From: Candidatus Kaiserbacteria bacterium RIFCSPHIGHO2_02_FULL_55_25
GTDB lineage: Bacteria; Patescibacteriota; Minisyncoccia; Phycocordibacterales; UBA2100
Assembly (NCBI GenBank): GCA_001781335.1
Contig: MFLL01000010.1
Location: 1 to 52,679 of the forward strand
Length of the DNA: 52,679 nt
Reading direction: 5' to 3'
Below are positions 1-52,679 of this stretch, piece by piece. Within the stretch, counting starts at the first letter, position 1. Every line of letters starts with the position of its first letter. Made by a program: the position numbers and the translations under genes. The notes beneath the pieces were generated by a model. That model made no database searches. It had not been told where the DNA came from and saw only the letters and a program-made list of their open reading frames with translations.

Positions 1-2
1 TC

Positions 3-1283
3 ACCATTGACGAATATCAGGATACGAATAAGTCGCAGTATGAAATCGCCCTCATTCTCGCGGGAGAGAAGAAAAATATTTGCGTCGTCGGCGACACCGA
101 CCAAAATATATATTCATGGCGCGGGGCTGACATCGAGCACCTGCTCGGATTCGAGACGTCGTTCCCCGGCACACGTGTCATCGTACTCGAACAGAACTAC
201 CGCTCGACGCGCACCATCCTCGCCGCCGCGAATTCGGTCATCGAGAAAAATCTCCGCCGCAAGCCGAAACATCTTTTCACCGACAATCCGACGGGCGAGC
301 CTATCGCACTCTATCCGGCACAGAATGAAATCGACGAGGCGTGGTTCGTCGCGCAAATCACACAGGAAGCAATAGGGCGGGGAGTGAACGCCGGCGAAAT
401 TGCCGTCCTCTACCGCGAAAATTTCCAATCGCGCGCGCTTGAGGAGGCGATGCTGCATTTCGGAATACCGTACCGCGTGCTCGGTACGAAATTTTTCGAG
501 CGCAAAGAAGTCAAAGACGTGCTCAGTTACCTACGCGCCGCGATGAACCCCAAGAGCGGCAACGATATCTCGCGCACGGTCGCCGTGCCGCCGCGCGGCA
601 TCGGCAAGGTGACCGTCGAGAAAATGTTGCGCGGGGAAGATGCGTCTCTTCCTGCCGCGACCCGCGCAAAAGTCACCGCATTCCGCGACACACTCGCACG
701 CATCAAGCACGCAATCGACACGTTGCCGACGGCGGAGGCCGTGCGGTATGCGGTGGAAACGAGCGGAATGGAAAAGATGTACGAAACGAAACGCTCGGCG
801 AAGTCCGACGACGAGGCGCAGGAGCGGCTCGAAAACATCCGCGAGCTGGTGAACCTTGCGACCAAATACGACCATGAACTTCCTCCGGGCGGCATCGAGC
901 GGCTCCTCGAAGAAGCCGCACTTCAGAGCGATCAGGACGAATTGCCCGAAGAAAAGAGCGCCGTCTCACTCATGACCGTACATGCATCCAAAGGATTGGA
1001 ATTCGATGCGGTTTTCGTTACGGGTCTTGAACAGGGGCTTTTTCCGTCGTTGCGCGAGGGAGAGAGCACGGACCGCGACCCCGAGGAGGAGCGCCGGCTC
1101 CTGTACGTGGCGCTGACGCGCGCACGCAAACAACTGTTTCTCACCTACGCCTCCGCCCGCATGAAATACGGCTCCCGCGAGTACACGCTACCCTCGGAAT
1201 TTCTCGACGACATAGACCAGCGCCTCCTCACAACGATTAACCTTTCGGGCGGCACGGAGAAAGAGGAGGAAATTCAGATATGA
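3..1283 (+). CDS. UvrD/PcrA-family SF1 DNA helicase, C-terminal part (5' end lies upstream of the window)
   Basis: Frame 3 is open from nt 3 and runs into the listed 384..1283 ORF. My translation of nt 3-383 gives TIDEYQDTNKSQYE (DExQ motif II), GDTDQNIYSWRGA (motif III) and QNYRST (motif IV). Later motifs: VHASKGLEFD and LYVALTRAR. Confidence 0.9.
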   Translation, partial: TIDEYQDTNKSQYEIALILAGEKKNICVVGDTDQNIYSWRGADIEHLLGFETSFPGTRVIVLEQNYRSTRTILAAANSVIEKNLRRKPKHLFTDNPTGEPIALYPAQNEIDEAWFVAQITQEAIGRGVNAGEIAVLYRENFQSRALEEAMLHFGIPYRVLGTKFFERKEVKDVLSYLRAAMNPKSGNDISRTVAVPPRGIGKVTVEKMLRGEDASLPAATRAKVTAFRDTLARIKHAIDTLPTAEAVRYAVETSGMEKMYETKRSAKSDDEAQERLENIRELVNLATKYDHELPPGGIERLLEEAALQSDQDELPEEKSAVSLMTVHASKGLEFDAVFVTGLEQGLFPSLREGESTDRDPEEERRLLYVALTRARKQLFLTYASARMKYGSREYTLPSEFLDDIDQRLLTTINLSGGTEKEEEIQI

Positions 1284-2074
1284 CGAGACGCGGGGCAAGA
1301 CTCGGACAGCATTTCCTCAAGCACGGTTGGGCCGCGCGTTCACTTGCACACGCCGCCGGTATTCGCAGTGGAGAAACGTTTCTTGAAATCGGGCCGGGCA
1401 AAGGAATTCTGACCAAGGAACTGCTCGCACTCGCACCCGTCGTCGCGATAGAGAAAGACGAGGCACTCGTTGAGCAGTTGAGAGTCATGTTTGCCGAAGA
1501 CATCGCCACCGGCAGATTGCGGCTTGTTACCGGCGACGTGCGCGACGTGACGCCGGAGAGTCTCGGACTTCCAACGTACGTACTCGCCGCAAACATTCCG
1601 TACTACATAACAGGGGAGATAATCCGCCAATTTCTCACCGCGAGCGTGCAGCCGCGTGCGATGGCACTCTTGGTGCAAAAAGAGGTGGCTCAACGCATAG
1701 TGAGCGGCAAAGAAAGTATTCTTTCGCTCTCGGTAAAAGCGTACGGCACGCCGCGGTTGGTGGAAAAAGTATCGCGCACTCACTTTTCTCCGCCACCCTC
1801 CGTTGATTCCGCGATACTTGCCGTCACTGACATCTCAAAGAAGTTCTTTGACACCATATCGGAAGAAAACTTTTTCCGAGTCGTTCGTGCCGGGTTCGCA
1901 TCGAAACGCAAAATGCTCGCCAACAACCTCGCCGTTATTTTTGACAAGGTACGCGTCGGGGAAGCGTTGCGCTCATGCGATATTCCGGAAAAGGCACGCG
2001 CGGAGGATGTGTCGCTGGAGAAGTGGAAGAGACTCACGCTTCAGCTCACTCCTACAAACTCGTTCCTAACATAG
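1280..2074 (+). CDS. rsmA: 16S rRNA (adenine1518/1519-N6)-dimethyltransferase RsmA/KsgA
   Basis: GQHFL...ETFLEIGPGKGILTKELL SAM-binding motif, ANIPYYITGEI, ~264 aa. ATGA overlap with the helicase stop. Confidence 0.9.
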   Translation: MTRRGARLGQHFLKHGWAARSLAHAAGIRSGETFLEIGPGKGILTKELLALAPVVAIEKDEALVEQLRVMFAEDIATGRLRLVTGDVRDVTPESLGLPTYVLAANIPYYITGEIIRQFLTASVQPRAMALLVQKEVAQRIVSGKESILSLSVKAYGTPRLVEKVSRTHFSPPPSVDSAILAVTDISKKFFDTISEENFFRVVRAGFASKRKMLANNLAVIFDKVRVGEALRSCDIPEKARAEDVSLEKWKRLTLQLTPTNSFLT

Positions 2075-2366
2075 TAATCATGATTCCTGCGCGCACATCA
2101 ATCGGGAGAATTGAGATGATGCAATAGTAGGGTGCTCCCGCGAGACCGAGAAGCCACTGGCCGGCATGCGTCGGCGGGCCGTTCTTGTAGGTTTTCGTGG
2201 ACGGCGTCCATATGTACACGCCGCCGCGCGGCGGACCGACGTAGGCGATGATGGCGTTGTTGTAACAGGGCGAGACCTGCGACGCCTGCCCGCCGAAAGG
2301 AAAGGCGAGTGCGAGTGCGGGAAAGAGGAGAGTCACTATTGCGACTGCAGTAGCCGGAGCGCGCAT
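2052..2366 (-). CDS. small secreted hypothetical protein (signal peptide, two Cys)
   Basis: MRAPATAVAIVTLLFPALALA signal-like N-terminus. TATACT box 7 nt upstream of the ATG on the minus strand. Convergent 23-nt overlap with the rsmA 3' end. Confidence 0.45.
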   Translation of the reverse strand: MRAPATAVAIVTLLFPALALAFPFGGQASQVSPCYNNAIIAYVGPPRGGVYIWTPSTKTYKNGPPTHAGQWLLGLAGAPYYCIISILPIDVRAGIMITMLGTSL

Positions 2367-2438
2367 GCACTACAGTATACGGCATCAGAGGTGGCCCGTG
2401 CGCTATAGTCGCTCCGCTCGTTTAGCCGTCGCTCTCTC

Positions 2439-2464
2439 GGACAAGGGAACAAGTTCCCTTGTCC
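2439..2464. promoter_or_regulatory. perfect 12+12 palindrome GGACAAGGGAAC-AA-GTTCCCTTGTCC in the divergent intergenic region ahead of the T4SS-like operon
   Basis: Read directly from the sequence. Lies between the minus-strand ORF start (2366) and the plus-strand ORF start (2496). Confidence 0.5.
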
Positions 2465-2495
2465 CTCGGTTCGCTAGGCTATACTTCTTCTATAT

Positions 2496-3380
2496 ATGGA
2501 ATGGGCGCACGAACATCCGTATCTGTCGGCCCTGATTGCAGCGGGTGCATTCCTCGTGTTCGGCGTACTCGTGGTGGGATACCGCGCAGCACAACCGCAG
2601 GGCGGCAGCCTGCAGGTGTGGGGAGGCGGACCAAACGCGCTTTTAAATCCGACATCATATGAACCCGGAGCTACGGTGGGCATACAAACGGATATCATCG
2701 GTGGCGGGAACGCACCGGTATTCAGCGTATTGCGACCGCAACAGCAAATCGAAGCGCAAAATGAGGCGGGCGGGGGATTTGATATTTCTCTGTTCATCGC
2801 GGGACTTTCTCAACCGAGCACGGATACCGCGACGACGCCTGTTTCGAGCCAGCCGGATTTGAGTCTCGCATATTCTTTCATTCCCAGCGGGCTTGTCGCG
2901 ACGACGACACCCGGACCGAAGCGAGGTGTACTGCAGGAATCGCTCTATCAGTACGGCAACGACGTGGGGTCGTACATATCCACGTACGAGAGCGCGAGCG
3001 TAAATACCGGACAGGTGCTCACGGACCAAGTGCACGACCGGCGGAACGCGCAAAAAGCGCAGGCGGTACGCAATATAGGGACGGCACTGCAAACGGCCGG
3101 AAAGAATCTACAGGGAATCGAAGCCGTCCCCTCGATAGTGTCTTCGGCGCACGTAGCGCTCGCGGAGAGTTACATAGAAGCCGGTATCAGTCTCTCCAAA
3201 GTGCCCGACGCACAGAGCGACGGGGACTTCATCGCCGCGATACAGGACTACAATACCGCCGCCGAACAGCTCGGGCGCAATTATGTCGCGCTCGCGAACG
3301 TGTTTGCGGGTACGGGCGTGAGATTCTCGCCGCAGGACCCGGGGTCGGTGTTTATTTTCTCGGGGGGCAGTGGACTCTAG
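2496..3380 (+). CDS. hypothetical N-terminally membrane-anchored protein (first gene of the T4SS-like operon)
   Basis: One TM helix (LSALIAAGAFLVFGVLVVGY) followed by a Ser/Thr/Gln-rich then helical ectodomain. TATACT 11 nt upstream of the ATG. Confidence 0.6.
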   Translation: MEWAHEHPYLSALIAAGAFLVFGVLVVGYRAAQPQGGSLQVWGGGPNALLNPTSYEPGATVGIQTDIIGGGNAPVFSVLRPQQQIEAQNEAGGGFDISLFIAGLSQPSTDTATTPVSSQPDLSLAYSFIPSGLVATTTPGPKRGVLQESLYQYGNDVGSYISTYESASVNTGQVLTDQVHDRRNAQKAQAVRNIGTALQTAGKNLQGIEAVPSIVSSAHVALAESYIEAGISLSKVPDAQSDGDFIAAIQDYNTAAEQLGRNYVALANVFAGTGVRFSPQDPGSVFIFSGGSGL

Positions 3381-3398
3381 AGTGTTTTCCCGCCCCGT

Positions 3399-4268
3399 GT
3401 GGGCAAAGACACGAAAACGCCTTATCTCACGGGGTATACTTGTAGTGTGCGCGTACTGCAACAAATATTCCGGTCTCCGCTGGGGGTGACTGCCGCACTT
3501 TCCGTGGCGCTCCTGCTCGGCGTCTCGGTCTCCCAGATTTCCTCACTTATGCAACAAAACCAACAGGTGCTCGCATTTGTCGCCACGCCGGCGGCACAAA
3601 CAGCTACGGCTGAAGGCGCCGACTGGCAACAGGAAATGACCCTACTCGGACTGAATACCGAAAATAATCCGGCTGCGACTTCAACCGCCGACAGTATCGC
3701 GATGATTGGCCAGATAGTCATCGCCGAAATGGTGGGACAGTACGCGGGCATGCAGGATAGGGGGTCGTATACCGCAGAGACCGTGCAAAACGCATCCGCA
3801 AACATCGCCGCGAATCTCCGCGCGAATATTTTGTACAAAACATACTCGACGACCGACTTCAAAACAGACACGGATATTTCCTACGACCGCATGCTTACGT
3901 ACCGGAGTGACTTGCGTGCGGCACTCGCGCCGCTTTTGCAAAATACCGGCTCCGAATTGGAACTGTACGGCAAATATATTGAAACGGCCGACGCCAACTA
4001 TCTCGGCCAACTCTCCGCGGCCGCCGGCAATTATCGCGCGGCGGCGGAGCAGGCCGCGGCGCTCACCATCCCGCGCGATGCGGTAAATTATCACAAAGAC
4101 ATTTTGAACGCGATGGAACAATTCTCCGCGACGCTCGACAAAATGGCGACGCACGCCACCGACCCGCTCGCCTCCGCCGCGCTCTTGCGTACGTTCAACC
4201 AAGCCGAGACAACTATGTACACTTCGTTCAACGCGCTCTCGCGCTACTACTCGCAGAAAACGCCATGA
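3399..4268 (+). CDS. hypothetical membrane-anchored protein, same architecture as the preceding gene
   Basis: GTG start in the track. TM helix (VTAALSVALLLGVSVSQI), then an Ala/Thr/Tyr-rich helical domain. The 3' end overlaps the next gene by 4 nt. The exact start is uncertain. Confidence 0.55.
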   Translation: MGKDTKTPYLTGYTCSVRVLQQIFRSPLGVTAALSVALLLGVSVSQISSLMQQNQQVLAFVATPAAQTATAEGADWQQEMTLLGLNTENNPAATSTADSIAMIGQIVIAEMVGQYAGMQDRGSYTAETVQNASANIAANLRANILYKTYSTTDFKTDTDISYDRMLTYRSDLRAALAPLLQNTGSELELYGKYIETADANYLGQLSAAAGNYRAAAEQAAALTIPRDAVNYHKDILNAMEQFSATLDKMATHATDPLASAALLRTFNQAETTMYTSFNALSRYYSQKTP

Positions 4269-5905
4269 GAATTCACAGCGGCATACTCATAGCACTGTTT
4301 GTCCTCGCACCTGCGCTCGCGTTTGCGCAATCCGACAGTCCCCCTTCATTTTCCCGGGAAGGAGTGTTCGGTTGCAGTCAGACCGGCTCATATTCCATGT
4401 CGGTCGGCGCGCTCTCGGCGGTGGGCGGGGCGTTCGTGCCGGTCAACGACGCCGCGGTGACGCTCAATACCGGCTATCTCGTCTACAAAGAGTGCGTCCT
4501 GCGCGGCATCGTGGACAGAATGCGCGAAAACGCGACCGCAAACCTCCAGCGCCAAATCCTCGTCGCCTACCAGCGCGGCCGCAACGGCCAGCCGCTCTTT
4601 TCGCAGAGTATTCCGCTCGAATCGCGTGCCGTTAGCGACAAAGCCGTTCTCGACTACACTCAGAGCGGTCAGTTCAACGGTCTCAACCCCGCACTCCGGC
4701 AGGCGGTTTCGCGCGCAGTAGTGCAAAACTATATGGCCGCGCGCAACAAACCCAACGCGGCGTACGGCTGTTCGTACGCGGGGAACCTCAACTCGGTCTA
4801 CAGCGGCAATCCCGACGGCGGCGCGTGGGCGGGACTCTCCGCTCTGCAAAATCCGGCGTGTGACCCGATATTTGCATACAACATTGCGAACGAGCAGGTT
4901 CTCGGCTCTGCCGCATACGCGGTGAACAACATGCTCACGCGCCTTGAGTGGGACAACGGCAATTACCCTGTGATGGGCACCGATGCCGACGGCAACCCCA
5001 TCGTGCTCACCCCCGGCTCTATCGTCGGCGCGAACGCTCTGCAGGCACTACAAACCGGATTCGACCAGCTCGCGCGCGCCAACGATATCGACCAGATGGT
5101 GGGCGCGCTGTTCGCCGGCATCACGTCGCAGGTCATCGGAGACAACAAGGGTCTTGTCGGACTCACCAAGCCGACCGGCGGCATCCCGAGCTACCTCGAT
5201 CAGGTGGTGTCGCAGTCCGCGCAGGGGCTCCGCAACAGCGCCATCAATGCGGGCATCGGCATACTCGTGGCACAGCAAAAAATCGAAAATCAGATACTCG
5301 GTTTTGCAAAAATGATTCTCGACAAAATCACGGCAATCGCGCGAGCGCTCCAGACGAAAGAAAACGCCTGCTGGGCGCTTGTCGTCAGCAGTGTCTGCAC
5401 GTCTTCGCTCGCCGCCGACAACACGTGCACGGACGACACCGGTAGCAAGTACAAAGTAGCGACATCAACCTTCCAGTTCACGCAGAAGGCGCTGGATGCC
5501 TCGCAAGTCGCCGCCTACCAGCGGGTACATCAGCAGGTCGCGAGCTCCTCGCAAATCATTCTTACGCAAATCGGCGTGCTCATCGCCCAACTCACCGACA
5601 CATCTTCGTACACCGCCCAGCTCGCCGCGCTTCAGGCGCTCGACAGGCTCGCAGGGAGGCTCGCGAACGACGGCATCGTGTTCCACACGCCGCAGGATGT
5701 GACCAACGAGCAGAGCGCGGCCGGTACGCTTGTGGGGCAAAACGGCGGCTCGGGCACGCTCGACCAGCTCGTCACCGACACCGTGGCGGCGTGGGCGGAT
5801 TCGACCGTCACCAAGACCGGTTGGTGCAATGTCACCAGAGCGCCGGTCGTGGATGCGTGGAAAGACTGCTGGAGACAGGGAAGCACCTCATGCCTATGGC
5901 CGTAA
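4265..5905 (+). CDS. hypothetical secreted protein, 546 aa
   Basis: Signal peptide MRIHSGILIALFVLAPALAFAQ, multiple conserved-looking Cys. ATGA overlap with the upstream gene. Confidence 0.65.
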   Translation: MRIHSGILIALFVLAPALAFAQSDSPPSFSREGVFGCSQTGSYSMSVGALSAVGGAFVPVNDAAVTLNTGYLVYKECVLRGIVDRMRENATANLQRQILVAYQRGRNGQPLFSQSIPLESRAVSDKAVLDYTQSGQFNGLNPALRQAVSRAVVQNYMAARNKPNAAYGCSYAGNLNSVYSGNPDGGAWAGLSALQNPACDPIFAYNIANEQVLGSAAYAVNNMLTRLEWDNGNYPVMGTDADGNPIVLTPGSIVGANALQALQTGFDQLARANDIDQMVGALFAGITSQVIGDNKGLVGLTKPTGGIPSYLDQVVSQSAQGLRNSAINAGIGILVAQQKIENQILGFAKMILDKITAIARALQTKENACWALVVSSVCTSSLAADNTCTDDTGSKYKVATSTFQFTQKALDASQVAAYQRVHQQVASSSQIILTQIGVLIAQLTDTSSYTAQLAALQALDRLAGRLANDGIVFHTPQDVTNEQSAAGTLVGQNGGSGTLDQLVTDTVAAWADSTVTKTGWCNVTRAPVVDAWKDCWRQGSTSCLWP

Positions 5906-8370
5906 CTATGATCAAGACCTCCTTCTCGGCATCAAGTCTCGTGTTCCTCTTAGTCACCTTGGCGACTCTCATACCTACGCCCGCAGATGCTCTAACTCAA
6001 ATGAGTTGCGACCCTCCGATGACCTTGCAGCGAGTGCAAGGAAGCATGTGGGTAGGATATTCGTGGACATGGCAATGTGTAGACACCAACTCCGGACAGA
6101 CTGCCGCCGCAAAGGAAAAAGAGGTGTCGACGTGCGATCCGGGCTTTCGTCAGGAGAGAGGAACGATGCAAGGGGAACTTTCAGAGGGCAATCTTTGTGT
6201 TCCAGAATCAACCCCCCAGAGTACTGACGCGAAAGCAGTTTACACGGGACCTACTAGTTGCTCTGCAACGTGGGACAAAATGACAAACCCCGGAACCTGT
6301 CTATTCCGCGCGGCAATGGCCGGGCTCGGTTCAGTGCTCATTACGCTCACCGCTTGGCTATTGAAAGTTGTTGGCCTTCTTTTTAACTACCTGTTGTGGT
6401 ACACCGTTATCGCCTTTGGCGACTCAACCAACGGCTTTTTGACTAAAGACATCCTCACGGGGATCAACACCACTTGGACCGTCTTCAGGGACATCGCAAA
6501 TATTCTCATCATCGGCCTCTTTACCTTTATCGCCATCTCTACCATTCTCGGCAATCACGAATTCGGTGCCAAGAAGATGCTTGCGAAAGCGCTTATCATT
6601 GCAGTCCTCATCAACTTCAGCCTCCTTTTCACCAAGATGATAATCGATGTTTCCAACTTCACCGCCTATCAGTTTTATGCGGCCGCCGGCGGTACTATCG
6701 GCGTAACTAAGCCTGCAGACAGCGGAGGAACACTTTCATTCAAACAGGACGGTATAGGTGGGACGTTTATCAAATTTCTTGGAGTTACAAGCATAAGCGA
6801 TACGTTTGATAAACTTAAAAGCGGCGCGGATGCACAAGACAGCGGCTGGATTACTCTTCTGCACGGGCTTTTTGGAGCAACGATGCTACTTGCTACAGCG
6901 CTTGTCTTTCTTTACGGCAGTTTTTTGCTCGTGAGCCGCGCGATACTTATTGTCTTTCTGCTCATCACGTCGTCGCTCGCATTCGCGGCGTACCTTCTGC
7001 CGAAAAGTATTCAGGGCTCATACGGATGGAGCACGTGGTGGAACTCGCTGGTGAAAACCGCAGTGTTCGCACCGCTTCTCATGATGTTTCTTTGGGCTAC
7101 CATAAATCTTGCAACGAAATTGAACCCGGGCGGCAAAGGAACATTAGGGGCACTCATGACCGACCCGACCAACGGAGGAAATCTTAGCGCACTCTTCGGC
7201 TACATCATTATTCTCGGACTTCTTTTCGCCTCATTCCAAATCTCGAGCAGTTTTTCCTCAAAAATCGCGGGCTTCAATCTGGCCGCGCTCATACCCGCGA
7301 TTGGTCTCGGAGCAGTTGCGGGAATCGGTGGATTCCTTGGCCGGCAAGCAATCGGCCGACCCGCTATGGCTATTGGCGAAAGGCTTCAGAATCGATCGGG
7401 AGCAACAAGCAATGCATTTGCCAAGCGCATGTATGATCTTGGTGCGCAGGGCTTTAAGTCGGTTTCCAAGCGGGACTTTAACGCCATGCGAACCGGCTTG
7501 GGCACTGCGGTAGCGGGCACGGCAGGAAAGAAGGTGGATGAGCTGGTGGGCAAGGCCGTCGGAGGCTTCGAAGGCTCGCAAAAGGCGTTCTTGAAGCGCA
7601 CGGCAGAGATGGCGCGTCGCACGAAACCCGACGACGAGACAAAAGAAAAGGGGCAGCAGGACGCGAGAGACAAGGTCACTAGAACAGATATTGATCAGGC
7701 TTACAAGGCCGCTATGGCAGAAAACGAACACCGCGATCGCGCTGCCGAGCATGAGGACGTTAAAGAGGCTCTCCAGCAATACAAGGAAACTAGCGAGCAG
7801 GCGATTAACGAAATGCGGAAGGGTGTTTCCGAAGCGTTTGAACGAACGCAGAGAAGCCCCGGCGACCAAGCAGCTCAAGCCGATCTTCAGCGGATGAAGC
7901 AGCGAGTGCAGACGGCAGAAGCTGAGCAAGAGCGCCAAATTACAGAACAATCGGAGCACATACGAGGTGCGCAGAAATTGGTCGCGAAAGCCGCTCGCAA
8001 AATAGAGGGCGTCGACAAAGATCTTAATGAGGTCGCCAAAGACGCCGGATACAATCGGTGGGCGTTCCAAACTGCGGGCGATAGGGCGAAAGATCTGGCA
8101 GGAGGATTTTCGGCACTTCTCTACGCAAGCGGAGTCAGCAAGAAAAGTAGAGAAAAGCTGGCGGCAAAAGCGGCGAAAGAGGCCGGGAAGCAAGAGCGTC
8201 AGCAGAATTTCAAAGAAAAGTACGGGGACGCACTTAAAGAGATGATGAAAGAGGACGAACATGCAAAAGAAACGCCGAGAGCGGCGGCACCGGCGGCTCG
8301 CGCCGAGCCGGCTCGTAGTGACCACCCTGCAGAACCGTCAGGCGGTGGAGATCACGGAGAACGTCATTAG
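5890..8370 (+). CDS. VirB6/TrbL-like polytopic membrane protein with Cys-rich ectodomain and long K/E/A/Q-rich C-terminal tail
   Basis: Signal/TM at MIKTSFSASSLVFLLVTLATLIPTPADA. Cys-rich ~130 aa, then about 7-8 hydrophobic helices (aa ~190-560 of the track ORF), then ~270 aa of a charged coiled-coil-like tail. In-frame ATGs at 5890, 5896 and 5908, the last one just after the upstream stop at 5903-5905. The track start at 5791 overlaps the upstream gene and is unlikely. Confidence 0.55.
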   Translation: MPMAVTMIKTSFSASSLVFLLVTLATLIPTPADALTQMSCDPPMTLQRVQGSMWVGYSWTWQCVDTNSGQTAAAKEKEVSTCDPGFRQERGTMQGELSEGNLCVPESTPQSTDAKAVYTGPTSCSATWDKMTNPGTCLFRAAMAGLGSVLITLTAWLLKVVGLLFNYLLWYTVIAFGDSTNGFLTKDILTGINTTWTVFRDIANILIIGLFTFIAISTILGNHEFGAKKMLAKALIIAVLINFSLLFTKMIIDVSNFTAYQFYAAAGGTIGVTKPADSGGTLSFKQDGIGGTFIKFLGVTSISDTFDKLKSGADAQDSGWITLLHGLFGATMLLATALVFLYGSFLLVSRAILIVFLLITSSLAFAAYLLPKSIQGSYGWSTWWNSLVKTAVFAPLLMMFLWATINLATKLNPGGKGTLGALMTDPTNGGNLSALFGYIIILGLLFASFQISSSFSSKIAGFNLAALIPAIGLGAVAGIGGFLGRQAIGRPAMAIGERLQNRSGATSNAFAKRMYDLGAQGFKSVSKRDFNAMRTGLGTAVAGTAGKKVDELVGKAVGGFEGSQKAFLKRTAEMARRTKPDDETKEKGQQDARDKVTRTDIDQAYKAAMAENEHRDRAAEHEDVKEALQQYKETSEQAINEMRKGVSEAFERTQRSPGDQAAQADLQRMKQRVQTAEAEQERQITEQSEHIRGAQKLVAKAARKIEGVDKDLNEVAKDAGYNRWAFQTAGDRAKDLAGGFSALLYASGVSKKSREKLAAKAAKEAGKQERQQNFKEKYGDALKEMMKEDEHAKETPRAAAPAARAEPARSDHPAEPSGGGDHGERH

Positions 8371-8386
8371 TCGGTAGATACATTAT

Positions 8387-8983
8387 ATGAGCGACGACAA
8401 AGAATTTGACGACTTGATAAAAGAGCGATTCAAAGAATTGCCCCGCGTTGTGCAGGAGGCCATTGTCTCCGCTGACGTCGAGAAACATTTGCGAGAGTTG
8501 GCAGAAACAAACAAACTACATCTCGACCAATGGACGTCGCTTGAGGACGTGGTGCAAATGACCCTGCTGGGACTTGAGGACTCCGGCGAGCTCATGCAGA
8601 ACATTCGAGATAGGGTTCACGTACCAGAGGAGACGGCACAAACTCTAGCCAAGAGCGTCTCCGAGATCGTCTTCGAGCCCATCAGACAGGAGTTGGAGCG
8701 GCAACTTGAGCACCCCGATGCGGTCGCGAAGGCGACGAGCGGGGTAGAGGACATGCGCGCGAGCATCCTTGCCGACGCGTCAGAGCATTCCGCCCCTGCT
8801 CCCGCCGCCGTAGCTACGCCTGCAATTCCACCTACACCTGCTATTGCGCCCGCCACACCGCCCGCGCCGGCACCAACAGTGAAGGTGGAGCGCGCATCGT
8901 CGGCCCCGCCATCATACGTCTCCGGCCCAAGCCACGAGCGCAAAGCGATAGAAGGCGACCCGTACAGAGAGCAGCTCGACTAG
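8387..8983 (+). CDS. hypothetical acidic protein with Pro/Ala-rich C-terminus
   Basis: 198-aa ORF in operon orientation. No TM segment. C-terminal APAPAAVATPAIPPTPAIAPATPPAPAP low-complexity tract. Confidence 0.55.
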   Translation: MSDDKEFDDLIKERFKELPRVVQEAIVSADVEKHLRELAETNKLHLDQWTSLEDVVQMTLLGLEDSGELMQNIRDRVHVPEETAQTLAKSVSEIVFEPIRQELERQLEHPDAVAKATSGVEDMRASILADASEHSAPAPAAVATPAIPPTPAIAPATPPAPAPTVKVERASSAPPSYVSGPSHERKAIEGDPYREQLD

Positions 8984-8995
8984 TCGAGTTGCTCA

Positions 8996-9442
8996 GCTTC
9001 TAGGTTCTAGCGGCTAGGTTCTAGGTATGAATCCGGAAATCGAATCACACAAAGATCTGCTGGTTTGGCAAAAAGCAGTCACGCTCTCCATGGCAGTCTA
9101 TGCGATGACAGAAAAGTTTCCCGCGAGGGAAATGTACTCGCTTTCGTCGCAAATGCGTCGTGCGGTCGTATCCATACCTTCAAACATCGCGGAAGGGAAA
9201 GCGCGTCGCACGCGAGCCGACTATGTGCATTTTCTCCACATGGCATACGGTTCAGCATCCGAACTGGAAACCCAACTATTGATAGCGGCACGGCTCGGTT
9301 TCTGTTCCGAAAAAGTCTATGAAGAAACCAATTCACTGCTCGCAGAAGTGAGTAAGATGTTGCGTGCTATCATAAATAAACTAGCGACGGCTCGTTAGCT
9401 TGCTGTGTTCTGCCTAGAAGCTAGCCGCTAGTCCCTAGCACC
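8996..9442. repeat. pair of ~30-bp imperfect inverted repeats (8996-9025 and 9413-9442) bracketing the four-helix-bundle gene
   Basis: Left arm gcttctaggttctagcggctaggttctagg. Reverse complement of the right arm ggtgctagggactagcggctagcttctagg. I count 25/30 matching positions, including the core CTAGCGGCTAG. Confidence 0.75.
9027..9398 (+). CDS. four-helix-bundle protein (23S rRNA intervening-sequence protein family)
   Basis: LLVWQKA..., FPAREMYSLSSQMRRAVVSIPSNIAEG, GSASELETQLLIA: the signature motifs of this family, at ~123 aa. Confidence 0.85.
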   Translation: MNPEIESHKDLLVWQKAVTLSMAVYAMTEKFPAREMYSLSSQMRRAVVSIPSNIAEGKARRTRADYVHFLHMAYGSASELETQLLIAARLGFCSEKVYEETNSLLAEVSKMLRAIINKLATAR

Positions 9443-9448
9443 TATACT

Positions 9449-9955
9449 ATGCAATTCCAAGTTCCTCAATTCATAGAGGTGGAAGACAAAATTTTCGGGC
9501 CACTGACCTTCAGGCAATTCGTTTTTATCGCCGGAGGCTTCGGAATGGCCTATGTGCTATGGAGAATGTTGCCCATCTACCTCGCGGCGCCACTCATCCT
9601 CGGGGTAGGAGCACTTGCGGCGGCGCTTGCATTCTTCCAGTTCAACGGGCGACCGTTTATCCTCGCGCTCGAGAACGGCTTTTACTACATAATCCGGTCA
9701 AAACTGTACCTGTGGAACAACGCCAACAAGAAGCGGGCCGCGGTGAAGACAGCCGCGACGACCGCGCAGAATGACGTATACATCCCGAAAATTTCCGACA
9801 GTAAACTGCACGAACTCGCGTGGAGCCTCGACATCAAAGAGCGCATAGCCGCCGGCACGGCAGGGGACGACGAGCGGGGCGGCGCGCTCACCGGTGTGCG
9901 CACGCCAAAAGAAATCCTTTCGCACATGGGCGGGCGGGTAGCCAACAGCCAGTAG
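9449..9955 (+). CDS. PrgI-family (VirB3-like) T4SS membrane protein
   Basis: N-terminus MQFQVPQFIEVEDKIFGPLTFRQFVFIAGGFGMAYVLW followed by a second TM helix, the typical PrgI layout. Confidence 0.75.
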   Translation: MQFQVPQFIEVEDKIFGPLTFRQFVFIAGGFGMAYVLWRMLPIYLAAPLILGVGALAAALAFFQFNGRPFILALENGFYYIIRSKLYLWNNANKKRAAVKTAATTAQNDVYIPKISDSKLHELAWSLDIKERIAAGTAGDDERGGALTGVRTPKEILSHMGGRVANSQ

Positions 9956-9960
9956 TCTTT

Positions 9961-10053
9961 AGAACGTAGTGCGTAGAAAACACAATGCAAACACAAGATA
10001 CAATTCAAGGCATCCTCGCTACGTACTACGTACTAACTACTACGAACTAATGT
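9961..10053 (+). repeat. 93-nt intergenic element, copy A (degenerate hairpin), filling the gap between PrgI-like stop and next ATG
   Basis: Aligns without indels to 10725-10817; I count 10 substitutions in 93 nt. ACGTAG/CTACGT-rich arms flank a conserved AT-rich 45-nt centre. Confidence 0.85.
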
Positions 10054-10719
10054 ATGGCGGAAACACCAATCATGACGCCGCGCGCAAGCGCCAAGTCGAC
10101 ACAAGACTTCGTGCCGATTTCCCAAGTACGCGATGGTGTTGTGCTCCTCAAAGACGGCGGACTACGGGCGGTCCTGCTCGCATCAAGCATCAACTTCGCA
10201 CTCAAAAGCGAAGACGAGCAGACCGCGTTTATCGTGCAATTCCAGAACTTTCTCAACTCTCTCGATTTTTCGTTGCAGATATTCGTGCAGTCGCGCATGC
10301 TCGACATCCGTCCGTACGTTGCGACACTCGAGGCCGCGTACAAGGAGCAACTCGACGACCTCATGCGCATCCAAATCCGTGAATACATCGAGTTCATCAA
10401 AAGCTTCACCGAAGCCGCCAACATCATGACGAAAAACTTCTTCGTTGTTGTGCCGTATTCGCCCGCGGTCATCACGAAACGCGGCGGCGCGAGCGCGCTG
10501 AACCCGTTCGGCAAAAAACAGACGGCGAGCGAGGCCGACCACTCGTTCGAAGAACAAGTGAGCCAGCTGGAGCAGCGCATTTCTATCGTCCAGCAGGGCC
10601 TCGTGCGTACCGGTGTGCGCACCGTGCAGCTCGGCACCGAGGAGGCGATAGAGTTGCTCTACAAAATGTTCAACCCCGGCGAAGAGGGCAAGCCGATGCC
10701 CGTTCAGGGCAGTCAGTAG
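10054..10719 (+). CDS. hypothetical protein resembling the N-terminal ~200 aa of Gram-positive-type VirB4 (TrsE/Orf16-like) ATPases
   Basis: STQDFVPISQVRDGVVLLKDGGLRAVLLASSINFALKSEDEQTAFIVQFQNFLNSLDFSLQIFVQS matches my recollection of the N-terminus of long VirB4 homologues. No search was run. Confidence 0.5.
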   Translation: MAETPIMTPRASAKSTQDFVPISQVRDGVVLLKDGGLRAVLLASSINFALKSEDEQTAFIVQFQNFLNSLDFSLQIFVQSRMLDIRPYVATLEAAYKEQLDDLMRIQIREYIEFIKSFTEAANIMTKNFFVVVPYSPAVITKRGGASALNPFGKKQTASEADHSFEEQVSQLEQRISIVQQGLVRTGVRTVQLGTEEAIELLYKMFNPGEEGKPMPVQGSQ

Positions 10720-10724
10720 CTGAC

Positions 10725-10817
10725 AGAACGTAGTACGTAGAAAATACAATGCAAACACAAGATACAATTCAGGGCATCCTCACTACGTTCTACGTACTAC
10801 GTTCTACGTACTAATCT
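10725..10817 (+). repeat. 93-nt intergenic element, copy B, with a perfect 18-bp inverted repeat (10725-10742 / 10788-10805) and 45-nt loop
   Basis: agaacgtagtacgtagaa ... ttctacgtactacgttct are exact reverse complements. The loop carries two TACAAT boxes. The element ends at the ATG of the VirB4 gene. Confidence 0.9.
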
Positions 10818-12737
10818 ATGAACCTTACCGACCTTCTTCCGTTCAAGAAAAAAGCCGCCGCGGGGCCGGATATTTTGCCGGTACTACCCGAAGAAATCTA
10901 CCAGACGGGGGTACTCGACCTGCAGGACGTCATCGCACCGCATGCGCTCAAGGTAAATTCTCGCGAACTCGACTTGGGCGAGAAAATCGCGCGCACTTTC
11001 TTCGTCATTTCATACCCGCGCTTTCTCACCACGGGATGGTTCGCCCCCATCATCAACATGGACAAGGTCATCGACATTTCCATCTTCGTCCATCCGATGG
11101 ACACCAACGAAATGCTCCGTAAGTTCCAGAAAAAAGTCGCCGAGGTGCAGAGCCAAATCTCGACGCGCGAGCAGAAGGGGATGGTCCGTGACCCGATGCT
11201 CGATACCGCATACTCCGACCTCGAGCAGTTGCGCGACAGCCTCCAGCAGGCGCAGGAACGCATCTTCGACGTCGGACTCTACCTCACCATCTACGGCAAC
11301 ACGCGCGAAGAGATAGACAAGGTGGAGAGCGACGTGCGCTCCATTCTCGAATCGCGCCTCGTGTACATCCGCCCCGCACTCTTCCAGCAGGAACAGGGTT
11401 TCCGCTCCGTCCTCCCGCTGTGCACCGACGAGCTCGACGTGCACACAAAACTCAATTCCGCGCCGCTCTCATCCATCTTCCCGTTCATCTCGTTCGACCT
11501 CACCTCCGACCGCGGCATTCTCTACGGCATCAACCGTCACAATTCATCTCTTATTCTCTTCGACCGCTTCTCGCTCGAAAACTACAACTCCGTGACGTTT
11601 GCAAAATCCGGCGCCGGCAAAAGCTACACAACAAAACTTGAGATATTGCGCTCTCTCATGTTCGACACCGAGGTCATTGTCATCGACCCTGAGCGCGAAT
11701 ACGAATATCTCGCGGAGACCGTCGGCGGGCGCTACTTCAATATCTCCCTCTCCTCGGAGCACCACATTAATCCTTTTGACCTGCCCATCCCGCGCGAAGA
11801 TGAAAATCCGAGCGACGTGCTTCGCAACAACATCATCACGCTCGTCGGGCTCTTCCGCATCATGCTCGGCGGGCTCACGCCGGAGGAAGACGCCGTCATT
11901 GACAAGGCAATCACCGAAACCTACGCGCTCAAAGACATCACCTCGGATACGAATTTCGCACAGGTTGAGCCGCCGCTCCTCTCCGACTTCGAGCTCGTTC
12001 TATCCGGCATGGAGGGGAGCGAGTCGCTCGTGCAGCGTCTGTCCAAGTACACGAAGGGTACGTGGTCGGGATTCATGAACCGCCCGACGAACGTCGACAT
12101 GAATAAAAAGCTCGTCGTCTTCTCGGTGCGCGACATGGAAGACGACCTCAAACCGGTCGCGATGTACATAATCACGCACCACATCTGGAATCAGGTGCGC
12201 AAAGAGCTCCGCAAGCGCCTACTCGTCATCGACGAAGCCTGGTGGATGATGCGCTCCGAAGACACCGCGTCGTTCCTTTTCTCCATCGCAAAACGCGGCC
12301 GCAAATACTACCTTGGTATCTCGACCATCACACAGGACGTGTCCGACTTCCTGAACTCCCCGTACGGCATTCCTATGATAACCAACTCGTCCATTCAGCT
12401 CCTGCTACGCCAATCACCGACCTCCGTCGACCTCGTACAAAGCACGTTCAAGCTCTCCGACGAAGAGAAGTACCTTCTGCTCGAGAGCGACGTGGGGGAG
12501 GGTATCTTCTTTGCCGGTCTAAAACACGTTGCGCTCAAAGTCATCGCCTCATATACGGAAGATCAGATCATTACCTCGGACCCGTCGCAAATTCTCGCAA
12601 TCAAAAAGGCGAAACAGGAGCTCGACGCGTCGAATGACGCGCCCCGGCCCGTTGCCATGCCCGCCGCGCACGCACCGGGCACCGACACCGCACCAGCGCC
12701 GCAGGCTCCGTCCAGTAACGCCCTACGGGAGGTATGA
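10818..12737 (+). CDS. virB4: VirB4/TrsE-family T4SS ATPase
   Basis: Walker A FAKSGAGKSYT, Walker B RLLVIDEAWWMM, and ISTITQD... motifs. YPRFLTTGWFAPII...IDISIFVHP region typical of VirB4. Confidence 0.85.
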   Translation: MNLTDLLPFKKKAAAGPDILPVLPEEIYQTGVLDLQDVIAPHALKVNSRELDLGEKIARTFFVISYPRFLTTGWFAPIINMDKVIDISIFVHPMDTNEMLRKFQKKVAEVQSQISTREQKGMVRDPMLDTAYSDLEQLRDSLQQAQERIFDVGLYLTIYGNTREEIDKVESDVRSILESRLVYIRPALFQQEQGFRSVLPLCTDELDVHTKLNSAPLSSIFPFISFDLTSDRGILYGINRHNSSLILFDRFSLENYNSVTFAKSGAGKSYTTKLEILRSLMFDTEVIVIDPEREYEYLAETVGGRYFNISLSSEHHINPFDLPIPREDENPSDVLRNNIITLVGLFRIMLGGLTPEEDAVIDKAITETYALKDITSDTNFAQVEPPLLSDFELVLSGMEGSESLVQRLSKYTKGTWSGFMNRPTNVDMNKKLVVFSVRDMEDDLKPVAMYIITHHIWNQVRKELRKRLLVIDEAWWMMRSEDTASFLFSIAKRGRKYYLGISTITQDVSDFLNSPYGIPMITNSSIQLLLRQSPTSVDLVQSTFKLSDEEKYLLLESDVGEGIFFAGLKHVALKVIASYTEDQIITSDPSQILAIKKAKQELDASNDAPRPVAMPAAHAPGTDTAPAPQAPSSNALREV

Positions 12738-13774
12738 AACGGCTCGTGCTCGCAGTGCTCGCTATCGTGTTTGTGGCTGTGGTGTACCTGCCTGCGCAGG
12801 CAGGCGCACAATTCCTGATTCCGGGCGCGGAAAGCGCGCTTTCTGTTTCGTTCTCTCCGCAATATCCCGCACCGGACAGCAATGTCACATTGACACTTCA
12901 GAGTTCGCTGTACGACCTCGACTCAAGTTCCGTTACGTGGACGGTCAACGGAAAGGAGGCTACCAGCGGAGACGCGGCGACACCTGTCAATGTGAAGACG
13001 GGTCCGCTGGGAAGTAAGACCGACGTGCGGGCCGACATCACGGGGCCGAATGGTTCGGCATCGGCCACCGCGACCATCATCCCGTCCTCCGTCGACCTCT
13101 TGTGGGAATCCGACTCGTACGTCCCGCCTTTTTACAGCGGTCGTGCGCTGCCGTCCGCGGGCTCTCGCGTGCGGCTTGTCGCGCTCACGCATTTTGTGCG
13201 CCCAGGCGGAGGAGAAATCCCCGCGGACCAGATTGTTTTTACGTGGACCAAAGACAGTGAGGTTCTCGGCGACTCTTCCGGTCGAGGTAAATCGTCAATA
13301 ACAGTCGACGGACCGACCCTCTTCGGGACGGAGACGATTGTAGTTGAAGCAGCATCCCTCGACGGAAGTATTGCGGGGCAGGCACTCATACGCATTCCCG
13401 ACACGGAACCGAAGCTTACGCTGTATGAAAACCACCCGCTCTTTGGGGTGCTGTATCATCAGGCACTCGGTGCCACCACGTTCGTGCCGAAAAACGAAAT
13501 GTCGTTCACTGCGGTTCCGTACTTCGCTTCCGCCGTCTCCTCCGGCGACGTCGGCTTGCAATATGAGTGGCGTGTAAACCAGAGTCCCATCACCACTAGT
13601 CCGACGCACGGCAATGAAATAACCGTCAACGCAGCCTCGTCGACGGGACTCATGGCGCTCATCAACCTCTCGCTCACGCATGTGTCGAATTACTTTCTAA
13701 GCGCAGCGGGATCGTGGAGCGTTACCTTCAACAAAAGTGGTGGCCCGGCCGGCGGGGATGTCTTCCATCAATAA
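12734..13774 (+). CDS. hypothetical secreted protein with ~3 tandem beta-sandwich-like repeats
   Basis: Signal peptide MKRLVLAVLAIVFVAVVYLPAQAGA. Recurring ...VTWTVNG / IVFTWTKD / LQYEWRVNQ segments. ATGA overlap with virB4. Confidence 0.6.
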   Translation: MKRLVLAVLAIVFVAVVYLPAQAGAQFLIPGAESALSVSFSPQYPAPDSNVTLTLQSSLYDLDSSSVTWTVNGKEATSGDAATPVNVKTGPLGSKTDVRADITGPNGSASATATIIPSSVDLLWESDSYVPPFYSGRALPSAGSRVRLVALTHFVRPGGGEIPADQIVFTWTKDSEVLGDSSGRGKSSITVDGPTLFGTETIVVEAASLDGSIAGQALIRIPDTEPKLTLYENHPLFGVLYHQALGATTFVPKNEMSFTAVPYFASAVSSGDVGLQYEWRVNQSPITTSPTHGNEITVNAASSTGLMALINLSLTHVSNYFLSAAGSWSVTFNKSGGPAGGDVFHQ

Positions 13775-13777
13775 CGT

Positions 13778-14995
13778 ATGCCGTCTTCTTACCACATGCT
13801 CAGATACGCAGTCGCCGCCATCGTCGTGATGATGCTCGGCGGGCTTCTCGGTTGGTATATGTTTGTGAACAAACAGGTCGCCACCACGCTCGGCAACGAC
13901 GCGGCGCGCGGCTTCGGAACGTCGGCATCATTCGGGTCATCTGCCGGAAGTACGTATACCAACAACTCGGCGGGGTCGACACTCCCGGATGTTCAAGCGG
14001 GTACCGGCAATCCAGCGCCACGTCTCTGGAAGGTGGCCTCTACGCCGGTTTCCGGTGCTGGATTTGCTGCATCCTCGACACAGCTGTACTTCGCCGAGCG
14101 TTCATCCGGCAACGTCCTCGTCGCGGACCCGTTCGTGTCATCGGTCACGCGCCTCACGAATACGTTGTTACCGAAGGTGTACGAGGCACTATTCGCGTCA
14201 GACGGCTCTGTCTTGCTCCGCTCGACAACTGATACGGACACCATAAGCACATACGCCGGCACGGTAAGCACGACGACTGACGAGGGCCCCGTACCGCTCA
14301 CCGGCACATACCTGCCGCAAAATATCACAGCGGTGAGTGTGCGTTCCCCGCAGCAACTGCTCTTTCTTGTGACAGCGCCTACCGGCGGAGCGGCTGGAGT
14401 CACCGCGAACTGGAGGGGCTCGTCGCAGAAACCCGTTTTCGCTTCCACACTGCAGGAGTGGCGCGTATGGTGGCTTGCCGACGGCCGCATGTATGTTGCA
14501 CAAAAACCGTCTGACGGCGTCATGGGATACGCCTTTACGCTCAAGGGTGGCGCGTTACTAAGTCTCGTGAACGCCCCGGGTCTCTCGATATTGCCGCGGA
14601 CCGACTCTACTGCACTTATATACAGCAGTTCGGCCGGTGGCGTGAACCTGTTCGGGCAAACCTCGGCAAGCGCCACCCCGGTACGGCTTTCTGTCCGTAC
14701 TCTTGCCGAGAAGTGTGTCTGGGCACCCGGCAAAGACCTCATTGCATACTGCGCGGTGCCGCAGGTGACGCCGACGAAGGTCGACTATATGGAAGAGTGG
14801 TACCGCGGCGCGACCCACACGTCGGACGCGTGGTGGAAAGTTGATGTATCCTCCGGTACGGCGCAAAGCCAATTTACGCCGGACTCCGGCACCTCGTTCG
14901 ACGTTGAACATCCCGTCATCAACGAAAACGGCGATTACATCGCTTTCATAAATGCCGCCGACAAATCACTCTGGATGCTGCGCATAACACCATGA
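13778..14995 (+). CDS. hypothetical N-terminally anchored protein, beta-propeller-like ectodomain
   Basis: TM helix AVAAIVVMMLGGLLGWYMFV. Beta-rich C-terminal part ending INENGDYIAFINAADKSLWMLRI (TolB/PD40-like flavour, weak). Confidence 0.55.
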   Translation: MPSSYHMLRYAVAAIVVMMLGGLLGWYMFVNKQVATTLGNDAARGFGTSASFGSSAGSTYTNNSAGSTLPDVQAGTGNPAPRLWKVASTPVSGAGFAASSTQLYFAERSSGNVLVADPFVSSVTRLTNTLLPKVYEALFASDGSVLLRSTTDTDTISTYAGTVSTTTDEGPVPLTGTYLPQNITAVSVRSPQQLLFLVTAPTGGAAGVTANWRGSSQKPVFASTLQEWRVWWLADGRMYVAQKPSDGVMGYAFTLKGGALLSLVNAPGLSILPRTDSTALIYSSSAGGVNLFGQTSASATPVRLSVRTLAEKCVWAPGKDLIAYCAVPQVTPTKVDYMEEWYRGATHTSDAWWKVDVSSGTAQSQFTPDSGTSFDVEHPVINENGDYIAFINAADKSLWMLRITP

Positions 14996-15735
14996 CATCA
15001 CTTCGCTCACATGTTCGCGTCGCTCTTGCGCTATTCGCCTTTGGTATCGTGTTTGTCGCCACGGTGGTTTACGCGCAAGCGCCCCTGTGCGACGGCAAGG
15101 GCTTCTGCGCACTCGCGGTCCCCCCACCTTCTTCGAAGTTGGGACAACTGTACGGCACGACAAGTCTCGCCGGATTTCTCAACGGTCTCTTTACAGCCGC
15201 AATTTCCATCGGCGCGATACTCGCGGTACTGCGGATTGCCTATGCGGGATATGAATACATGACGAGCGATGCGTGGGGGAATAAGGCGCGTGCCAAAGAA
15301 ATCATCGGTGATGTCGTCCTCGGGCTGATGCTTCTGCTTGGCACATACCTGATTCTCAACCAAATAAACCCGCAACTGCTCAACCTGAACATTCTGACTG
15401 GCGTCTCGCAAAACCCCTCCGCGGCGACACCAGCGTCTGCAGACCCGTATGCCGCGAGAAACGCCGAGATAGTGCGACAGCAGGAAGCGATTACGCAAGC
15501 CCGGGATGCAAAGTACTCACCGGCCCAGTGTTCGGCCGCCACTCAATGGCTTGACCAGAACATCGGGGTCGGCAACCGCATAAACAATCCGACGCGCGTA
15601 AATGAAATAAACGGACAATTGGCTCGGGGAGGAATTTCCGCAGATCAGCGCACTGCCCTCATCGCCGAGCGCTCAAGTCTCATGAATCAAGTGCAGTTGA
15701 GTATCGCGACCGAGGCGAGTTGTGCCGGTCGTTAG
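14992..15735 (+). CDS. T4SS pilin-like (VirB2/TrbC-type) protein with ~110-aa C-terminal extension
   Basis: Signal peptide, then two hydrophobic helices separated by AYAGYEYMTSDAWGNKARAKEII, the layout of the T4SS_pilin family. ATGA overlap with the upstream gene. Confidence 0.65.
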   Translation: MTSLRSHVRVALALFAFGIVFVATVVYAQAPLCDGKGFCALAVPPPSSKLGQLYGTTSLAGFLNGLFTAAISIGAILAVLRIAYAGYEYMTSDAWGNKARAKEIIGDVVLGLMLLLGTYLILNQINPQLLNLNILTGVSQNPSAATPASADPYAARNAEIVRQQEAITQARDAKYSPAQCSAATQWLDQNIGVGNRINNPTRVNEINGQLARGGISADQRTALIAERSSLMNQVQLSIATEASCAGR

Positions 15736-15811
15736 TACCTCCACTCTCAACAGTACCCGGAAGAGTACGACGACTGCCTGTCGGCCGTGACCCCGTCTCA
15801 CCTTGTGACTC

Positions 15812-16288
15812 TTACTCTGTGGAGTATTTTATTACTACTCGGCGATTTCGCCCCTCTCCTTGCGATTCTGTCTTCACATTCGGTGCGTCTTGAAGCGTTG
15901 TGTGAATGATGAGGCGTTCATAGGCACTCATCGGTGTGAGTTCTACATCGTATTGAAAAGAGCGCGCGCGTTCCGCCAGCATGAGCGCTTTGGTCTGCAA
16001 ATCTTTTATCTGTTTCGCCCGGTAGTCGTTGATATCAACGAGGAACATCGGGCTATCCGCCCCCTCCGCGACCGGCTGCCGTTTCTCTAGAATCTTTTTT
16101 ACGAGCATATCGAGCGCATAGATGGTGTCGCCGTGTGCGCCGATGAGCGTGCGGGCATCGTCGGTCTCTATCGTGAAGATGGTCTGGCCGGCGATGTCGG
16201 TGCGCGTGACGCCTTTGTAGGAAGCTCCGAGTGTGGTCAATAACTCCTTGATGATTGTTTCGACGGAGCTGGCGTATGAGTCCTCCAT
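15812..16288 (-). CDS. jag: Jag/KhpB-type RNA-binding protein (KH + R3H domains)
   Basis: C-terminal ERLIIHTTLQDAPNVKTESQGEGRNRRVVIKY (R3H). Located immediately downstream of yidC, as in most bacteria. Confidence 0.85.
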   Translation of the reverse strand: MEDSYASSVETIIKELLTTLGASYKGVTRTDIAGQTIFTIETDDARTLIGAHGDTIYALDMLVKKILEKRQPVAEGADSPMFLVDINDYRAKQIKDLQTKALMLAERARSFQYDVELTPMSAYERLIIHTTLQDAPNVKTESQGEGRNRRVVIKYSTE

Positions 16289-16329
16289 CGAGGCACTATA
16301 CGCTATTTTCCCGCGACACGCGAATATCC

Positions 16330-17070
16330 TTATTTAGAGGCCTTTTTTGCCGTTCCGAAGCGACGGCCGGTCATGAGTTCCTGTGCAATCATAAAGATGT
16401 TGCCGGTAATCCAGTAGAGCGGCGCGGCCGCGGCTATGAAGTAAGCGATAACACCGACCATCACGGGGAGCATGTAGCGCGCCTGCAAATCGAAGCTCCT
16501 CGCCATGTCGTTGCTGAATGAAGCTTCGGTCGCCGTCTTTTCTCCGCGCGGCCCCATTGAGAGGCGTGTGTAGATGAATTGCGCGACGACAGCAAGGACG
16601 GCGAGTACGAGCGAGCGGCTCGACATATTGATAAGACCGAGGAATTCCATATTCACGGCGTTCGGCACCACGACAAACGGGTACAAGATGGCTGTGTGTA
16701 TCTCGGGCAACCCGCCGAGCGCAAAGACCCAGTAGAGGCCGAGCAGTATCGGGAGCTGAATGAGAATGAGCAAAAAACCGGAGAACGGTTTGACTCCTCG
16801 CTCACGATACAGCGCGAAGATTGCCTTGCTTTGCTCTTCCGGCTTATCTTTGAGTCTCTTCTTGATCTCCTCTACTTCCGGCGCCACCTCTTTCATTTTC
16901 ATCTGTGTTTTGATGGCGCTTCTCGACAACGGGTAGAGTACGATACGGACCATAATGGTCACGATGATGACGGCGATACCGACATCATGCGTCGGTAGGA
17001 TGCCGACAAAATAGACGAGTCCATTGTAAATCGGATTGTAGACGAGTGTGTCGAATACGGCGCCTATCAT
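16330..17070 (-). CDS. yidC: membrane protein insertase YidC (short form)
   Basis: YidC/Oxa1 core: five TM helices, KMKEVAPEVEEIKKRLKDKPEEQSKAIFALYRERGVKPFSG motif. Synteny with rnpA and rpmH. Confidence 0.9.
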   Translation of the reverse strand: MIGAVFDTLVYNPIYNGLVYFVGILPTHDVGIAVIIVTIMVRIVLYPLSRSAIKTQMKMKEVAPEVEEIKKRLKDKPEEQSKAIFALYRERGVKPFSGFLLILIQLPILLGLYWVFALGGLPEIHTAILYPFVVVPNAVNMEFLGLINMSSRSLVLAVLAVVAQFIYTRLSMGPRGEKTATEASFSNDMARSFDLQARYMLPVMVGVIAYFIAAAAPLYWITGNIFMIAQELMTGRRFGTAKKASK

Positions 17071-17115
17071 AATTCAACGATTGTATACCGTATCCCGCTG
17101 CACGTATACTGTGGG

Positions 17116-17430
17116 CTACAAGCGGCCGACGAGTGCGGCTATGTCATCGCGAATATCCGCGAATGAGGCCCCTGCCGCGTCCCGTTTTGCGACAAATACA
17201 TACGTGCCGGCGGGCGCGGCGGTGAGATGCTTGAGCAGGGAAGCGCGCCAGCGGCGCTTGATGAGATTGCGGTCGACAGCTTTTATGGCGACTTTTTTGG
17301 AGACAACAACGCCGAATCGCGCGGTCTTGCCGCCGGACGTTGCCGAAACGGAGAAAAGAGCCCCGCTCATACGGCGCGCGGGCCTCATGGTCCTCATTTC
17401 GGCTCCAGTGAGACGGTGTTTCGGGGGCAT
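17116..17430 (-). CDS. rnpA: ribonuclease P protein component
   Basis: [11 protein letters not shown]...RFGVVVSKKVAIKAVDRNLIKRRWRA (RNR-like motif). ATG overlaps the rpmH stop (TAATG). The track ORF to 17592 is an upstream extension through rpmH. Confidence 0.85.
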   Translation of the reverse strand: MPPKHRLTGAEMRTMRPARRMSGALFSVSATSGGKTARFGVVVSKKVAIKAVDRNLIKRRWRASLLKHLTAAPAGTYVFVAKRDAAGASFADIRDDIAALVGRL

Positions 17431-17564
17431 TACGCGGAAAGGCGGGCGCGGCCCTTGCGGCGACGGCGCTGCAAAAGCTTGCGGCCCGTCGGTGTGGAGC
17501 TCCTTACGCGGAACCCGTGCGTCTTCTGGCGCTTGCGCTTTTTCGGCTGATACGTGCGTTTCAT
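17430..17564 (-). CDS. rpmH: 50S ribosomal protein L34 (below the ORF-track size cutoff)
   Basis: My translation of the minus strand from 17564: [44 protein letters not shown]. Confidence 0.95.
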
Positions 17565-17611
17565 GGCTTGCATCATACGCGAACTGCCTCAAATCTCCAA
17601 CCCCTCTCCCG

Positions 17612-17720
17612 AAAAAGAGTCAGAATCGTTTTCCGCCGTGTTCGCAGCGCGACGGCGCGAGATTCAGGGACCTTTCAGCAGAAAGGTACCCGACGGCGGA
17701 AAGCGATTCTGACTCTTTTT
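17612..17720. repeat. 28-bp inverted repeat (17612-17639 / 17693-17720, 1 mismatch) with nested inner hairpin, in the rpmH<>dnaA intergenic region
   Basis: aaaaagagtcagaatcgttttccgccgt versus the reverse complement of acggcggaaagcgattctgactcttttt. The inner segment ggacctttcagcagaaaggtacc is itself near-palindromic. Confidence 0.8.
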
Positions 17721-17733
17721 ACTTCTCCCCACT

Positions 17734-17742
17734 TTATCCACA
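17734..17742 (+). promoter_or_regulatory. perfect DnaA box TTATCCACA, preceded by TTCTCCCCA (17723-17731)
   Basis: Exact match to the consensus 9-mer, ~90 nt upstream of dnaA. Confidence 0.7.
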
Positions 17743-17775
17743 CGTTGTTCACCCCATATCGGGAAAAGCGCAAGC

Positions 17776-17803
17776 TTCACGGACGGGATAACGCGCGTAT
17801 AAT
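17776..17803 (+). promoter_or_regulatory. candidate dnaA promoter TTCACG-16 nt-TATAAT
   Basis: -35-like 17776-17781, -10 TATAAT 17798-17803, 29 nt before the dnaA ATG. Confidence 0.4.
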
Positions 17804-17832
17804 GTCTGGGCTTATAGCTTGCGCATGACACT

Positions 17833-19182
17833 ATGACGACGAACAGGGAACTATGGCAGCATGCGCTCGTTCAGATCGAGTTGGGAACATCGCAAGCATC
17901 GTTCCGCACGTGGTTCCGGAATACCGATATCGCCTCTCGCGACATCGGCACCGTACAGGTGGCTGTCCCGTCAAAAATCGTGAAAGAGTGGCTCATGGAG
18001 AAACACCACAAGCTCATCCTCAAGGCGCTCCGCGGTCTCGACAACACAGTCCGCACTGTTGAGTATGTGGTTCACCGCACCCCTCCCTCCGCCGAACGCA
18101 AGGTGCCACGGCCCCAGCCGTCGGGAAACGCCTCTCTCGACCTCCAGTCGCTCTATATAGACAAGCGTGACAACTTAAACCCGCGCTACACATTCGAAAC
18201 GTTCGTCGTGGGACCGTTCAACCAGCTCGCGCATGCCGCTGCGAAAGCGGTGCTCGAGCGTCCGGGTCTCGCATACAATCCGCTTTTCATCTACGGACAA
18301 ACGGGTCACGGGAAGACACACCTCATACAGGCGGTGGGAAACTACTTCAAGAAGTCACACGCGAACAAGAAAGTGCTGTACGTCACCTCGGAACGCTTTG
18401 CCGTCGACTACATCAATTCGGTGCGCGCGGGCCGCGCCAACAGCTTCAAAGACCAGTACCGGCAGTATGACGTTCTCATCATGGACGACGTACAGTTCAT
18501 CGCGAACACTGAAAAAACGCAGGAGGAGCTGTTCCACCTGTTCAACGCGCTGCACGACAACAACAAACAGATTGTATTCTCCTCCGACAAACACCCGACG
18601 CTACTTCCCGGGTTCGAAGACAGGCTCAAGGGACGTTTCTCGGCCGGCATGATAGCGGAGATACCGGAACCGGACGTGGAGTCGAGAATAGCCATAATTA
18701 AAGCCAAGATTGAGCAACACGGCTTCTCGCTTCCGGACGACATAATCCAGTACATTGCGGAGAATGTGCGCGGTAATATCCGCGAACTCGAAGGCGCGCT
18801 CAATATGATTGTCTGCAAATCACAACTCAAAGGGAAAGCGATATCACACGCCGACGTCCGCGCGCTTATCAAACACAACGTGAAGCCCAACAGGGGTGTC
18901 TCCGTCGACGAAGTGGTACGAAGAATCGCGCAGTACTACGAGATACCGGAGAAGAGCATCTACGAGAAAACACGCAAGAAGGAGGTGGTGAAGCCGCGGC
19001 AGATTATTATGTACATGCTACGCGAAGAGTTCAGTGTCTCGTACCCGTCGATAGGGGAGAAGCTCGGTGGACGCGACCATACGACCGTCATCCACTCATG
19101 CGAAAAAATAAAAGAGGAGTTGAAAATGAACAATTCGCTCGAACAGGAAATCGACCACATCCGCACACTCATCCACGCATAA
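17833..19182 (+). CDS. dnaA: chromosomal replication initiator protein DnaA
   Basis: AAA+ core YNPLFIYGQTGHGKTHL, VLIMDDVQF. C-terminal DNA-binding domain HTTVIHSCEKI. Confidence 0.97.
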   Translation: MTTNRELWQHALVQIELGTSQASFRTWFRNTDIASRDIGTVQVAVPSKIVKEWLMEKHHKLILKALRGLDNTVRTVEYVVHRTPPSAERKVPRPQPSGNASLDLQSLYIDKRDNLNPRYTFETFVVGPFNQLAHAAAKAVLERPGLAYNPLFIYGQTGHGKTHLIQAVGNYFKKSHANKKVLYVTSERFAVDYINSVRAGRANSFKDQYRQYDVLIMDDVQFIANTEKTQEELFHLFNALHDNNKQIVFSSDKHPTLLPGFEDRLKGRFSAGMIAEIPEPDVESRIAIIKAKIEQHGFSLPDDIIQYIAENVRGNIRELEGALNMIVCKSQLKGKAISHADVRALIKHNVKPNRGVSVDEVVRRIAQYYEIPEKSIYEKTRKKEVVKPRQIIMYMLREEFSVSYPSIGEKLGGRDHTTVIHSCEKIKEELKMNNSLEQEIDHIRTLIHA

Positions 19183-19428
19183 TCGAAATCTCTCTCCAAT
19201 AACCCTGTGGACAAACTCTATATAAATCACCCACAACACCCCGAACAACATCATGATAACTTCACCAAACACCGGCCTGGCAGAATTATCCCCTTTCTCT
19301 GCACATTTCACACACCAGTTCTCAACATTTCAAAATACCCAAATCACTAACCAATATCTCACTTAAATTCACTTCTCCCCACTATCCCCAGTACTAATAG
19401 AAGTAATAGTATTTAAATAAGAAAAAGT
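19183..19428. other. candidate oriC (dnaA-dnaN intergenic region)
   Basis: Markedly AT-rich compared with its flanks. DnaA-box-like 9-mers: TTGTCCACA (reverse strand, 19206-19214), TTATCCCCT (19286-19294), TTCTCCCCA-CTATCCCCA (19373-19390). AT-rich stretch at 19391-19428. Confidence 0.5.
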
Positions 19429-20526
19429 ATGAAGATAACAACAACAAAAGAAAAAATCCTAAATACGATTCTCATGGCGGAAAGGGTTACGGGGAAAAAA
19501 GAATCTCTCCCGATACTTGCTTGTATTCTTATCGAAGTAACAAAAGATATTATTCTCCGCGCAACAAATCTTGAGGCGGGTTTCGAGGCCACCATACCGG
19601 GCGAGGTTTCCGAGGAGGGAATTATCGCGGTGCCGGCGGCAATCCTCTCGCAAACAATACGCTCAATCGGCGGGGATAAGGTCACTTTTTCCACCGACGA
19701 CTCCAATCTCCTCGTGGAGTCACGAGGCACCAAGACACTCATAAAGGCGATTTCTCATGACGAGTTTCCTGCGCTGCCGAAAAGCGCGGGGAAGAATAAA
19801 ATATCTCTTTCACGAGAGAGACTTGTTCGCGGGGTACAGGCGGTCTCATACGCGGCCTCGCCGTCAATGATTCGTCCGGACCTCGGCTCCGTGTACCTCT
19901 CGATTAAGGACGGGGCGATGGTTTGTGTCGCGACGGATTCGTTCCGACTGGCCGAGAAGACAGTCTCCGAGAACGGTACCAAAGCCGAGGGTGACGTACT
20001 TATCCCGCTGAAGCACGCACTCGAGCTTGTCCATATCCTCGAGCATGTCACCGATGATTCGGTGTCGCTTGCCGCCGAGGAATCTCAACTTGCGGTTTCG
20101 GCCGGTGGTATGCGGTACGTATCTCGAGTGGTAGATGCCACATTCCCGAACTACAAAGAGATAATTCCGAAGAAGTTCACGACCGAGGCGACAGTACTCA
20201 AAGGTGACCTGACCGAGATGTTGCGCAAGGCGCGTGTGTTTGCCGGCGCCGACATGCACGTGGGTCTCCACATTTACCCGAAGAAGAAAATATTTTCCGC
20301 ACTTGCGCGCAGTTCTGATGTCGGGGAAATGTCCGACTCCATCGACGCGGCACTCTCCGGCGAGGACCTCGACATCAATTTCCATATCGGCTACATCGCC
20401 GATTGTTTGTCATCCATCGAGTCCGACTCCGTCACGCTCGGTTTTGCCGGCACCGGCAAACCGCTTGTCATCCGCGGCGTTTCCGACTCTTCTTTCTTGT
20501 ATCTCGTAATGCCGCTGAACCGGTAA
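19429..20526 (+). CDS. dnaN: DNA polymerase III beta sliding clamp
   Basis: 365 aa, three-domain clamp pattern (...LRATNLE..., ...VATDSFRLA..., ...MPLNR end). Position after dnaA. Confidence 0.93.
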   Translation: MKITTTKEKILNTILMAERVTGKKESLPILACILIEVTKDIILRATNLEAGFEATIPGEVSEEGIIAVPAAILSQTIRSIGGDKVTFSTDDSNLLVESRGTKTLIKAISHDEFPALPKSAGKNKISLSRERLVRGVQAVSYAASPSMIRPDLGSVYLSIKDGAMVCVATDSFRLAEKTVSENGTKAEGDVLIPLKHALELVHILEHVTDDSVSLAAEESQLAVSAGGMRYVSRVVDATFPNYKEIIPKKFTTEATVLKGDLTEMLRKARVFAGADMHVGLHIYPKKKIFSALARSSDVGEMSDSIDAALSGEDLDINFHIGYIADCLSSIESDSVTLGFAGTGKPLVIRGVSDSSFLYLVMPLNR

Positions 20527-20534
20527 TTCCTAAT

Positions 20535-20930
20535 ATGCACACGCAAACCCTTTCCAGATTGTTGTTGTGGCTGATCGCGGCCATTGTCGTTTTGTCCGGA
20601 CTGAGCTTGACTGCTGACAACTGGTTGTGGCCCCACTGGGACGCATCACGGGGCGCGTGGGTGACGTCAACGAGCGATGCGTATTGGGATAATTCGATGG
20701 GGCGATGGCAGGCCGACAAGAGCGCGATGTTTTGGAATGAAGAACGCGGCGTGTGGATGTATGAAAGCGGTGTGTACTGGGACGGTTCTCGCAGTGTGTG
20801 GCTCGACTCTGCCGGCGACTACATCGATCCGAGTTTGAATCTATGGGTGAACGCGGCGCAAAACGCATACTGGGATTACCGAACTCGACAGTGGATTCCG
20901 CTAGCCACGGTTTCCGGTAGCGCACAGTGA
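20535..20930 (+). CDS. hypothetical membrane-anchored Trp-rich repeat protein
   Basis: ATG at 20535 (MHTQTLSRLLLWLIAAIVVLSGLSL = TM). Then recurring YWD/FWN...W units (AYWDNSMGRW, MFWNEERGVW, VYWDGSRSVW, AYWDYRTRQW). The track start at 20403 lies inside dnaN. Confidence 0.55.
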   Translation: MHTQTLSRLLLWLIAAIVVLSGLSLTADNWLWPHWDASRGAWVTSTSDAYWDNSMGRWQADKSAMFWNEERGVWMYESGVYWDGSRSVWLDSAGDYIDPSLNLWVNAAQNAYWDYRTRQWIPLATVSGSAQ

Positions 20931-21283
20931 GTATGTCTGCCGACCTTCATGAGCTAACGCGGAAGATACTGGAATTCCGGGACGCGAGGAATTGGAAACA
21001 GTTTCACAACCCGAAAGATATGGCGCTCTCGCTTACCCTCGAAGCGGCGGAACTATTGGAACACTTTCAGTGGAAGAACGGTCAGGAGCTCGATAGACAT
21101 GTTAGCGAGAATCGAATGGCCATCGGTGAGGAACTGGCGGACGTTCTCTATTGGGTGTTGCTCATGAGTAAAGACATTAATGTTGATATCGTCGGAGCGT
21201 TTGAGAATAAAATGAAAAAGAATGCTGAAAAGTACCCGATAGAAAAAGCGCGTAATTCGAAGGAAAAATATTCTGAACTTTAG
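20927..21283 (+). CDS. MazG-like nucleotide pyrophosphohydrolase (small all-alpha NTP-PPase)
   Basis: FRDARNWKQFHNPKDMALSLTLEAAELLEHFQWK and EELADVLYWVLLMS motifs. Confidence 0.8.
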   Translation: MSMSADLHELTRKILEFRDARNWKQFHNPKDMALSLTLEAAELLEHFQWKNGQELDRHVSENRMAIGEELADVLYWVLLMSKDINVDIVGAFENKMKKNAEKYPIEKARNSKEKYSEL

Positions 21284-21891
21284 GGTTTGAGGACTGAGTC
21301 GATTTTGTCTGTCACGATTTTCAGATGTTCCGGCGTATCAAAATCCAAGCCAGTGCGGTCAATTTCAATGCATGGGAAATCCAATGGCGCATGTGCCATA
21401 AACAGACGGTACGCGTTCTTAAGCTGTATCATTTGAGTTTCAAACTCTTTATCGAATGACCGACCGCCCATATCCGCGAAACGCCGACTTGTCTCTATGT
21501 CGGCCTCGAGATAAATAGCACATGCGGGACGGGGAAGCGCGGCGGCGTCTGCGTCGAATATTGACTGCATTACTCGCCGTTCAGCAGGTGTCGCGTTATA
21601 TACCTCTATCCACGGGGCATTGTTGAACCAGAATGTATCAATAAACACGAGCGGATGCGCTCCCGTCATTTTTTCTGCACAGAGATGATGTGCGACGGAA
21701 AGATCTCTGAAATACCGATATCGCTCAATAGGGTGTGTGTTCTTCTTTATATACGTGACGATATCTGCATCGGCAGTAGGCTCCTCCCATTCAAGCAAGT
21801 AAGGAGCGTGGTAGTGCTCCGCCAATTTTTTCACGAGGTATGATTTTCCTGTTCGTGTGCAACCAATAACGGCGACGATTTTACCCGCCAT
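21280..21891 (-). CDS. P-loop NTPase, deoxynucleoside-kinase-like
   Basis: Walker A IGCTRTGKSYLVKKL, ~200 aa. Convergent 4-nt overlap with the MazG-like gene. The family assignment is weak. Confidence 0.5.
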   Translation of the reverse strand: MAGKIVAVIGCTRTGKSYLVKKLAEHYHAPYLLEWEEPTADADIVTYIKKNTHPIERYRYFRDLSVAHHLCAEKMTGAHPLVFIDTFWFNNAPWIEVYNATPAERRVMQSIFDADAAALPRPACAIYLEADIETSRRFADMGGRSFDKEFETQMIQLKNAYRLFMAHAPLDFPCIEIDRTGLDFDTPEHLKIVTDKIDSVLKP

Positions 21892-21894
21892 AGG

Positions 21895-24327
21895 CTACTG
21901 AATCGTGAAGTTGATTTGCGTCGAATCGTTGCCGCCGGTTACGAGTGCCGCCATCGCCTGCAATATCGAAGGGCCGCGCGAAGCGGGGACGTAGGTGATG
22001 GTGTACGGCGGCTGCGTTGCCGTGCCGATTGGCGCGCCGTTGAGAAAGTATGTCATCTTAGAAACGCTTTGCGGATTCGGATGCGAAGCGCTCATTGTAA
22101 TGGAGGTGTTGGCGGGTACGTACGAGTTCGCTATGGGAGAGGTGATGACGAAGCCTTGAGTTGTGGGGGCTCCGCTCTGCGCAGTCGGTCCCGAAATATT
22201 TCCGACAAGAGTCTGTCCCGCGGCCCACTGCGCCACGGGATAATCCCACGCCGCGGTTTGCGGGTCGGTGAACGGATTCAGCGGCGGTGCGCCGCGTGGG
22301 TCGCTCTTGTTGACCCAGTAGAGGATGTCGTGCACACCCTGCGCAGGGCGGCTGTTCCAGTTGCCCGTGAGCACCGGCGGCAGGGAAGACTGTGCGGGGT
22401 CAGGAGAAGGCGGCGGAAAGTCACCGGACGGATATTTCTCAAGTGCGTAGACCATGAACTCGTGCCACATCGGTGCGATAATAAACGCCGCTATTTTTTT
22501 TGCCATCGGAGAGTTGTCGTTGTTGCCCGCCCACGCTCCCACCGAGATGCCGGGTGTGTAGCCCAGTATCCAGACGTCGCGGAAATCGTTGGTCGTACCG
22601 GTCTTGTCGGCGACTTTGTAGCCGTCGAAGTGGAGCGGCGAATCCGCGCCGAACTCCGGCGTTCGGGCGACGTTGTCGGAGAGAATGTCGTTTATCTCGC
22701 GGGCGATTTGCGGCTCGATTACGCGCGTCGCCGTGTTTTGATATTCTTCAAGCAAATTTCCTTTGCCGTCCTCCACCCGCAAAATGCCGGTCGGCGGATT
22801 GCGTACGCCGTCATTCGCAAAGACGCTGTATGCGCCGGTCATTTCGAGAAGGGTCACTTCACCGCCACCGAGTACGAGCGTGAGTCCGTAGCGCGCGGCG
22901 TCGCTAAGTGTGGTGATGCCGAGTGACTGAGCGGTGGAAATGGCGTCCTGAATACCCGAGAGATACAGTGTCTTGACCGCGACGACGTTTATAGACTGTG
23001 CGAGAGCGTTGCGCAGGGTCATCGGACCCTTGAAGTTGCCGTCAAAGTTTGAAGGTGAGTAGCAGGGCGGCGTGTTGTTGAGGTTGTCAGTCGGCGCACA
23101 CGCAGTCGAAAATTGTGTCGGCAGGTCGAAGAGGACGGTCTCCGGCGTATACCCCCTTTCAAGCGCGGTCGCGTAGACGAACGGCTTGAACGATGAGCCC
23201 GGCTGGCGGTGACTCGTCGCGATGTTGACCTTGCCATCGATGGTGTCGTCGAAGTAGCCGCGCGAGCCGACCATCGTGAGTATCTGACCGCTCGTCGGGT
23301 CGATAGCCACGAGCCCTTCGTTGGTCGCGTTGAAATTCTGCTGCATCTGCGGCGCCCACTTTGAAACAATATCCTCTGCTTTTTGCTGGAGATTATAGTC
23401 GAGCGTAGTGATGACACGCAAGCCGCCCTGCGCGACCACATCCGCGCCGTACTTCTGTTCGAGGTATTCGCGGACGTAGAAAACAAAATGCGGCGCCTTG
23501 ATACCCACCTCTCTCCCGTCACGGAACTGGACCTGCTCGGCGACGGCCTGCGAGTATTGCGCATCGGTGATGACGCCGAGCGACTTCATGCGGGAGAGCA
23601 CGAATTTGGCGCGCGCGTCGAGGGCGGCGCGGTGAGAGCCGTAGGGCGAGAAGTAGGTGGGTGCCTGCGGAAGCGCGGCGAGATAGCTCGCTTGTGCGAG
23701 GTCTACGTCTTTGGCGTCGATGCCGAAAAAGTACTGACTCGCCTCCTGCACACCGTAGATGGTACCGCCATACGGCGTCTCGTTGAGGTACGTCTCAAGA
23801 ATTTTCTCTTTCGGGTACGTTCTGGTGAGGCGCAGGGCGAGTATAATCTCTTCGATTTTTCGCGCGATGGTTTTGTTCTGTGTAAGCAGCGCGTTTTTTA
23901 CCACTTGCTGCGTGATGGTCGAACCTCCCTGCGTGTACGAACCCGTCATGATGTTTACAATGGCTGCGCGGGCGAAAGAGACCGGACGGAAACCGGCATT
24001 TGTATAAAACGTGTCGTCTTCGGTCGCGATTGCCGCTTTTTGAATGAACGGACTTATCTGGTCGAGCGTGACCGACGTGCGGCGCACGGAGCCGTGGACG
24101 TCGTAGAGGACAATGTTGCCCGTCCGGTCGTATATCTTGGTGCTCTGTGAGACCTGCCGGTTCTCGAAGTTTTCTATCGACGGGATGGGGGTAAACAGCG
24201 CCCACACAATGATGCCGCCGACCCCGAAAAAGAAGAGACCCGCCGCGGCGGCGACAGTGAGGCGCATCCACTCGGGGACACGGCTGAACAAACGGCGCGT
24301 ACGCCGGGACCTGCGAGACTCGCTCAT
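21895..24327 (-). CDS. bifunctional class A penicillin-binding protein (PBP1A-type transglycosylase/transpeptidase) with C-terminal beta-sandwich extension
   Basis: GT51 motifs EDDTFYTNAGF, GGSTITQQ, RKIEE. TPase motifs SSFKP and KTGTT. N-terminal TM anchor. Confidence 0.93.
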   Translation of the reverse strand: MSESRRSRRTRRLFSRVPEWMRLTVAAAAGLFFFGVGGIIVWALFTPIPSIENFENRQVSQSTKIYDRTGNIVLYDVHGSVRRTSVTLDQISPFIQKAAIATEDDTFYTNAGFRPVSFARAAIVNIMTGSYTQGGSTITQQVVKNALLTQNKTIARKIEEIILALRLTRTYPKEKILETYLNETPYGGTIYGVQEASQYFFGIDAKDVDLAQASYLAALPQAPTYFSPYGSHRAALDARAKFVLSRMKSLGVITDAQYSQAVAEQVQFRDGREVGIKAPHFVFYVREYLEQKYGADVVAQGGLRVITTLDYNLQQKAEDIVSKWAPQMQQNFNATNEGLVAIDPTSGQILTMVGSRGYFDDTIDGKVNIATSHRQPGSSFKPFVYATALERGYTPETVLFDLPTQFSTACAPTDNLNNTPPCYSPSNFDGNFKGPMTLRNALAQSINVVAVKTLYLSGIQDAISTAQSLGITTLSDAARYGLTLVLGGGEVTLLEMTGAYSVFANDGVRNPPTGILRVEDGKGNLLEEYQNTATRVIEPQIAREINDILSDNVARTPEFGADSPLHFDGYKVADKTGTTNDFRDVWILGYTPGISVGAWAGNNDNSPMAKKIAAFIIAPMWHEFMVYALEKYPSGDFPPPSPDPAQSSLPPVLTGNWNSRPAQGVHDILYWVNKSDPRGAPPLNPFTDPQTAAWDYPVAQWAAGQTLVGNISGPTAQSGAPTTQGFVITSPIANSYVPANTSITMSASHPNPQSVSKMTYFLNGAPIGTATQPPYTITYVPASRGPSILQAMAALVTGGNDSTQINFTIQ

Positions 24328-24333
24328 TGGAGT

Positions 24334-24843
24334 CTATAGTACCGTTTTTTGTGCCTTGCGGCGAGCGGCAGTCGAGCGCGCGAGAGCGAGGTGGGTGACG
24401 CCGATGGCTATCGCATCATACTCGTCATCGCGCTTGATTACCTTGCCGATCTTCACGAGTGCGTGCAACATTTTGGCGACCTGCGTCTTGTCGGCGGAGC
24501 CCGAGCCTGCCGCCGCGCTTTTCACTTCTCCCGGCGAGTACTCAAATACCGGTATTGCGGTAGAGCCAGCGAGACTAAGTATCGCGCCGCGCACCTCAGC
24601 GACCCGCATTGCCGTCTTCTGATTTTTCGCGAAAAACAATTTTTCCATCGCGATGCAGTCCGGCGCGTGCGCGCTCACCAGCGTCTCGCATGCGAGGACC
24701 ACCTGCCGGAGCCGCGTGGCGAACCCGTCCTCGGCTGACGTCTCGATGCAGTCCGAATAGATGAGTACGTCTTTTGCCCCGTTACGCTCTACTATGGCGA
24801 CCCCGCAGCGTCCGTATCCGGGGTCTATAGCGAGAACTCTCAT
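24334..24843 (-). CDS. ruvC: crossover junction endodeoxyribonuclease RuvC
   Basis: MRVLAIDPGYGRCG...AMEKLFF...DEYDAIAIGVTH catalytic-residue pattern. The track ORF to 24957 is an upstream extension. Confidence 0.9.
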   Translation of the reverse strand: MRVLAIDPGYGRCGVAIVERNGAKDVLIYSDCIETSAEDGFATRLRQVVLACETLVSAHAPDCIAMEKLFFAKNQKTAMRVAEVRGAILSLAGSTAIPVFEYSPGEVKSAAAGSGSADKTQVAKMLHALVKIGKVIKRDDEYDAIAIGVTHLALARSTAARRKAQKTVL

Positions 24844-25010
24844 GCTCAAAGTATATCCCAAAGAAAAAGGCGGCGGATGTGTTACGGCCCGTCGGATACT
24901 CGGAGTCGGAACACCCCATCGGCTACAGCTCGAAGTCTTTCGGCACGTATAAGCCATGTTCCGTCGCCTATTGGTAACACTGCCTTCTTGCCCGCCAACC
25001 CAAAATCCCT

Positions 25011-25034
25011 ATACTTAGGTCTATGACTAAGTAT
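25011..25034. promoter_or_regulatory. operator-like palindrome ATACTTAGGTC-TAT-GACTAAGTAT overlapping the ArsR-family gene start codon
   Basis: Shares the half-site AATACTTAGGT with the perfect palindrome at 25425-25456. Confidence 0.5.
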
Positions 25035-25436
25035 TGGAACCCTCGTCGGATTAAACGCATCAAAGACCGGAAACTACGCGCGGCAAAACGCGCCTCAGAA
25101 AATGCCGCGATTCTTAGAGAACGTGCTCGTTCTTATACACCGGGTGATGCGCGGAAGAACGCCGGACTCATGCTAGACGCACTCGGTTTGCCGTTGAGAC
25201 GCCGGATGCTTGCACGACTAAGGCGAGAGGGCACCATGTCGGTTTCCAAGTTGGTCGAACCTTTCCGGATTACGCTTCCATCAGCACTCGAACATGTCCG
25301 CGTTCTCGAACGATCCGGTATCATTACGACGCATAAACACGGCCGTGTCAGGCTTTGCGTCTACCGGCCGGAAGCCCTAAAAGAACTCGCTCGCGAGCTC
25401 ACTTCTCGGGGATTAGAATATAATCCCAATACTTAG
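25023..25436 (+). CDS. ArsR/SmtB-family winged-helix transcriptional regulator
   Basis: LDALGLPLRRRMLARLRREGTMSVSKLVEPFRITLPSALEHVRVLERSGIITTHKHGRVRLC, an ArsR HTH pattern. Confidence 0.8.
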   Translation: MTKYWNPRRIKRIKDRKLRAAKRASENAAILRERARSYTPGDARKNAGLMLDALGLPLRRRMLARLRREGTMSVSKLVEPFRITLPSALEHVRVLERSGIITTHKHGRVRLCVYRPEALKELARELTSRGLEYNPNT

Positions 25437-25456
25437 GTTTGTACCTAAGTATTGGG
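25425..25456. promoter_or_regulatory. perfect 14+14 palindrome CCCAATACTTAGGT-TTGT-ACCTAAGTATTGGG (operator and/or terminator)
   Basis: Read directly from the sequence. Overlaps the ArsR stop codon, ~100 nt upstream of the VIT1-family gene. Followed by tandem TTTTAGGGAA x2 (25472-25492). Confidence 0.6.
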
Positions 25457-25553
25457 ATAGGAACAACTCGGTTTTAGGGAAATTTTAGGGAAGGGCGCGT
25501 CCCTCAAAAAAGGGCGCGCGTCGGGTACCATCGGGAGGTGGTACGATAGCGGT

Positions 25554-26051
25554 ATGAAGCCAACGACTTTGCGGAGCGCGCTTTTCCTGCGCAACCTTAT
25601 CTTTGGCGTCGAGGACGGGCTCGTCTCCACGGTGGGTCTGCTCTCCGGCATCGCCATCGCCGGCGTGGACCGCGAAACCATTTTTCTCACGGGGGTGGTA
25701 CTTATTTTTGTAGAGGCGTTCTCGATGGCCGCCGGCAGTTTCCTCTCGGAGGCGTCAGTCGAAGAAATGGGCGGGGGAGTTGACGATACCCGCGGTTCGG
25801 TTGCGGCGGGGGCGGTCATGTTTTTCTCATACTTCGCGGCGGGCATCATCCCGCTCTTTCCGTACATCTTCTTCAGCGTCGCGACGGCATTCGCCACGTC
25901 GGTCGGGTGCTCTATTCTCGCGCTATTTATACTCGGATATTGGAGCGGGAGGGAAACGAAGGCCGTCTGGCGCAAATCGTTGCGGATGGGACTCGTCGGC
26001 GGTCTTGCAATAGTAGTGGGCGCGCTCGCGGGCACGTTTGTGCACTTGTAG
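25554..26051 (+). CDS. VIT1/CCC1-family (Fe/Mn) transporter
   Basis: LRNLIFGVEDGLVSTVGLLSGIA N-terminal signature, with five hydrophobic helices. Confidence 0.8.
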   Translation: MKPTTLRSALFLRNLIFGVEDGLVSTVGLLSGIAIAGVDRETIFLTGVVLIFVEAFSMAAGSFLSEASVEEMGGGVDDTRGSVAAGAVMFFSYFAAGIIPLFPYIFFSVATAFATSVGCSILALFILGYWSGRETKAVWRKSLRMGLVGGLAIVVGALAGTFVHL

Positions 26052-26090
26052 GGAGTGTCGCTTTTTTGACGTTGACGGCAATAAAGAATG

Positions 26091-26116
26091 CGGGCCGCCC
26101 TGTGAGGGGCGGCCCG
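26091..26116. terminator. bidirectional stem-loop between convergent genes
   Basis: cgggccgccc-tgtgag-gggcggcccg, followed by tcgttt. Confidence 0.6.
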
Positions 26117-26123
26117 TCGTTTA

Positions 26124-26864
26124 CTAATGTGCGAAGGCGATGCCGTTGCGCAGTTTGCGTCTGATTTCCCAGAGCACAAGAATTATCGCCTTGCGAAGCT
26201 TCTCGAGTCCGTGTCGGTGCAGGAGCGGTAGCACGAACTGGATAACGTCGTCGATTTTTCGTCCGAGCCTTTTTGCGCTGCGTTTCCACAGAGTCAAAAG
26301 GTTGTCGAGCACGTCCACACCCTTGTTCTCGACATCTTCCTTCGACGCGAGACCAAGTAGGCGATAGAACTCACGCTCGCTATCTCGCTTCGACATGCCT
26401 CGCTTTTGCACGGGTTTTGTCATGTGGCGGACGCGGTTCTCCGTGTCGCCACCGAATCGTGCGCCGATGCGCTCGAGTGTCCACTTCTTCCGGAATGTCT
26501 CCGACAGGTCGTGGAGAAATTCGCCGGCGATGCGACATGGGTCGCGCGCGCCACAGAATATCCAGAGAATCAGTGCGCAGCGGAAGGCGTGCCTGAATTC
26601 ACGCTCACCGCTGTGCCGGCGCCGGTCGCCCATCTCGCGCTTGGCAGTATCGTGCGCATCGAGAATGTGCTTGTACCCATAGCTACCCGGGACGTGCTCA
26701 CTCTGAATCAACGCGATGAGCCCTTCACGGTCGGTGATGACACCGAGAAAACTCAATTCATCACGCAACTGTTCCGGCATATTCATCTGATTGACGATAG
26801 TGCGGGCCTGCGGCCCGTACTTCCGATAGCGGGCGCTTCTCACGCCCGCACTTAAGCGGGGCAT
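26124..26864 (-). CDS. HD-domain protein, SpoT/Mesh1-like (p)ppGpp-hydrolase fold suspected
   Basis: RHAFRCALIL...ARDPCRIAGEFLHDLSETF...ERIGARFGGDTENRVRHMTK...VDVLDNLLTLW resembles the H..HD..ED / KLADRLHN pattern. Strong SD GGGAGG 5 nt before the ATG. Confidence 0.45.
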   Translation of the reverse strand: MPRLSAGVRSARYRKYGPQARTIVNQMNMPEQLRDELSFLGVITDREGLIALIQSEHVPGSYGYKHILDAHDTAKREMGDRRRHSGEREFRHAFRCALILWIFCGARDPCRIAGEFLHDLSETFRKKWTLERIGARFGGDTENRVRHMTKPVQKRGMSKRDSEREFYRLLGLASKEDVENKGVDVLDNLLTLWKRSAKRLGRKIDDVIQFVLPLLHRHGLEKLRKAIILVLWEIRRKLRNGIAFAH

Positions 26865-26929
26865 GAGAGCCTCCCTAACACTCGTTAAACTGCAGCGACC
26901 ATATCATCGCTGCTCACACGAGGCAAGAA

Positions 26930-27463
26930 CTAGGCGGCGTTGGTGTAGACGTTTTCCACATCGTCATGCGCGTCGATTTTTTCGAGAACTTCCATGAGCT
27001 TCGCACTATCTGTGTCGGAGAGCGGTACGGTCGTCTTGGGCACGTAGCCCTCCTCGATACTTTTTTCAAATGCCCACATGGCCGAGCCCGGCGCGGCGAG
27101 TGTGAGACCGTTTTCAGTAAGTAAGTGTTTTATTTCCTGCGCCGTTCTGTTGCGGCTATCAGTGAGTGCTTCAATGAGAATGGCCGCGCCACCCGGCCCG
27201 TATGTTTCGTAGGTGATTGATTCGAGCGATGCCGCATCGGCCGAAATGCCTTTTGCGACGGCGCGCTCGATAGTGTCTTTGGGCATGTTGGTTTTCTTGG
27301 CGGTCTCGATGATGGCGCGAAGTCCGGGAAGGGTGATGTCTCCGCCGGCTTTCTTGCTCTCTACTGCGATGCGCCGCCCGAGTTTGCCCCAGAGATTGCT
27401 CTTGGCCGCGTCGGCCGCACCTTTCTGTCGTTTGATTTGCGCCCATTTGTTGTGACCTGACAT
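26930..27463 (-). CDS. yebC: YebC/PmpR-family protein, short (177 aa) variant
   Basis: MSGHNKWAQIKRQKGAADAAKS...YETYGPGGAAILIEALTDSRNRTAQEIK...DDVENVYTN. Confidence 0.88.
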   Translation of the reverse strand: MSGHNKWAQIKRQKGAADAAKSNLWGKLGRRIAVESKKAGGDITLPGLRAIIETAKKTNMPKDTIERAVAKGISADAASLESITYETYGPGGAAILIEALTDSRNRTAQEIKHLLTENGLTLAAPGSAMWAFEKSIEEGYVPKTTVPLSDTDSAKLMEVLEKIDAHDDVENVYTNAA

Positions 27464-27505
27464 TTGAACAGTTTATAGTTTTTAGTTGATAGTGGATAGG
27501 GGATG

Positions 27506-27541
27506 TACAAAACGAATCAGCGGCTCCGTGAAGCCGCTGAT
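27506..27541 (-). terminator. intrinsic terminator of the 27558..27950 gene
   Basis: Stem atcagcggct/agccgctgat with a 6-nt loop, followed on the minus strand by ttcgttttgt. Confidence 0.65.
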
Positions 27542-27557
27542 AACAAGTCTGAACAAC

Positions 27558-27950
27558 TTATGCCGTGGCGATGTTGACGCCGGGAGAGTTCGCATCCCAC
27601 ACCGCGAGCACGCTCTTGCTGAACTCGCTCTTGGGCGAGCGTGCCAGTGCGTGTTTGACCGCCTCATCCCAATCCTCCACCGTACCCGGCCGGATGTTGA
27701 GGTAGAGAGCGAGCCAGTCGACCGAGGACCGCAGCTTCCGGTGACGACGGGTGATATGGATGACGCCCTGTTGCAGCAAGAAATTCGGTTTGCACCCATC
27801 CGTGCCCGACAGGTGCGAGCGCGTGAGTTTCATCCGGTGGATCAAATCGTCCTCGATTCTCTTGAGCACAATCTTTTGCGTGCGGGTCAATTCCTGCAAC
27901 GCGTCCTCGTGCCGCCGGTTTGCGGTGGAGAGAGAGGTGGTGTCACTCAT
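27558..27950 (-). CDS. hypothetical protein, 130 aa
   Basis: Strong SD AGGAGGA 8 nt before the ATG and its own terminator. No family recognised. Confidence 0.6.
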   Translation of the reverse strand: MSDTTSLSTANRRHEDALQELTRTQKIVLKRIEDDLIHRMKLTRSHLSGTDGCKPNFLLQQGVIHITRRHRKLRSSVDWLALYLNIRPGTVEDWDEAVKHALARSPKSEFSKSVLAVWDANSPGVNIATA

Positions 27951-28337
27951 CTTCGCATTCCTCCTGAAGCTACAGGCATCCTATACATCAGTTTCAAGTC
28001 ATGCAACATATGCACTTTTTGCACACCCTTTATGCACATAGTTATCCACCTACTTATACAGCGGTTTTCCACTGAAACGCGATAGTTGCGTTCATCGGTG
28101 ATTCAAACGGAAGTTTTATACTCTACGGACTGATGCGCTTTACCGTGCGTCGGTCGTTCTCAAGGGGGCGGTGGCAACATCGAGAATCCCGGAAAACAGT
28201 TCCCAGAGTATATCGGAGCGTACGTTCCGAGACAGTGCGGGAATCGTCGGCTAGAGCACAGAGGTGTCGGGCGCGCAGCGAGGAGATCATATCGATTTGC
28301 TCCGGACCTAGCACTTACTCGAAATAGCCGTGAACGC

Positions 28338-28363
28338 AAAAGCCTCCCGCAAGGGAGGCTTTT
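28338..28363 (+). terminator. intrinsic terminator with GCAA tetraloop in an ORF-poor region
   Basis: aaa-agcctccc-gcaa-gggaggct-ttt. A-tract before and T-tract after, so it could act in both directions. Confidence 0.65.
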
Positions 28364-28485
28364 GTGCGAGACCCACGAGCCGCTCTCGCGACTCGCAAGT
28401 GTTTACCGTGCGCACCCCCATTGTACGCGCTCAATTTCCAATTTTGTTTCTTATCCACATAAAGGCGTATGTTTGTTCATCGGCG

Positions 28486-28513
28486 TTGACAGCAATTTGT
28501 GCCGGCATACTCT
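28486..28513 (+). promoter_or_regulatory. candidate promoter TTGACA-16 nt-TACTCT for the 28545 gene
   Basis: Consensus -35 at 28486-28491, weak -10 at 28508-28513. A perfect DnaA-box 9-mer TTATCCACA sits at 28451-28459. Confidence 0.35.
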
Positions 28514-28544
28514 GTGCTCAGGACCCTCAGTTGCGGAGGACGCA

Positions 28545-29057
28545 ATGAATACTCCAGCGCCAAAAGAATACCCACTTTTGCCTGAGACAGCGAGCCACGT
28601 ATTTCAATTTCTGCGCACGGAAGCAGAGAAAAATGTCCGCGTTCCGCTACCGAATCTGTACGGGCTTTCGGATCGCGAACTGGCCGAAGCCCTCATCAGA
28701 GAGGCGAGTCATGCGACGCTTCTCAATCCGACGCTGATTACGCAGGATTCATACGAAGACCGTCTATATTCTGTGTTTACGGCGGTTCGCGCGCGGCTCG
28801 CCGGCAAGAAACCGCCGCTCCAAGAGGGTGACGAGGTCGTTCTCGAACAATGGCAGGGGGACATTCGCGAGCTCGAAGAGGGTCAAACGTATTTCGTACA
28901 ACGCATCCTTTTCCGGTATATGGAAATCAGCAGCGCGGAACCGGACTGGGAAGTGAACGTTAGCTTGGACGAGGCAGGCGAGCAAGCTCCAGGTGGCGGT
29001 TTCGCGAATTACGACGCACGTCTATTTAAGAAAGTGACGCAAAAAGCGGCGGCGTAA
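28545..29057 (+). CDS. hypothetical protein, 170 aa
   Basis: ATG at 28545 preceded by GGAGGA (28535-28540). The track start at 28362 lies inside the terminator hairpin. No family recognised. Confidence 0.6.
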   Translation: MNTPAPKEYPLLPETASHVFQFLRTEAEKNVRVPLPNLYGLSDRELAEALIREASHATLLNPTLITQDSYEDRLYSVFTAVRARLAGKKPPLQEGDEVVLEQWQGDIRELEEGQTYFVQRILFRYMEISSAEPDWEVNVSLDEAGEQAPGGGFANYDARLFKKVTQKAAA

Positions 29058-29079
29058 GGTGCGTGATTTGTTAAAATGT

Positions 29080-29105
29080 AACGGCGCGAGCAATCGCGCC
29101 GTTTT
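29080..29105. terminator. bidirectional intrinsic terminator with GCAA tetraloop
   Basis: aacggcgcga-gcaa-tcgcgccgtt-tt, between convergent genes. Confidence 0.7.
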
Positions 29106-29131
29106 GCTATACGAGTTTTTCTTGCGCGATG

Positions 29132-29518
29132 TTACTGCGCGGGCGCGGGTTGTTTCAGTAGTTTCATATAGAGCACGGTCGCAACGGGGCTGAAAAAGAC
29201 GATCGCATACGCAATCCATACATATGATGTGAGGAAGGGACCGAATCCCGCGGTCGGGGCCACGTACAGCGCGTCGAGCAGTGCGTGCAGACTCACCCAT
29301 CCCGCACCGCACAGAAGCGCTGTTTGGGGCGAGACGATATCGAGCGCGCGCGTCGCGGCGGCGATTGCGATACCCGTCACGACGTAGCTTGCAATCTGGG
29401 CGCCCCAGCCGTAGTTCATGCCGTACGCGGCAAGCAGTGACCACAGCATGAAGATAGTGGCGTAGGCGAAGAAGCCGTACAATAGAAAGCGAGTATACGA
29501 AACCCCCTGCATATGCAA
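29132..29518 (-). CDS. small 4-TM membrane protein, paralogue of 31785..32165
   Basis: Shared pattern FMLWSL..YG..YG..AQ..SYVVT with the second copy. Four hydrophobic helices. Confidence 0.7.
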   Translation of the reverse strand: MHMQGVSYTRFLLYGFFAYATIFMLWSLLAAYGMNYGWGAQIASYVVTGIAIAAATRALDIVSPQTALLCGAGWVSLHALLDALYVAPTAGFGPFLTSYVWIAYAIVFFSPVATVLYMKLLKQPAPAQ

Positions 29519-29542
29519 ATTCTACCACCCAATCAGTAGTAT

Positions 29543-31792
29543 ATGTCGTTTCAAGAATCTTCGCGCTGGGTACTCGTCGCCGTTTTTCTCGTAGCGGGAC
29601 AATGGGCGCTCTCTTTCCCCGTGCAACAACAGCCGTCCGCGCTCTTGGCGCAAGCGGCGAAACCCGTAGTTTGTCAGGACAAGAAAGGAGCGGTAACCGT
29701 CGAAGAAGAGTGTAAGCCGGGTTGTGAATATTTGGTGCGGCCGAGCTATACCAAGCAGGAGTCCGTGGATGTCCTCGCGTCGGTCTCGGACCCCACGGGC
29801 AAACTGCCCGGCACGGTGAAGTACAGAGACGGCAAGGGAACCATCATAATGATTTGCGACGGGACGGTGGGAAAGTCGCTCGAAAATCATACGGGAGCTC
29901 TACAGTCGGGAACGCCTCTTCAGCCGCAAGGGCAACTTCTTCCATCCGGCCCGACAGCGACGCTTCTTCCGTCGGGTCAGACGGGTCAAATCGACTCCGC
30001 CTTCTCGGGCTCCGGTGGATATACGCCGACTCCGCTTGAATATCGAGAATCAGTTCCGAGTGATTTTTTCGGCGTGAAGCCATCGGGCTCGCTCGGAGCC
30101 GCGCCCAATCCCGCCGTGAGTTTCGACGGCTTCCTCGGGGGGAACTACTGTCTCGGGCAGTTTTGTCCCGTAGAAGGAGAGGGAGTTCAACGGAACTCCG
30201 ATGCGTTGCCGAATGACGGAAACCTGAATGGGAATACGTTTGGAAACGTCGCCGAAATAAATTCCTCTCGCATTCCGCAAAACGTCGGCATAGAAAACGC
30301 GCTCATCGCGGACAGGGCGCGCCTCAACATGTCCAACGACTTGAGAATATATTCCGCCGCGCAGGAGTGGAGCGGCTTTCAGCAGAGCGGACGGTTGGAT
30401 GAACCGTTGTACGTAGGCGTCGACGGTGAGCGTACGGTCGCGCAATCAATCAATGCGGCCGTCCGCGACTATGCACAGCAGGACGTCGGCTATGCCGTAG
30501 CGGAGGTGACCGGAGAAACCGCCGTGGGCGAGCAGGGTGTGCTTATTTCGTACACAAAAGACGCAGTGCTCGCGCGCGACCCGTACGACGGCTCACTTTT
30601 GTTCGCTGATGCCAAAGACCAGTTACCGGTTCTCTACACCGCAGACGGACAGGCGGTGCCGACATCAAATCAGTCCGGAGAGTGGTTGGGGGTGATGAAG
30701 GAGAGAATTCAGACTCCGGCGGAGTTGCGGGAATTTGAGAGGGCATATACTGGAACCTATTCGGCGGTATTTACGCCCGCTGATATCAAGGTTCCCGGAT
30801 TGAAACTCGATATGTTACCCGACGATGTGAGGAATACGTTCGACAGTCTCGCGAGATGGGACGGCAATGGTCCGGAGTCGATGGGTGCATCCAATGACGT
30901 GATAATACGCAGCTTAGACGGTGAGGAAAAGTTGCGGATATCGGACGATGTATACCGTGCGATGCAAGCGCACGAGAACGAGGTGTATGGAATTGATGCG
31001 GCCGCGCATCGTATCGAGCGCGACACGCAAGGCAAAATGAGTTTGGACATTTCCAGTCTTCCACACGAGACAAATGTCGGGGGCTTGCTTGCTCCCGAAT
31101 ACGCGCTCGTGCCGCTGCCCGGCGAACTACGGGCGTGGACGGCAGGCGCTATTGAAACCGAGCTGGGCAAATATCCGCCGGAGTATTGGGAAAACGCAAA
31201 CAAAGGCGCGATATACGACTATATGCCGCGTCCCGATATGCAGGGTGTGGTACGGGAGGGCGGACATGCGACCCTTCCCGGGGACCCGAAGGCGCATATT
31301 TATCTCAATGGCTTAAATACCGGTGCCGGTGTTGCAGTAATCCTTAACCACGAACTTGCGCACTACAACAATGACAAGACTTTTGTGTCGGACGAGATAT
31401 TCGGTACCCGTGTGTACGGGCCCGCATACGGGATGTCGTACGCGGGCTCCAGCGGGTACGAAGCCATCACGTCGGGGAAGTTTGACATTGGCCGTCCGGA
31501 TGGATTCACCGCCAGTTACGGCTATCGCGGCGGCGTGCAGGAAGATAAAGCGAGCATCGCGGAAGCCATGTTCACCAATTATTCTGTCGTTCAGCAGGCG
31601 ATGCAGACGGACCCCATTCTTGCGCACAAAGTTCAGCTTCTCCAAAGCGGGTTTGAAAAAAGTACGAACGGCGTCATGAATGAGGCCTACTGGCAGAACT
31701 TGAGACCGATTGACCCGTGGTATCAGCTCCCGCCTGCAGTGTCGAGACCGAGCTTCTTGCGAACACTCATATCGAAGCTGTGGTTTAGATAA
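29543..31792 (+). CDS. large secreted protein with C-terminal HExxH (HELAH) metallopeptidase-like module, paralogue of 32180..34519
   Basis: Signal/TM WVLVAVFLVAGQWALS. HELAH at nt 31349-31363. N-terminal LLAQAAKP...GTVKYR and C-terminal YPPEYW...EAYWQNLRP are shared with the paralogue. Confidence 0.7.
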   Translation: MSFQESSRWVLVAVFLVAGQWALSFPVQQQPSALLAQAAKPVVCQDKKGAVTVEEECKPGCEYLVRPSYTKQESVDVLASVSDPTGKLPGTVKYRDGKGTIIMICDGTVGKSLENHTGALQSGTPLQPQGQLLPSGPTATLLPSGQTGQIDSAFSGSGGYTPTPLEYRESVPSDFFGVKPSGSLGAAPNPAVSFDGFLGGNYCLGQFCPVEGEGVQRNSDALPNDGNLNGNTFGNVAEINSSRIPQNVGIENALIADRARLNMSNDLRIYSAAQEWSGFQQSGRLDEPLYVGVDGERTVAQSINAAVRDYAQQDVGYAVAEVTGETAVGEQGVLISYTKDAVLARDPYDGSLLFADAKDQLPVLYTADGQAVPTSNQSGEWLGVMKERIQTPAELREFERAYTGTYSAVFTPADIKVPGLKLDMLPDDVRNTFDSLARWDGNGPESMGASNDVIIRSLDGEEKLRISDDVYRAMQAHENEVYGIDAAAHRIERDTQGKMSLDISSLPHETNVGGLLAPEYALVPLPGELRAWTAGAIETELGKYPPEYWENANKGAIYDYMPRPDMQGVVREGGHATLPGDPKAHIYLNGLNTGAGVAVILNHELAHYNNDKTFVSDEIFGTRVYGPAYGMSYAGSSGYEAITSGKFDIGRPDGFTASYGYRGGVQEDKASIAEAMFTNYSVVQQAMQTDPILAHKVQLLQSGFEKSTNGVMNEAYWQNLRPIDPWYQLPPAVSRPSFLRTLISKLWFR

Positions 31793-32165
31793 CGTGCCTC
31801 GGCGCAATCAGCTCCGTAGCCGCCGTCACAATAATCGGCGCAAGAAGAATGATGCCGTAACTGATGAAATTGAATGACGTGAGCAGAGATTCAAATCCGG
31901 CGACGGGGACGACGAACACGACGTCGAGCACGATATACACGAGAGTCCAACACACTCCGTACATCCATGCGTTTGCGTTTGTCGCGCCGACAAATCTCGT
32001 CGCAAAGAATGTCGCGAGCGCGGTTACCACATAACTCACGAGTTGCGCGTTTATCCCGTACGCCGCACCATACGTCGTCATCAAAGACCACAACATAAAT
32101 ACACTCGCGTAGATAATAAATCCCGTAGCTATTAAATATTTGTAGTTGACCCGCATACCATCCAA
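31785..32165 (-). CDS. small 4-TM membrane protein, paralogue of 29132..29518
   Basis: See 29132..29518. The 3' end overlaps the end of the upstream large gene by 8 nt (convergent). Confidence 0.7.
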   Translation of the reverse strand: MDGMRVNYKYLIATGFIIYASVFMLWSLMTTYGAAYGINAQLVSYVVTALATFFATRFVGATNANAWMYGVCWTLVYIVLDVVFVVPVAGFESLLTSFNFISYGIILLAPIIVTAATELIAPRHVI

Positions 32166-32179
32166 TATACCATTGCCTC

Positions 32180-34519
32180 ATGAAGCGCCCCGGGTCGGGA
32201 GGGACATCTGCAATTTTTCTTGCCGCATCGGCGATGCTTTTCATCTCCGGTGCCGTGCTTCTTACCCATCCGCCCGCACCGGTATCGGGGTCCGACCCGG
32301 CGCGACTCGTAGCGCAAGCAGCCGCACCGTCGGGTTCATCGAGCATGATAACGAAAGGTGTCCTCGAGTCACCCTGCGAGAACGGTTACGTGTATGAAAT
32401 TCAAACCGCACCCAAGGATTCCAAGGAACCGTTCGTGATAAAGCGGTCGCTCAATCCCGACGACCCGGACAAACGATGGTCCGGCACCGTGAAGTACAGG
32501 AGACCGCCGACGACACCCGGCGGTAAGGCGACCATCATCACTCTGGCGTGCAGGGATAAGGTTGCCGACATGATAAAGCTAACGCGAGATGTCACAAATC
32601 TCGGATCAGGACCGAAGTTGTCGTACAGCGATTTTGCCGTCGATTTCCCGATGGACCCGAGAAACACCGACCAGCTGACCTCGGTATTCACGCCACCGGC
32701 CAAAGACTCAAATACAGCCGTCGCTCCCGCCGGTAGCGGCGATAAGATTCCGGTCGTTGCAGGGGAACTACCTCCTGCTGGGCAGGCCGTACCACCCGCG
32801 AATAGCGAATTGTATGACCGGAACAATCAGGCCACCATCAATCCGTCTAAAGACCCCTTGGAATCCTCGTCTGAATGCCCGACGTGCGGAACAGGGGAGA
32901 AAAATGCGCAAAGGACACCCGCTCCGGCCGGCTTACCCTCTCCGGAATACGTAGCCGGTCTCAACAGTCGCATTTCCGGTGTCGCGACAGCCGCTCTCGA
33001 GAAAAACTCCGACGTTGTGGCTCTTGGCGGCGCGGATGTCGTCAAGGTGTGCGTCGCCGCACAAAATTGCCACGAGGTGACACCGAAGACCAAGGGGATC
33101 GAATCTTTTTTCGCGACCGGTGACGATATCAACGGGAAGTACTCGAAAATCGTTACCGACGCGACCTACACCGCCATCAAGAGTCAGGCTGGACTTGGAC
33201 TCGTTGACCGGCCGAATCAGGACATTACGCGCGCGCGGACCGACACCTCCGTCGCCGGCGGCGATATGTGGAAGAAGGGAGATTCTACCGGCGGGTGGCA
33301 GGCGCTCACGTTCAACAACCGCGATCCGGACCGTCCTCTGTTGATGTGGACGAACAACATGTTGCCGACCGACAAGACGGCATCCGATATCGTGGTGTTC
33401 AAAGGTGATGGTACCGGTGTCCCCGTCCGGACGAACGGCGAGCTGGTAAATCCGGGCGGATTCGTATCACAGTTAGAAGACAGATTTACGACACCGAAAA
33501 CGTACGACACGCTGTTCTCGGCCGTGGTCGGGACCAACAAATCGGAAAGTGACCGCGCCAATTTCAAATTGGCGGACCCTGCCTCACCCATTGGCGAGAG
33601 GACAGTCACGGTTGTCAACAACGACCGCACTTCGCTCGCGACACTTCCCGAACAGGCGTACAGCGCACTTCAGAATTGGGGTGACAAAGTGTACAAGAAC
33701 GATTTTCAGGGCCAACTCAAACTGGCATCGGCCGACAAGTTGTCGTTTGCCCCATCCGATGCGTTTCCCAAAGACATCGGATTCGACCAGAGGTTCGCGC
33801 CCGCTGCCGGGCTGACACCGCTTACACCGGACAGACGATATGAAAAGCAGGAAGCATTGTTGACCGCCGCCCAACGGTATACACCCGAGTACTGGGCAAG
33901 CCTCCGCGAACCTGCGGTGATTGCAGACTTCGGTAAAATTCCAAATGACGATCGGGTAAAAGCGGGAGCGTACACCTACCTTCAGCCCGGCAACCAAATT
34001 GTTTGGATAAACGGAAACTACAAAACCGAGTGGCTCGCTCAATCCTTTAACCATGAGACCCTGCATTTGGTGGAGGGGCTCAGGAGAAATAATCGTTTTT
34101 ATCCGACGGACAGTGACTGGGGAAACGCGATGTTTGGTGAGCAGTACGGAAAGGTATATGCAACGGAATCTGGAGTATCCTCTATTGCTTCGGCCGGAGG
34201 ATATGTCAACTGTACCGAATATGACCGGCCCGAGGGGTTTCCTTCGTGCTACGCGTATAGCGGCGGCCCCATGGAACACAAGGCCGAAATGCAGATGCTC
34301 ATCATGGGAAATTACAATCTCGCCTATCAGGAAGCGCAGAAAAATCCTTTTTTTAAAAAAGGATTTGACCTCATCATGCAGAGCCTATTCAAGGCGTCGA
34401 GTGGAACGATGACGGAGGAGTATCTGGCGTCACTGCGGCCCACTCTCACGTATACCGCGCTTCCAAAAATCAATATTCCGTTGACGACAAGGATTTTCAT
34501 GGGCATCAACAGGAGGTAG
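32180..34519 (+). CDS. large secreted protein with HExxH (HETLH) module, paralogue of 29543..31792
   Basis: TM AIFLAASAMLFISGAVLL. HETLH at nt 34052-34066. Shared LVAQAAAP, GTVKYR, YTPEYW, EEYLASLRP blocks. Confidence 0.7.
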   Translation: MKRPGSGGTSAIFLAASAMLFISGAVLLTHPPAPVSGSDPARLVAQAAAPSGSSSMITKGVLESPCENGYVYEIQTAPKDSKEPFVIKRSLNPDDPDKRWSGTVKYRRPPTTPGGKATIITLACRDKVADMIKLTRDVTNLGSGPKLSYSDFAVDFPMDPRNTDQLTSVFTPPAKDSNTAVAPAGSGDKIPVVAGELPPAGQAVPPANSELYDRNNQATINPSKDPLESSSECPTCGTGEKNAQRTPAPAGLPSPEYVAGLNSRISGVATAALEKNSDVVALGGADVVKVCVAAQNCHEVTPKTKGIESFFATGDDINGKYSKIVTDATYTAIKSQAGLGLVDRPNQDITRARTDTSVAGGDMWKKGDSTGGWQALTFNNRDPDRPLLMWTNNMLPTDKTASDIVVFKGDGTGVPVRTNGELVNPGGFVSQLEDRFTTPKTYDTLFSAVVGTNKSESDRANFKLADPASPIGERTVTVVNNDRTSLATLPEQAYSALQNWGDKVYKNDFQGQLKLASADKLSFAPSDAFPKDIGFDQRFAPAAGLTPLTPDRRYEKQEALLTAAQRYTPEYWASLREPAVIADFGKIPNDDRVKAGAYTYLQPGNQIVWINGNYKTEWLAQSFNHETLHLVEGLRRNNRFYPTDSDWGNAMFGEQYGKVYATESGVSSIASAGGYVNCTEYDRPEGFPSCYAYSGGPMEHKAEMQMLIMGNYNLAYQEAQKNPFFKKGFDLIMQSLFKASSGTMTEEYLASLRPTLTYTALPKINIPLTTRIFMGINRR

Positions 34520-34596
34520 TCCCGGGAGGCAGGACACACGTGCCTGCTGTAGATAACAAGACCATGCACTCATCGTGCGCGGTATGATGCGCGTGT

Positions 34597-37083
34597 ATGA
34601 CCCGCCGGCAGATGGTCGGACTGACACTTGTGTGTGTTGCGGTATTTGTGACCGGCACTTTTGCAAGCGCAGCGACAACCCCGGACAACTCAAACACATG
34701 CCCCGCATACGGCAAGACCGCGAAGGGTGTCGAGAAACGTCCGTGCCGGCCGGGCAGTACACACAAAATAACTTTCGGTGTCGGCGGAAAGTACACACCG
34801 GCGGTCGGCGTACAGTCACGATGCCTGACGCAGGACCAAGAAGCGCAGTACGTCAAAGACCGTGGTGCCACCTGTACGGTGGAGTACTGCACACCGGCTC
34901 AAGACGGCAAAGAGAAGTGCACAAAGAAAACAGTCAAGATTGACCTCAACAAAACGGACCCATATGGCGGAGTTTCCCCGTTCTCGCAACAAGCACAGGC
35001 CGACAGCGCGCGGTTGGCCGCATACTCGGCGATGAACGATACGGCCGCCGCGTACCGCGCGGGTAATATGGCAAAGGTCCAGGAGATTGCAAATCAGACC
35101 AAGGCCAATCCCGAGGTCAGTGCCCTCATCAACAGCGCGTTTTCAAACATCAAGTCCCCGGCTGCCGGAGGGGGTGCAGTAGGTACTTTGAGTGACGAAG
35201 CGAAACTGCAAGCAGTCATCGCAAGTCTTGACCCTCAAAAGTCCGGCACCGCACAACCTCCGAAAGATGTGGTCACCCCGAAGAGCGATACTATTGCCGC
35301 GGACGTTACGGTCGAGAAAGCTCCCAAAGACAACGCGAACATGCCGTGTCCTGCCGGCGCAGCTTGCGACACACAGGGGAAGACCGCCACTCCGGCGTCG
35401 ACATTCTCGCCCGCGACCGAAGCAAACAAAAAAACCGCCACACAGCCGGCCCAGCCAACTTCATGGTGGGGCTCGGTCACCAACAAAGTGAGCGACTACC
35501 TGCCCGCCTCCGTCAACCGCTGGCTTGGCCTCGCCAATCCTCCCGACTTCCGGCCGTACGACCCCGCTACCGACGTGCCGCTTTTGGTGAAAGAAAACGA
35601 CTCGGCCTCGTTGAAAGACAAGTTGCATTTAGACCCGTTCGACACACAAAGTCCCGTTGTGCTCATGAACAAAGACGTCAGTGTCAGTAGCGGCGAGACC
35701 GCATTGCAAGCGATGACAAAGAGACAATCACAAGCCGTGCAGACCGCGGACATTGACCCCGATACACCCGTTCCTTCCGGCGGCATTGTGGTCACGCCGC
35801 TCGATGCAAGTGGTAAACCGAATCTCGGCGCGTCACAAGTAATGGAAGCGGGCACGTGGAGAGATTTTCTCAACGAGGTAAATGGCAACGACAAGTACAA
35901 CAACACCGTGATATCGGTGAATATACCGAGTTCGGAGCAGAAGACGGAGACTCCGGCGGGGGCGGATGTCACCCTGTCTTCGTTTGAAGACCTACCGGCA
36001 TCGGTGAAAGAGGTGTTCCAAAAACAGGATGCTCCGAACAAGCTAGCTCCACCACAGGTGGCCGACAACCCTCCGCCGGGCACAGAAAGTCCGACGTTGG
36101 CCAACAACACTCCGGCAGGGAGTCCACAGAACGAGAGTCCGAAAGAATCTCCGGCACCACCGGCTCCGCAGCCTCCCACGCCCACTGTGGAGCAATCATC
36201 GCCGCCGGTGCCCACGCCATTGCCGGAACCGACGATGCTCCCGCCGGCTCCACCTGAAAAGGAAGAACAACCGCCGGATCCGCCCAAAGAGCCGCCGAAA
36301 CCGGAAGAACCGAAGCCGGAAGAAAAACCGGTAGAACCGCCCGTGCCTGTTCTTTCCTCGCCGACCAAGTCAGCAGAATCCGTACCCACGCCACTGCCTG
36401 AGCCGGAGCTGAAGGACAAACTTCCCACACCAGAATCGACCACCCAATCGAGCAAGGAAGAGATTGAAGACTGCAAGGGCAATATCGACTGCAGGCTTCG
36501 AGATATCAGAAAATGGTTGGATGATTTAGAGCGCCCGAAAGAGCCTCCCAAAGAATCTTCGTTGACCACGCCATCATCGCCGTCGTCACTGAGTAGTCTA
36601 TCCAGCTCACACCCACGATATGTTCCGGGCGAATCCAGCGAGAGTTTCCAAAAGAGGGTTGATGCGTGGTGGGAGCAATCGAGCAATCAGTCATTAGAGG
36701 ATTTTATTAACAGTCGAGGTGGTCAGGTGGGTCAATGCGAAAGCTGTCATAACCCTCAGATGGGCGGAGGTGCCGGCCCGACGACGGACTATAAGGGAAT
36801 CGGCATCAGAATACAGTACGAAAGAAAGGAAGTTGACGGCAAGGCCCTCCCGGGCGGAATGATTCTCAGTGTGTTTCCCAATACTCCGGCGGAGCAGGCG
36901 GGACTGCGGGCGGGAGACTTCTTGCTGACTCTTGACGGAGGGAAAACCTCCATGATCTCCGGGATTAAGGGGGAGCCCGGCACGTCGATCAAGGTCAGGT
37001 ATTTACCACAAGGTGCAACGACACCGAAGACGGTAACGGTCACGCGGGCCATCATTATGTGTAGCGTCTACGGGTGTCCGTAG
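34597..37083 (+). CDS. surface protein: signal/TM, Cys-containing N-domain, long Pro-rich spacer, C-terminal PDZ domain
   Basis: MVGLTLVCVAVFVTGTFASA. PPAPQPPTPT...PPKEPPKPEEPKPEEKPVEPPVP tract (nt ~36040-36440). PDZ-like GMILSVFPNTPAEQAGLRAGDFLLTLDG (nt ~36800-37040). Confidence 0.7.
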   Translation: MTRRQMVGLTLVCVAVFVTGTFASAATTPDNSNTCPAYGKTAKGVEKRPCRPGSTHKITFGVGGKYTPAVGVQSRCLTQDQEAQYVKDRGATCTVEYCTPAQDGKEKCTKKTVKIDLNKTDPYGGVSPFSQQAQADSARLAAYSAMNDTAAAYRAGNMAKVQEIANQTKANPEVSALINSAFSNIKSPAAGGGAVGTLSDEAKLQAVIASLDPQKSGTAQPPKDVVTPKSDTIAADVTVEKAPKDNANMPCPAGAACDTQGKTATPASTFSPATEANKKTATQPAQPTSWWGSVTNKVSDYLPASVNRWLGLANPPDFRPYDPATDVPLLVKENDSASLKDKLHLDPFDTQSPVVLMNKDVSVSSGETALQAMTKRQSQAVQTADIDPDTPVPSGGIVVTPLDASGKPNLGASQVMEAGTWRDFLNEVNGNDKYNNTVISVNIPSSEQKTETPAGADVTLSSFEDLPASVKEVFQKQDAPNKLAPPQVADNPPPGTESPTLANNTPAGSPQNESPKESPAPPAPQPPTPTVEQSSPPVPTPLPEPTMLPPAPPEKEEQPPDPPKEPPKPEEPKPEEKPVEPPVPVLSSPTKSAESVPTPLPEPELKDKLPTPESTTQSSKEEIEDCKGNIDCRLRDIRKWLDDLERPKEPPKESSLTTPSSPSSLSSLSSSHPRYVPGESSESFQKRVDAWWEQSSNQSLEDFINSRGGQVGQCESCHNPQMGGGAGPTTDYKGIGIRIQYERKEVDGKALPGGMILSVFPNTPAEQAGLRAGDFLLTLDGGKTSMISGIKGEPGTSIKVRYLPQGATTPKTVTVTRAIIMCSVYGCP

Positions 37084-37087
37084 GAAC

Positions 37088-38101
37088 TTACAGCAGTTTC
37101 GATTGCGCGGTCGTGGTATCGGCACCAAGGTGCTCGTAGGCTTTCTTTGTCGCGGTTCGACCGCGAGGTGTTCTTTCCAAAAGTCCGTTTTGCATGAGGT
37201 ATGGTTCGTTCACTTCTTCAATCGTCGCTTCTTCCTCCGAGAGCGCGGCCGCAATAGTTTTCAATCCGACGGGGCCGCCGCCGAATTTTTCGATAATCAC
37301 AGTAAGAATGTCACGGTCGGTCTGATTGAGTCCGCCTTCGTCTATTTCGAGAAGCGCGAGTGCCTTTTTTACCGTTTTGATATCCAATTTTTCTTCATTC
37401 ACCGACGCGAAATCACGCGCACGTTTCAATAAATAATTCGCAGTACGCGGAGTCGAGCGCGAGCGGTGCGAAATTTCCATGAGCGAGTCTGCGTCAATGA
37501 TGATATTCAATATTTTTGCCGAGCGGCGGAGGATTTCGGCGATTTCTTGATCGGTGTAGTACTGCAAACGGAACGTACCGCCCGAAAAGCGCGAGCGCAG
37601 AGGTGCGCTAAGCATAGAAATGCGCGTCGTCGCGGCAATCAGCGTGAACGGTGGCAATTCCAATTGCACTGTGCGGGCCGCCGGACCCTTGCCGATGACG
37701 ATATCAAGCACGCCCGCTTCCATAGCAGGGTAGAGGACTTCTTCAATGGTGCGATTGAGGCGGTGGATTTCGTCTATAAAAAGGACGTCACCCGGCGAGA
37801 GGTTGGTGAGGATGGATGCAAGGTCGCCGACGCGCTCAATAGCGGGACCCGAAGTGCTCCGGAGATTTGCGCCGAGCTCTTTGGCGATGAGGTGCGCGAG
37901 CGTGGTCTTGCCCAAGCCGGGTGGACCGTAGAGGAGGACGTGCTCGGGCTGGTGATTGCGGCCTTTGGCGGCAGTGAGGAGGATGCGAAGGTTCTCCTTG
38001 ATTCCTTCTTGGCCCACATATTCGGCCCACGAAACAGGACGAAGCGCCTGATCGAGGGAGCGGGGGGACTTTTCTATTGAATTTTCGGCTGGCTTGGTCA
38101 T
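37088..38101 (-). CDS. ruvB: Holliday junction branch migration ATPase RuvB
   Basis: [14 protein letters not shown] Walker [11 protein letters not shown] Walker B, and TTR sensor. 337 aa. Confidence 0.96.
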
Positions 38102-38186
38102 AATTCGGCTCTTTTGCCAGCGCTAGCTGGGAAACGAGGCGGGGACTTGCCCCGTTAGAGGCGAGTTTACGAGCTCTCTAATGGGG

Positions 38187-38214
38187 TTGACAAATGGCTC
38201 TAATATGCTATACT
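38187..38214 (+). promoter_or_regulatory. near-consensus sigma70-type promoter TTGACA-16 nt (with TGc extended -10)-TATACT
   Basis: TTGACA 38187-38192, TGC 38206-38208, TATACT 38209-38214. No plus-strand protein gene follows. Confidence 0.6.
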
Positions 38215-38220
38215 GGACTT

Positions 38221-38448
38221 TAGAAGCGGATATTGTCCGCTTTTTCCATTTCTATGGAGACGCACAGCTTTGGGCAATGGTGACTTTACCGAGGACGCGA
38301 AGGTTTCGGCTCTCGTCATCCTTAGGTCCCGGTCGCAACATTCTCCCGAATGCATTGCCCAAACTTGTGCGTCTCTTTACCCCGAACATAGTCGAGGGGC
38401 AACTAATTTGAACCATAACACCCGATTGCCAGCGCGCAATCGGGTTTT
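38221..38448 (+). ncRNA. unclassified structured small-RNA candidate (~230 nt)
   Basis: Bounded by the promoter above and the terminator cccgattg-ccagcgcg-caatcggg-tttt (38421-38448). Contains a 23-bp helix pairing 38257-38279 with 38353-38375 (1 mismatch, 1 G-U). I could not match it to tmRNA, SRP, RNase P or 6S signatures by eye. Confidence 0.4.
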
Positions 38449-38481
38449 GTGGTCTAAAATTCTGCCTCAATAAAATGATTC

Positions 38482-38509
38482 GGACGTCGGCGTGTTACGG
38501 CCGACGTCC
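38482..38509. terminator. 10-bp stem-loop, probably a bidirectional terminator (sRNA candidate / MarR-like gene)
   Basis: ggacgtcggc-gtgttacg-gccgacgtcc, followed by tttgtcttt on the plus strand. Confidence 0.6.
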
Positions 38510-38516
38510 TTTGTCT

Positions 38517-38894
38517 TTAGGGGCGCGCGAGCTTCGGCATCTCGTCATCAATCATTCGTTCCAGTCGGGGCGTTGGGAATAGCAAGGTCACACGTTTGTC
38601 ATGCGGATGTATTTTCTCACGAATCAGTCCGGTTGAGATTGCCTGCTTGATGATTTTTTCGCTAGTCTTCATGTGCAGAATGTGCATGCGCCGCATCGCC
38701 CCAGACTTGTTAAGCGGCTTGCCGTCATTTGCTGACACATACACATTAAGCAGAAGCAGAACCATCCCGTGTTCCGCGATGAGCCCATGGCCACCGAATT
38801 CTCCGTCAAACCATGAATGGTTGAAGATGTTCAACAACGCCGCAGCTGCTTTCAGCGCCGATAACCGCTGTCCTTGTCTCGTGTTATGTAACAC
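38517..38894 (-). CDS. MarR-like winged-helix protein (weak assignment)
   Basis: GTG start preceded by GGGAGG. ...MHILHMKTSEKIIKQAISTGLIREKIHPHDKRVTLLFPT resembles a MarR recognition helix plus wing. Confidence 0.5.
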   Translation of the reverse strand: MLHNTRQGQRLSALKAAAALLNIFNHSWFDGEFGGHGLIAEHGMVLLLLNVYVSANDGKPLNKSGAMRRMHILHMKTSEKIIKQAISTGLIREKIHPHDKRVTLLFPTPRLERMIDDEMPKLARP

Positions 38895-38963
38895 GGGTAG
38901 CCTCCCAAGTGGCAGTTAAACCGTTACTGGAGGCAGTCTCCACTAGCAAGAAAACAAAGTCAA

Positions 38964-39080
38964 TCAAGCGATTGTTTCCAACATCACTTCATCGTTGAGG
39001 TCCACCACGCGGGAGAGTTCGTCGAATGATGTCACGCCCTGCAATATTTTCACCGCGCCGTCTTGCGCCATGCGGCGGAT
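38964..39080 (-). pseudogene. orphan copy of the last 38 codons plus stop of the GspE/PilB ATPase gene
   Basis: The minus-strand translation IRRMAQDGAVKILQGVTSFDELSRVVDLNDEVMLETIA* is identical to the C-terminus of 39803..41494. 12 third-position differences and a different stop codon (TGA vs TAG). No upstream reading-frame continuity. Confidence 0.85.
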
Positions 39081-39133
39081 TCTTGGGTTGCTGTATCTGA
39101 CGATAATTTTTCCAATTGGATTTCGTTTCAGCC

Positions 39134-39469
39134 TCAGGAAACATGCACTTTCGCGCCCACGGCAGCGAGAATGCGTGATGCGGTTTTAAGCGTGGGGCTT
39201 GATTCGCCAGTCTCAAACCGGGCAATGGCCGCCTGCTGCATGTTGGCGCGTTTGGCGATTTGCGCCTGCGTGAGCTTCTTTTCAATACGCTTGCGGATAA
39301 TGGCAAATCGCACCGCCCGCTCAAGGGCTCCCGCTTCGTAGAGCGTGCGGGTTTCTTTGTCTTTCAGGAGCTCGCGCCTCATGTGCTCAAACGGTACGTA
39401 TCCGAGTTTCTTCGCTCGGGCCAGAAACGTTTTTTGTTCCTTGGTCGATCTTTTTCCCATGCGTACCAT
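39134..39469 (-). CDS. XRE-family HTH antitoxin (HigA-like)
   Basis: IRKRIEKKLTQAQIAKRANMQQAAIARFETGESSPTLKTASRILAAVG HTH_3 pattern. ATG at 39469; the track start at 39496 is a TTG overlapping the toxin. Confidence 0.8.
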   Translation of the reverse strand: MVRMGKRSTKEQKTFLARAKKLGYVPFEHMRRELLKDKETRTLYEAGALERAVRFAIIRKRIEKKLTQAQIAKRANMQQAAIARFETGESSPTLKTASRILAAVGAKVHVS

Positions 39470-39488
39470 AATAACGAATACGTTATAA

Positions 39489-39797
39489 TTACGCAAGCTC
39501 CCCGAATCTTCTGTGCGCTGTTCGCAGTTCTCGCGGTGGTATTTTGTTCGATTTCTTTACAAAGCCGTTTACTATGTACACCGTGTCTCCCGAAAAGCCA
39601 TATAACAAGCGGACTTGGACAGAACCTTGAATGCGCAATTCAAACAGGTTAGCCGCAACTTTTTTACTGTCGGGCGGCGGGAGCAGTCGCCCAAACATTT
39701 CTAAGGCATCAAGTTGCTCCGTAGCTTTACTTTTCAGATCGGGCGGAAGTGTTTTTAGGAATTTTCTCACTGAATGATGGATACTCAGCGACGTCAT
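39489..39797 (-). CDS. RelE/HigB-superfamily toxin (phage Gp49-like)
   Basis: ...FELRIQGSVQVRLLYGFSGDTVYIVNGFVKKSNKIPPRELRTA, typical of the Gp49/HigB family. The toxin lies upstream of the HTH antitoxin. Confidence 0.75.
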   Translation of the reverse strand: MTSLSIHHSVRKFLKTLPPDLKSKATEQLDALEMFGRLLPPPDSKKVAANLFELRIQGSVQVRLLYGFSGDTVYIVNGFVKKSNKIPPRELRTAHRRFGELA

Positions 39798-39802
39798 AGT
39801 AG

Positions 39803-41494
39803 CTACGCAATCGTCTCCAACATCACTTCATCATTGAGGTCCACAACGCGCGAGAGTTCGTCGAATGATGTCACGCCCTGCAATATTTTCACCGCACCAT
39901 CCTGTGCCATACGGCGGATGTTCTGGTGTTTGGCGGCGTGCCAGATGTCGCGCTCGGACGAGGTGTGGCGCACGCACTCTTCGATTTCTCTGTCCATCAA
40001 AATCACTTCCACCACGGCGATACGGCCCTTGTAGCCGAGGCCGCCGCACTTTTCACAACCCTTCGGCACCCACATCTGCTCGCGATTCGCCGGCAGGTCT
40101 TCGGTGTGCGGGACGTTTTTGAGCAAGAAATTCATTTTCTCGAGCTCTTTGCCGGTAATCGGCGCGGCTTGCCGGCAATTGGTGCATAGTTTTCGCACAA
40201 GACGTTGTGCCATCGCGCATGTCACCGCCGCGCCGAGCACTTCGGCGGAGACACCCATGTCGATGAGGCGGGGGAACGTACCGCCGGCGTCGTTGGTGTG
40301 CAGTGTGGAGAAGACGAGGTGGCCCGTGAGCGAGGCGTGCACGGCGGTCGCCGCCACTTCTGCATCGCGGATTTCGCCGACCATTATCACGTCGGGGTCT
40401 TGGCGCAAGGTAGAGCGCAATCCTTGCGCGAATGTGTAGTCTTTTGAAACTTGGGTCTGCACGATACCGGGGAGGTGATACTCGACAGGGTCTTCGATGG
40501 TGACGATTTTAATTTCCGGTTTGTGCACTTTGCGCAAGAACGCATAGAGCGTCGTCGTCTTACCGCTCCCCGTGGGCCCCGTGTTCAAAATCATGCCGTT
40601 GGGCTTCGCGATTTCGCGGTCGAAAATATCCATCAGGTACTTGTCGAAGCCGAGCGCTTCCATCGGGAGTGCGATGGTGGTCGGGTCCAAGAGACGCATG
40701 ACGATGGTTTCCGCATACGAGCCGGGAAGGACCGAGGTGCGTATTTCGACTTCCTTGCCGCCGACGACGATGGAGAAGCGGCCGTCCTGTGCCGCGTTTT
40801 TTATGTTGAGCTTGAGACCCGACAAGAGTTTGAGACGCGAGGATATGAGCGCATAGGTCGGTGTGTCGAAGACAAGAACCTCGACAAGCACGCCGTCGAG
40901 ACGGTAGCGCATGCGCACGCCTGCCTCTTCGGGCTCGAGGTGCACGTCGGAGGCGCCGAGGCTAAGCGCTCCGGCCATAATGATTTCCAAGACGCGCGAA
41001 ATGCGATGCGTATCTTTGCTCTTGGTGTGTGAATTGATTTCCACGCGCACGTCGTCGAGGGTTTTGAGCTTTTGCAACATCTGCTGAATGGTGTCGTTGG
41101 AGAGCGTGAGAATACCGGCTTCCGTCTCGGTCGCGTATGAAATATCGTGGAAGCGGTCCCACGCATGTTCGAGTGAGGCCTGCGAGACGATAAACCGCCG
41201 CGGTTCGTAGCCGAGGTGCTCGAGGTCTTTGAGTATCTCCAGTGCGTCGGCCCGCTCGGGTGCGCGCATTCCCACGAAGAGCAGTTTGTTCACTTTGTGG
41301 AACGGTGCCACCTCGGCCGCGCGCGCCTGTGCTTCGGGCACAAGGCGAAGCGCGTCGGTGTCAATGGACTTGTTGGTGAGGTCGACGTACTCGACGCCGT
41401 ACTTACCGGCAAGCATCGCCGCGAGCTGCTCCTCCTCTTTGGCACGAAGCTCACGCAGACGCTCCTCCTGTTTTTTCTCGTTGAACTGCGTCAT
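39803..41494 (-). CDS. GspE/PilB-family type II secretion / type IV pilus assembly ATPase
   Basis: Starts MTQFNEKKQEERLREL at 41494. Walker A GPTGSGKTTT, Asp box, Walker B VIMVGEIRD, His box. Tetracysteine CTNC...CEKC. The track ORF to 41935 is a spurious extension. Confidence 0.92.
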   Translation of the reverse strand: MTQFNEKKQEERLRELRAKEEEQLAAMLAGKYGVEYVDLTNKSIDTDALRLVPEAQARAAEVAPFHKVNKLLFVGMRAPERADALEILKDLEHLGYEPRRFIVSQASLEHAWDRFHDISYATETEAGILTLSNDTIQQMLQKLKTLDDVRVEINSHTKSKDTHRISRVLEIIMAGALSLGASDVHLEPEEAGVRMRYRLDGVLVEVLVFDTPTYALISSRLKLLSGLKLNIKNAAQDGRFSIVVGGKEVEIRTSVLPGSYAETIVMRLLDPTTIALPMEALGFDKYLMDIFDREIAKPNGMILNTGPTGSGKTTTLYAFLRKVHKPEIKIVTIEDPVEYHLPGIVQTQVSKDYTFAQGLRSTLRQDPDVIMVGEIRDAEVAATAVHASLTGHLVFSTLHTNDAGGTFPRLIDMGVSAEVLGAAVTCAMAQRLVRKLCTNCRQAAPITGKELEKMNFLLKNVPHTEDLPANREQMWVPKGCEKCGGLGYKGRIAVVEVILMDREIEECVRHTSSERDIWHAAKHQNIRRMAQDGAVKILQGVTSFDELSRVVDLNDEVMLETIA

Positions 41495-41519
41495 TGTCCT
41501 TGTATTGTACACTGGCGGG

Positions 41520-41969
41520 ATGCAGGAACGGACAGACTCGGGTGAGCAATTGAAATCGTTGGCGCAGAAATATGTGCATGCGCTGTCTCCGCGCTCACGT
41601 GCGACCATCGTTGCACTCTCCGGTGAGCTTGGGGCGGGGAAGACCACGTTCGTGCAGGGAGTTGCCGCGACGCTCGGCATACGTGAGACCGTCGCAAGTC
41701 CGACGTTTGTTATAGAGAAAGTGTATGAGTTGGAGGGACAAAAATGGGAACGGCTCATACATATAGACGCATACCGTCTGAAAAGTGCGCACGAGCTTGA
41801 GGTTCTCGGCTGGAAAGAAATCACCGCGGACTCCGCGAATCTCATACTGCTGGAGTGGCCGGAGAGGGTTCCGGAACTCATACCACGAGACGCTCTCCGC
41901 GTCTTCATAGACATCGAAAATGACGGGCGTATCATCTCAATTGACTATGGCGGCAAAGAAAAAAACTGA
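41520..41969 (+). CDS. tsaE: tRNA t6A37 biosynthesis protein TsaE
   Basis: IVALSGELGAGKTTFVQGVAATLGI...SPTFVIEKVY...HIDAYRL motifs. ATG at 41520. Confidence 0.88.
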   Translation: MQERTDSGEQLKSLAQKYVHALSPRSRATIVALSGELGAGKTTFVQGVAATLGIRETVASPTFVIEKVYELEGQKWERLIHIDAYRLKSAHELEVLGWKEITADSANLILLEWPERVPELIPRDALRVFIDIENDGRIISIDYGGKEKN

Positions 41970-44343
41970 AACCTCTGGCAAGAAACTTCGACTCGTCTTG
42001 CTCGACAGTCACGCGATTTTGCACCGCGCGTACCACGCGCTCCCTGATTTTTCTTCAAGCAAGGGCGAGCCGACGGGCGCACTCTACGGGCTCATCCTAA
42101 TGCTCCTCAAAATCAAGAGCGACTTGAAACCCGATTACATCGTCGCCGCGCGCGACTTGCCCGGTACGACACATCGTCACGAACTTTTTGCGGACTACAA
42201 AGCGAAGCGCGTGAAAGCCGAGGATGAGCTTGTGGCACAGCTCGAGCGCGCGCCGAAAATATTCCAAGCGTTCGGCATCCCCGTCTACCAAAAAGAAGGG
42301 TACGAAGCCGACGACGTATTGGGGACTATCGTCAAACAGATACGCACGCGCGCCGATATCGAAACCATTATCGCCTCGGGCGACATGGATACGCTCCAGC
42401 TTGTGGGCGAGCGGGTAAAAGTGTTTACCCTGCGCAAAGGACTCTCCGACACAGTGCTCTACGACATCGACCGCGTGAAAGAGCGTTACGGATTCGGACC
42501 CGAGCACGTCGTCGACTACAAGGCACTGCGCGGCGACCCGTCCGACAACATTCCCGGCGTCAAAGGCATCGGCGAGAAGACGGCGACCGAACTCATTCAG
42601 CAGTTCGGCTCCGTAGATGCGATATACAAGGTGCTCAATAAAAATCCGAAAGAGTTGGAGAAAGCCGGTGTGAAGCCGCGCGTCGTCGAGCTCTTGCGCG
42701 CGGGTAAGGAGAGCGCCGCGTTTTCCAAACAACTCGCAACGATTCACCCCGATGTGCCGGTACATTTCTCACTGCCGGACCACAAGTGGGACATGCCCGA
42801 GCATGTCGCGACTATCGATGCGCTGTGCGACGAACTCGAGTTCCGCTCCGTCAAAGAGCGTCTGCATAGCGTGCTTCACAGCGGCGAAGCGAAAGCGGAA
42901 CCTGCGGACGAGACATCGGTGAACCCGGCGGCGCTCGAAGAAGCGTCGGTCGCGCTGTGGCTCCTGCGCAGCGACCTCACCACGCCCACACTCGACGACA
43001 TTCTGCAGTACGCGGAAACGAAAGATTTTGAAAAGGCGCGCGAGAAAATATTTGCCGACCTCAAGAAAACAGGACGGCTCGCGGAGGTATACGAACACAT
43101 AGAAAAGCCGCTCATTCCGGTCGTGCATTGCATGAACGAAACGGGCGTCTATATCGACGTACAATATCTTGCGGGTCTTTCAAAAGAGTACGGAGATGAG
43201 CTCGGCACAATCAGTGCGCGAATCTACAAACAAGCGGGACACGAGTTCAATATCAATTCACCAAAGCAGCTTGGGGTGGTCCTGTACGACGAACTCAAGA
43301 TAACGCCCGCAAAACAGAAGAAGACGGCGACCGGCGCGCGCACCACTCGCGAGGAAGAGCTCGCAAAGATGTCGGATCTGCATCCGGTTATTGCCGATAT
43401 TCTTGCGTACCGCGAACTGCAAAAGCTCCTCTCGACCTACATCGAGAAAATCCCCCCGCTCATAGCAGACGACAAACGACTGCATGCGCAATTCCTCCAG
43501 ACAGGTACGGTGACCGGCCGCATGGGATGTCAGGACCCGAATCTCCAGAACATTCCCATCCGCACGGAGTACGGCAAACGCATCCGCTCCGCGTTCGCGG
43601 CCGAAAAGGGCTTTATTCTGGCCGCAATAGACTACTCGCAAATAGAGCTGCGTATCGCGGCGGGTCTTTCGGGTGACGAGAAGCTCGTGCGGGTATTCAA
43701 AGAGGGTCGCGACGTACACACCGAGGTCGCGTCGAAAGTATTCAACGTGCCGGCGGACAAGGTGGACTACGAAATGCGTCGCAGGGCCAAGATAATAAAT
43801 TTCGGCATTCTCTACGGCATGGGAGTCAATGCGCTACGCGCGAATCTCGGCGAGGGAGTGTCCCGCGACGACGCGGCGCGCTACCTCGACGGTTATTTCA
43901 AGAATTTTTCCGGCCTCGCGCGTTTCATCGAAAAGACGAAAGCCGACGCCGCGCGACTCGGATATACCGAGACACTCTTCGGCCGTCGGCGGTATTTCAG
44001 CGGATTCAAATCTTCGTTGCCGGGTCTGCGTGCGCAGGCCGAGCGCATGGCGATGAACGCTCCGATGCAGGGCACGCAGGCCGACATCATCAAGCTCGCG
44101 ATGGTGGAGGCGGATACGCTCATCGAAAAAAACGGTTGGCGCGACAAAGTGCGGCTCCTGATGCAGGTGCACGACGAGCTTGTGTATGAAGTGGATGAAA
44201 AAGACGCGGAGCAAATCGCGCACACACTTCGCGATGTGATGGAGGGTGTCGCGGATGCGAAACTCCTCAGCGGCGTGCCTATTGTGGCGGAGATTGCTCT
44301 GGGGGAGAATTGGGGAACAACAAAACGCATTGCACGCTCATAG
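41947..44343 (+). CDS. polA: DNA polymerase I (5'-3' exonuclease + polymerase domains)
   Basis: LLDSHAILHRAYHA..., GDPSDNIPGVKGIGEKTA (5' nuclease). DYSQIELRI, RRRAKIINFGILYGM, QVHDELV (pol motifs A/B/C). Alternative start at 41920. Confidence 0.95.
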   Translation: MAAKKKTETSGKKLRLVLLDSHAILHRAYHALPDFSSSKGEPTGALYGLILMLLKIKSDLKPDYIVAARDLPGTTHRHELFADYKAKRVKAEDELVAQLERAPKIFQAFGIPVYQKEGYEADDVLGTIVKQIRTRADIETIIASGDMDTLQLVGERVKVFTLRKGLSDTVLYDIDRVKERYGFGPEHVVDYKALRGDPSDNIPGVKGIGEKTATELIQQFGSVDAIYKVLNKNPKELEKAGVKPRVVELLRAGKESAAFSKQLATIHPDVPVHFSLPDHKWDMPEHVATIDALCDELEFRSVKERLHSVLHSGEAKAEPADETSVNPAALEEASVALWLLRSDLTTPTLDDILQYAETKDFEKAREKIFADLKKTGRLAEVYEHIEKPLIPVVHCMNETGVYIDVQYLAGLSKEYGDELGTISARIYKQAGHEFNINSPKQLGVVLYDELKITPAKQKKTATGARTTREEELAKMSDLHPVIADILAYRELQKLLSTYIEKIPPLIADDKRLHAQFLQTGTVTGRMGCQDPNLQNIPIRTEYGKRIRSAFAAEKGFILAAIDYSQIELRIAAGLSGDEKLVRVFKEGRDVHTEVASKVFNVPADKVDYEMRRRAKIINFGILYGMGVNALRANLGEGVSRDDAARYLDGYFKNFSGLARFIEKTKADAARLGYTETLFGRRRYFSGFKSSLPGLRAQAERMAMNAPMQGTQADIIKLAMVEADTLIEKNGWRDKVRLLMQVHDELVYEVDEKDAEQIAHTLRDVMEGVADAKLLSGVPIVAEIALGENWGTTKRIARS

Positions 44344-44345
44344 CC

Positions 44346-44972
44346 ATGCTTTACTTTTTTACCGGTACGGATACGGAAACACTTCGCGGGAAGATGAGCG
44401 CGGCTGTCGGAAAGTTTTCCAAAGGGAAAAATATCGTCCGCATTACCGATGCACACTCTGCCGCCGACCTCGATGCGGCGCTCGGCGGCGCGGGAATGTT
44501 CGGAGATGAGCGCGTCGTCGTTCTCGACAACGTGCTCGGTAACGAGGAATTGCGGGAGCGGCTTCTTGCCCGTCTCAAAGATATCGCAAAGTCTGACGAC
44601 GTATTTTTTATGCTCGAGAGCGGCATTGATGCGGATACGCGCAAGTCGGTGGAGAAGTATGCGGAGAAGACGGAGCGATATGACGCACCAAAAAAAGAGC
44701 GCGACAACTCAATATTTTCATTGGCGAACGCGCTCCAACGGGGACAACGCAAAGAGCTGTGGGTCGGCTACCAGCGTGAATTGCTCAAAGGAAGCGCGCC
44801 GGAGGCGATTCACGGGACGCTATTTTGGGCCGCAAAACAAGCGTTTTTGCGCTCCGACACCCCCCGCAGCCGCGAACTCGTCGCGCGGCTCGCCGGACTT
44901 CCTCATGAAGCCCGCCGCAAGGGCTTTGACCTCGAATATGCACTCGAGCATTTCGTGCTGTCTCGAGTGTGA
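44346..44972 (+). CDS. holA: DNA polymerase III delta subunit-like protein (short)
   Basis: MLYFFTGTD...MFGDERVVVLDNV...DVFFMLESGIDADTRKSVEKY...IFSLANAL resembles HolA N-terminal domains. At 208 aa it is short. Confidence 0.5.
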   Translation: MLYFFTGTDTETLRGKMSAAVGKFSKGKNIVRITDAHSAADLDAALGGAGMFGDERVVVLDNVLGNEELRERLLARLKDIAKSDDVFFMLESGIDADTRKSVEKYAEKTERYDAPKKERDNSIFSLANALQRGQRKELWVGYQRELLKGSAPEAIHGTLFWAAKQAFLRSDTPRSRELVARLAGLPHEARRKGFDLEYALEHFVLSRV

Positions 44973-46279
44973 TATCGTTTTGGTACATGACGCTCACAAA
45001 GCAGTCGGTTATCTTTATCGTCGGATTTGTTGCGTTAGGTTTTTTCTTGTTCGCACCGCGCGTGGACGCCGTCGGTTTGGAAGCAGACGCAATGTGTAAT
45101 CCCGTCATCCTGCAGTGTGGTTGCGGACAAATAATGGGTTCAAAAGGTTGTATCGGCGGTCCCAACATGTGGAAATGCCCGTGCTATGACACAACGAACA
45201 CATTTGGTTCCAGCGGAATATGTGTTGCCCCCATGAAGTGTTTAGCACAATCCACCGGCGGACCTGATGGATTTGGACTCGACATCGTGAAATCCATGCT
45301 CGGCGAGCTTATGAAAAAGCTCATGCAAGGCGGCGGAGGCGGCGGAGGGGGAGGTGGCGGCTCCGGCACCGGCCCCGACGGCACAGGCGGTCCGACCGGC
45401 TGCGGCTCATACGTCGCGACGTCCGATGTCACTCAAGTTTCCACGTCTAATACCGGAGGCGTTTGCTATTACTATCAATCGCCGGTCTCGAGCCTGCTCA
45501 GCGGGAACGATACGACCAACGGCAATGGGTTGAGTCTGTCCGAGCAGCTCAATGCACTCACCGATAATAACGCGAACACGCTTACAAACAACAACGCCAA
45601 CACGAGCGACACGCTCAATCGTCAGTTAAACGCGCGCGTCTCCACTTCCACACCGACAACTACGCGGACAATTTTGACGCAAGGCGTTCAGGGCGCGCTC
45701 ATATCCGGAATCCGCGGCGACATGCAGGTCTTCGGCAACGGAGTCACCATTTTGGCGGCCTCGGTGGATGCAAGCGGCAACAGCAGTACCGCCGGATTCT
45801 ACGGTGCGAGCTCCGTTACGGGTCAGCCGGTGAATACGATAGTAAATCTCTGCAAGGGCCGTCCGTGGTCGAAACATATGCTCTCGTATGCACTCCCGCC
45901 GACGTTCTTTGACAGTCTGTGTATCATGCGCGGATATTCAGTGGGGACCGCGCCCGCCGCCGCACCAAGCGTCAAAATAGTGCAGAAGGTCGCCACCTCC
46001 AGCGCCGCCACCACGACGGCTCCCGTTCTGCCGCCCAAAGTCAGCATCTGGTCGGTGCCGCCGACCGTGCCGCTCGGCTCGCGTACGTCGATATTTTGGA
46101 CTTCACAGGGCGTGAAGGACTGCACGATTACGTCGCCCGACGGCGCCTTCTCCCAAACGGCTCCCGCCGGAAGCGCTTCGACGGTGGCGCTCACAAAAAC
46201 GACGGCGTTCACTATTGCCTGCGTCGCTCCCGACGGAAAGCCGTTTACCGACTCCGTGACAGTGAACCTTTCGCAGTAA
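44969..46279 (+). CDS. secreted Cys-rich protein with poly-Gly linker, paralogue of 46349..48058
   Basis: Signal IFIVGFVALGFFLFAPRVDA (alternative ATG at 44987). Gly11 run at nt ~45328-45360. Shared FGLDxVK..LG.LM.KLMQGG block and a highly similar ~200-aa C-terminus. Confidence 0.7.
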   Translation: MISFWYMTLTKQSVIFIVGFVALGFFLFAPRVDAVGLEADAMCNPVILQCGCGQIMGSKGCIGGPNMWKCPCYDTTNTFGSSGICVAPMKCLAQSTGGPDGFGLDIVKSMLGELMKKLMQGGGGGGGGGGGSGTGPDGTGGPTGCGSYVATSDVTQVSTSNTGGVCYYYQSPVSSLLSGNDTTNGNGLSLSEQLNALTDNNANTLTNNNANTSDTLNRQLNARVSTSTPTTTRTILTQGVQGALISGIRGDMQVFGNGVTILAASVDASGNSSTAGFYGASSVTGQPVNTIVNLCKGRPWSKHMLSYALPPTFFDSLCIMRGYSVGTAPAAAPSVKIVQKVATSSAATTTAPVLPPKVSIWSVPPTVPLGSRTSIFWTSQGVKDCTITSPDGAFSQTAPAGSASTVALTKTTAFTIACVAPDGKPFTDSVTVNLSQ

Positions 46280-46348
46280 AAGGACGCTTCATCAAAATAT
46301 ACACTTGGGCAATTTGAGTTTCCGCGGGCGTGCTATCATTTTAACTAC

Positions 46349-48058
46349 ATGGTAACGACAATGAGGCAACAGATTTTCCTCGGTGCGATTATTGTTGCGT
46401 GTTTGTTTGTTTTTACTCCGCGTGCGGCCGATGCGGTCGGCTTGGAAGGGGATATTCTTTGCGGAACGAAATACTGTTATCCGGGAAACTGCAAACAGAA
46501 TCCGAAAGATCCGAAATGTGTACCGTGCCCGACCGTAGCTTGCCCCGACAATACGAACGGGTACAAGACTCCGGCGACATGCGTCAGTAGCAAGCCCGGC
46601 AAGTGCGAGGCGAAAGGCGCGGCGGGCGGTGACAAGTTCGGACTCGATTTGGTCAAGCAGGTTCTCGGAAGCCTGATGCAAAAACTCATGCAAGGCGGTC
46701 AGGGTAGTGGGAGCGGCAGTGGGAGCGGGTCGGGTTCGGGAGGCGTACCTATAGACAGGACTCAGCCGACCTGCTCACTCACGTCCACTGTAGACGGTAC
46801 GGACGCCTCAAGTACGAAGGCGACGCTTTCGTGGACGTCTTCGTCCGACGTGACGAGCGCGACAATCAGTCCGGATATCGGTTCGGTGCCGCCGAACGGC
46901 TCACAGCGAGTGTCAGTCACCGAGCCGCTCGCTCTCTACAGTATGACGGTGACGGGGCCCGGCGGAACGGGCGCTTGTTACAAAACAATTTCCGGACCCG
47001 GAGGAGGCGGTGAATGCACCGACATCAGTCGGGCACTCGGGACGTGTGGAGGCGGGGGCGACGGCACGGACACCACGACGGGGGATTTGAATGTGGAGGT
47101 CGCAAGAGGTGACGTGCCGTTCCAAGCGGTGTTCTCGGTGTCCGCCGGAGCGTGCAGGACAGCCGATTTGTTGCTCGACTACGGCGACGGCAGTTCCCCT
47201 GTGACGGTGTTTGTCGCGAACGAAACCACTATGCCCGCCACGTGCACCGGCGAGTCCGTTTCCGCTTCACCAGAGCACACATATCACAACGCCGGCTCCT
47301 ACACAGCCGAGCTCACCAATTCGGCAACACGCTCGGCAGTATCGTCGGTAAACATCACCGCAACCACCCCGCCGCAGGACGAAGACGAAGACGGAGACAA
47401 CACGACACGTCCCGCGGCAACCAACACGTTGCCGGTCATTGTGCCGCAGGGTGTGATACAAGGACTTACCTCGGGGGTGAGCGGCGACATTCAGATACTG
47501 GGAAGCGGCGGCACGATACTCGCGGGTTCGGTGGACCCGAGCGGCAACAGTGTCACCGCGGGTTTCTTCGGCTCAAACACGTACACCGGCCAGCCGACCG
47601 GGGTCATCGTCAATCTCTGCAGGAGTCGTCCGTGGGCGGGCAATATTCTCTCGTACATCCTTCCGGCTTCATTCTTTGACAGTCTGTGCGCACTGCGCGG
47701 CTACCAAGTGGGCATACCGAAGCCCGCCACCCCGACAGTTACCGTTTTCCAGAGTGGTCCAAAAAAGGCGAAGGCGACCACCGTCGCGACGACAACAACG
47801 CCGGTAGTCCCGCCGAAGGTGAACATCTGGGCGGTGCCGGCATCCGTGCCGCTCGGCTCGCGTACCTCGGTATTCTGGAGTTCGCAGGGCGTGACGAACT
47901 GCACTGAAACGTCGCCCGACGGTAGCTTCTCGCAGAATTCGCTTAGCGGCGGGGCTTCCACAGTCGCACTCACCGGCGCAACAACGTTCACGATGTCCTG
48001 CATCGCCCCCGACGGCTCGCATGTGACGGATTACGTGACGGTGAATCTCTCTATCTAA
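46349..48058 (+). CDS. secreted Cys-rich protein with (GS)n linker and PKD-like insert, paralogue of 44969..46279
   Basis: Signal FLGAIIVACLFVFTPRAADA. GSGSGSGSGSGSG at nt ~46694-46744. LLLDYGDGSSPV...HTYHNAGSYTAELT PKD motif. C-terminus collinear with the first copy. Confidence 0.7.
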   Translation: MVTTMRQQIFLGAIIVACLFVFTPRAADAVGLEGDILCGTKYCYPGNCKQNPKDPKCVPCPTVACPDNTNGYKTPATCVSSKPGKCEAKGAAGGDKFGLDLVKQVLGSLMQKLMQGGQGSGSGSGSGSGSGGVPIDRTQPTCSLTSTVDGTDASSTKATLSWTSSSDVTSATISPDIGSVPPNGSQRVSVTEPLALYSMTVTGPGGTGACYKTISGPGGGGECTDISRALGTCGGGGDGTDTTTGDLNVEVARGDVPFQAVFSVSAGACRTADLLLDYGDGSSPVTVFVANETTMPATCTGESVSASPEHTYHNAGSYTAELTNSATRSAVSSVNITATTPPQDEDEDGDNTTRPAATNTLPVIVPQGVIQGLTSGVSGDIQILGSGGTILAGSVDPSGNSVTAGFFGSNTYTGQPTGVIVNLCRSRPWAGNILSYILPASFFDSLCALRGYQVGIPKPATPTVTVFQSGPKKAKATTVATTTTPVVPPKVNIWAVPASVPLGSRTSVFWSSQGVTNCTETSPDGSFSQNSLSGGASTVALTGATTFTMSCIAPDGSHVTDYVTVNLSI

Positions 48059-48123
48059 TTCGAGCTTTGCATTCTCTGCGTGTCAGCGGTAAAACCCCGC
48101 TTATGCTATATTTCGTTCCATCG

Positions 48124-48196
48124 CCGCCCATAGCTCAGTTGGTAGAGCAGCGACCTTTTAAGTCGACGGTCCCAGGTTCGATCCCTGGTGGGCGGA
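48124..48196 (+). tRNA. tRNA-Lys (anticodon UUU), 73 nt, no encoded CCA
   Basis: Hand-folded cloverleaf: acceptor CCGCCCA/TGGGCGG, D arm GCTC-AGTTGGTA-GAGC, anticodon loop CTTTTAA, T arm CCAGG-TTCGATC-CCTGG, discriminator A. The first pair is C1:G72. Confidence 0.9.
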
Positions 48197-48202
48197 CAAA
48201 GA

Positions 48203-48547
48203 TTACAGCGGCAAGTCGAAGGCGATAGCGCCGGCGCCTGTTACCACAAGCGAGAGACACATGACGAGCGCGAGGAGCGCCGTCGAGCGTGGACTCGTGC
48301 GCAGTGAGGGCACAAAATATCCGGCGAGAATGAGAGCGCCCGCGCACAGCGCGACAGCTTGCGTCCATGCGCCCGCGACGAGTGCCGCGGCGACGGCGAT
48401 TTCGACAATGGCGAACACACGCATCGTGAGAGACGGCTCTGAAATGTGCCGCCACGACGCACCGGCAAACAGAATGGCGAGCGCAATGCGGATGATAAAC
48501 GCCGAAAGCGGAGCAAGAAACAGTATTTGCGGGAATAGTGAAAGCAT
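48203..48547 (-). CDS. DoxX-family membrane protein
   Basis: 114 aa, four hydrophobic helices, C-terminal TGAGAIAFD resembling the DoxX GxGxxSLD end. Confidence 0.6.
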   Translation of the reverse strand: MLSLFPQILFLAPLSAFIIRIALAILFAGASWRHISEPSLTMRVFAIVEIAVAAALVAGAWTQAVALCAGALILAGYFVPSLRTSPRSTALLALVMCLSLVVTGAGAIAFDLPL

Positions 48548-48612
48548 ATGGGTAGGTGTTAGCTCTCAGCTTATAGCTTTTAGAAAATACAACAAGAGGG
48601 TAGCATGCATGG

Positions 48613-49077
48613 ATGGAAATATCGGTACTGCTACATAATATACGCAGCGCGCACAATGTCGGTTCAATATTCCGCACGTGCGACGCCGCAGGTGTTTCGC
48701 GCGTGTATCTCACCGGCTACACGCCGGCGCCGACTGACCGTTTCGGACGTGCGCAAAAAGATATCGCAAAAACGGCCCTCGGCGCCGAGCGCAGCGTGCC
48801 GTGGGAGTACCGCAAAAATCCTTTCACCGTTATCTCAAAATTACGCGACGAGGGCCGACATATCGTTGCGGTTGAACAAACTCCGCGCTCCATCGATTAC
48901 CGGAAGTTCAAAAGCGGGAAACCCACTGTGTTTGTTCTCGGAAATGAAGTGCGCGGGATTTCGAAAAGCATTTTGAACGCGTGCGACTCGGTCGTGGAAA
49001 TCCCCATGCACGGAAAGAAGGAATCACTCAACGTCTCCGTCGCGGCGGGGATTATTTTGTTCGCCGTTGTTCGTTGA
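48613..49077 (+). CDS. SpoU/TrmH-family RNA 2'-O-methyltransferase
   Basis: NIRSAHNVGSIFRTCDAAG, VFVLGNEVRGIS, IPMHGKKESLNVSVAAGIILF motifs. Confidence 0.88.
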   Translation: MEISVLLHNIRSAHNVGSIFRTCDAAGVSRVYLTGYTPAPTDRFGRAQKDIAKTALGAERSVPWEYRKNPFTVISKLRDEGRHIVAVEQTPRSIDYRKFKSGKPTVFVLGNEVRGISKSILNACDSVVEIPMHGKKESLNVSVAAGIILFAVVR

Positions 49078-49079
49078 AA

Positions 49080-49156
49080 GGACGGGGCACACGTTCTGAA
49101 GCCGAGGACTGTTTGAGCGGAGCGAGTTCCGCAGGCAAGGGACGTGTGTCCCGTCC
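49080..49156. repeat. 15-bp inverted repeat (49080-49094 / 49142-49156, 1 mismatch) with 47-nt spacer between convergent genes
   Basis: ggacggggcacacgt ... acgtgtgtcccgtcc. Confidence 0.6.
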
Positions 49157-49161
49157 CAACA

Positions 49162-50127
49162 CTAGTAGCTTATCGCGGCGACCGTGCGCCCCTGCGCGTC
49201 AAGGAGGCGGATGATGTCGTGCTGATTATCCCAAAGCTCGGAAGCGGACGAGAGGTAGATGCGCCACGTGTCGAGCTCAAATGACGACCGTGAGCGCTCA
49301 ATGTCAACGCAGTTGCTGTAGGTAAACGTATTCACGAGGTACGCGCGACAGCCCGGCGTGAGCGAGGACGGCAGATTGACGGGGAAGCTACACTGCGGCA
49401 GTGAACGCGCGAAATCCATACAGTCGCTTCCGTATTGGTGAAGATTTTCGGCGGTGAGCGGAGCGAGCTCGGAGGACGCGGGGCACGCATTTGCAAGCGC
49501 AGGGTCAAACGACTGCACCTGCTCCAAAAATCCGGTACAGCGGTTTTCGCGGAATGAAACGCCGACGGGCGAGGGGCCAGTCACGACAAGCGCGGTTTGC
49601 CCCGGAGCGAGTACGACGGGTGAGAGTTGATTCACGACGCCGATAATAAACGGTGCCGCCGCGCCGGGAATGGGTACGCGCACGCCGCTTACCATGCTCT
49701 GTAGCGACCATCCTGTGAGCGGGACGGCCGAAATGCCTTCGCGTGCGTCGAGCTCCAGATATTCGTGAACGGTACCGCCTTCTCTCGCGTTTGCCTGCGA
49801 GAGCGCGACCATGCCGCGATAGGGCGAGGGGACTCCGTACGAAGTCTGCGTGCCGCCGCTAGCCGCGCCCGTCTCTTCAGGTGTCTGGTCGAGCTGTGCA
49901 TCTCCCGCATCGGTGAGACCGGAGATATCAGGCCCCTGCGGAATGGCGCTCTGCCACGGGAGATTGATTTGATACGTAGACGTCGCGTTGCCCCAGATGA
50001 TGTCAATGGGATTCGGAATGGTGCGTACGAAGTTTCTGACGCTGGTAAATCCGCCGGCCCACAACCACAGGAGAATAAGCAGAATGACGGCCGAGATGAG
50101 TACCCACTTGATAACGGTCCGTATCAT
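49162..50127 (-). CDS. membrane-anchored lamin-tail-domain (LTD) protein
   Basis: TM helix WVLISAVILLILLWLW. HEYLELDAREGISAVPLTGWSLQS and ...DIIRLLDAQGRTVAAISY, the LTD start and end signatures. Confidence 0.65.
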   Translation of the reverse strand: MIRTVIKWVLISAVILLILLWLWAGGFTSVRNFVRTIPNPIDIIWGNATSTYQINLPWQSAIPQGPDISGLTDAGDAQLDQTPEETGAASGGTQTSYGVPSPYRGMVALSQANAREGGTVHEYLELDAREGISAVPLTGWSLQSMVSGVRVPIPGAAAPFIIGVVNQLSPVVLAPGQTALVVTGPSPVGVSFRENRCTGFLEQVQSFDPALANACPASSELAPLTAENLHQYGSDCMDFARSLPQCSFPVNLPSSLTPGCRAYLVNTFTYSNCVDIERSRSSFELDTWRIYLSSASELWDNQHDIIRLLDAQGRTVAAISY

Positions 50128-50134
50128 ATAAGCA

Positions 50135-51433
50135 TTATACGTTCCTCTTGAGAATCTTGCCGAGCTCTTCGCGCACTACTTCACCCTCATTCCACGGACA
50201 TTTCTTCCCGTCAGGTGCGCTTATTTCCGTATCTATCCCCATGCCGGTAATCAAAACGACAACGTCGTCTTGATTACCCCGAGCTTTGTCGAGGGGTGCG
50301 CCCTTCGACAAGCTCAGGGCGATTTCGAGCGCCCTCGAAATCGCCGCGCGTCTGTCCAAAATAATTTCCGGTTTCTTGCTCATGCCACGGGCGATGTCGC
50401 CGGCGATTTTTTCCGGATTCTCATCATACGCGACGTCGTTCGTCACTATGACAGTTTCGCAATAAGTCTCGGCGAGCTTTCCGAGTACGGGGCGTTTCCA
50501 CTTGTCGCGTCCTCCGCCGGTGCATCCGAATACACATATTTTTTTTGCAGAGCCGAAAGTTTTGTACAAGTTTTCAAGCGCTTCCGGTGTGAGCGCATAG
50601 TCCACGACTACGGCAAACTCCTGCCCAGCATCAATGCGGTCCATGCGGCCGGGGATGTTTGTTATTCTTGCGATGCCTTTTTGTATCGCGTCCGCTCCGA
50701 TGCCGAGTGCATGAGCCACTTCCGCCGCCGCGAGCGCGTTTTTGATATAAAACTGACCGCCGAGCTTGACGGACATTTCGGTGCCGTCAAACGTAAAGGT
50801 GCCGCCCAATTCGTCGGCTTTCCACGGCGCCTGTTTATTCAGAGAAAATGCGCGCCGCTTTTCCACGCGGAGCGCGAGATAGCGGGCACCCTGCGAGTCG
50901 TCACCATTCGCTACGATGATACGCGGCCGTTTACCCGACCGCTCCAGTGCACGGCCGATTTCGAATTTTGCGTCCGCGTAGGCCGCAAATGACCCGTGCG
51001 ATTCGATATGCTCCGGCGAGAGATTGGTGAACACGAGCGCGTCCAGCTCGATGCCGCGGTGCCGGTACTGCTGTACGCCCTCCGAGGTCATTTCGACTAT
51101 CGCTACGGTACAGTCGCTCCGGAGCGCGCGCCGGAAGAATCGTTGGATAAAAAACCTGCCGGGCATGGAGCGGCCGGTTGAGGGCAGAGAATGAGTGTCG
51201 ATTTTGACGCGGATGGAATTCGACATAGCCGTCTTGTGTCCGGCCGTTTCGAATATTGAGTTGATGTATTCGGCGGTCGAGGACTTACCATCCGTTCCGG
51301 TGATACCGATGACGGTGAGCCGGCGCGACGGGAATCCGTACACGAGTGCGCCGAGAAGCGCGAGAGAGAAGTGATATGCCGAGAGCAGCGGAGACGGCGT
51401 GAGTCGTCGGAGGAGTTTCTTGATACCGGACAT
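50135..51433 (-). CDS. murE: Mur ligase family protein, MurE-like
   Basis: GITGTDGKSST P-loop, VEMTSEG, FTNLSPEHIESHG, TNDVAYDENPEKI. The N-terminal domain is short. Confidence 0.7.
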   Translation of the reverse strand: MSGIKKLLRRLTPSPLLSAYHFSLALLGALVYGFPSRRLTVIGITGTDGKSSTAEYINSIFETAGHKTAMSNSIRVKIDTHSLPSTGRSMPGRFFIQRFFRRALRSDCTVAIVEMTSEGVQQYRHRGIELDALVFTNLSPEHIESHGSFAAYADAKFEIGRALERSGKRPRIIVANGDDSQGARYLALRVEKRRAFSLNKQAPWKADELGGTFTFDGTEMSVKLGGQFYIKNALAAAEVAHALGIGADAIQKGIARITNIPGRMDRIDAGQEFAVVVDYALTPEALENLYKTFGSAKKICVFGCTGGGRDKWKRPVLGKLAETYCETVIVTNDVAYDENPEKIAGDIARGMSKKPEIILDRRAAISRALEIALSLSKGAPLDKARGNQDDVVVLITGMGIDTEISAPDGKKCPWNEGEVVREELGKILKRNV

Positions 51434-51435
51434 GA

Positions 51436-52008
51436 CTATTTTTTGCCGAGCAGTCTGAGCGCCGCACGCAAACGGTCACTCCCGCCTTCGATGTCGTTGG
51501 GTACTTTGCGCAGTGCGTCGCGCGCTTCTGCCGCCGAGTACCCGAGGCTCCGCATCGCTTCGAGCGCCTCTTGGTCGCCCTTGAGCGCAGCGGGGGAATC
51601 TCCCATTTCCGCGACCACCTTGTCTTTGAGTTCAAGCACAATTTTCTCGGCCGTCTTTTTGCCGATGCCCGACACGGTGGTGAGATAGCCGGCATTGCCC
51701 GCGGATATTGCGCTTCGCAGTGTCTCGACCGATGCGATGTCGAGAACGGCGAGTGCGGATTTTGGGCCGATGCCAGAGACCGTGAGCAGGAGTTCAAAAA
51801 AACGCAGCTCCTCTTCGTGCAAGAATCCGTAGAGGTCGAGCGCGTCTTCGCGCACCGCAAGATAGGTCCAGAGCGAGACCGCGCCGCCAACCTTTGTTCT
51901 CGCAAGGGTTTCTTTGAGTACCGCGACTTTATAGCCGACACCACCCACGGAAAGAACGGCGAATCCCGTGCGGATGCTATGCACCGTGCCTTCGAGGTAA
52001 CCTATCAT
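51436..52008 (-). CDS. ruvA: Holliday junction DNA helicase subunit RuvA
   Basis: MIGYLEGTV...VGGVGYKV...LYGF...FELLLTVSGIGPKSALAVL...LTTVSGIGKKTAEKIVLELK. ATG at 52008. Confidence 0.92.
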   Translation of the reverse strand: MIGYLEGTVHSIRTGFAVLSVGGVGYKVAVLKETLARTKVGGAVSLWTYLAVREDALDLYGFLHEEELRFFELLLTVSGIGPKSALAVLDIASVETLRSAISAGNAGYLTTVSGIGKKTAEKIVLELKDKVVAEMGDSPAALKGDQEALEAMRSLGYSAAEARDALRKVPNDIEGGSDRLRAALRLLGKK

Positions 52009-52013
52009 AAGGT

Positions 52014-52117
52014 AAGTATCAGGTATCAAGTGCCAAGTAGCAAACAAGTATCAATCCAAAGTATCAAAGACCGTACCACTGTTTACCTGATACTTGATAC
52101 CTGCGACTTGATACTTC
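52014..52117. promoter_or_regulatory. array of GTATCA / TGATAC 8-mer-type repeats in the ruvA<>rpsT divergent intergenic region
   Basis: GTATCA at 52016, 52023, 52048 and 52061. TGATAC at 52088, 52095 and 52109. Most occur within the longer AAGTATCA(A) / (T)TGATACTT context. Confidence 0.6.
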
Positions 52118-52145
52118 CGCCCATAGAGTGTAGTATCGGCGGCAC

Positions 52146-52412
52146 ATGGCAAATACATCTTCGGCAAAAAAGGCCCAGCGCGGGAGCGTACGCAAGTACG
52201 TTTTTAATGCGCGCCGCAAGAAGGCGATGAAGGATGCCGTCAAAGAGCTCGGCAAACTCATCACCAAGAAAAGCGCAAAAGATGCCGTTGCCGCTCTTCC
52301 GGAGCTCTACCAGACGATAGACAAGGCCGCCAAGAACGGCACCATCAAGAAGAACACCGCGGCCCGCATGAAGTCGCGTCTCACCAAGCGCGCCGCCGCG
52401 CTCGCCAAGTAG
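52146..52412 (+). CDS. rpsT: 30S ribosomal protein S20
   Basis: MANTSSAKKAQRGSVRKYVFNARRKKAMKDAVKE..., 88 aa and basic. Confidence 0.93.
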   Translation: MANTSSAKKAQRGSVRKYVFNARRKKAMKDAVKELGKLITKKSAKDAVAALPELYQTIDKAAKNGTIKKNTAARMKSRLTKRAAALAK

Positions 52413-52469
52413 CTTCTCCTTCTGTCAGTCGCGGCGAACAAACGCCGTGTGTGCTAGAATGTCCTTTCT

Positions 52470-52679
52470 ATGTTGAAAGAGTTGCAAGACATGGGACTTT
52501 CCGAGAAAGAGGCGCGCGTCTACCTCGCCGCTTTGGAATTGGGACAGACGACAGCAGAAAAACTTGCGAAACACGCCAAGGTCAATCGTTCGACGACCTA
52601 CGTACAGCTGGAATCGCTCATGAAAGTGGGTCTCATGAGCACGCATGAGGAGGGCAAGAAAACGATGTTCGCACCCGAG
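52470..52679 (+). CDS. TrmB-family HTH transcriptional regulator, 3'-truncated by the window edge (not in the ORF track)
   Basis: My translation from the ATG at 52470: MLKELQDMGLSEKEARVYLAALELGQTTAEKLAKHAKVNRSTTYVQLESLMKVGLMSTHEEGKKTMFAPE. TGcTAGAAT extended -10 sits 9 nt upstream. Confidence 0.8.
   Translation, partial: MLKELQDMGLSEKEARVYLAALELGQTTAEKLAKHAKVNRSTTYVQLESLMKVGLMSTHEEGKKTMFAPE

Follow-up and report, generated by a model that had tools for sequence, protein, structure and literature searches.

Why should a gene of the family named after the intervening sequences of 23S rRNA stand, closely bracketed by inverted repeats, inside an operon of protein-coding genes? The family (IVP or S23p) is annotated in thousands of genomes, and both its function and its scatter over rRNA genes, cas operons and housekeeping operons remain unexplained. 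We examined one such gene from Candidatus Kaiserbacteria in a stretch of 52,679 nt that was analysed as a whole (hereafter the window). It lies within a segment, 8995–9443, that sits exactly in the stop-to-start gap of a conserved Patescibacteria type-IV-secretion-like operon. We consider it probable, though by no means settled, that this segment is an IVS-type cassette lodged in the operon, that its RNA stem is cut by RNase III, and that it behaves as a selfish element which is gained and lost, and not as one of the operon's own subunits. The features at this junction are the following.

8387–8983, + strand: upstream host gene, 198 aa, without a Pfam family
8969–8994, + strand: stop-codon hairpin, 13 bp, 92% complementary, with the TAG stop of the upstream gene in its loop
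8995–9025, + strand: left arm, four CTAGNNN heptamers of the TTCTAGG type
9027–9398, + strand: cargo gene, 123 aa, PF05635 23S_rRNA_IVP / TIGR02436, Avd-like fold
9413–9443, + strand: right arm, four CTAGNNN heptamers, complementary to the left arm
9449–9955, + strand: downstream host gene, PrgI family, PF12666 (profile match)

The cassette is 449 nt long. Its two arms, of 31 nt each, are separated by 387 nt and are 84% complementary, which bears out the earlier note's description of CTAG-rich inverted repeats of about 30 bp with 25 of 30 positions complementary and the core CTAGCGGCTAG; this core occurs only in the two arms (four matches, against 0.5 expected in the window). The spacing is also as that note had read it: a single nucleotide separates the left arm from the cargo ATG at 9027, and 5–6 nt separate the right arm from the PrgI-like ATG at 9449, which is directly abutted by a degenerate unit, CTATACT (9442–9448), at the tail of the right arm. 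The left arm carries TAG in all three frames. The heptamer array structure of each arm had gone unmentioned in the note; TRF gives a period of 7 with 4.1 copies at 8998–9026, placing the left-arm heptamers next to the start codon.

Some of this complementarity comes for free, since a palindromic tetramer recurs every 7 nt: 16 of roughly 28 arm pairs are already given by the CTAG array. The spacers between the CTAGs also match, at six of nine positions (binomial p ~0.01), and CTAG itself is about sixfold depleted in the window (30 copies seen, against ~199 expected from base composition), with eight of the 30 copies sitting in the cassette arms. In the minimum-energy fold predicted for 8985–9455 (−164.8 kcal/mol; z −4.76; none of 100 shuffles as good) the arms are paired and the ORF is looped out, just as had been foreseen.

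The earlier note had proposed to look for further copies of the arms in the genome, its 23S rRNA gene included. A sequence search of the 52 kb found the CTAG arms nowhere else, and the window contains no rRNA gene, the flanks of the cassette being protein genes, but related heptamer-armed elements are present (see below). An inverted repeat at 25005–25458 (33 nt, with a 388-nt spacer) was considered as a second cassette and rejected; two copies of an operator-like palindrome flank a 137-aa ORF which, judged by eye and without a family library, reads like an ArsR-type regulator. No promoter-like and no plus-strand terminator-like site was seen in 6943–11000, although CPR promoters may differ. 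There is no recombinase among the genes adjoining the cassette, and none of the known recombinases, transposases or reverse transcriptases is encoded in the cassette itself; that it is mobile is thus inferred from comparative patterns only.

The cargo gene is indeed a member of the IVS family, as had been proposed from its appearance. It matches PF05635 with an E value of 7.6e-39 (132.6 bits, cut-off 33.8) and TIGR02436, "four helix bundle protein", with 2.9e-37 (127.2 bits, cut-off 24), and among solved structures it comes closest to XCC0516 of Xanthomonas campestris, a pentamer (2GSC; E 2.8e-25). With the two models of Avd it stays below the cut-off, scoring 31.8 bits with NF033474 (cut-off 80) and 29.5 bits with PF22296 (cut-off 40). 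No reverse transcriptase is found among the adjacent genes, which are the 198-aa gene and the PrgI, TraC-like and VirB4-like genes, and there is no template/variable-type or long direct repeat within 8900–9550. Between cassettes at this junction pN is 0.18–0.32 and pS 0.71–0.88; since synonymous sites are saturated and non-synonymous change is low, the cargo has been kept by selection, and the protein is under purifying selection.

The stop-codon hairpin adjoins the cassette on its left. Its 5′ arm consists of the last codons of the 198-aa gene, and its 3′ arm is their complement just before the cassette; the C-terminus so encoded (…DPYREQLD) is kept in relatives with and without the cassette. 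Hairpins of this kind were found at six of 15 occupied loci (z −3.3 to −10.4) and at none of 22 empty sites, and in those six loci the coding sequence differs each time and the complement matches. If the RNA were cut at the stem of the cassette, the hairpin would close off the 3′ end thus created on the upstream fragment. Alternatively it may be a scar left by insertion; and should the element spread through an RNA intermediate, a speculation taken up below, the inverted copy of the host's last codons at the left border could be a snap-back scar of that process. As a general mark of the cassettes the hairpin had to be rejected, being present at only four of 63 diverse loci, two of them from the window's lineage.

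On our preferred reading, the cassette would be transcribed as part of the polycistronic RNA, and the ~30-bp stem would form in that RNA and be cut by RNase III as in the Coxiella 23S IVS; both steps are inferred, and for the second there are no RNA data, none of the RNA runs containing the window. The cleavage would release the cargo RNA from the cistrons on either side and, again by inference, may thereby limit polar damage, and the outward-facing stops of the arms would end any upstream frame whatever the phase of insertion. Among related cassettes, stops in at least two frames are met reading outward in 38 of 46 left arms (sense) and 34 of 46 right arms (antisense), and reading inward in 24 of 46 left and 27 of 46 right arms. 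That stops in all six frames are the reason for the arms could not be upheld; there is a tendency only, and CCAGCTN arms lack stops. A regex scan of the six-frame translation of the window returned no RNase III signature motif, and is silent on the rest of the genome.

Comparison with orthologous operons demonstrates that the cassette is an insertion. We fetched 80 such operons with the VirB4-like ATPase as anchor (72–93% identity) and located the four operon genes. About 14 of the 80 carry a four-helix-bundle cassette at the junction of the 198-aa gene and the PrgI-like gene and about 30 are empty there, the remainder being cut off or holding other inserts. In the empty operons the 198-aa gene is followed, after 3–100 nt without a heptamer array, by the PrgI-like gene, which is the empty site that the earlier note had proposed to look for. 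Close relatives are among them (L123, L096, L095, L105, L108 and L109), the relatives' VirB4 being 88–92% identical. The ground state of the operon is compact, with ~20–60 nt between the 198-aa gene and PrgI, 0–12 nt between PrgI and TraC and 0–12 nt between TraC and VirB4. Cassettes also occur in relatives at the next two junctions, PrgI|TraC in L126 and TraC|VirB4 in L153, L161, L138, L142 and L101, and the suggestion that such a cassette can land in mRNA operons is supported by these insertions together with the one at the present junction.

In several operons there are two four-helix-bundle genes so unlike each other that they must have arrived independently. Decayed forms exist as well, namely a 72-aa remnant in L118 and the loss of an arm in L114 and L124. 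On the VirB4 tree the junction states are scattered: all three junctions are occupied in the window (cassette and two short elements, Cmm), and its sisters have the states C.. (L094), C.m (L093) and ... (L123). At L105 the PrgI gene takes its final codons and its stop from a lone CTAG arm, and at L112 the TraC-like gene takes its stop from an array. Assembled DNA contigs yielded related strains and one weak CTAG-armed short form, with no excision seen, and there was no strain-level heptamer slippage among ten identical contigs. Because synonymous sites are saturated, much of the spread at this particular site may be old vertical descent plus loss.

The heptamer unit at this junction differs by lineage. 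It is CTAGNNN in the window, L011 and L094, GTAGCNN in L093, TCGAGNN in L103, TTTCAGC in L102 and CCAGCTN in L101 and L112. Relatives carrying the gene at the junction keep complementary arms, an outcome on which the earlier note had let its case depend: the score of an arm with its own partner averages 38.6, against 20.7 for cross pairs, and the own right arm is the best or tied partner in six of eight cassettes. These data demonstrate that the arms stayed paired while neutral sites were randomised, the sequence turning over and the match being kept.

Arm mismatches are G·U in 40 cases and A·C in 38, with no RNA-strand bias, and the lack of a G·U excess means that pairing could matter at the level of DNA, or that gene conversion between the arms could maintain it. 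This brings in the first rival explanation, which we regard as unlikely: the heptamer arrays would be recombination or hairpin substrates as single-stranded DNA, for example of an HUH/Y1 (RAYT-type) enzyme acting in trans, so that the arms would matter for insertion and excision and the RNA stem would be a by-product. The symmetric mismatch spectrum is in keeping with such a substrate, and heptamer copy number differs between the arms of one cassette (L094, L110), which also fits. However, no target-site duplication was seen at the junctions and no recombinase lies beside the cassette, and the identically built IVS of rRNA is processed as RNA (PMC4990558).

Two short elements without a cargo gene fill the next two gaps of the window's operon.

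9959–10036, + strand: mini A, fills the PrgI|TraC gap 9956–10053 (98 nt), 17-bp stem
10725–10805, + strand: mini B, fills the TraC|VirB4 gap 10720–10817 (98 nt), 18-bp perfect stem

The corresponding gaps measure 1–3 nt between PrgI and TraC in L011 and L094, and 1–4 nt between TraC and VirB4 in L011, L094 and L123. The stems of both minis are made of ACGTAG-type heptamers, and in mini A a mini-ORF of 21 codons runs from 9985 to a TAA placed 3 nt before the TraC-like ATG. Mini A and mini B, 760 nt apart in one operon, are identical at 85 of 99 positions and have in common the same mini-ORF and an exact 26-nt loop core; they fold with stems of 17–18 bp at z −3.8 and −5.3. Two copies in one genome, of which only 52 kb is visible, meet the test of near-identical multiple copies. 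Other relatives possess their own pairs of short elements, often of the heptamer type of their own cassette (L102, L103, L110). The loops of the minis keep an ATG and a short ORF, and both in the window and in L093 the TAA stands 3 nt before the next start codon. By analogy with the short ORF-less forms of rRNA IVS, we infer that mini A and mini B may be ORF-less derivatives of the cassette. Proponents of a DNA substrate could point out that two 86%-identical ORF-less copies in one operon resemble the spread of REPINs or MITEs.

The same junctions have received other cargo and are a hotspot. PF13366 PDDEXK_3 ("GxxExxY") genes with 43-nt heptamer arms occupy these gaps in L154 and L141; a GIY-YIG gene is nested inside the four-helix-bundle cassette of L110 and stands alone in L139; and L162 holds two minus-strand ORFs of 136 and 146 aa that look, judged by eye alone and not by Pfam, like a nucleotidyltransferase/HEPN pair. 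In L100 the same junction holds a Y1_Tnp (RAYT-like) gene with REP-like hairpins, an occupant that speaks for the DNA-level explanation.

The arrangement extends well beyond this operon. Relatives of the cargo were collected from 80 genomic loci in many phyla, including Patescibacteria, Bacteroidota, Acidobacteriota, Gammaproteobacteria, Clostridia, Fibrobacterota and Verrucomicrobiota; none of the 80 lies in rRNA. A significant inverted repeat between the 90 nt on either side of the ORF was found at about 55–60 of them. Self-matching at a lag of 7 nt (at least 75% over 28 nt) is seen in 41% and 38% of the flanks, against at most 1% at lags 4–6 and 9–11 and 7% at lag 8. Among 81 left arms, 39 pair best with the right arm of their own cassette (Mann-Whitney p 1e-32), and the more similar two of the proteins are, the more similar their arms tend to be (Spearman 0.18, p 7e-13), so gene and arms have been inherited together. 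A terminal CTAWTYY motif before the downstream ATG was considered as a family-wide feature and rejected, with 11 of 82 occurrences against 6.4 expected.

The neighbours of the cargo are co-oriented with it on both sides at 60 loci and opposed at four, at median gaps of 57 and 41 nt, that is, the length of the arms alone. The 130 neighbouring proteins represent 201 different Pfam families, with functions in chemotaxis, sugar-nucleotide synthesis, succinate dehydrogenase, tRNA synthetases and ABC transporters, and neighbours of so many unrelated families mean that the cargo gene has no fixed functional partner. In 42 of 46 cassettes the sense strand of the left arm has more G than C. Neither this sense polarity nor the 60:4 orientation is expected of a symmetric DNA site, and both count against arms that act only as recombination substrates. 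Rumen metatranscriptome contigs cover a related cassette, L047, and break at its multi-copy arms; owing to these breaks they permit no statement on processing.

A further possibility, to which we give rather little credence, is that the cassette has been domesticated as a regulatory module in which stem and protein set the relative expression of the operon genes, as an insulator, a processing site or a translational relay, and in which the protein would bind its own arms. Purifying selection on the protein is what one would see in that case, as is the retention of the cassette at its junction in several lineages despite saturated synonymous sites, and the mini-ORFs that end 3 nt before the next start, in L093 as well, look like restored translational coupling. 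The fact that arm type tracks protein similarity also fits this reading. The six close relatives listed above, however, work with an empty site, the neighbouring genes are unrelated across phyla, and copies have decayed (L118, L114 and L124, and L110 with its nested GIY-YIG gene). In addition, the three elements of the window have three arm types, which one protein cannot all read by sequence.

The reading of the arms as an artefact of chance or composition, in which two CTAG-rich low-complexity stretches flank an ordinary small gene, can draw on the fact that CTAG-N3 arrays, whichever two are compared, reach at least 57% complementarity in the absence of selection, but it retains practically no plausibility and is refuted by the concentration of a depleted tetramer in the arms, by the recurrence and co-variation of arms in relatives with non-palindromic heptamers, and by the family-wide lag-7 statistics.

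If the gene is indeed cargo of such a stem-bounded cassette, one that enters operon junctions, the question about the family shifts to an element that can be tested. For the annotation of Patescibacteria, inserts of ~450 nt and ~100 nt in a secretion operon would represent turnover of elements and not operon components. The cassette would also supply an origin for at least some intergenic tandem-heptamer arrays (Xanthomonas, Geobacter, Beggiatoaceae, cyanobacteria). A good place to pursue this is X. campestris, where a close homologue of XCC0516 lies between accB and accC, within 30-nt arms of the GGGAATC type that are 87% complementary and 383 nt apart (2430–2459 and 2843–2872 of L173); the accB-XCC0516-accC locus has the advantages that its host can be cultured, that the operon is essential and that the protein structure is solved. 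Heptamer-armed cassettes at operon junctions across phyla, with a four-helix-bundle gene, a PD-(D/E)XK gene or no cargo and including one in an essential Xanthomonas operon, would deserve attention if confirmed and not yet in print; none of the searchable full-text papers, which leave out most subscription journals, describes such IVP cassettes outside rRNA or brings the heptamer arrays and the IVP genes together.

Going further, we put forward a tentative generalisation that we would not ourselves rely on as yet. In it, rRNA would merely be the site from which a much larger class of micro-cassettes, not described in the searchable papers, happens to be known best; members of this class would settle in the stop-to-start gaps of operons and at the tips of rRNA helices in various bacterial phyla. 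Under the same reservation, such micro-cassettes would consist of inverted heptamer arms around an Avd-like gene, a GxxExxY PD-(D/E)XK gene or nothing at all, and they would account for many unexplained arrays, among them the GGGAATC pairs of Xanthomonas, the paired sites of Geobacter and perhaps the cyanobacterial STRR, which are a class of tandem heptamer arrays. Spread through an RNA intermediate, no less speculative, is left possible by the sense orientation, the excision of the rRNA form as RNA and the cargo's kinship with Avd, a cofactor of reverse transcriptase.

Several known systems resemble the cassette in part. Integron cassettes are likewise small promoterless ORFs carried on a host transcript with foldable imperfect inverted repeats, but they come with an integrase, an attI site, one attC per cassette and a stacked array; there is none of this here, the repeats flank the ORF and the insertions are scattered. 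REPIN/RAYT systems and MITEs are intergenic, non-autonomous, multi-copy hairpins of ~100 nt, like mini A and mini B. REPINs are built from REP palindromes, in contrast to the heptamer-array arms found here, and the minis differ from REPINs and MITEs in having one orientation relative to the host operon and no visible target-site duplication. Avd, the accessory protein of DGRs, has a homologous pentameric four-helix-bundle fold (PMC10053308), and the cargo scores below its curated cut-offs.

With intergenic tandem heptamer arrays the cassette shares three or more 7-nt units in an operon gap, which in those arrays, too, are often arranged as convergent pairs able to form a stem. Described examples are the GGGAATC arrays of Xanthomonas, reported as putative G-quadruplex repeats and including 70–75 convergent pairs per genome (PMC4692102), the paired tandem hepta- and octamer sites of Geobacter (PMC2700814), and the TAACTGA arrays of Beggiatoaceae, cyanobacteria and Bacteroidetes (PMC4679880). 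In these three papers the repeats are discussed as G-quadruplexes, as regulatory sequences or as protein-binding sites, with no mention of a four-helix-bundle or PD-(D/E)XK cargo; among the Xanthomonas GGGAATC arrays, one pair, at the single accB/accC locus, does flank an IVP gene. IVP genes have themselves been noticed inside cas operons (PMC3936711) and in insertions in the 16S and 23S genes of CPR bacteria (PMC11270868).

The nearest likeness is the rRNA IVS itself. That of the Coxiella burnetii 23S rRNA is 428 nt long, with a 28-bp terminal stem and an S23p ORF whose start codon is immediately preceded by three to four GACAGAT heptamers in tandem; its excision is by RNase III, which makes the 5′ cut at the first of these repeats (PMC4990558). 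In stem, heptamers and size it matches the present cassette, so the claim of the earlier note that the two have the same geometry is well founded. Taken together, the rRNA IVSs of Coxiella burnetii and Leptospira have in common with the cassette a PF05635 cargo, a terminal stem (of 28–31 bp) around the ORF, tandem heptamers in the 5′ arm, the absence of an own promoter and the existence of ORF-less short forms. The cassette is best filed as an IVS-type element in an mRNA context, which fails the defining feature of lying inside rRNA and for which the RNase III step is inferred only. The rRNA IVS is inserted at the tip of an rRNA helix, whereas here the insertion occupies a stop-to-start gap of a protein-coding operon; excision by RNase III has been demonstrated in Coxiella and, without RNA data, is an inference here; and the ORF of the Coxiella element, probably untranslated, is in decay, whereas the cargo of the window's cassette is under purifying selection.

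Both junctions 3′ of the cassette's own, between the PrgI-like and TraC-like genes and between the TraC-like and VirB4-like genes, are filled by stem-loops with heptamer arms that enclose no ORF of the cassette kind:

9956-10053: ORF-less stem-loop with heptamer arms, 98 nt, filling the PrgI-TraC junction
10720-10817: ORF-less stem-loop with heptamer arms, 98 nt, filling the TraC-VirB4 junction

The two are identical at 85 of 99 positions, and each holds a 21-codon mini-ORF (MQTQDTIQGIL...) whose TAA lies 3 nt 5′ of the following start codon. The same arrangement, a mini-ORF with its TAA 3 nt before the start of the next gene, is found in the orthologous operon L093 from a relative. Heptamer arrays also form the ends of host genes: at the PrgI-TraC junction of L105 and the TraC-VirB4 junction of L112, two further orthologous operons, the last codons and stop codon of the upstream gene come from solitary or partial arrays.

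Genes in PF13366 (PDDEXK_3, 'GxxExxY') were found as cassettes with the geometry of the four-helix-bundle cassette in two other relatives (L154 2683-3187 and L141 1134-1478); the L154 cassette has 43-nt arms with 86% complementarity, and the beginning of its ORF falls within the left arm. As a separate observation, small selfish-looking genes of other kinds occupy these operon junctions in four of the relatives:

L100 1983-2809: RAYT-like gene (Y1_Tnp) accompanied by REP-like hairpins
L110 2133-2722: GIY-YIG gene inside a broken four-helix-bundle cassette
L139 2230-2747 and 3393-3991: free GIY-YIG genes
L162 1767-2665, minus strand: two ORFs, by eye (no Pfam run) a nucleotidyltransferase/HEPN pair

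Elsewhere in the window, a third heptamer-armed hairpin lies at 52011-52118. Its left arm is built of AAGTATC-type heptamers and its right arm of GATACTT-type heptamers; the 26-nt arms are 81% complementary around a 44-nt spacer (z -3.55). At 27470-27504 heptamers stand in tandem, first AGTTTAT and next TAGTGGA; an inverted partner is not evident, and this array may be a solitary arm. Other inverted repeats also occur. One, at 17612-17720, has 28-nt arms (AAAAAGAGTCAGAATCGTTTTCCGCCGT...) that are 96% complementary across a 53-nt spacer. At 25005-25458, a palindromic, operator-like site of 33 nt (CCAATACTTAGGT-N-ACCTAAGTATTGG) is present twice, once on either side of a 137-aa ORF (25023-25436) that reads, by eye only, like an ArsR-type winged-helix regulator; the 388-nt spacing is similar to that of the cassette but heptamers are absent, and we rejected it as a cassette. 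CTAG is strongly depleted across the whole window (30 seen versus about 199 expected from base composition, G+C 56%).

Cassettes of the same type occur in other organisms. The arms of a Ruminococcus cassette are AGTGGTT-type:

L047 2927-2983 and 3383-3439: AGTGGTT-type arms

They match many RNA contigs with differing flanks in rumen metatranscriptomes, which indicates that AGTGGTT-type arrays are multi-copy and transcribed in the rumen community. Relatives flanked by heptamers of this type also occur in Thiohalocapsa (L050) and Fibrobacter (L030). Finally, in Xanthomonas campestris (L173 2430-2872) a cassette with GGGAATC-type arms lies between accB and accC, and its cargo is a close homologue of XCC0516, the X. 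campestris four-helix-bundle protein of known crystal structure (2GSC); these arms tie a published heptamer repeat to the four-helix-bundle gene family.

Follow-up and report, generated by a model that had tools for sequence, protein, structure and literature searches.

Twin 93-nt palindromic elements at stop–start junctions of a secretion-system operon in a Kaiserbacteria-type bacterium

In a secretion-system operon of an uncultured Kaiserbacteria-type bacterium, two 93-nt palindromic elements each stand in place of the 1–6-nt stop–start spacer of most Kaiserbacteria. The two copies, A and B, lie in the window (the whole 52.7-kb stretch of DNA that was analysed) and fill one gap each: copy A that between the PrgI and TraC-like genes, and copy B that between the TraC-like and VirB4-like genes (Table 1). 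Judged from sequence, they look like gene-less cousins of hairpin cassettes that carry a PF05635 gene, one of which is located next door. The chances are about even, in our view, that they represent an ORF-less, IVS-like palindromic junction element, which would be co-transcribed as a hairpin and could possibly act as an RNase III substrate or supply an internal −10 box. That their ORF-bearing relatives are hairpin cassettes with a PF05635 gene in Parcubacteria is a proposal to which we give equally balanced confidence.

Table 1. Coordinates of the operon genes, the PF05635 cassette and the parts of the twin elements in the window.
Feature	Positions	Strand	Remarks
PF05635 cassette left arm	8995..9025	+	CTAGGTT CTAGCGG CTAGGTT CTAGG; ends 1 nt before ATG at 9027
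PF05635 '23S rRNA intervening-sequence protein' gene (four-helix bundle, bAvd-like)	9027..9398	+	Pfam E=7.6e-39; hairpin arms on both sides
PF05635 cassette right arm	9413..9443	+	CCTAGAAG CTAGCCG CTAGTCC CTAGCAC CT
prgI, PrgI-family (VirB3-like)	9449..9955	+	Pfam PF12666, E=4e-12; TAG stop 9953-9955 doubles as unit 1 of the element A left arm
Element A left arm	9953..9976	+	TAG TCTTTAG AACGTAG TGCGTAG; TAG every 7 nt; pairs with 10019-10042 in MFE fold
Element A core	9973..10004	+	GTAGAAAACACAATGCAAACACAAGATACAAT; -10-like TACAAT at 9999-10004; near-identical in copy B and both L010 copies
Mini-ORF in element A	9985..10050	+	MQTQDTIQGILATYYVLTTTN, then stop; TAA 3 nt ahead of downstream ATG, in frame
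Element A right arm	10019..10053	+	CTACGTA CTACGTA CTAACTA CTACGAA CTAATGT, adjoining ATG at 10054
TraC-like gene (PF26593)	10054..10719	+	Between the two elements; TAG 10717-10719 doubles as unit 1 of element B
Element B left arm	10717..10742	+	TAG CTGACAG AACGTAG TACGTAG AA; perfect 18-nt arm 10725-10742
Element B core	10737..10768	+	TACAAT at 10745-10750 and 10763-10768
Mini-ORF in element B	10749..10814	+	MQTQDTIQGILTTFYVLRSTY, then stop; ends TAA-TCT-ATG
Element B right arm	10783..10817	+	CTACGTT CTACGTA CTACGTT CTACGTA CTAATCT, adjoining ATG at 10818; perfect 18-nt arm 10788-10805
VirB4-like ATPase gene	10818..12737	+	Pfam PF19044, PF12846; downstream of element B

Twin copies and the same junctions in relatives

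An earlier note on this DNA, made from its letters alone, had reported a gap-free alignment with ten substitutions in 93 nt, and recomputation gives exactly that: 9961–10053 and 10725–10817 are identical in 83 of 93 columns. The likeness of the two copies extends further (9946–10056 versus 10710–10820, 111 nt at 86%) and thus covers the last codons and the TAG stop of the upstream genes as well as the downstream ATG. Both copies, as had also been described, begin a few nucleotides after a stop codon (5 nt past the TAG in each case) and end flush with the next ATG. Two occurrences of a 25-nt loop core are present in the window, against none expected from 100 shuffles. An assembly artefact was ruled out because both element sequences recur, base for base, in more than ten independent assemblies. 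The remark that neither downstream gene has an SD sequence is true; it is nevertheless uninformative, since the genome hardly uses SD (an SD-like motif accompanies 2 of 36 gene starts across the whole window).

The two junctions were surveyed in eight relatives that were sampled without bias. Both gaps measure just 1–6 nt in seven of them (L012, L014, L017, L018, L019, L030 and L037); the twin elements are therefore insertions that are polymorphic among lineages. Three other loci show how the filled sites vary. L010 carries 93-nt elements at both gaps (nhmmer E about 1e-30), with a 107-nt ungapped alignment that includes stop and start codons; L045 has one homologous element at the second gap (E=4e-7); and in L011 the element is found at the second gap only, site A being empty. 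On the sequences compared, the distribution of the elements is discordant with the TraC-like tree: L011 is the closest relative (95% amino-acid identity of the TraC-like protein) yet has a different arm subfamily, whereas L010, at 77% identity, has that of the window. Over the 3' half of the loop, A and B are more alike than are their positional counterparts in L010. The ends of the elements can be set beside the compact junctions, which are of the taaTCTatg type. Element B and its counterparts in L011 and L045 end in (TAA or TGA)-TCT-ATG, as does the first junction of L017 and L018, and copy A and both L010 copies (A' and B') end in TAA-TGT/TTT-ATG.

Arms, loop and kinship with the neighbouring cassette

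Both arms are built from serial 7-nt units, (NNNNTAG)n on the left and (CTANNNN)n on the right. The opening unit of the left arm is the stop codon of the upstream gene itself, and the closing unit of the right arm adjoins the ATG. Tandem duplication of 14 nt makes up the right arms; elements differ in the sequence of their units (CGTAG, CTAG, GTAGC, TCAG), and lineages in unit number. With their 7-nt spacing, the TAG triplets of the left arm fall in all three frames in A and in two frames in B, which bears out the earlier statement that the arms place TAG stops in several frames. Seven period-7 repeat runs were found in the window, all inside gaps according to a rough ORF-based gene call.

Each copy is predicted to fold into an interrupted hairpin of ~21 bp. 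The perfect 18-bp inverted repeat around a 45-nt loop that had been described for copy B was found (10725–10742 / 10788–10805); for copy A, a stem core of about 11 bp had been given, but the stem actually comprises 13 contiguous pairs (one G·U) and 8 outer pairs. Against dinucleotide shuffles, the MFE has a z-score of −5.2 in A and −3.1 in B. Mononucleotide shuffles give z-scores of −1.8 to −5.2 in seven of eight independent elements, whose arm sequences are unrelated; the exception is the second-gap stretch of L024, which shows no fold (z = +0.2, mononucleotide shuffles). The plus strand has no folding advantage over the minus strand, which equals or surpasses it, so that no strand-specific RNA signal emerges. 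Covariation in the stem, proposed earlier as a check, showed no excess over shuffles among the four alignable homologues and was not significant.

The loop holds a conserved A-rich core of 32 nt. Two TACAAT boxes had been noted in the conserved loop. Only copy B has both; copy A has CACAAT in place of the first. The motif GnTAYAAT is kept in all six core-type elements from four lineages (A, B, the two L010 copies, L011 and L045). Its context is AAGATACAAT in four elements, AAGATATAAT in L011 and ACGTTACAAT in L045, so that nGnTAYAAT is invariant amid heavy divergence, with conservation upstream of the box and a downstream part that differs between lineages. A lineage whose TraC identity is only 77% has a near-identical 5' loop half (32 nt), and a purely structural or selfish role leaves this strong conservation unaccounted for. 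The ATGCAAACACAAGAT stretch of the core resembles the 5' ends of PF05635 genes (MQSHEDL / MQTHENL), a likeness that is short. A mini-ORF of 21 codons recurs in the same arrangement in A, B, L010, L011 and L045 with an unconserved peptide, and is probably a by-product or remnant. As independent evidence it was downgraded, the frame being shared by descent because the four closest homologues have the same length and align without gaps; leaderless expression of it was likewise downgraded, the arrangement TATAAT-N6-ATG occurring in L011 only.

The earlier note had called the elements analogous in design to the arms around the neighbouring four-helix-bundle gene, and this analogy can be raised to a family relationship on account of the 7-nt-unit build and shared arm sequence. 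The arms of that cassette form a 31-nt inverted repeat, 8995–9025 being 84% complementary to 9413–9443, and CTA-initial 7-nt units go on past 9443 (CTATACT) up to the ATG of prgI at 9449. The same unit build is common to the cassette and the twin elements. Among the other loci, the L011 element and the L014 cassette agree in sequence at the right flank of the latter (z=20), and the second-gap element of L024 matches the left and right arms of the window cassette (z=7.9 and 4.9, respectively). A cassette of like build lies inside the rpsP-khpA-trmD operon of Zambryskibacteria and has the 12-mer CTAGTCCCTAGC in common with the right arm of the window cassette. The PF05635 proteins of Kaiserbacteria and Zambryskibacteria are ~60% identical, yet the arm sequence is conserved, which suggests more than a pairing constraint. 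A (GCTACAA)-type relative appears in three contexts: on the flanks of a PF05635 gene, at a junction but with no ORF, and inside a CDS in L014, where it is in frame. When the in-CDS palindrome of L014 was compared with L030 as an empty site, the region was too divergent to align. The arm subfamily of the window, the CTACGTA type, was found in no PF05635 cassette. The window gene carries both PF05635 and PF22296 in precomputed annotations; its protein scores 29.5 bits against bAvd (PF22296), which is under the 40-bit cut-off of that family. Mobility of the PF05635 gene itself was downgraded, the identical protein being present on 24 contigs, all at the same secretion-system (T4SS) locus.

A proposed course of events and its rivals

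For the IVS-like junction element we infer that it is transcribed with the operon, forms its hairpin in vivo, is cleaved by RNase III and couples translation, in steps that may run as follows. The element would have been gained either through insertion or when co-resident lineages recombined, and copy A would recently have been copied from B, or have undergone gene conversion with it. Transcribed along with the operon, its RNA would form the predicted hairpin, which would extrude the insert so that the upstream stop and the downstream start meet at the helix base. The SD-less downstream gene could then still be translated through termination–reinitiation, as in the compact relatives, and the TAG array would halt ribosomes in every frame. 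By analogy with the rRNA IVS, the long stem would be a likely RNase III substrate, and the GnTAYAAT of the loop may supply a weak internal promoter. A bolder version, which we consider improbable, holds that PF05635 proteins and 7-nt TAG/CTA hairpins form one system beyond rRNA, in which the protein would read the arm arrays, cassettes and ORF-less derivatives would colonise stop–start junctions of conserved Parcubacteria operons as protein-controlled switches of processing or coupling that punctuate polycistronic mRNAs, and the twin elements would be targets in trans. Recognition in this one-system reading would be of spaced triplets, as in HutP or TRAP, and the hosts would be SD-poor genomes of the leaderless type.

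Several known categories were set aside. An intrinsic terminator does not fit, given the 42–45-nt loop, the missing T-run and a scan that returned no plus-strand site at either element. A plasmid or phage origin was rejected, with no blastn match and viral contigs that are without TraC-like relatives. On visual inspection alone, an integron attC site was downgraded: the genes on either side belong to the fixed core and keep their order, and no R'/R'' core sites are evident. The proposed comparison with known RNA families gave no Rfam match to either element; with Rfam 15 the whole window yields a tRNA alone and no rRNA gene, and the best E values in 8900–10900 are 5–8, far below gathering.

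The MITE-like insertion suggested in the earlier note fares differently in its two halves: the insertion stands, the relatives having junctions of 1–6 nt, but a strict MITE is not supported, with two copies seen in the window and no transposase found. Taken in the classic sense, the elements would be non-autonomous, mobilised in trans by a transposase and dispersed in many copies, the operon pair being incidental. They are indeed small (93 nt), encode no transposase, have terminal inverted repeats (18-bp perfect in B, 13 + 8 bp in A) and show filled and empty sites across related genomes; the three contexts of the GCTACAA-type relative are also compatible with such an origin, and the Correia elements of Neisseria offer a precedent (PMC2649163). 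TA (TAG ... TAA) is present at both boundaries in most copies and would agree with a TA target duplication, but it is not diagnostic of one, because the arms themselves consist of TAG/CTA units. The search for further copies gave no sign of dispersal. Only the two copies in one operon were seen in the window, and nhmmer detected no other in 384 kb of related DNA. The exact 20-mer core had one match in the genome collection, a chance one in a Lachnospiraceae genome, five in the metagenome scan, four of which were chance and the remaining one L010, and none in viral contigs, in which scans for the arm pattern returned just chance matches in coding sequence or unrelated (GCTACAA)n arrays of low-GC contigs. 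No transposase was present among the about 48 window proteins scanned, nor was a cognate one with shared termini found; the ORF-bearing relatives carry PF05635 instead. We regard a classic MITE as decidedly unlikely. Still less probable is a functionless by-product, in which TAG..CTA junctions seed small palindromes that grow in steps of 7 or 14 nt by replication slippage before disappearing again, with neither mobility nor role. Empty junctions such as tagGTCTatg are already a TAG/CTA mini-palindrome, the 14-nt duplications and the variable unit number would be expected, and the (GCTACAA)n arrays of unrelated low-GC viral contigs have no inverted partner visible in the stretches inspected. 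Slippage could, however, not produce the 32-nt non-repetitive core shared at two sites and also in the lineage with 77% TraC-like identity, nor the sequence match of ORF-less elements to the flanks of PF05635 cassettes.

An internal promoter module, also raised in the earlier note, is unlikely. The GnTAYAAT −10 box would be the selected feature, transcription would start ~7 nt downstream, and the right arm would be a G-poor, unstructured leader of ~40 nt; the left arm would then be an operator, a terminator-like partner or the mere other end of the insert. The invariance of nGnTAYAAT in the six core-type elements and the conservation before, rather than after, the box argue for a promoter, and genes at the head of units in the window bear TAnnnT boxes, for example TACAAT upstream of yidC. 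Furthermore, the extended −10 that relatives have before prgI (TGnTATAAT or TGGTATACT) is displaced in the window by the PF05635 cassette, so that downstream promoters could compensate. Against this, a consensus scan for a sigma-70 −35/−10 pair (hexamers 16–18 nt apart) gave no site on either strand in 8300–11000, the box, unlike the clear promoters of these lineages, has no T to complete a TG motif and no G/C-rich surroundings, and the arm-type elements of L024 at the same gaps are without it. The arm complementarity and the flush fit to stop and start codons would also be left unexplained. What is retained of the promoter proposal is the box that is kept across diverged homologues, not a −35/−10 pair. 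The least probable of the readings considered is a protein-controlled switch, in which an oligomeric protein, maybe the PF05635 protein, would bind UAG-N4 arrays in RNA or 7-bp heptads in DNA and open or close the hairpin to regulate the downstream T4SS genes. The exact period of 7 with an invariant TAG, the arm conservation between Kaiserbacteria and Zambryskibacteria and the sub-threshold bAvd score would suit it, as would the adjacency of a cassette at three of five element-bearing versus one of seven element-free loci, counts that are too small for significance. The arm units nevertheless differ among elements, no cassette adjoins the elements of L010 and L011, and HutP, TRAP and RHH domains were absent from the window proteins scanned.

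Significance and comparison with known systems

If cassettes and their ORF-less miniatures also sit at protein-operon junctions, they would constitute a general RNA/DNA hairpin cassette and not an rRNA curiosity. The biology of such a cassette would then be directly testable through RNase III processing, arm binding by the PF05635 protein and its influence on translational coupling, and the ultra-compact, SD-poor CPR genomes would be shown to tolerate or exploit inserts of ~100 nt in tightly coupled operons. In practical terms, such elements split gene calls, and they mark recombination between co-resident lineages, which is relevant to the interpretation of MAGs.

Short motifs with a strict period are known from regulatory sites: HutP binds UAG-N4-UAG-N4-UAG, and the omega repressor binds 7-bp heptads in direct and inverted orientation. 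The arms resemble HutP/TRAP sites and omega operators in this periodicity (UAG-N4 or 7-bp heptads), but in the window the unit sequence is variable, the arrays are parted by a 45-nt loop and no cognate protein was found. Rickettsia genomes tolerate palindromic repeats (Rickettsia palindromic elements, RPE) at unusual sites, in-frame coding inserts among them. The GCTACAA-type relative inside the CDS of L014 is comparable, whereas the twin elements are intergenic and rich in stop codons. Correia elements are palindromic; they can give rise to promoters and, when co-transcribed, to mRNA hairpins that are sensitive to RNase III (PMC2649163, PMC2229807, PMC10969869). Like Correia (Neisseria), ERIC, RUP and BOX elements, the twin elements are palindromic inserts of the ~100–150-nt class in intergenic regions, which in their case would be transcribed, with polymorphism among strains. 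They differ from Correia elements and bacterial MITEs in having no sequence similarity to them, heptamer-array arms, only two copies seen in one operon, ORF-bearing relatives with PF05635 and no transposase, and no demonstrable target duplication.

PF05635 is, to our knowledge, a very widespread family of unknown function that is met mainly in hairpin-bounded rRNA inserts. In the rRNA genes of CPR bacteria, both PF05635-bearing and short ORF-less insertions have been reported (PMC11270868; PMC4990558), and the IVS is cut by RNase III (PMC11270868). There are clear differences between the 23S rRNA IVS and the window elements: the latter lie at stop–start junctions of protein operons and not in helix 25 or 45, their arms consist of 7-nt TAG/CTA units flush with stop and start codons, and RNase III excision is putative for them. 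The two nevertheless share an insert bounded by inverted repeats with a long stem, a loop that either contains a PF05635 gene (window 9027–9398) or, as in the twin elements, is short with no ORF, a sporadic distribution off the phylogeny, and hosts with reduced genomes.

Polymorphic insertion of twin elements in a T4SS-like operon

The 93-nt elements A and B occupy two gaps of a conserved chromosomal T4SS-like operon close to dnaA, on DNA that belongs to contig MFME01000014.1 of MAG GCA_001783415.1 and whose proteins have their nearest named homologues in Candidatus Kaiserbacteria (Parcubacteria/Patescibacteria).

Coordinates of the operon genes, the elements and other repeats in the window
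Feature	Position	Remark
Unknown genes	2496-8370	first in the gene order
198-aa protein	8387-8983	
PF05635 cassette	8984-9448	
PF05635 "23S rRNA intervening-sequence protein" gene	9027-9398	
PrgI/VirB3-like gene	9449-9955	
Element A	9961-10053	PrgI-TraC gap
TraC-like gene, PF26593	10054-10719	between elements A and B
Element B	10725-10817	TraC-VirB4 gap
VirB4-like ATPase gene	10818-12737	after element B
Three further genes		after VirB4-like ATPase; last is a T4SS pilin
28-nt inverted repeat	17612-17639, 17693-17720	rpmH-dnaA intergenic region
34-nt hairpin-forming repeat	25004-25037, 25422-25455	ATACTTAGG..CCTAAGTAT
ArsR/HTH_20 regulator gene	25023-25436	
YebC/TACO1-type gene	26930-27463	
7-nt array before YebC/TACO1-type gene	27465-27506	minus strand
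113-nt direct repeat	38968-39080, 39807-39919	
Gp49/HigB-like and HTH_3 toxin-antitoxin pair	39134-39797	minus strand
PilB-like T2SSE ATPase gene	39803-41935	minus strand
7-nt arrays upstream of rpsT	52014-52116	direct and inverted
rpsT	52146-52412	

The twin elements are a real, non-trivial feature. The gapless alignment described in the earlier note was reproduced with 10 differences in 93 positions, and a repeat finder extends the similarity to 111 nt at 86% (9946-10056 versus 10710-10820), a span that covers the final codons and TAG of the upstream genes and the ATG of the downstream genes. A 25-nt core of the loop is present at exactly two places in the window, where zero occurrences are expected. 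Because identical sequences are present in more than ten independent assemblies, an assembly artefact was ruled out.

Orthologous loci were gathered through homologues of the TraC-like protein, which sampled eight lineages. Both spacers are just 1-6 nt long in seven of them (L012, L014, L017, L018, L019, L030 and L037), with junctions such as taaTatg, taaTCTatg and tagGTCTatg; these empty sites bear out the suggestion that A and B are insertions, polymorphic among lineages. The closest relative (L011; TraC 95% identical) has no element in the first gap and, in the second, an element of 124 nt whose arms differ, being (GCTACAA)n. An exact core search of metagenomes retrieved a further orthologous operon, L010, whose TraC is just 77% identical to that of the window, yet 93-nt elements with a near-identical 32-nt core fill both gaps. 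L010 shares its JGI sample of origin with L015, whose TraC-like protein (221 aa, P0062) is the same as in the Rifle MAG RIFCSPLOWO2_12_FULL_53_8, with near-identical gene layout. L045 carries a homologous 94-nt element in the second gap only (nhmmer E=4e-7). When compared with window positions 5027-11000, L024 is base-identical up to ~9500 (the prgI start) and ~65-78% identical thereafter, and so represents a chimeric assembly or else a recombinant; hairpins of other 7-nt units, CTGACAG and CTAGNNN, fill both of its gaps. In the TraC tree, lineages that carry elements are interspersed with empty ones, and element subfamily does not track the tree. Since A and B match each other in the 3' half of the loop and not their positional counterparts in L010, the pattern suggests a recent copying event or gene conversion between them.

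Neither the rest of the window nor 384 kb of related loci yielded a further copy, and the elements have no Rfam family match and no plasmid or phage match. A scan of ~48 window proteins found no transposase, HutP, TRAP or RHH protein. The left arm of A (9953-9978) is 85% complementary to the right arm of B (10788-10813), and the right arm of A (10019-10048) 77% to the left arm of B (10711-10740); thus the whole TraC-like gene is bracketed like a cassette. The 111-nt direct repeats enclose the same gene and could bring about its deletion.

Heptamer arms and kinship with PF05635 cassettes

The perfect 18-bp inverted repeat of B around a 45-nt loop was recovered as described. The stem of A, put previously at about 11 bp, is longer, with 13 contiguous pairs (one G.U) and two outer blocks, and, as a second correction, two TACAAT boxes are present in B alone. 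Both elements fold far better than shuffled controls (z = -5.2 for A, -3.1 for B), the minus strand equally well or better than the plus strand; stem covariation among homologues gave no significant signal.

The left arm is a series of 7-nt units ending in TAG, the first being the stop codon of the upstream gene itself; in A it reads TAG-TCTTTAG-AACGTAG-TGCGTAG, with TAG in frames 2, 0, 1 and 2. The right arm is a complementary series of CTA-initial units, the last flush with the ATG (CTACGTT-CTACGTA-CTACGTT-CTACGTA-CTAATCT-ATG in B). Both elements contain a mini-ORF of 21 codons, which closes with TAA-NNT-ATG and shares the frame of the gene that follows; its peptide is not conserved and, because the four closest homologues align ungapped, the frame is inherited, so that the mini-ORF carries little weight as evidence.

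Seven period-7 runs were detected in the window, and a rough gene call from ORFs places every one of them in a gap: the two elements, the two arms of the PF05635 gene, one run before the yebC-type gene and two upstream of rpsT. The rpsT arrays (GTATCAA and TTGATAC) resemble the heptad operators of omega-type repressors, and the array immediately before the YebC/TACO1-type ATG (CTATCCA CTATCAA CTAAAAA CTATAAA) is one-sided, with no inverted partner seen. In unrelated low-GC (33-40%) viral contigs from IMG/VR (L064-L071), 7-nt units are tandemly repeated in long arrays, (GCTACAA)n / (TCAAGCT)n; several of these come immediately after terminator-like hairpins, and no inverted partner is visible in the stretches inspected. 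Other repeats of the window include the 34-nt pair (85% identical) flanking the ArsR/HTH_20 gene, a possible operator for autoregulation or a possible terminator, with one copy overlapping the start codon of the gene, and the rpmH-dnaA inverted repeat (96% complementary, 53-nt spacer), which may be related to the replication origin. The 113-nt copies (90% identical) enclose the toxin-antitoxin pair; the second is the 3' end of the PilB-like gene, and the first is therefore a duplicated gene fragment.

The likeness to the arms of the neighbouring PF05635 gene, raised in the earlier note as an analogy, goes further. In the window cassette the gene lies between the arms of a 31-nt inverted repeat, built from 7-nt units that contain CTAG; the left arm stops one base short of the PF05635 ATG, and the right repeat runs to 9443, with units (CTATACT) going on to the prgI ATG. 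ORF-less elements have arm sequence in common with such cassettes: the 3' 60 nt of the L011 element match the L014 cassette at its right flank (local score 36 versus 7.5±1.4 in shuffles, z=20) and the second-gap element of L024 matches the window arms (z=7.9 left, 4.9 right), values somewhat inflated by repeat periodicity since the shuffles were mononucleotide. The cassette is itself polymorphic, being present in the window, L014 and L045 and absent from L011, L017-L019, L030 and L037; in the loci without it, prgI has an extended -10 box in front. The same design recurs in a Zambryskibacteria locus (L046, 1765-2395), where a PF05635 gene interrupts the rpsP-khpA-trmD operon: a TAG-unit array begins at the upstream stop, CTAG-unit arrays end at the gene's own ATG and at the trmD ATG, and the 12-mer CTAGTCCCTAGC is common to this cassette and window 9413-9443. 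No PF05635 cassette with CTACGTA-type arms was found. Within the core, ATGCAAACACAAGAT looks like the beginning of some PF05635 genes (MQSHEDL, MQTHENL), a match too short to prove descent. Upstream of the L014 cassette, a (GCTACAA)4-type palindrome (4822-4910; MFE -42 kcal/mol) lies in frame inside a 205-aa protein, at a variable Pro/Ala-rich linker; it codes there for ...ATSYKLQATS... and recalls the palindromic elements of Rickettsia.

Proposed hairpin junction, rival promoter reading and known inserts

It is established that the elements are insertions, that they lie flush with the stop and start codons and have the potential to form hairpins, that they are kin to PF05635 cassettes and that their core is conserved. 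The inferred mechanism has each element transcribed as part of the operon mRNA; its arms would pair and the insert would thus be extruded, with the upstream stop and downstream start at the helix base, which would keep intact the coupling by termination-reinitiation on which compact relatives must rely. The TAG array would limit any read-through in all frames, and the long stem could plausibly be cut by RNase III, as happens in rRNA IVS.

The main rival holds that the selected feature is a promoter in the loop. GnTAYAAT does not vary across the six core-type elements, the homologous ORF-less inserts with a conserved loop core from four lineages, and sequence upstream of the box is conserved and that downstream variable. 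The box, however, has neither a -35 nor a TG motif, other arm-type elements lack it, and plus-strand scans of the elements gave no -35/-10 pair and no terminator. The downstream genes do lack an SD, as the earlier note stated, but this is a trait of the genome at large: SD-like motifs occur at only two of 36 gene starts in the whole window. Because a TAnnnT box lies 5-16 nt upstream of 13 of these starts (e.g. TATACT-N7-ATG, TATAAT-N6-ATG) and SD-like motifs are so rare, leaderless or very short-leader mRNAs are suggested to be widespread in this genome. The hairpin-junction and promoter readings are compatible; Correia elements combine both properties (PMC2649163).

Intervening sequences of 23S rRNA are reported to be excised by RNase III and to spread horizontally, and both PF05635-bearing and short ORF-less insertions are reported from CPR rRNA genes (PMC11270868; PMC4990558); our literature search found no paper on such cassettes in mRNA operons, nor on MITEs in Patescibacteria. 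The finding would gain interest should the arms turn out to be recognised by the PF05635 protein. The twin elements are best classed as an IVS- or MITE-like palindromic insert, distinguished from known inserts by their heptamer-array arms, their exact stop-to-start placement in conserved operons and their kinship with PF05635 cassettes.

Follow-up and report, generated by a model that had tools for sequence, protein, structure and literature searches.

What do a small membrane protein and a large, presumably exported protein do together when a cell keeps their genes side by side, and keeps two such pairs? The question is raised by a groundwater Patescibacteria (CPR) genome with two old tandem copies of a two-gene unit, located in a 52,679-nt stretch of DNA (the window). 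Patescibacteria account for a large share of bacterial diversity, and function is unassigned for most of their surface proteins. With our analysis, two ~750-aa ‘hypothetical proteins’ become predicted Glu-zincin hydrolases whose putative catalytic residues can be named, and they are tied to a family with crystal structures but no known activity. The small membrane proteins emerge as a new family, and the predicted zincin is the one gene that stays next to them in every genomic setting examined.

A tandemly duplicated head-to-head gene pair

All four open reading frames lie exactly where the preliminary description had placed them:

29132..29518, minus strand: small gene a, 128 aa from a TTG start (open reading frame list, paralogy, orthologue alignments, hydropathy)
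29543..31792, plus strand: large gene A, 749 aa, with an N-terminal hydrophobic segment, a Cys-containing N-domain, a central region and a predicted C-terminal zincin module
31785..32165, minus strand: small gene b, 126 aa from a TTG start
32180..34519, plus strand: large gene B, 779 aa, architecture as in A

Gene a probably starts at the ATG at 29512, yielding 126 aa and matching its orthologues, and gene b probably at the ATG at 32156, yielding 123 aa, the length of its orthologue P0010. The head-to-head gaps are 24 nt (a/A) and 14 nt (b/B) for the longest open reading frames and ~30 and ~23 nt with the ATG starts used by orthologues, in keeping with the short divergent spacing first described for both pairs. 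Gaps of 14–30 nt are too short for a normal shared promoter region, which counts against assuming co-regulation. Genes A and b run into each other at their stops, sharing 8 nt (31785–31792), as they also do in loci L001 and L002. Neighbours of the large genes in the window are yebC, ruvB, a PDZ protein and the small TM gene; the downstream 828-aa PDZ protein was considered as a third paralogue and ruled out (E 0.5).

Small proteins a and b share 40% identity over 112 aa (E 1e-20), and large proteins A and B share 23% over their full length (E 6e-29), both paralogies being significant and bearing out the proposed tandem duplication of a divergent two-gene module. PEYW, AQAA and TVKYR are common to both large proteins, and the shared N-terminal blocks, the HExxH positions and the downstream acidic segment were likewise located in both. 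B is the more divergent paralogue, its module being just 22–28% identical to all non-B family members. Chance does not account for the arrangement, which is found again in other genomes and whose four genes all evolve under purifying selection (see section ‘The pair across genomes’). On sequence grounds, the two pairs are an anciently duplicated, Patescibacteria-specific two-gene module that was copied as a unit.

Architecture of the large proteins

The large proteins share one domain order: an N-terminal signal or anchor, a small Cys-containing domain, a ~350-aa paralogue-specific central region and a ~235-aa C-terminal domain. Hydropathy analysis finds a single N-terminal hydrophobic segment in each (A residues 9–27; B residues 11–29), that of A mapping as follows:

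29567..29623, plus strand: predicted export segment of A, residues 9–27, its only hydrophobic segment; a Sec signal peptide or an N-terminal anchor

A conserved LLAQAA motif follows this segment and recurs in homologues; its AQAA (29648–29659) is a possible AxA signal-peptidase site at which A may be cleaved, and the B orthologue P0007 carries a canonical VSA|E site. At the other end, the large proteins bear an amphipathic, mostly basic tail, which fails as a strict correlate of the small partner, P0051 having the partner and no tail.

The central region, initially described simply as divergent, is so between paralogues A and B but is conserved between orthologues and not hypervariable, with dN/dS of ~0.15–0.18. 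Diversifying selection in this region was ruled out, no 60-codon window having a dN/dS above 1.

The C-terminal domain is a predicted Glu-zincin

Both C-terminal domains contain the motifs expected of a zinc-dependent hydrolase, at the following positions:

31085..31789, plus strand: predicted zincin module of A, residues 515–749 (AlphaFold2, conservation, profile links to 4l7a and 9urd)
31349..31363, plus strand: HELAH of A, residues 603–607, two predicted zinc-binding His and the predicted catalytic Glu, in predicted helix 596–608
31541..31546, plus strand: E667-D668 of A (GG.xED.A motif), opening predicted helix 665–689; candidate third zinc ligand
33785..34516, plus strand: predicted zincin module of B, residues 536–779 (motif positions, alignment)
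34052..34066, plus strand: HETLH of B, residues 625–629
34271..34285, plus strand: MEHKA of B, with E699 (34274–34276) as candidate third ligand

A conserved helical lead-in to the A module begins at about residue 457 (nt 30911). A sensitive profile search of 1.84 billion representatives returned 170 relatives. HExxH is invariant in the aligned modules (126/126). The Glu of the downstream ED.A(T) motif (E667 in A) is present in 124 of these 126, with Asp in the remaining two, the adjacent Asp (D668) likewise in 124, and Tyr659 of the GFxxYG motif, 8 residues upstream of E667, in 125. Co-conserved with them are KYP, GG, W, DPxLxxK and SxGxM..YW. The acidic segment noted earlier downstream of HExxH (QEDKA, residues 666–670 of A; MEHKA, residues 698–702 of B) contains a candidate third ligand in both paralogues, E667 and E699. 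B has His in place of the usual Asp after this Glu.

An AlphaFold2 model of the A module computed from an 87-sequence alignment reached a pLDDT of 91.9 and a pTM of 0.89, compared with a pLDDT of 48, too poor for use, for an earlier model from 7 sequences. The predicted order of elements is a backing helix (527–541), strands at 556–562, 574–576 and 585–589, the HExxH helix, and a long helix beginning at E667. The prediction thus has the backing helix and beta-sheet that the zincin fold requires before the active-site helix, and both A and B carry HExxH, in A on a predicted helix, as Glu-zincins do (MEROPS clan MA, subclan MA(E)). Profiles connect the module to two crystal structures (see below). 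Foldseek found no significant neighbour of the A model in the PDB (best E 0.16, TM-scores <=0.37) or in BFVD (best E 0.016). The weak PDB matches are enriched in zincins (2ejq, 3e11, IrrE/PprI, lethal factor, M32, M61 and snapalysin), and those in BFVD look much the same; 4l7a is not among the 50 PDB matches listed.

A remote branch of the Peptidase_Mx1 / LIC13305 superfamily

Single-sequence and shallow-profile searches of the large proteins against Pfam, NCBIfam and the PDB gave nothing usable; only a deep profile worked. That profile (A4) matches PDB entries 4l7a (E 5.5e-14) and 9urd (E 9.4e-9), both of them PF15890 chains (Peptidase_Mx1, described as a putative zinc-binding metallo-peptidase). 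4l7a is still recovered with a profile restricted to the partner-bearing CPR class (E 5.4e-4 in hmmsearch, at PDB size; 95.6% probability in hhalign); the alignment matches HExxH, GF..Y and ED.A and places E667-D668 of A opposite the ED of 4l7a.

Among 87 relatives, 18 match PF15890, 18 match the equivalent TIGR04549 (‘substrate import-associated zinc metallohydrolase lipoprotein’) and 78 match NF047804 (LIC13305 family lipoprotein; best E 1.1e-29). The window proteins fall below the curated cut-offs of all three. Neither A nor B matches PF15890 even at E <= 1, and neither matches TIGR04549. Of the single models, NF047804 fits module A best (E 1.2e-5, covering profile positions 80–249 of 274), its 24.9 bits standing against an equivalog cut-off of 250, and has no match to B. 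By sequence comparison, then, the module branches remotely within the Peptidase_Mx1 / LIC13305 superfamily, itself uncharacterised, and this replaces the preliminary description's view of the large family as unrecognised.

PF15890 probably corresponds to MEROPS provisional family M93 (BACCAC_01431 protein). M93 is placed among the Glu-zincins by MEROPS (PMC3890501). In the literature searched, LIC13305 figures solely as a recombinant protein of 31 kDa, a surface-protein candidate (PMC7683387), and nothing was found there on the function of LIC13305, Peptidase_Mx1 or TIGR04549.

Could the module then be a non-catalytic binding domain (a pseudo-peptidase) or a non-peptide hydrolase, with the pair serving as a surface adhesion or recognition device? 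No superfamily member has demonstrated peptidase activity, the name of TIGR04549 stops cautiously at ‘metallohydrolase’, the single role in which LIC13305 has been listed would suit such a device, and a few relatives have lost HExxH (P0157 has HHQLFH and P0166 HHDMFH). HExxH is, however, kept in both window paralogues, and its conservation across the aligned modules, together with that of the Glu and Tyr, is the pattern expected of an active site under selection. We consider a pseudo-peptidase or non-peptide hydrolase decidedly unlikely. The motif conservation, the zincin-like order of elements in the model and the profile homology to PF15890 structures agree with the zincin-like module first proposed, and the C-terminal domain is most likely a Glu-zincin-type zinc metallohydrolase and probably a peptidase.

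A small membrane protein with four predicted helices and no described family

The hydropathy plot of the small protein has four peaks, near residues 23, 50, 77 and 108. All Lys and Arg residues fall within three stretches on one side (N-terminus, loop 2, C-terminus), and hydropathy and charge therefore predict an N-in/C-in topology. In this predicted topology the conserved polar residues (W26, Y32, Q41, S44, Y45, T48, D82, T97 and Y104) occupy the outer half of the bundle and the two outside loops, and the invariant residues gather in the loops and helix ends opposite the positive charges, which favours a partnership with the large protein. The two outside loops are ~8–10 residues long, a small surface for docking a 750-aa protein, and to that extent count against docking. 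An internal 2+2 helix duplication was ruled out (hhalign probability 4%).

The small family had not been recognised from the letters alone, and database searches leave it so. In Pfam, the best hits (Cation_ATPase_C and YdjM, E 0.014–0.044, in 2 of 17 members) fall far short of cut-offs; in NCBIfam nothing is better than E 0.095; and PADLOC-DB 2.0 has no match at E <= 0.1 to any of the six locus proteins. Homologues form 19 clusters, found only in Patescibacteria, and no orphan copy was seen. On these searches the small protein represents an undescribed family that belongs to neither Pfam nor NCBIfam.

One role for such a protein would be that of a holin-like or insertase-like factor needed for the large protein to cross or leave the membrane. 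Small membrane proteins act as release factors for some large exoproteins, and the strict co-occurrence and co-duplication of the pair would fit such a helper. The large proteins, however, already have an ordinary N-terminal hydrophobic export signal, with a canonical cleavage site in P0007, and the small protein has neither the highly charged C-terminal tail typical of holins nor pore-lining conserved residues, these facing outward instead. An export or release helper is in our judgement very unlikely.

The pair across genomes

In each of the 13 distinct loci examined, the large gene has a small-TM homologue facing it head-to-head; the loci come from the window (two pairs), L001 (two), L002 (two), L003, L004/L005, L007, L008, L009, L010, L013, L014 and L015. 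At least five kinds of surroundings are represented (yebC-ruvB, mreC-pbp2, L19, PRPP synthase and an OmpA-domain gene), and across these the small gene is the large gene's sole constant neighbour. The identity matrices of module and partner are correlated over 12 pairs (r = 0.92, Mantel p = 2e-4). The yebC-ruvB position is kept across genomes of only 35–85% identity, and the A/a pair is single-copy in many genomes. A scan of the genome collection with two back-translated patterns was too specific and returned 2 loci. The locus was in none of the RNA runs searched; it was found just in groundwater, soil and sediment DNA metagenomes. The expectations set out beforehand, that adjacency would be preserved outside this genome and HExxH among homologues, are both borne out.

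Purifying selection acts on all four genes (dN/dS 0.14–0.43); against the L001 and L002 orthologues, dN/dS is 0.17 for A, and it is 0.14–0.16 for B. With the small gene read as an unrelated, lineage-specific membrane protein that happens to lie beside the large gene, adjacency would carry no functional meaning, and a promoter and terminator scan of the locus indeed gave counts not above shuffled expectation. Against this, the pair stays constant in every context listed above, was duplicated as a unit, and consists of two families that co-diverge; we regard adjacency of this empty kind as extremely improbable.

The same data bear on an effector-immunity system, in which the exported zincin would attack host cells or competitors, the small protein would protect the producer, and the tandem paralogues would be a diversified arsenal. 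Small polytopic membrane proteins are typical immunity proteins against envelope-acting toxins, as with the opposite-strand immunity genes of pore-forming colicins, and Patescibacteria are often episymbionts; two tandem cassettes, divergent (possibly targeting) central regions and co-diverged partners would also suit an arsenal. The distribution of the genes speaks otherwise: the yebC-ruvB chromosomal position, a syntenic housekeeping one, is conserved over the identity range given above, the single-copy A/a pair resembles a lineage core gene, and the small protein is confined to just 19 clusters with no orphan copy. Selection is uniformly purifying (dN/dS 0.14–0.18, with no window above 1), so that a hypervariable toxin region is not seen; no secretion-system, mobile-element or PADLOC marker adjoins the pair; and its head-to-head order in 13/13 loci differs from the usual co-directional toxin-then-immunity operon. 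Effector-immunity is thus unlikely, and the label ‘effector’ in the preliminary description finds no support in the conserved synteny and purifying selection.

A working model for the pair

The results above show that the genes are paralogous, inherited together and under purifying selection, and they establish the conserved motifs, the predicted fold and the remote homology. On this footing we postulate, with about even confidence, that the module encodes an exported Glu-zincin and a dedicated membrane partner, which would work as a couple on the outside of the cytoplasmic membrane. The multi-domain large protein would be exported by Sec and act as a hydrolase through its C-terminal Glu-zincin domain, HExxH and the downstream Glu (E667 in A, E699 in B) binding the catalytic metal, the Glu as its third ligand. 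The small protein would contact the exported enzyme physically and dock, position or regulate it, and the divergent central regions may direct the two paralogous enzymes to different targets.

A bolder form of this model, which we hold tentatively and consider doubtful, is an obligate, Patescibacteria-specific two-component surface machine. Here an outward polar pocket of the small protein (the invariant D82 with Tyr, Ser, Thr and Gln residues) would capture or gate the enzyme, contacting either the conserved juxtamembrane LxAQA segment or the amphipathic, mostly basic C-terminal tail, and each paralogue's central domain would bind targets of its own, on the host or in the envelope. If true, this would be a means, not described before, of holding an extracytoplasmic metallopeptidase at the membrane and keeping it under control, possibly put to use in an episymbiotic life. 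In either form, the locus offers a small and testable set of two proteins, in which a-A can be compared with b-B as a built-in control of specificity, for studying how these reduced cells process their own envelope or the proteins of their hosts. Only an unusual role of the partner would make it a new kind of biology.

Comparison with known systems

The locus resembles the immunity genes of pore-forming colicins (cai, cei) in that a small inner-membrane protein of 3–4 helices is encoded on the opposite strand beside a large exported protein. Colicin toxin and immunity genes converge and sit on plasmids, and the toxin is a pore-former, whereas the window genes are head-to-head and chromosomal, their syntenic position is conserved, and the large protein is a predicted zincin.

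With the Glu-zincins of MA(E), for example thermolysin M4, anthrax lethal factor M34 and minimal Glu-zincins, module A shares by prediction an HExxH helix led by a backing helix and a small beta-sheet, and a conserved Glu on a later helix, 64 residues past the first His. With the conserved Tyr 8 residues before it, this Glu is reminiscent of the Tyr728/Glu735 pair in lethal factor. The family has a spacing and a helical subdomain at the C-terminus that are its own.

With Peptidase_Mx1 the window modules share the motif order HHExxH, GF..Y, ED.A and D..L..K helix, as well as the extracytoplasmic location predicted for the window proteins. Peptidase_Mx1 proteins are lipoproteins of ~270–330 aa, whereas the window proteins are ~750-aa multi-domain proteins with the module at the C-terminus. 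LIC13305 of Leptospira is also a lipoprotein; no lipobox follows the hydrophobic segment of the window's large proteins, which also differ from Peptidase_Mx1/TIGR04549 in having no SusC/SusD (TonB-dependent import) neighbours. The window proteins add a KYP..GG N-terminal part, a PIDP..Y..LPP segment and the amphipathic C-terminal tail to the module, and, unlike Peptidase_Mx1, these predicted enzymes come with a dedicated four-helix membrane partner.

Arrangement and origin of the two gene pairs

The preliminary description proposed a tandemly duplicated, divergent pair of genes for a secreted HExxH protein and a protein with four transmembrane segments. All four open reading frames lie where it placed them, and every motif that it quoted is found at its coordinates.

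29132-29518, minus strand: small a, four-helix membrane protein (128 aa)
29543-31792, plus strand: large A, with C-terminal zincin module (749 aa)
31785-32165, minus strand: small b, four-helix membrane protein (126 aa)
32180-34519, plus strand: large B, with C-terminal zincin module (779 aa)
34597-37083, plus strand: 828-aa PDZ protein with an N-terminal hydrophobic segment and 15 Cys

In both pairs the small gene stands head-to-head with its large gene, separated by 24 and 14 nt for the longest ORFs, or by ~30 and 23 nt if ATG starts are taken, as in the orthologues. The small proteins are paralogues (40% identity, E 1e-20), as are the large proteins, which align over their full length (23% identity, E 6e-29). 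The convergent stop codons of large A and small b overlap by 8 nt (31785-31792), leaving no space for a terminator; this overlap is kept in three genomes, recurring in the related loci L001 (9585-9592) and L002 (4395-4402). The gene order of L001 is small (126 aa), large (749), small (130), large (786), an 838-aa protein and ruvB, a layout identical to ours, and its B protein is 61% identical to B. Because L001 and L002 carry the same two-pair layout, the duplication is older than the split of the three genomes. Its only DNA-level trace is one patch encoding GTVKYR, identical at 18 of 19 nt (29808-29826 vs 32481-32499) in proteins otherwise ~23% identical, which could reflect codon-level conservation or micro gene-conversion.

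The locus sits among housekeeping genes, with dnaA, dnaN, a class A PBP, ruvC and a short yebC upstream and ruvB, a PilB-like ATPase and polA downstream. The YebC/TACO1-family gene (26930-27463, minus strand) encodes 177 aa, compared with 176-200 aa in related genomes. dnaA and dnaN (17833-20526) coincide with the cumulative GC skew minimum (~18-20 kb); the replication origin probably lies within the window. Large ORFs without a Pfam match surround a TraG/VirB4-like P-loop ATPase (10818-12737) at 2496-15000; together they possibly form a type IV secretion-like or conjugation-like cluster. In the 828-aa protein a long Pro/Glu/Lys-rich low-complexity stretch precedes a C-terminal PDZ domain similar to those of C-terminal processing (S41) and HtrA proteases; a search for a protease domain detected none, and paralogy with A or B was ruled out (E 0.5). 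Its counterpart lies directly downstream of both pairs in L001 (838 aa) and L002.

Conserved pairing and selection

The pairing is the strongest result of this analysis. Conservation beyond this genome, which the preliminary description named as a test of its idea, is borne out by a partner head-to-head in every readable full-architecture locus: two pairs in the window, L001 and L002, and a head-to-head small homologue in L003, L007, L008, L009, L010, L013, L014 and L015. L004/L005 has the pair too; its large gene, homologous to A (E 2e-19), runs off the contig. The surroundings differ by locus (yebC-ruvB, mreC-pbp2, ribosomal protein L19, PRPP synthase, an OmpA-domain gene), indicating that the pair travels as a unit. 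Over 12 pairs, the pairwise identities of the module track those of the partner (r = 0.92, Mantel p = 2e-4). A more distant class (protein P0060; L011, L012) has the module with neither N-terminal hydrophobic segment nor partner. Identity to single-copy loci is 35-48% for A/a and 22-28% for B/b; A/a is the canonical pair, and B/b a fast-diverged or older copy. In L007, from a Saccharibacteria-labelled MAG, the pair (2528-7624) lies between putative mreC and PBP2-like transpeptidase genes, called by reading translations only. It occupies the slot usual for mreD, with the small gene on the opposite strand and showing no match to MreD.

The Nei-Gojobori dN/dS ratio is 0.17 for large A, 0.14-0.16 for large B, 0.23-0.24 for small a and 0.34-0.43 for small b, and no 60-codon window exceeds 1; all four genes are real and under constraint. 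The centre of the large proteins, previously described as divergent, does differ between A and B, but orthologues preserve it well (A codons 361-420 match those of L001 and L002 at 97% identity); it is specialised, not hypervariable. B orthologues are mosaic (32180-34519 vs L002 1716-3989): codons 361-480 are 93-97% identical and most other 60-codon windows 45-82% (up to 87%), which suggests recombination within the gene.

An immunity role for the small protein is possible but fits less well: synteny is conserved, selection is purifying, the orientation is head-to-head and no orphan copies of the small gene were seen.

The small membrane protein and the N-terminal regions

The small protein shows four hydropathy peaks, with Lys/Arg confined to the N-terminus, loop 2 and the C-terminus, indicating an N-in/C-in topology. 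Across 17 homologues, L25, W26, Y32, G37, Q41, S44, Y45, T48, W74, D82, P88, A90, G91, T97 and Y104 are invariant or near-invariant; on the predicted topology these residues map to the outer helix halves and both outside loops. No credible match was found in Pfam, NCBIfam or PADLOC, and searching 5.8 billion clusters with a profile returned only 19, all named ones being Patescibacteria. Both the family and its obligate pairing appear undescribed. An internal duplication was sought and not found. The closest relatives bearing a name are 'Patescibacteria group bacterium' MAGs, and the nearest relative loci are on contigs named Hain_. Every metagenome containing the locus is of DNA from groundwater, soil or sediment, and the locus was found in none of the RNA runs.

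Upstream of the module, A and B each have a single N-terminal hydrophobic segment, a small two-Cys domain weakly shared with other class members and the paralogue-specific centre. A conserved LxAQA motif, 8-16 residues past the hydrophobic segment, is a possible AxA signal-peptidase site. An export helper is another possible role for the small protein, and it too fits less well, since the signal sequence of the large protein is ordinary.

The C-terminal zincin module

Word-based searches with the large proteins recovered close relatives only. An exhaustive HMMER search of 1.84 billion representatives with a profile of the module (A2) found 170 proteins at E <= 1e-3, 23 of them at E <= 1e-30. 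HExxH is invariant in a 126-sequence alignment, accompanied by KYP, GG, a Trp, GFxxYG (Tyr kept in 125/126), ED.A(T) (Glu and Asp each in 124/126), DPxLxxK and SxGxM..YW. These active-site motifs are intact in both paralogues, with the usual ED replaced by EH in B. A module that is non-catalytic, or not a peptidase, is possible but fits less well: the complete conservation of the active site argues for catalysis. A few distant members (P0157, P0166, P0049) carry degenerate motifs (HHQLFH, HHDMFH, HELIGH) and are candidate pseudo-enzymes. The module also occurs inside giant relatives of 2,900-6,300 aa (P0047, P0054, P0055, P0086), and P0047 has an additional putative zinc peptidase domain (PF04228) that is unrelated to it.

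AlphaFold2 gave a poor model from a 7-sequence alignment (pLDDT 48) and a pLDDT of 91.9 (pTM 0.89) from 87 sequences. The predicted order is a backing helix, three strands, the HExxH helix (A 596-608) and a helical subdomain whose long helix (A 665-689) starts at E667-D668, an order that, in the model, is the arrangement PMC3890501 gives for Glu-zincins. Foldseek returned no significant structural neighbour for this model, although its weak matches were enriched in zincins; profile comparisons of sequence were more telling. A deep profile matched PDB entries 4l7a (E 5.5e-14) and 9urd (E 9.4e-9), both PF15890 members; 4l7a is presumably the BACCAC_01431 protein of MEROPS M93. A profile from the partner-bearing CPR class alone also reached 4l7a (E 5.4e-4 at PDB size, hhalign probability 95.6%), bringing HExxH, GF..Y and ED.A into register. 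The Glu-zincins in MEROPS include 'M93, BACCAC_01431 protein (Bacteroides)' (PMC3890501).

Proposed function and relation to known families

Most likely, the locus encodes a Sec-exported Glu-zincin with a dedicated membrane partner. The large protein would be exported via Sec, its C-terminal Glu-zincin would hydrolyse an extracytoplasmic substrate selected by the central region, and the four-helix protein would serve at the outer face of the membrane as dock, positioner or regulator. The locus is a clean lineage-specific module open to testing, in a phylum that is poorly understood.

Pfam PF15890 (Peptidase_Mx1) and TIGR04549 are each matched by 18 of 87 relatives, and NCBIfam NF047804 (LIC13305 family lipoprotein) by 78; module A itself reaches NF047804 at E 1.2e-5, a score well short of that model's cut-off. 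No experimental activity for any of these families turned up in the literature searched. The enzyme domain is a distant, new offshoot of a family that is known but uncharacterised, and nothing in the finding is at odds with current understanding.

Follow-up and report, generated by a model that had tools for sequence, protein, structure and literature searches.

A toxin-antitoxin cassette at the 3′ end of pilB in an uncultivated Kaiserbacterium, probably acquired by recombination with DNA from a diverged relative

Why should a toxin-antitoxin pair be flanked by two copies of the end of a conserved gene, and what might this reveal of how the pair was acquired? To our knowledge, Patescibacteria have tiny genomes with few classical mobile elements, Kaiserbacteria are without cultures, and the routes by which they gain genes are largely unknown. 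We have studied this question in a stretch of DNA of 52,679 nt (the window) from an uncultivated groundwater bacterium of the Kaiserbacteria, in which a toxin-antitoxin pair lies directly 3′ of pilB, the gene for the pilus ATPase. The features of the region are collected in Table 1.

Table 1. Features of the pilB-ruvB region, with positions in the window
Feature	Position	Strand	Remarks
pilB/gspE-family type IV pilus or type II secretion ATPase gene, 563 aa	39803..41494	-	Pfam T2SSE (1e-113) and MshEN
Copy F: last 38 codons and TAG stop of pilB, functional	39803..39919	-	toxin ATG 5 nt on
HigB-like toxin gene, 102 aa, Gp49/RelE superfamily	39489..39797	-	PF05973 Gp49, E = 4.4e-18
HigA-like antitoxin gene, 111 aa, Xre-type HTH	39134..39469	-	PF01381 HTH_3, E = 5e-11
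Spacer of 53 nt, antitoxin stop to copy S	39081..39133	-	joined to hybrid repeat and toxin in L010
Copy S: non-functional pilB 3′ end, 38 codons and TGA	38964..39080	-	aligns to copy F
125-aa ORF, lineage-specific, 3′ of copy S	38517..38894	-	within hypervariable pilB-ruvB interval
Structured non-coding block, candidate ncRNA gene with own promoter and terminator	38170..38450	+	right-hand conserved flank of variable interval
ruvB, conserved core gene at far side of hotspot	37088..38101	-	Pfam RuvB_N, AAA_lid_4, RuvB_C

The PilB protein of the window (P0001) is carried by 14 public contigs; its matches to the NCBIfam PilB/GspE models lie under the equivalog cut-offs. The pair between the two copies had been called HigBA-like in a first-pass annotation, and the Pfam matches bear this out. 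The toxin scores 65.6 bits against the Gp49 model (cut-off 23.9), and a public homologue (P0127) bears the name RelE/ParE family toxin. The toxin gene lies upstream of the antitoxin gene on the same strand, with 19 nt between them; by superfamily and gene order we class the pair as a predicted HigBA-type type II toxin-antitoxin system. The exact toxin protein was found on 12 public contigs and the exact antitoxin on at least 24, the latter all alike in arrangement.

The junction of pilB with the toxin gene reads TAG CTACT ATG, i.e., 5 nt separate stop and start. A crude consensus scan found no sigma-70-like promoter in positions 38300-40300, where it should be borne in mind that Patescibacteria promoters may differ. 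Taken with the proximity of the toxin ATG to the pilB stop, the lack of a detected promoter of its own suggests that the pair may be expressed as an extension of the pilB operon. Beyond copy S lies the 125-aa ORF, previously labeled MarR-like. We found no Pfam or NCBIfam match for it, and no match by tblastn against the loci of other lineages, and the label is not confirmed. Other small ORFs, unrelated to it, take its place in relatives. The candidate ncRNA gene further on has a candidate promoter (TTGACA-N-TGCTATACT, 38187-38214) that is kept in 58 loci, a candidate terminator at 38420-38445(+), and a consensus fold of 46 pairs, 27 of them with compensatory changes.

Copies F and S align without gaps over 117 columns, with 103/117 identities (88%). 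The differences fall at columns 9, 15, 18, 21, 24, 69, 75, 87, 105, 108, 111 and 114 and in the stop codon, which is TAG in F and TGA in S. All 12 coding differences are synonymous and at third codon positions, and the translations are alike: IRRMAQDGAVKILQGVTSFDELSRVVDLNDEVMLETIA. Columns 25-68 form a core of 44 identical nucleotides. The likeness ends sharply, with 30 nt upstream and 13 nt downstream unrelated. The copies are direct repeats 839 nt apart that flank the insert, and the pair is the second-longest direct repeat in the 52.7-kb window. The re-alignment thus agrees with what had been read from the sequence at first pass, in the extent and identity of the copies, the single peptide, the synonymous changes, the sharp ends and the position of the toxin ATG.

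For substitutions with the same transition/transversion mix, the chance that 12 of 12 should be synonymous is ∼2.5e-7. Therefore F and S evolved as working pilB ends in separate lineages. To judge from the pattern of substitution, one of them must stem from a different, functional pilB allele, i.e., be of foreign origin, as had been proposed.

We compared the locus with ∼100 related Kaiserbacteria/Paceibacterota loci; gap lengths were taken from 71 species-representative loci. The synteny of pilB to ruvB is kept in these 71. The distance from the pilB stop to the ruvB start spans 160-3836 nt, with at most 500 nt in 34/71 loci and more than 1 kb in 22/71. Some loci have nothing in the interval, others toxin-antitoxin pairs, an oxidase, an ABC transporter or unknown ORFs. 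It is a hotspot for gene insertion. Empty sites in relatives, a check that had been put forward earlier, are found in L011, L013, L016, L017 and L018, which read pilB, small ORF, ruvB.

In at least eight further occupied loci, cargo of various kinds is followed by part of a second pilB end (24-106 nt). A MNT + HEPN pair (L056) is followed by a 103-nt S copy with four differences, all synonymous; a distant HigBA pair (L064) by a 106-nt copy; and an ABC transporter with a TrmB regulator (L077) by a 73-nt copy. Partial second ends accompany a 1049-aa PG-binding protein (L071), a 127-aa ORF (L025) and a ∼65-nt hairpin insert (L028 and L062), and at an FAD oxidase (L019) the functional pilB end is written in AT-rich foreign codons. 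Some of the inserts are very small (65 nt to 3.3 kb), and the unrelated cargo often begins 2-18 nt past the stop. The S copies always reach the pilB stop and resident-type downstream sequence, while their 5′ starts lie 24 to 117 nt before the stop (tail positions 34, 45, 48, 76, 113, 115, 121 and 127 of 150). In the window, copy S together with the next 12 nt can be aligned to the pilB end and downstream sequence of the empty-site relative L017, and here TGATTGAC(T/A)TT is common to the window, the L017 allele and the S copy of L019. Because S copies always continue into resident downstream sequence, copy S is most likely the displaced resident pilB end, and copy F probably came in as part of the cassette. 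The loci L028 and L062, from two species, have the same insert preceded by the same linked pilB-end variants (GAAGTAATGCTTGA...), and then each species' own end; here the pilB end demonstrably travels together with the insert. A like footprint, of unrelated sequence, occurs at the 3′ end of ruvB in L030, which argues for a sequence-independent, homology-driven process.

The reading that we prefer, to which we give a probability of roughly 0.68, is that recombination with the DNA of a diverged relative brought the cassette into the 3′ end of pilB. A passenger cassette of 839 bp (pilB 3′ end F, higB, higA and the 53-nt spacer) would supply its own last 38 pilB codons, so that PilB stays intact, while the resident last 38 codons would be shifted downstream and remain as copy S. 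One junction would be homologous, within pilB. The other, from the spacer to column 1 of S, would have formed once, either as an illegitimate joint or from circularised donor DNA. A plain double crossover leaves no duplication, and the origin of the structure thus needs either the single crossover of a circle or one illegitimate joint. The spacer has no significant match beyond the window's own lineage; it is probably derived from the cassette, and its right end would be the novel joint (illegitimate or from the closure of a circle).

Once formed, the module would not require a recombinase of its own. The body of pilB together with F would provide the left homology arm, and S, a copy of highly conserved coding sequence, could serve as a portable right arm in any relative, despite the hypervariable DNA 3′ of pilB. 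Alternatively, the unit might loop out via its repeats as a circle, and return through one crossover of the Campbell type. Transformation takes DNA in as linear single strands and is poorly served by a monomeric circle, so that the circle route would need another path of entry. We infer that entry would most likely occur via the RecA of the host after uptake of DNA by natural transformation. Natural competence with comEC-dependent homologous insertion has so far been demonstrated only in another class of Patescibacteria, the Saccharibacteria (PMC10633639).

Do the two repeats recombine? In a contig of 651 nt (L010) the spacer leads into an S/F hybrid repeat, and thence into the toxin. The hybrid is S-type at columns 9-24 and F-type at columns 69-117, placing the crossover in or beside the 44-nt identical core. 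L007, which begins inside the repeat, shows the same hybrid; no more junction contigs were seen among 10 of the 24 antitoxin contigs listed. From these two contigs L010 appears to be the junction of a circle or tandem, and the F and S repeats appear to recombine, where a tandem duplication or an error-correction artefact at the repeat would look the same.

The search for a like pair behind gspE elsewhere, also put forward at first pass, found homologous HigBA pairs behind pilB in L012, L058, L064, L118 and L121, with toxin identities of 47-81%. The stop of pilB and the ATG of the toxin gene overlap in L118 and L121-L125. A single PilB protein (P0003) is encoded on both empty (L011, L013, L016) and HigBA-occupied contigs (L012, L014, L015). 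The pilB genes of L011 and L012 are almost identical for most of their length, with a few scattered sites and a small 5′ cluster, but the last ∼62 nt contain seven synonymous differences plus the stop. This pattern indicates a recombination breakpoint inside the 3′ end of pilB. The DNA 3′ of S cannot be aligned between these contigs, and homology resumes at the ncRNA block; the whole block has been swapped, beyond the toxin-antitoxin pair, and the S copy pre-existed in the donor. The L012 cassette is homologous to that of the window (∼84% at the nucleotide level), with only a 38-nt S copy and no spacer, so that one has to suppose either a secondary deletion or an event of its own. In L064 the S copy starts within 0-2 nt of that of the window, at a toxin identity of only 47%. 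With the old and widespread linkage of pilB to higBA, this shared 5′ boundary indicates that the F-toxin-antitoxin-S architecture was probably inherited, with S probably refreshed by recombination. The earlier proposal of import together with a gspE 3′ end therefore stands as regards the foreign allele; a one-off import does not, since the linkage is old and widespread.

Which block moved in the lineage of the window? The cassette is present in 14/14 contigs with the window's PilB and in 22/22 with the 125-aa ORF, and neither an empty site nor a donor configuration of this lineage was seen among the contigs found. By analogy with the relatives we would take the cassette to be the incoming part. 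The opposite polarity, which we think unlikely, has HigBA already resident, with a block of copy S plus the 125-aa ORF imported from a cassette-less relative through an illegitimate joint at the spacer end and a homologous one in the conserved ncRNA/ruvB flank. The widespread pilB-higBA adjacency, with ATG/stop overlaps in some lineages, speaks for it, as do the exchange between L011 and L012 of whole blocks with the downstream ORF, right homology resuming in the ncRNA region, and the absence of a relative of the 125-aa ORF in other lineages. However, the boundary shared with the distant L064 suggests that S is part of the cassette architecture, and in L028 and L062 the insert is demonstrably accompanied by the end on the F side. 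Both polarities lead to the same final structure, and the reverse is thus a form of the main explanation and does not contradict it.

Islands inserted by an integrase classically leave imperfect direct repeats, by which the target gene regains its 3′ end. Might a recombinase acting in trans have integrated a non-autonomous element (cis-mobilisable or integron-type), with F and S as attL and attR? The restored pilB end and the repeated use of the insertion site speak for this, and the 44-nt core, with the apparent L010 crossover within or beside it, would fit an att core. Yet the repeat boundaries vary at their 5′ ends (24 to 117 nt), with no fixed core across the independent insertions and no motif beyond the pilB coding sequence; the cargo is unrelated; and the ruvB case in L030 involves another gene and unrelated sequence. 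No integrase or transposase was found in the window interval, in the scanned cargo ORFs of L056, L064, L025, L077 and L071, or in the precomputed Pfam listings for the pilB-ruvB intervals of further loci, which covers every occupied interval, and there were no viral matches. We therefore regard this explanation as improbable. The absence of integrase and transposase genes, and the variable repeat boundaries, point to a route that may be recombinase-free, as the first-pass annotation had termed it.

Purifying selection could in principle also give divergence by synonymous changes alone, had the pilB end been duplicated locally and S been translated as a 35-aa peptide identical with the PilB C-terminus. 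Copy S does have an in-frame ATG (column 10) and a stop, and is annotated as a 35-aa ORF by some gene callers. But there is no Shine-Dalgarno-like sequence ahead of this ATG, which is missing from other S copies (the 38-nt copies, and the L056 copy that runs from column 15), and other S copies have non-synonymous changes (L012 N>H, L025 D>N, L077 I>V) or a frameshift (L064). Moreover, S runs on into the resident-type downstream sequence of empty-site relatives. Local duplication is thus very improbable.

Several short contigs (L006-L009) break inside the repeat, which does perturb assembly graphs, but an artefact merging two strains at a shared k-mer is effectively refuted, since contigs of 5-130 kb from ∼20 sample assemblies and three pipelines show zero differences. 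The F-cassette-S structure has 0 SNPs over 1.1 kb in these contigs, which come from different assemblers and many of which span both copies, and the pipelines include assemblies at k = 141, longer than the 44-nt identical core. Identity across ∼20 independent sample assemblies rules out the assembly chimera that had been raised as a concern.

The pilB-end scars provide a record of homologous recombination in an uncultivated group. A displaced, codon-perfect gene end marks recent recombination between lineages from sequence alone, and the scar reveals where the crossover lay and, in many cases, which side was the resident one; it is seen at two genes and with six or more types of cargo. Toxin-antitoxin pairs might thus spread and persist in the absence of an evident mobile element, carried along by the conserved end of a gene of the essential type, and the carrier here encodes a pilus ATPase, part of the presumed DNA-uptake machinery. 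Genome-wide searches for the scar could serve to mark gene gain driven by homology, and the pilB-ruvB interval might offer a natural neutral site for engineering these organisms.

More tentatively, and with considerable doubt, Kaiserbacteria and perhaps Patescibacteria generally may possess a recombinase-free, somewhat integron-like platform for gene capture. Promoterless cassettes would dock right after the stops of highly conserved genes, namely pilB and in at least one case ruvB, with toxin-antitoxin pairs, enzymes, transporters or even a 65-nt hairpin as cargo, each bringing a replacement gene end. The displaced end would act as a universal right-hand arm, by which the module could hop between species through transformation and RecA alone; it might also loop out as a circle. 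If so, the boundary common to two HigBA cassettes with 47% toxin identity would mean that modules persist and spread as units over long evolutionary times.

How does the locus compare with known systems? We read the pilB-anchored homologous recombination preferred here as a variant of minimal mobile elements or of single-crossover insertion. The minimal mobile elements of Neisseria (Saunders & Snyder 2002; Snyder et al. 2007; definition quoted in PMC3082526) likewise occupy a site bounded by conserved features, here pilB at one end and the ncRNA with ruvB at the other, and different strains have different whole-gene cassettes in it. Here, as there, the cassettes lack mobility genes; they would be exchanged by homologous recombination in the flanks, and the host probably takes up DNA. 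In the present case, however, the left crossover falls within coding sequence, at the 3′ end of the flanking gene, a replacement gene end is carried, and a displaced scar of 24-117 nt is left that would be usable as a right arm; the definition quoted includes no such duplications, and the present host is an uncultivated Patescibacterium.

Where a circular molecule integrates by a single crossover, the homologous segment is characteristically duplicated, and Campbell-type integration of a circle with a gene fragment gave lacZ-end duplications of 109-950 bp (PMC3240628). Here too direct repeats flank the insert, the repeat length would equal the fragment carried, the event would be reversible between the repeats, and L010 may be a circular-permutation junction, the circle itself being putative. 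The present case differs in that it is natural and at the level of populations, with repeats that have diverged (88%); the carried fragment includes the stop, leaving the target gene intact, and no replicon or conjugative vehicle is known here. Homology-facilitated illegitimate recombination (HFIR) in natural transformation combines a homologous anchor with an illegitimate joint at 3-10 bp of microhomology (PMC3240628). Our case would resemble it in that foreign DNA is caught beside an anchor, through homology to a conserved gene at one junction and none at the other, but HFIR usually deletes recipient DNA of similar size (PMC3240628), whereas here recipient DNA has been duplicated.

Integrase islands and prophages likewise bring an element-borne 3′ end, with imperfect direct repeats and the displaced end downstream. 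The present inserts differ in the absence of an integrase, the variable repeats, the tiny size of some, and the second target gene (ruvB in L030). Finally, the pair itself resembles HigBA systems in placing a toxin of the Gp49/RelE superfamily (102 aa) ahead of an Xre-HTH antitoxin (111 aa), and differs from them in that no promoter of its own was detected and its toxin ATG is set 5 nt past the end of pilB; in L118 and L121 the ATG and the pilB stop overlap.

An annotation made in a first pass had reported that the last 117 nt of pilB, which encodes a PilB/GspE-family ATPase, are duplicated on either side of a HigBA-like toxin-antitoxin cassette, and this is borne out by alignment. The functional end (F) and the second copy (S) are identical at 103 of 117 positions in a gapless alignment, with an uninterrupted identical core of 44 nt at columns 25-68. 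All 12 coding differences fall at third codon positions, as had been claimed, the stop codons being TAG in F and TGA in S, and both copies translate into the same peptide, IRRMAQDGAVKILQGVTSFDELSRVVDLNDEVMLETIA. The probability that 12 random substitutions with the observed mix of transitions and transversions would all be synonymous is ~2.5e-7. The repeat ends abruptly, the sequences flanking F and S being unrelated on either side, and the toxin ATG does lie 5 nt past the pilB stop. The label that was not upheld is that of the downstream 125-aa ORF, called MarR-like, for which we obtained no family match. Searches of viral sequences with the 44-nt core and with the toxin gave no link to phage.

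Copy S contains an in-frame ATG (window 38964-39071, minus strand), and some gene callers annotate a 35-aa ORF there that is identical to the PilB C-terminus (e.g., at 10727-10834 of L002). No ribosome-binding site is evident before this ATG, and the ORF is probably a pseudo-ORF.

A chimeric assembly had been raised as a possible source of the duplication. Exact matches to the toxin, antitoxin, PilB and 125-aa proteins are found on public contigs from ~20 sample assemblies, from the Rifle aquifer and elsewhere, made with different assemblers and up to 132 kb in length. In the contigs compared directly (n = 10) a 1.1-kb interval is identical base for base. Among the fetched loci a pure F allele adjoins pilB in 32 copies, and a pure S allele adjoins the downstream ORF in 36. 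The F-cassette-S structure is not an assembly artefact. The host is placed in the Patescibacteria/Paceibacterota and is Kaiserbacteria-like. Several gene tables that omit the toxin led us to suspect its pseudogenisation; this was rejected, as the DNA is identical, the ORF is intact and the omission is a listing quirk.

The order PolA, TsaE, pilB, variable region, ruvB is kept across relatives. Across 71 species-representative loci, between 160 and 3836 nt separate the pilB stop from the start of ruvB (500 nt or less in 34 loci, more than 1 kb in 22); the smallest gap, about 320-380 nt, is occupied by a conserved structured non-coding block. Empty sites and further cassettes behind pilB, for which the first-pass annotation had suggested a search, both exist. 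A PilB protein 97% identical to that of the window (P0003) is encoded on the empty contigs L011, L013 and L016, which carry pilB, a 134-aa ORF and ruvB, and also on contigs L012, L014 and L015, which hold a homologous HigBA pair. Loci L017 and L018 are likewise empty sites, and L019 and L020 have an FAD-binding oxidase in place of the toxin-antitoxin pair. Even strains with near-identical pilB bodies have unrelated sequences in place of the small ORF that precedes the RNA block; by eye, a motif LVMADP..C is common to those of L012 and L025.

Which of the two copies is the resident end of pilB? In the window, the alignment of S with the pilB end of the empty site L017 extends through the following 12 nt (TGATTGACTTTG...) into the downstream DNA, and this stretch is likewise similar to the S copy of L019; beyond the window F copy there is cassette sequence alone. 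In L012 the S copy ends in 27 nt that equal the empty allele of L011 (…GTGATGCTCGAGACGATTGCATAG), and the functional end of L012 differs. The pilB genes of these two loci are near-identical for most of their length, with a few scattered differences and a small 5′ cluster, and then, within the final ~62 nt, differ at 7 synonymous sites and in the stop codon. This pattern therefore places a recombination breakpoint within the pilB 3′ end. Lastly, L028 and L062, from different species, have a common insert with identical linked variants of the functional end (GAAGTAATGCTTGA…), each followed by a pilB end of its own species type. Taken together, these comparisons indicate that the functional end moves with the insert, and that the downstream copy is most likely the displaced resident end.

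Two further observations concern L011 and L012. As a caveat to the reading above, the DNA 3′ of the S copy in L012 cannot be aligned with L011 up to the conserved block before ruvB; the whole block was therefore swapped there through flanking homology, from a donor that was already scarred. A simple deletion from an L012-like structure was considered as the origin of the empty L011 and rejected, since the differences reach upstream of the 38-nt repeat of L012. We also asked if F of the window is closer to cassette-linked pilB ends. It differs from the functional end of L012 at 16 positions and from that of the empty L011 at 12, and thus gives no linkage signal, because recombination shuffles the pilB ends.

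In each locus we looked for a repeat of the pilB tail, whether that of the locus itself or of any relative. This revealed displaced ends behind several other kinds of cargo, collected with the remaining features in the table. All the S copies reach the pilB stop and then continue into the downstream sequence of their own genome, and their 5′ starts differ among events. No Pfam match to an integrase or transposase was found in the scanned cargo ORFs of L056, L064, L025, L077 and L071. Short dispersed direct repeats are rare, with only 10 in 805 kb of flanking sequence, and 3 of the 10 lie at the pilB end. In the mini-insert of L028 and L062 a replacement pilB end (GAAGTAATGCTTGA…TAG) is combined with a hairpin that contains GCCTGCCCCGTNGGAAGCG; the motif GCCTGCCCCGTAG is present 3′ of the pilB stop in L058 too. 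Another of the 10 repeats is the same footprint at ruvB: in L030 a 306-aa ORF begins 9 nt past the ruvB stop, with a diverged version of the ruvB tail behind it. The mechanism is thus not confined to pilB.

Features of the window and of related public loci (L handles), including displaced gene ends
Feature	Location	Strand	Details
Functional pilB end, F	window 39803-39919	-	38 codons plus stop
Second pilB end, S	window 38964-39080	-	
Toxin, Gp49/HigB-like	window, between F and S		102 aa; PF05973, 4e-18
Antitoxin, Xre-HTH	window, between F and S		111 aa; PF01381, 5e-11
Spacer	window, between F and S		53 nt
Displaced end, HigBA cargo	L012/14/15		S copy 37-40 nt; adjoins antitoxin stop
Displaced end, FAD oxidase cargo	L019/20		S copy 26-41 nt; functional pilB end with AT-rich, foreign-looking codons
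Displaced end, 127-aa ORF cargo	L025		S copy 38 nt
Displaced end, NTP_transf_2 + NTase_sub_bind (MNT/HEPN) pair	L056		S copy 103 nt; 96% identity, 4/4 differences synonymous
Displaced end, distant Gp49 + HTH pair	L064		S copy about 106 nt; indel in S copy
Displaced end, ABC transporter operon + TrmB regulator	L077		S copy 73 nt
Displaced end, 1049-aa PG-binding protein	L071		S copy 26-48 nt; cargo on opposite strand
Displaced ends, ~65-nt non-coding insert	L028, L062		S copies 24 and 32 nt
Mini-insert, ~65 nt, non-coding	L028:6692-6755 and L062:5414-5493		directly past pilB stop; common to two species
ruvB displaced-end footprint	L030:8963-9037 and L030:10012-10085		ruvB C-terminal coding sequence …GRIVTKK.YEHIG…KLL*
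higB/pilB overlap	L118:940-950; L121:3498-3508 (also L122-L125)		
Variable small ORF	L011:6763-7418 vs L012:7021-7581; window 38517-38894		134 aa, 101 aa, 125 aa
Conserved structured non-coding element	window about 38170-38450	+	between variable region and ruvB, antisense to both
Promoter of non-coding element	window 38187-38214	+	TTGACA-N-TGCTATACT-type, near-consensus extended -10
Intrinsic terminator of non-coding element	window 38420-38445	+	
Two intergenic repeats, 111 nt	window 9946-10056 and 10710-10820		86% identical; past stop codons of two consecutive genes
Inverted repeats, 31 nt	window 8995-9025 / 9413-9443		'ctagg'-rich, 84% complementary; around ORF 9027-9398
Palindromic element pair, ~34 nt	window 25004-25037 and 25422-25458		AATCCCTATACTTAGG…CCTAAGTATTGG; 418 nt apart; direct and inverted repeat

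The linkage of pilB and higBA is old. In more distant Paceibacterota (L118, L121-L125) pilB is followed by toxin homologues with 55-62% identity; there the start of higB and the stop of pilB overlap (ATGA), and no displaced pilB end is present. PilB in these loci is 3-6 residues shorter, truncated or diverging directly after …VVDL, and the cassette junction is therefore within the pilB reading frame. In L058 the toxin-antitoxin pair lies 113 nt past pilB, also without an S copy, and in L120 a toxin homologue is found elsewhere in the genome, not behind pilB. The window spacer has no homology in the 'native' toxin-antitoxin loci L058, L118 and L121. In L064, whose toxin is only 47% identical, the S copy has decayed by a 2-nt indel; it starts 0-2 nt from the S start of the window, directly 3′ of the antitoxin stop. 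On a rough estimate, two independent illegitimate joints would coincide in this way within the last 150 nt in a few percent of cases. Such a coincidence would be rare, and the F-HigBA-S architecture therefore seems to be passed on as part of the cassette. We propose that S itself is renewed whenever the module recombines with another resident pilB end.

The two repeats appear to recombine with each other. Contig L010 (651 nt, Rifle sample SAMN03842436) comprises the last 35 nt of the spacer, a hybrid repeat, the toxin and the antitoxin. Columns 9-24 of the hybrid are of the S type and columns 69-117 of the F type, and the same hybrid occurs in L007, from a different sample, in a contig that begins at column 15. 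Such junctions, here seen in contigs, are what excision of an 839-bp circle or a tandem duplication would produce, though they are possibly artefactual; the crossover appears to lie in or beside the 44-nt identical core. A reciprocal, precisely excised site was found in none of the available contigs.

The non-coding element before ruvB has a promoter conserved in 58 Kaiserbacteria loci. Its consensus fold is a three-way junction with a closing helix of ~24 bp, and compensatory changes occur in 27 of the 46 base pairs. An Rfam search of the block gave no family at gathering score or E <= 1, and the element looks like a candidate new small RNA gene.

Other repeat pairs in the window were considered as gene-end duplications and rejected, since D3 is intergenic and I4 is formed by inverted repeats that bracket a small ORF. 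The 111-nt repeats lie upstream of a putatively VirB4-like 639-aa ORF (10818-12737). Each has internal inverted repeats (tagaacgtagt…actacgttcta), and the pair may represent structured intergenic elements; L023 and L027 also have intergenic repeats of a similar kind that flank genes. ORF 9027-9398 (123 aa) is inserted between two genes, and with its inverted repeats looks like a small self-contained insertion.

How might a cassette acquire a copy of the gene end behind which it sits? A plain double crossover is insufficient, as it leaves no duplication. In homology-facilitated illegitimate recombination recipient DNA is usually deleted, and duplications of homologous segments (109-950 bp) are produced when a circular molecule recombines by one crossover (PMC3240628). 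This contrast, together with the lack of duplication on double crossover, leads us to a two-stage account. One founding illegitimate event, by circle closure or a one-sided joint, would have created a module with a pilB end, which would then have spread by homologous recombination of the host. The module could enter by Campbell insertion of a circle; on linear DNA, pilB together with F would form the left arm and S would provide a portable right arm. Such a right arm would matter because the DNA 3′ of pilB is hypervariable. For Saccharibacteria (PMC10633639), though not for Kaiserbacteria, there is proof of natural competence, with homologous insertion that depends on comEC. In several independent events the cargo starts 2-18 nt past the pilB stop, and no promoter was detected; together these suggest that it is expressed by read-through from pilB.

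The closest concept is the minimal mobile element of Neisseria, in which cassettes between conserved genes are exchanged by homologous recombination (PMC3082526). The pilB footprint also resembles that of islands which carry an integrase and rebuild a gene end; the recombinase and fixed att core that define such islands were searched for, and neither was found. What is new is the combination: a coding gene end that both serves as docking site and is carried by the cassette, recurrent scars of displaced ends, reuse over cargo types and at two genes, and the setting in the Patescibacteria.
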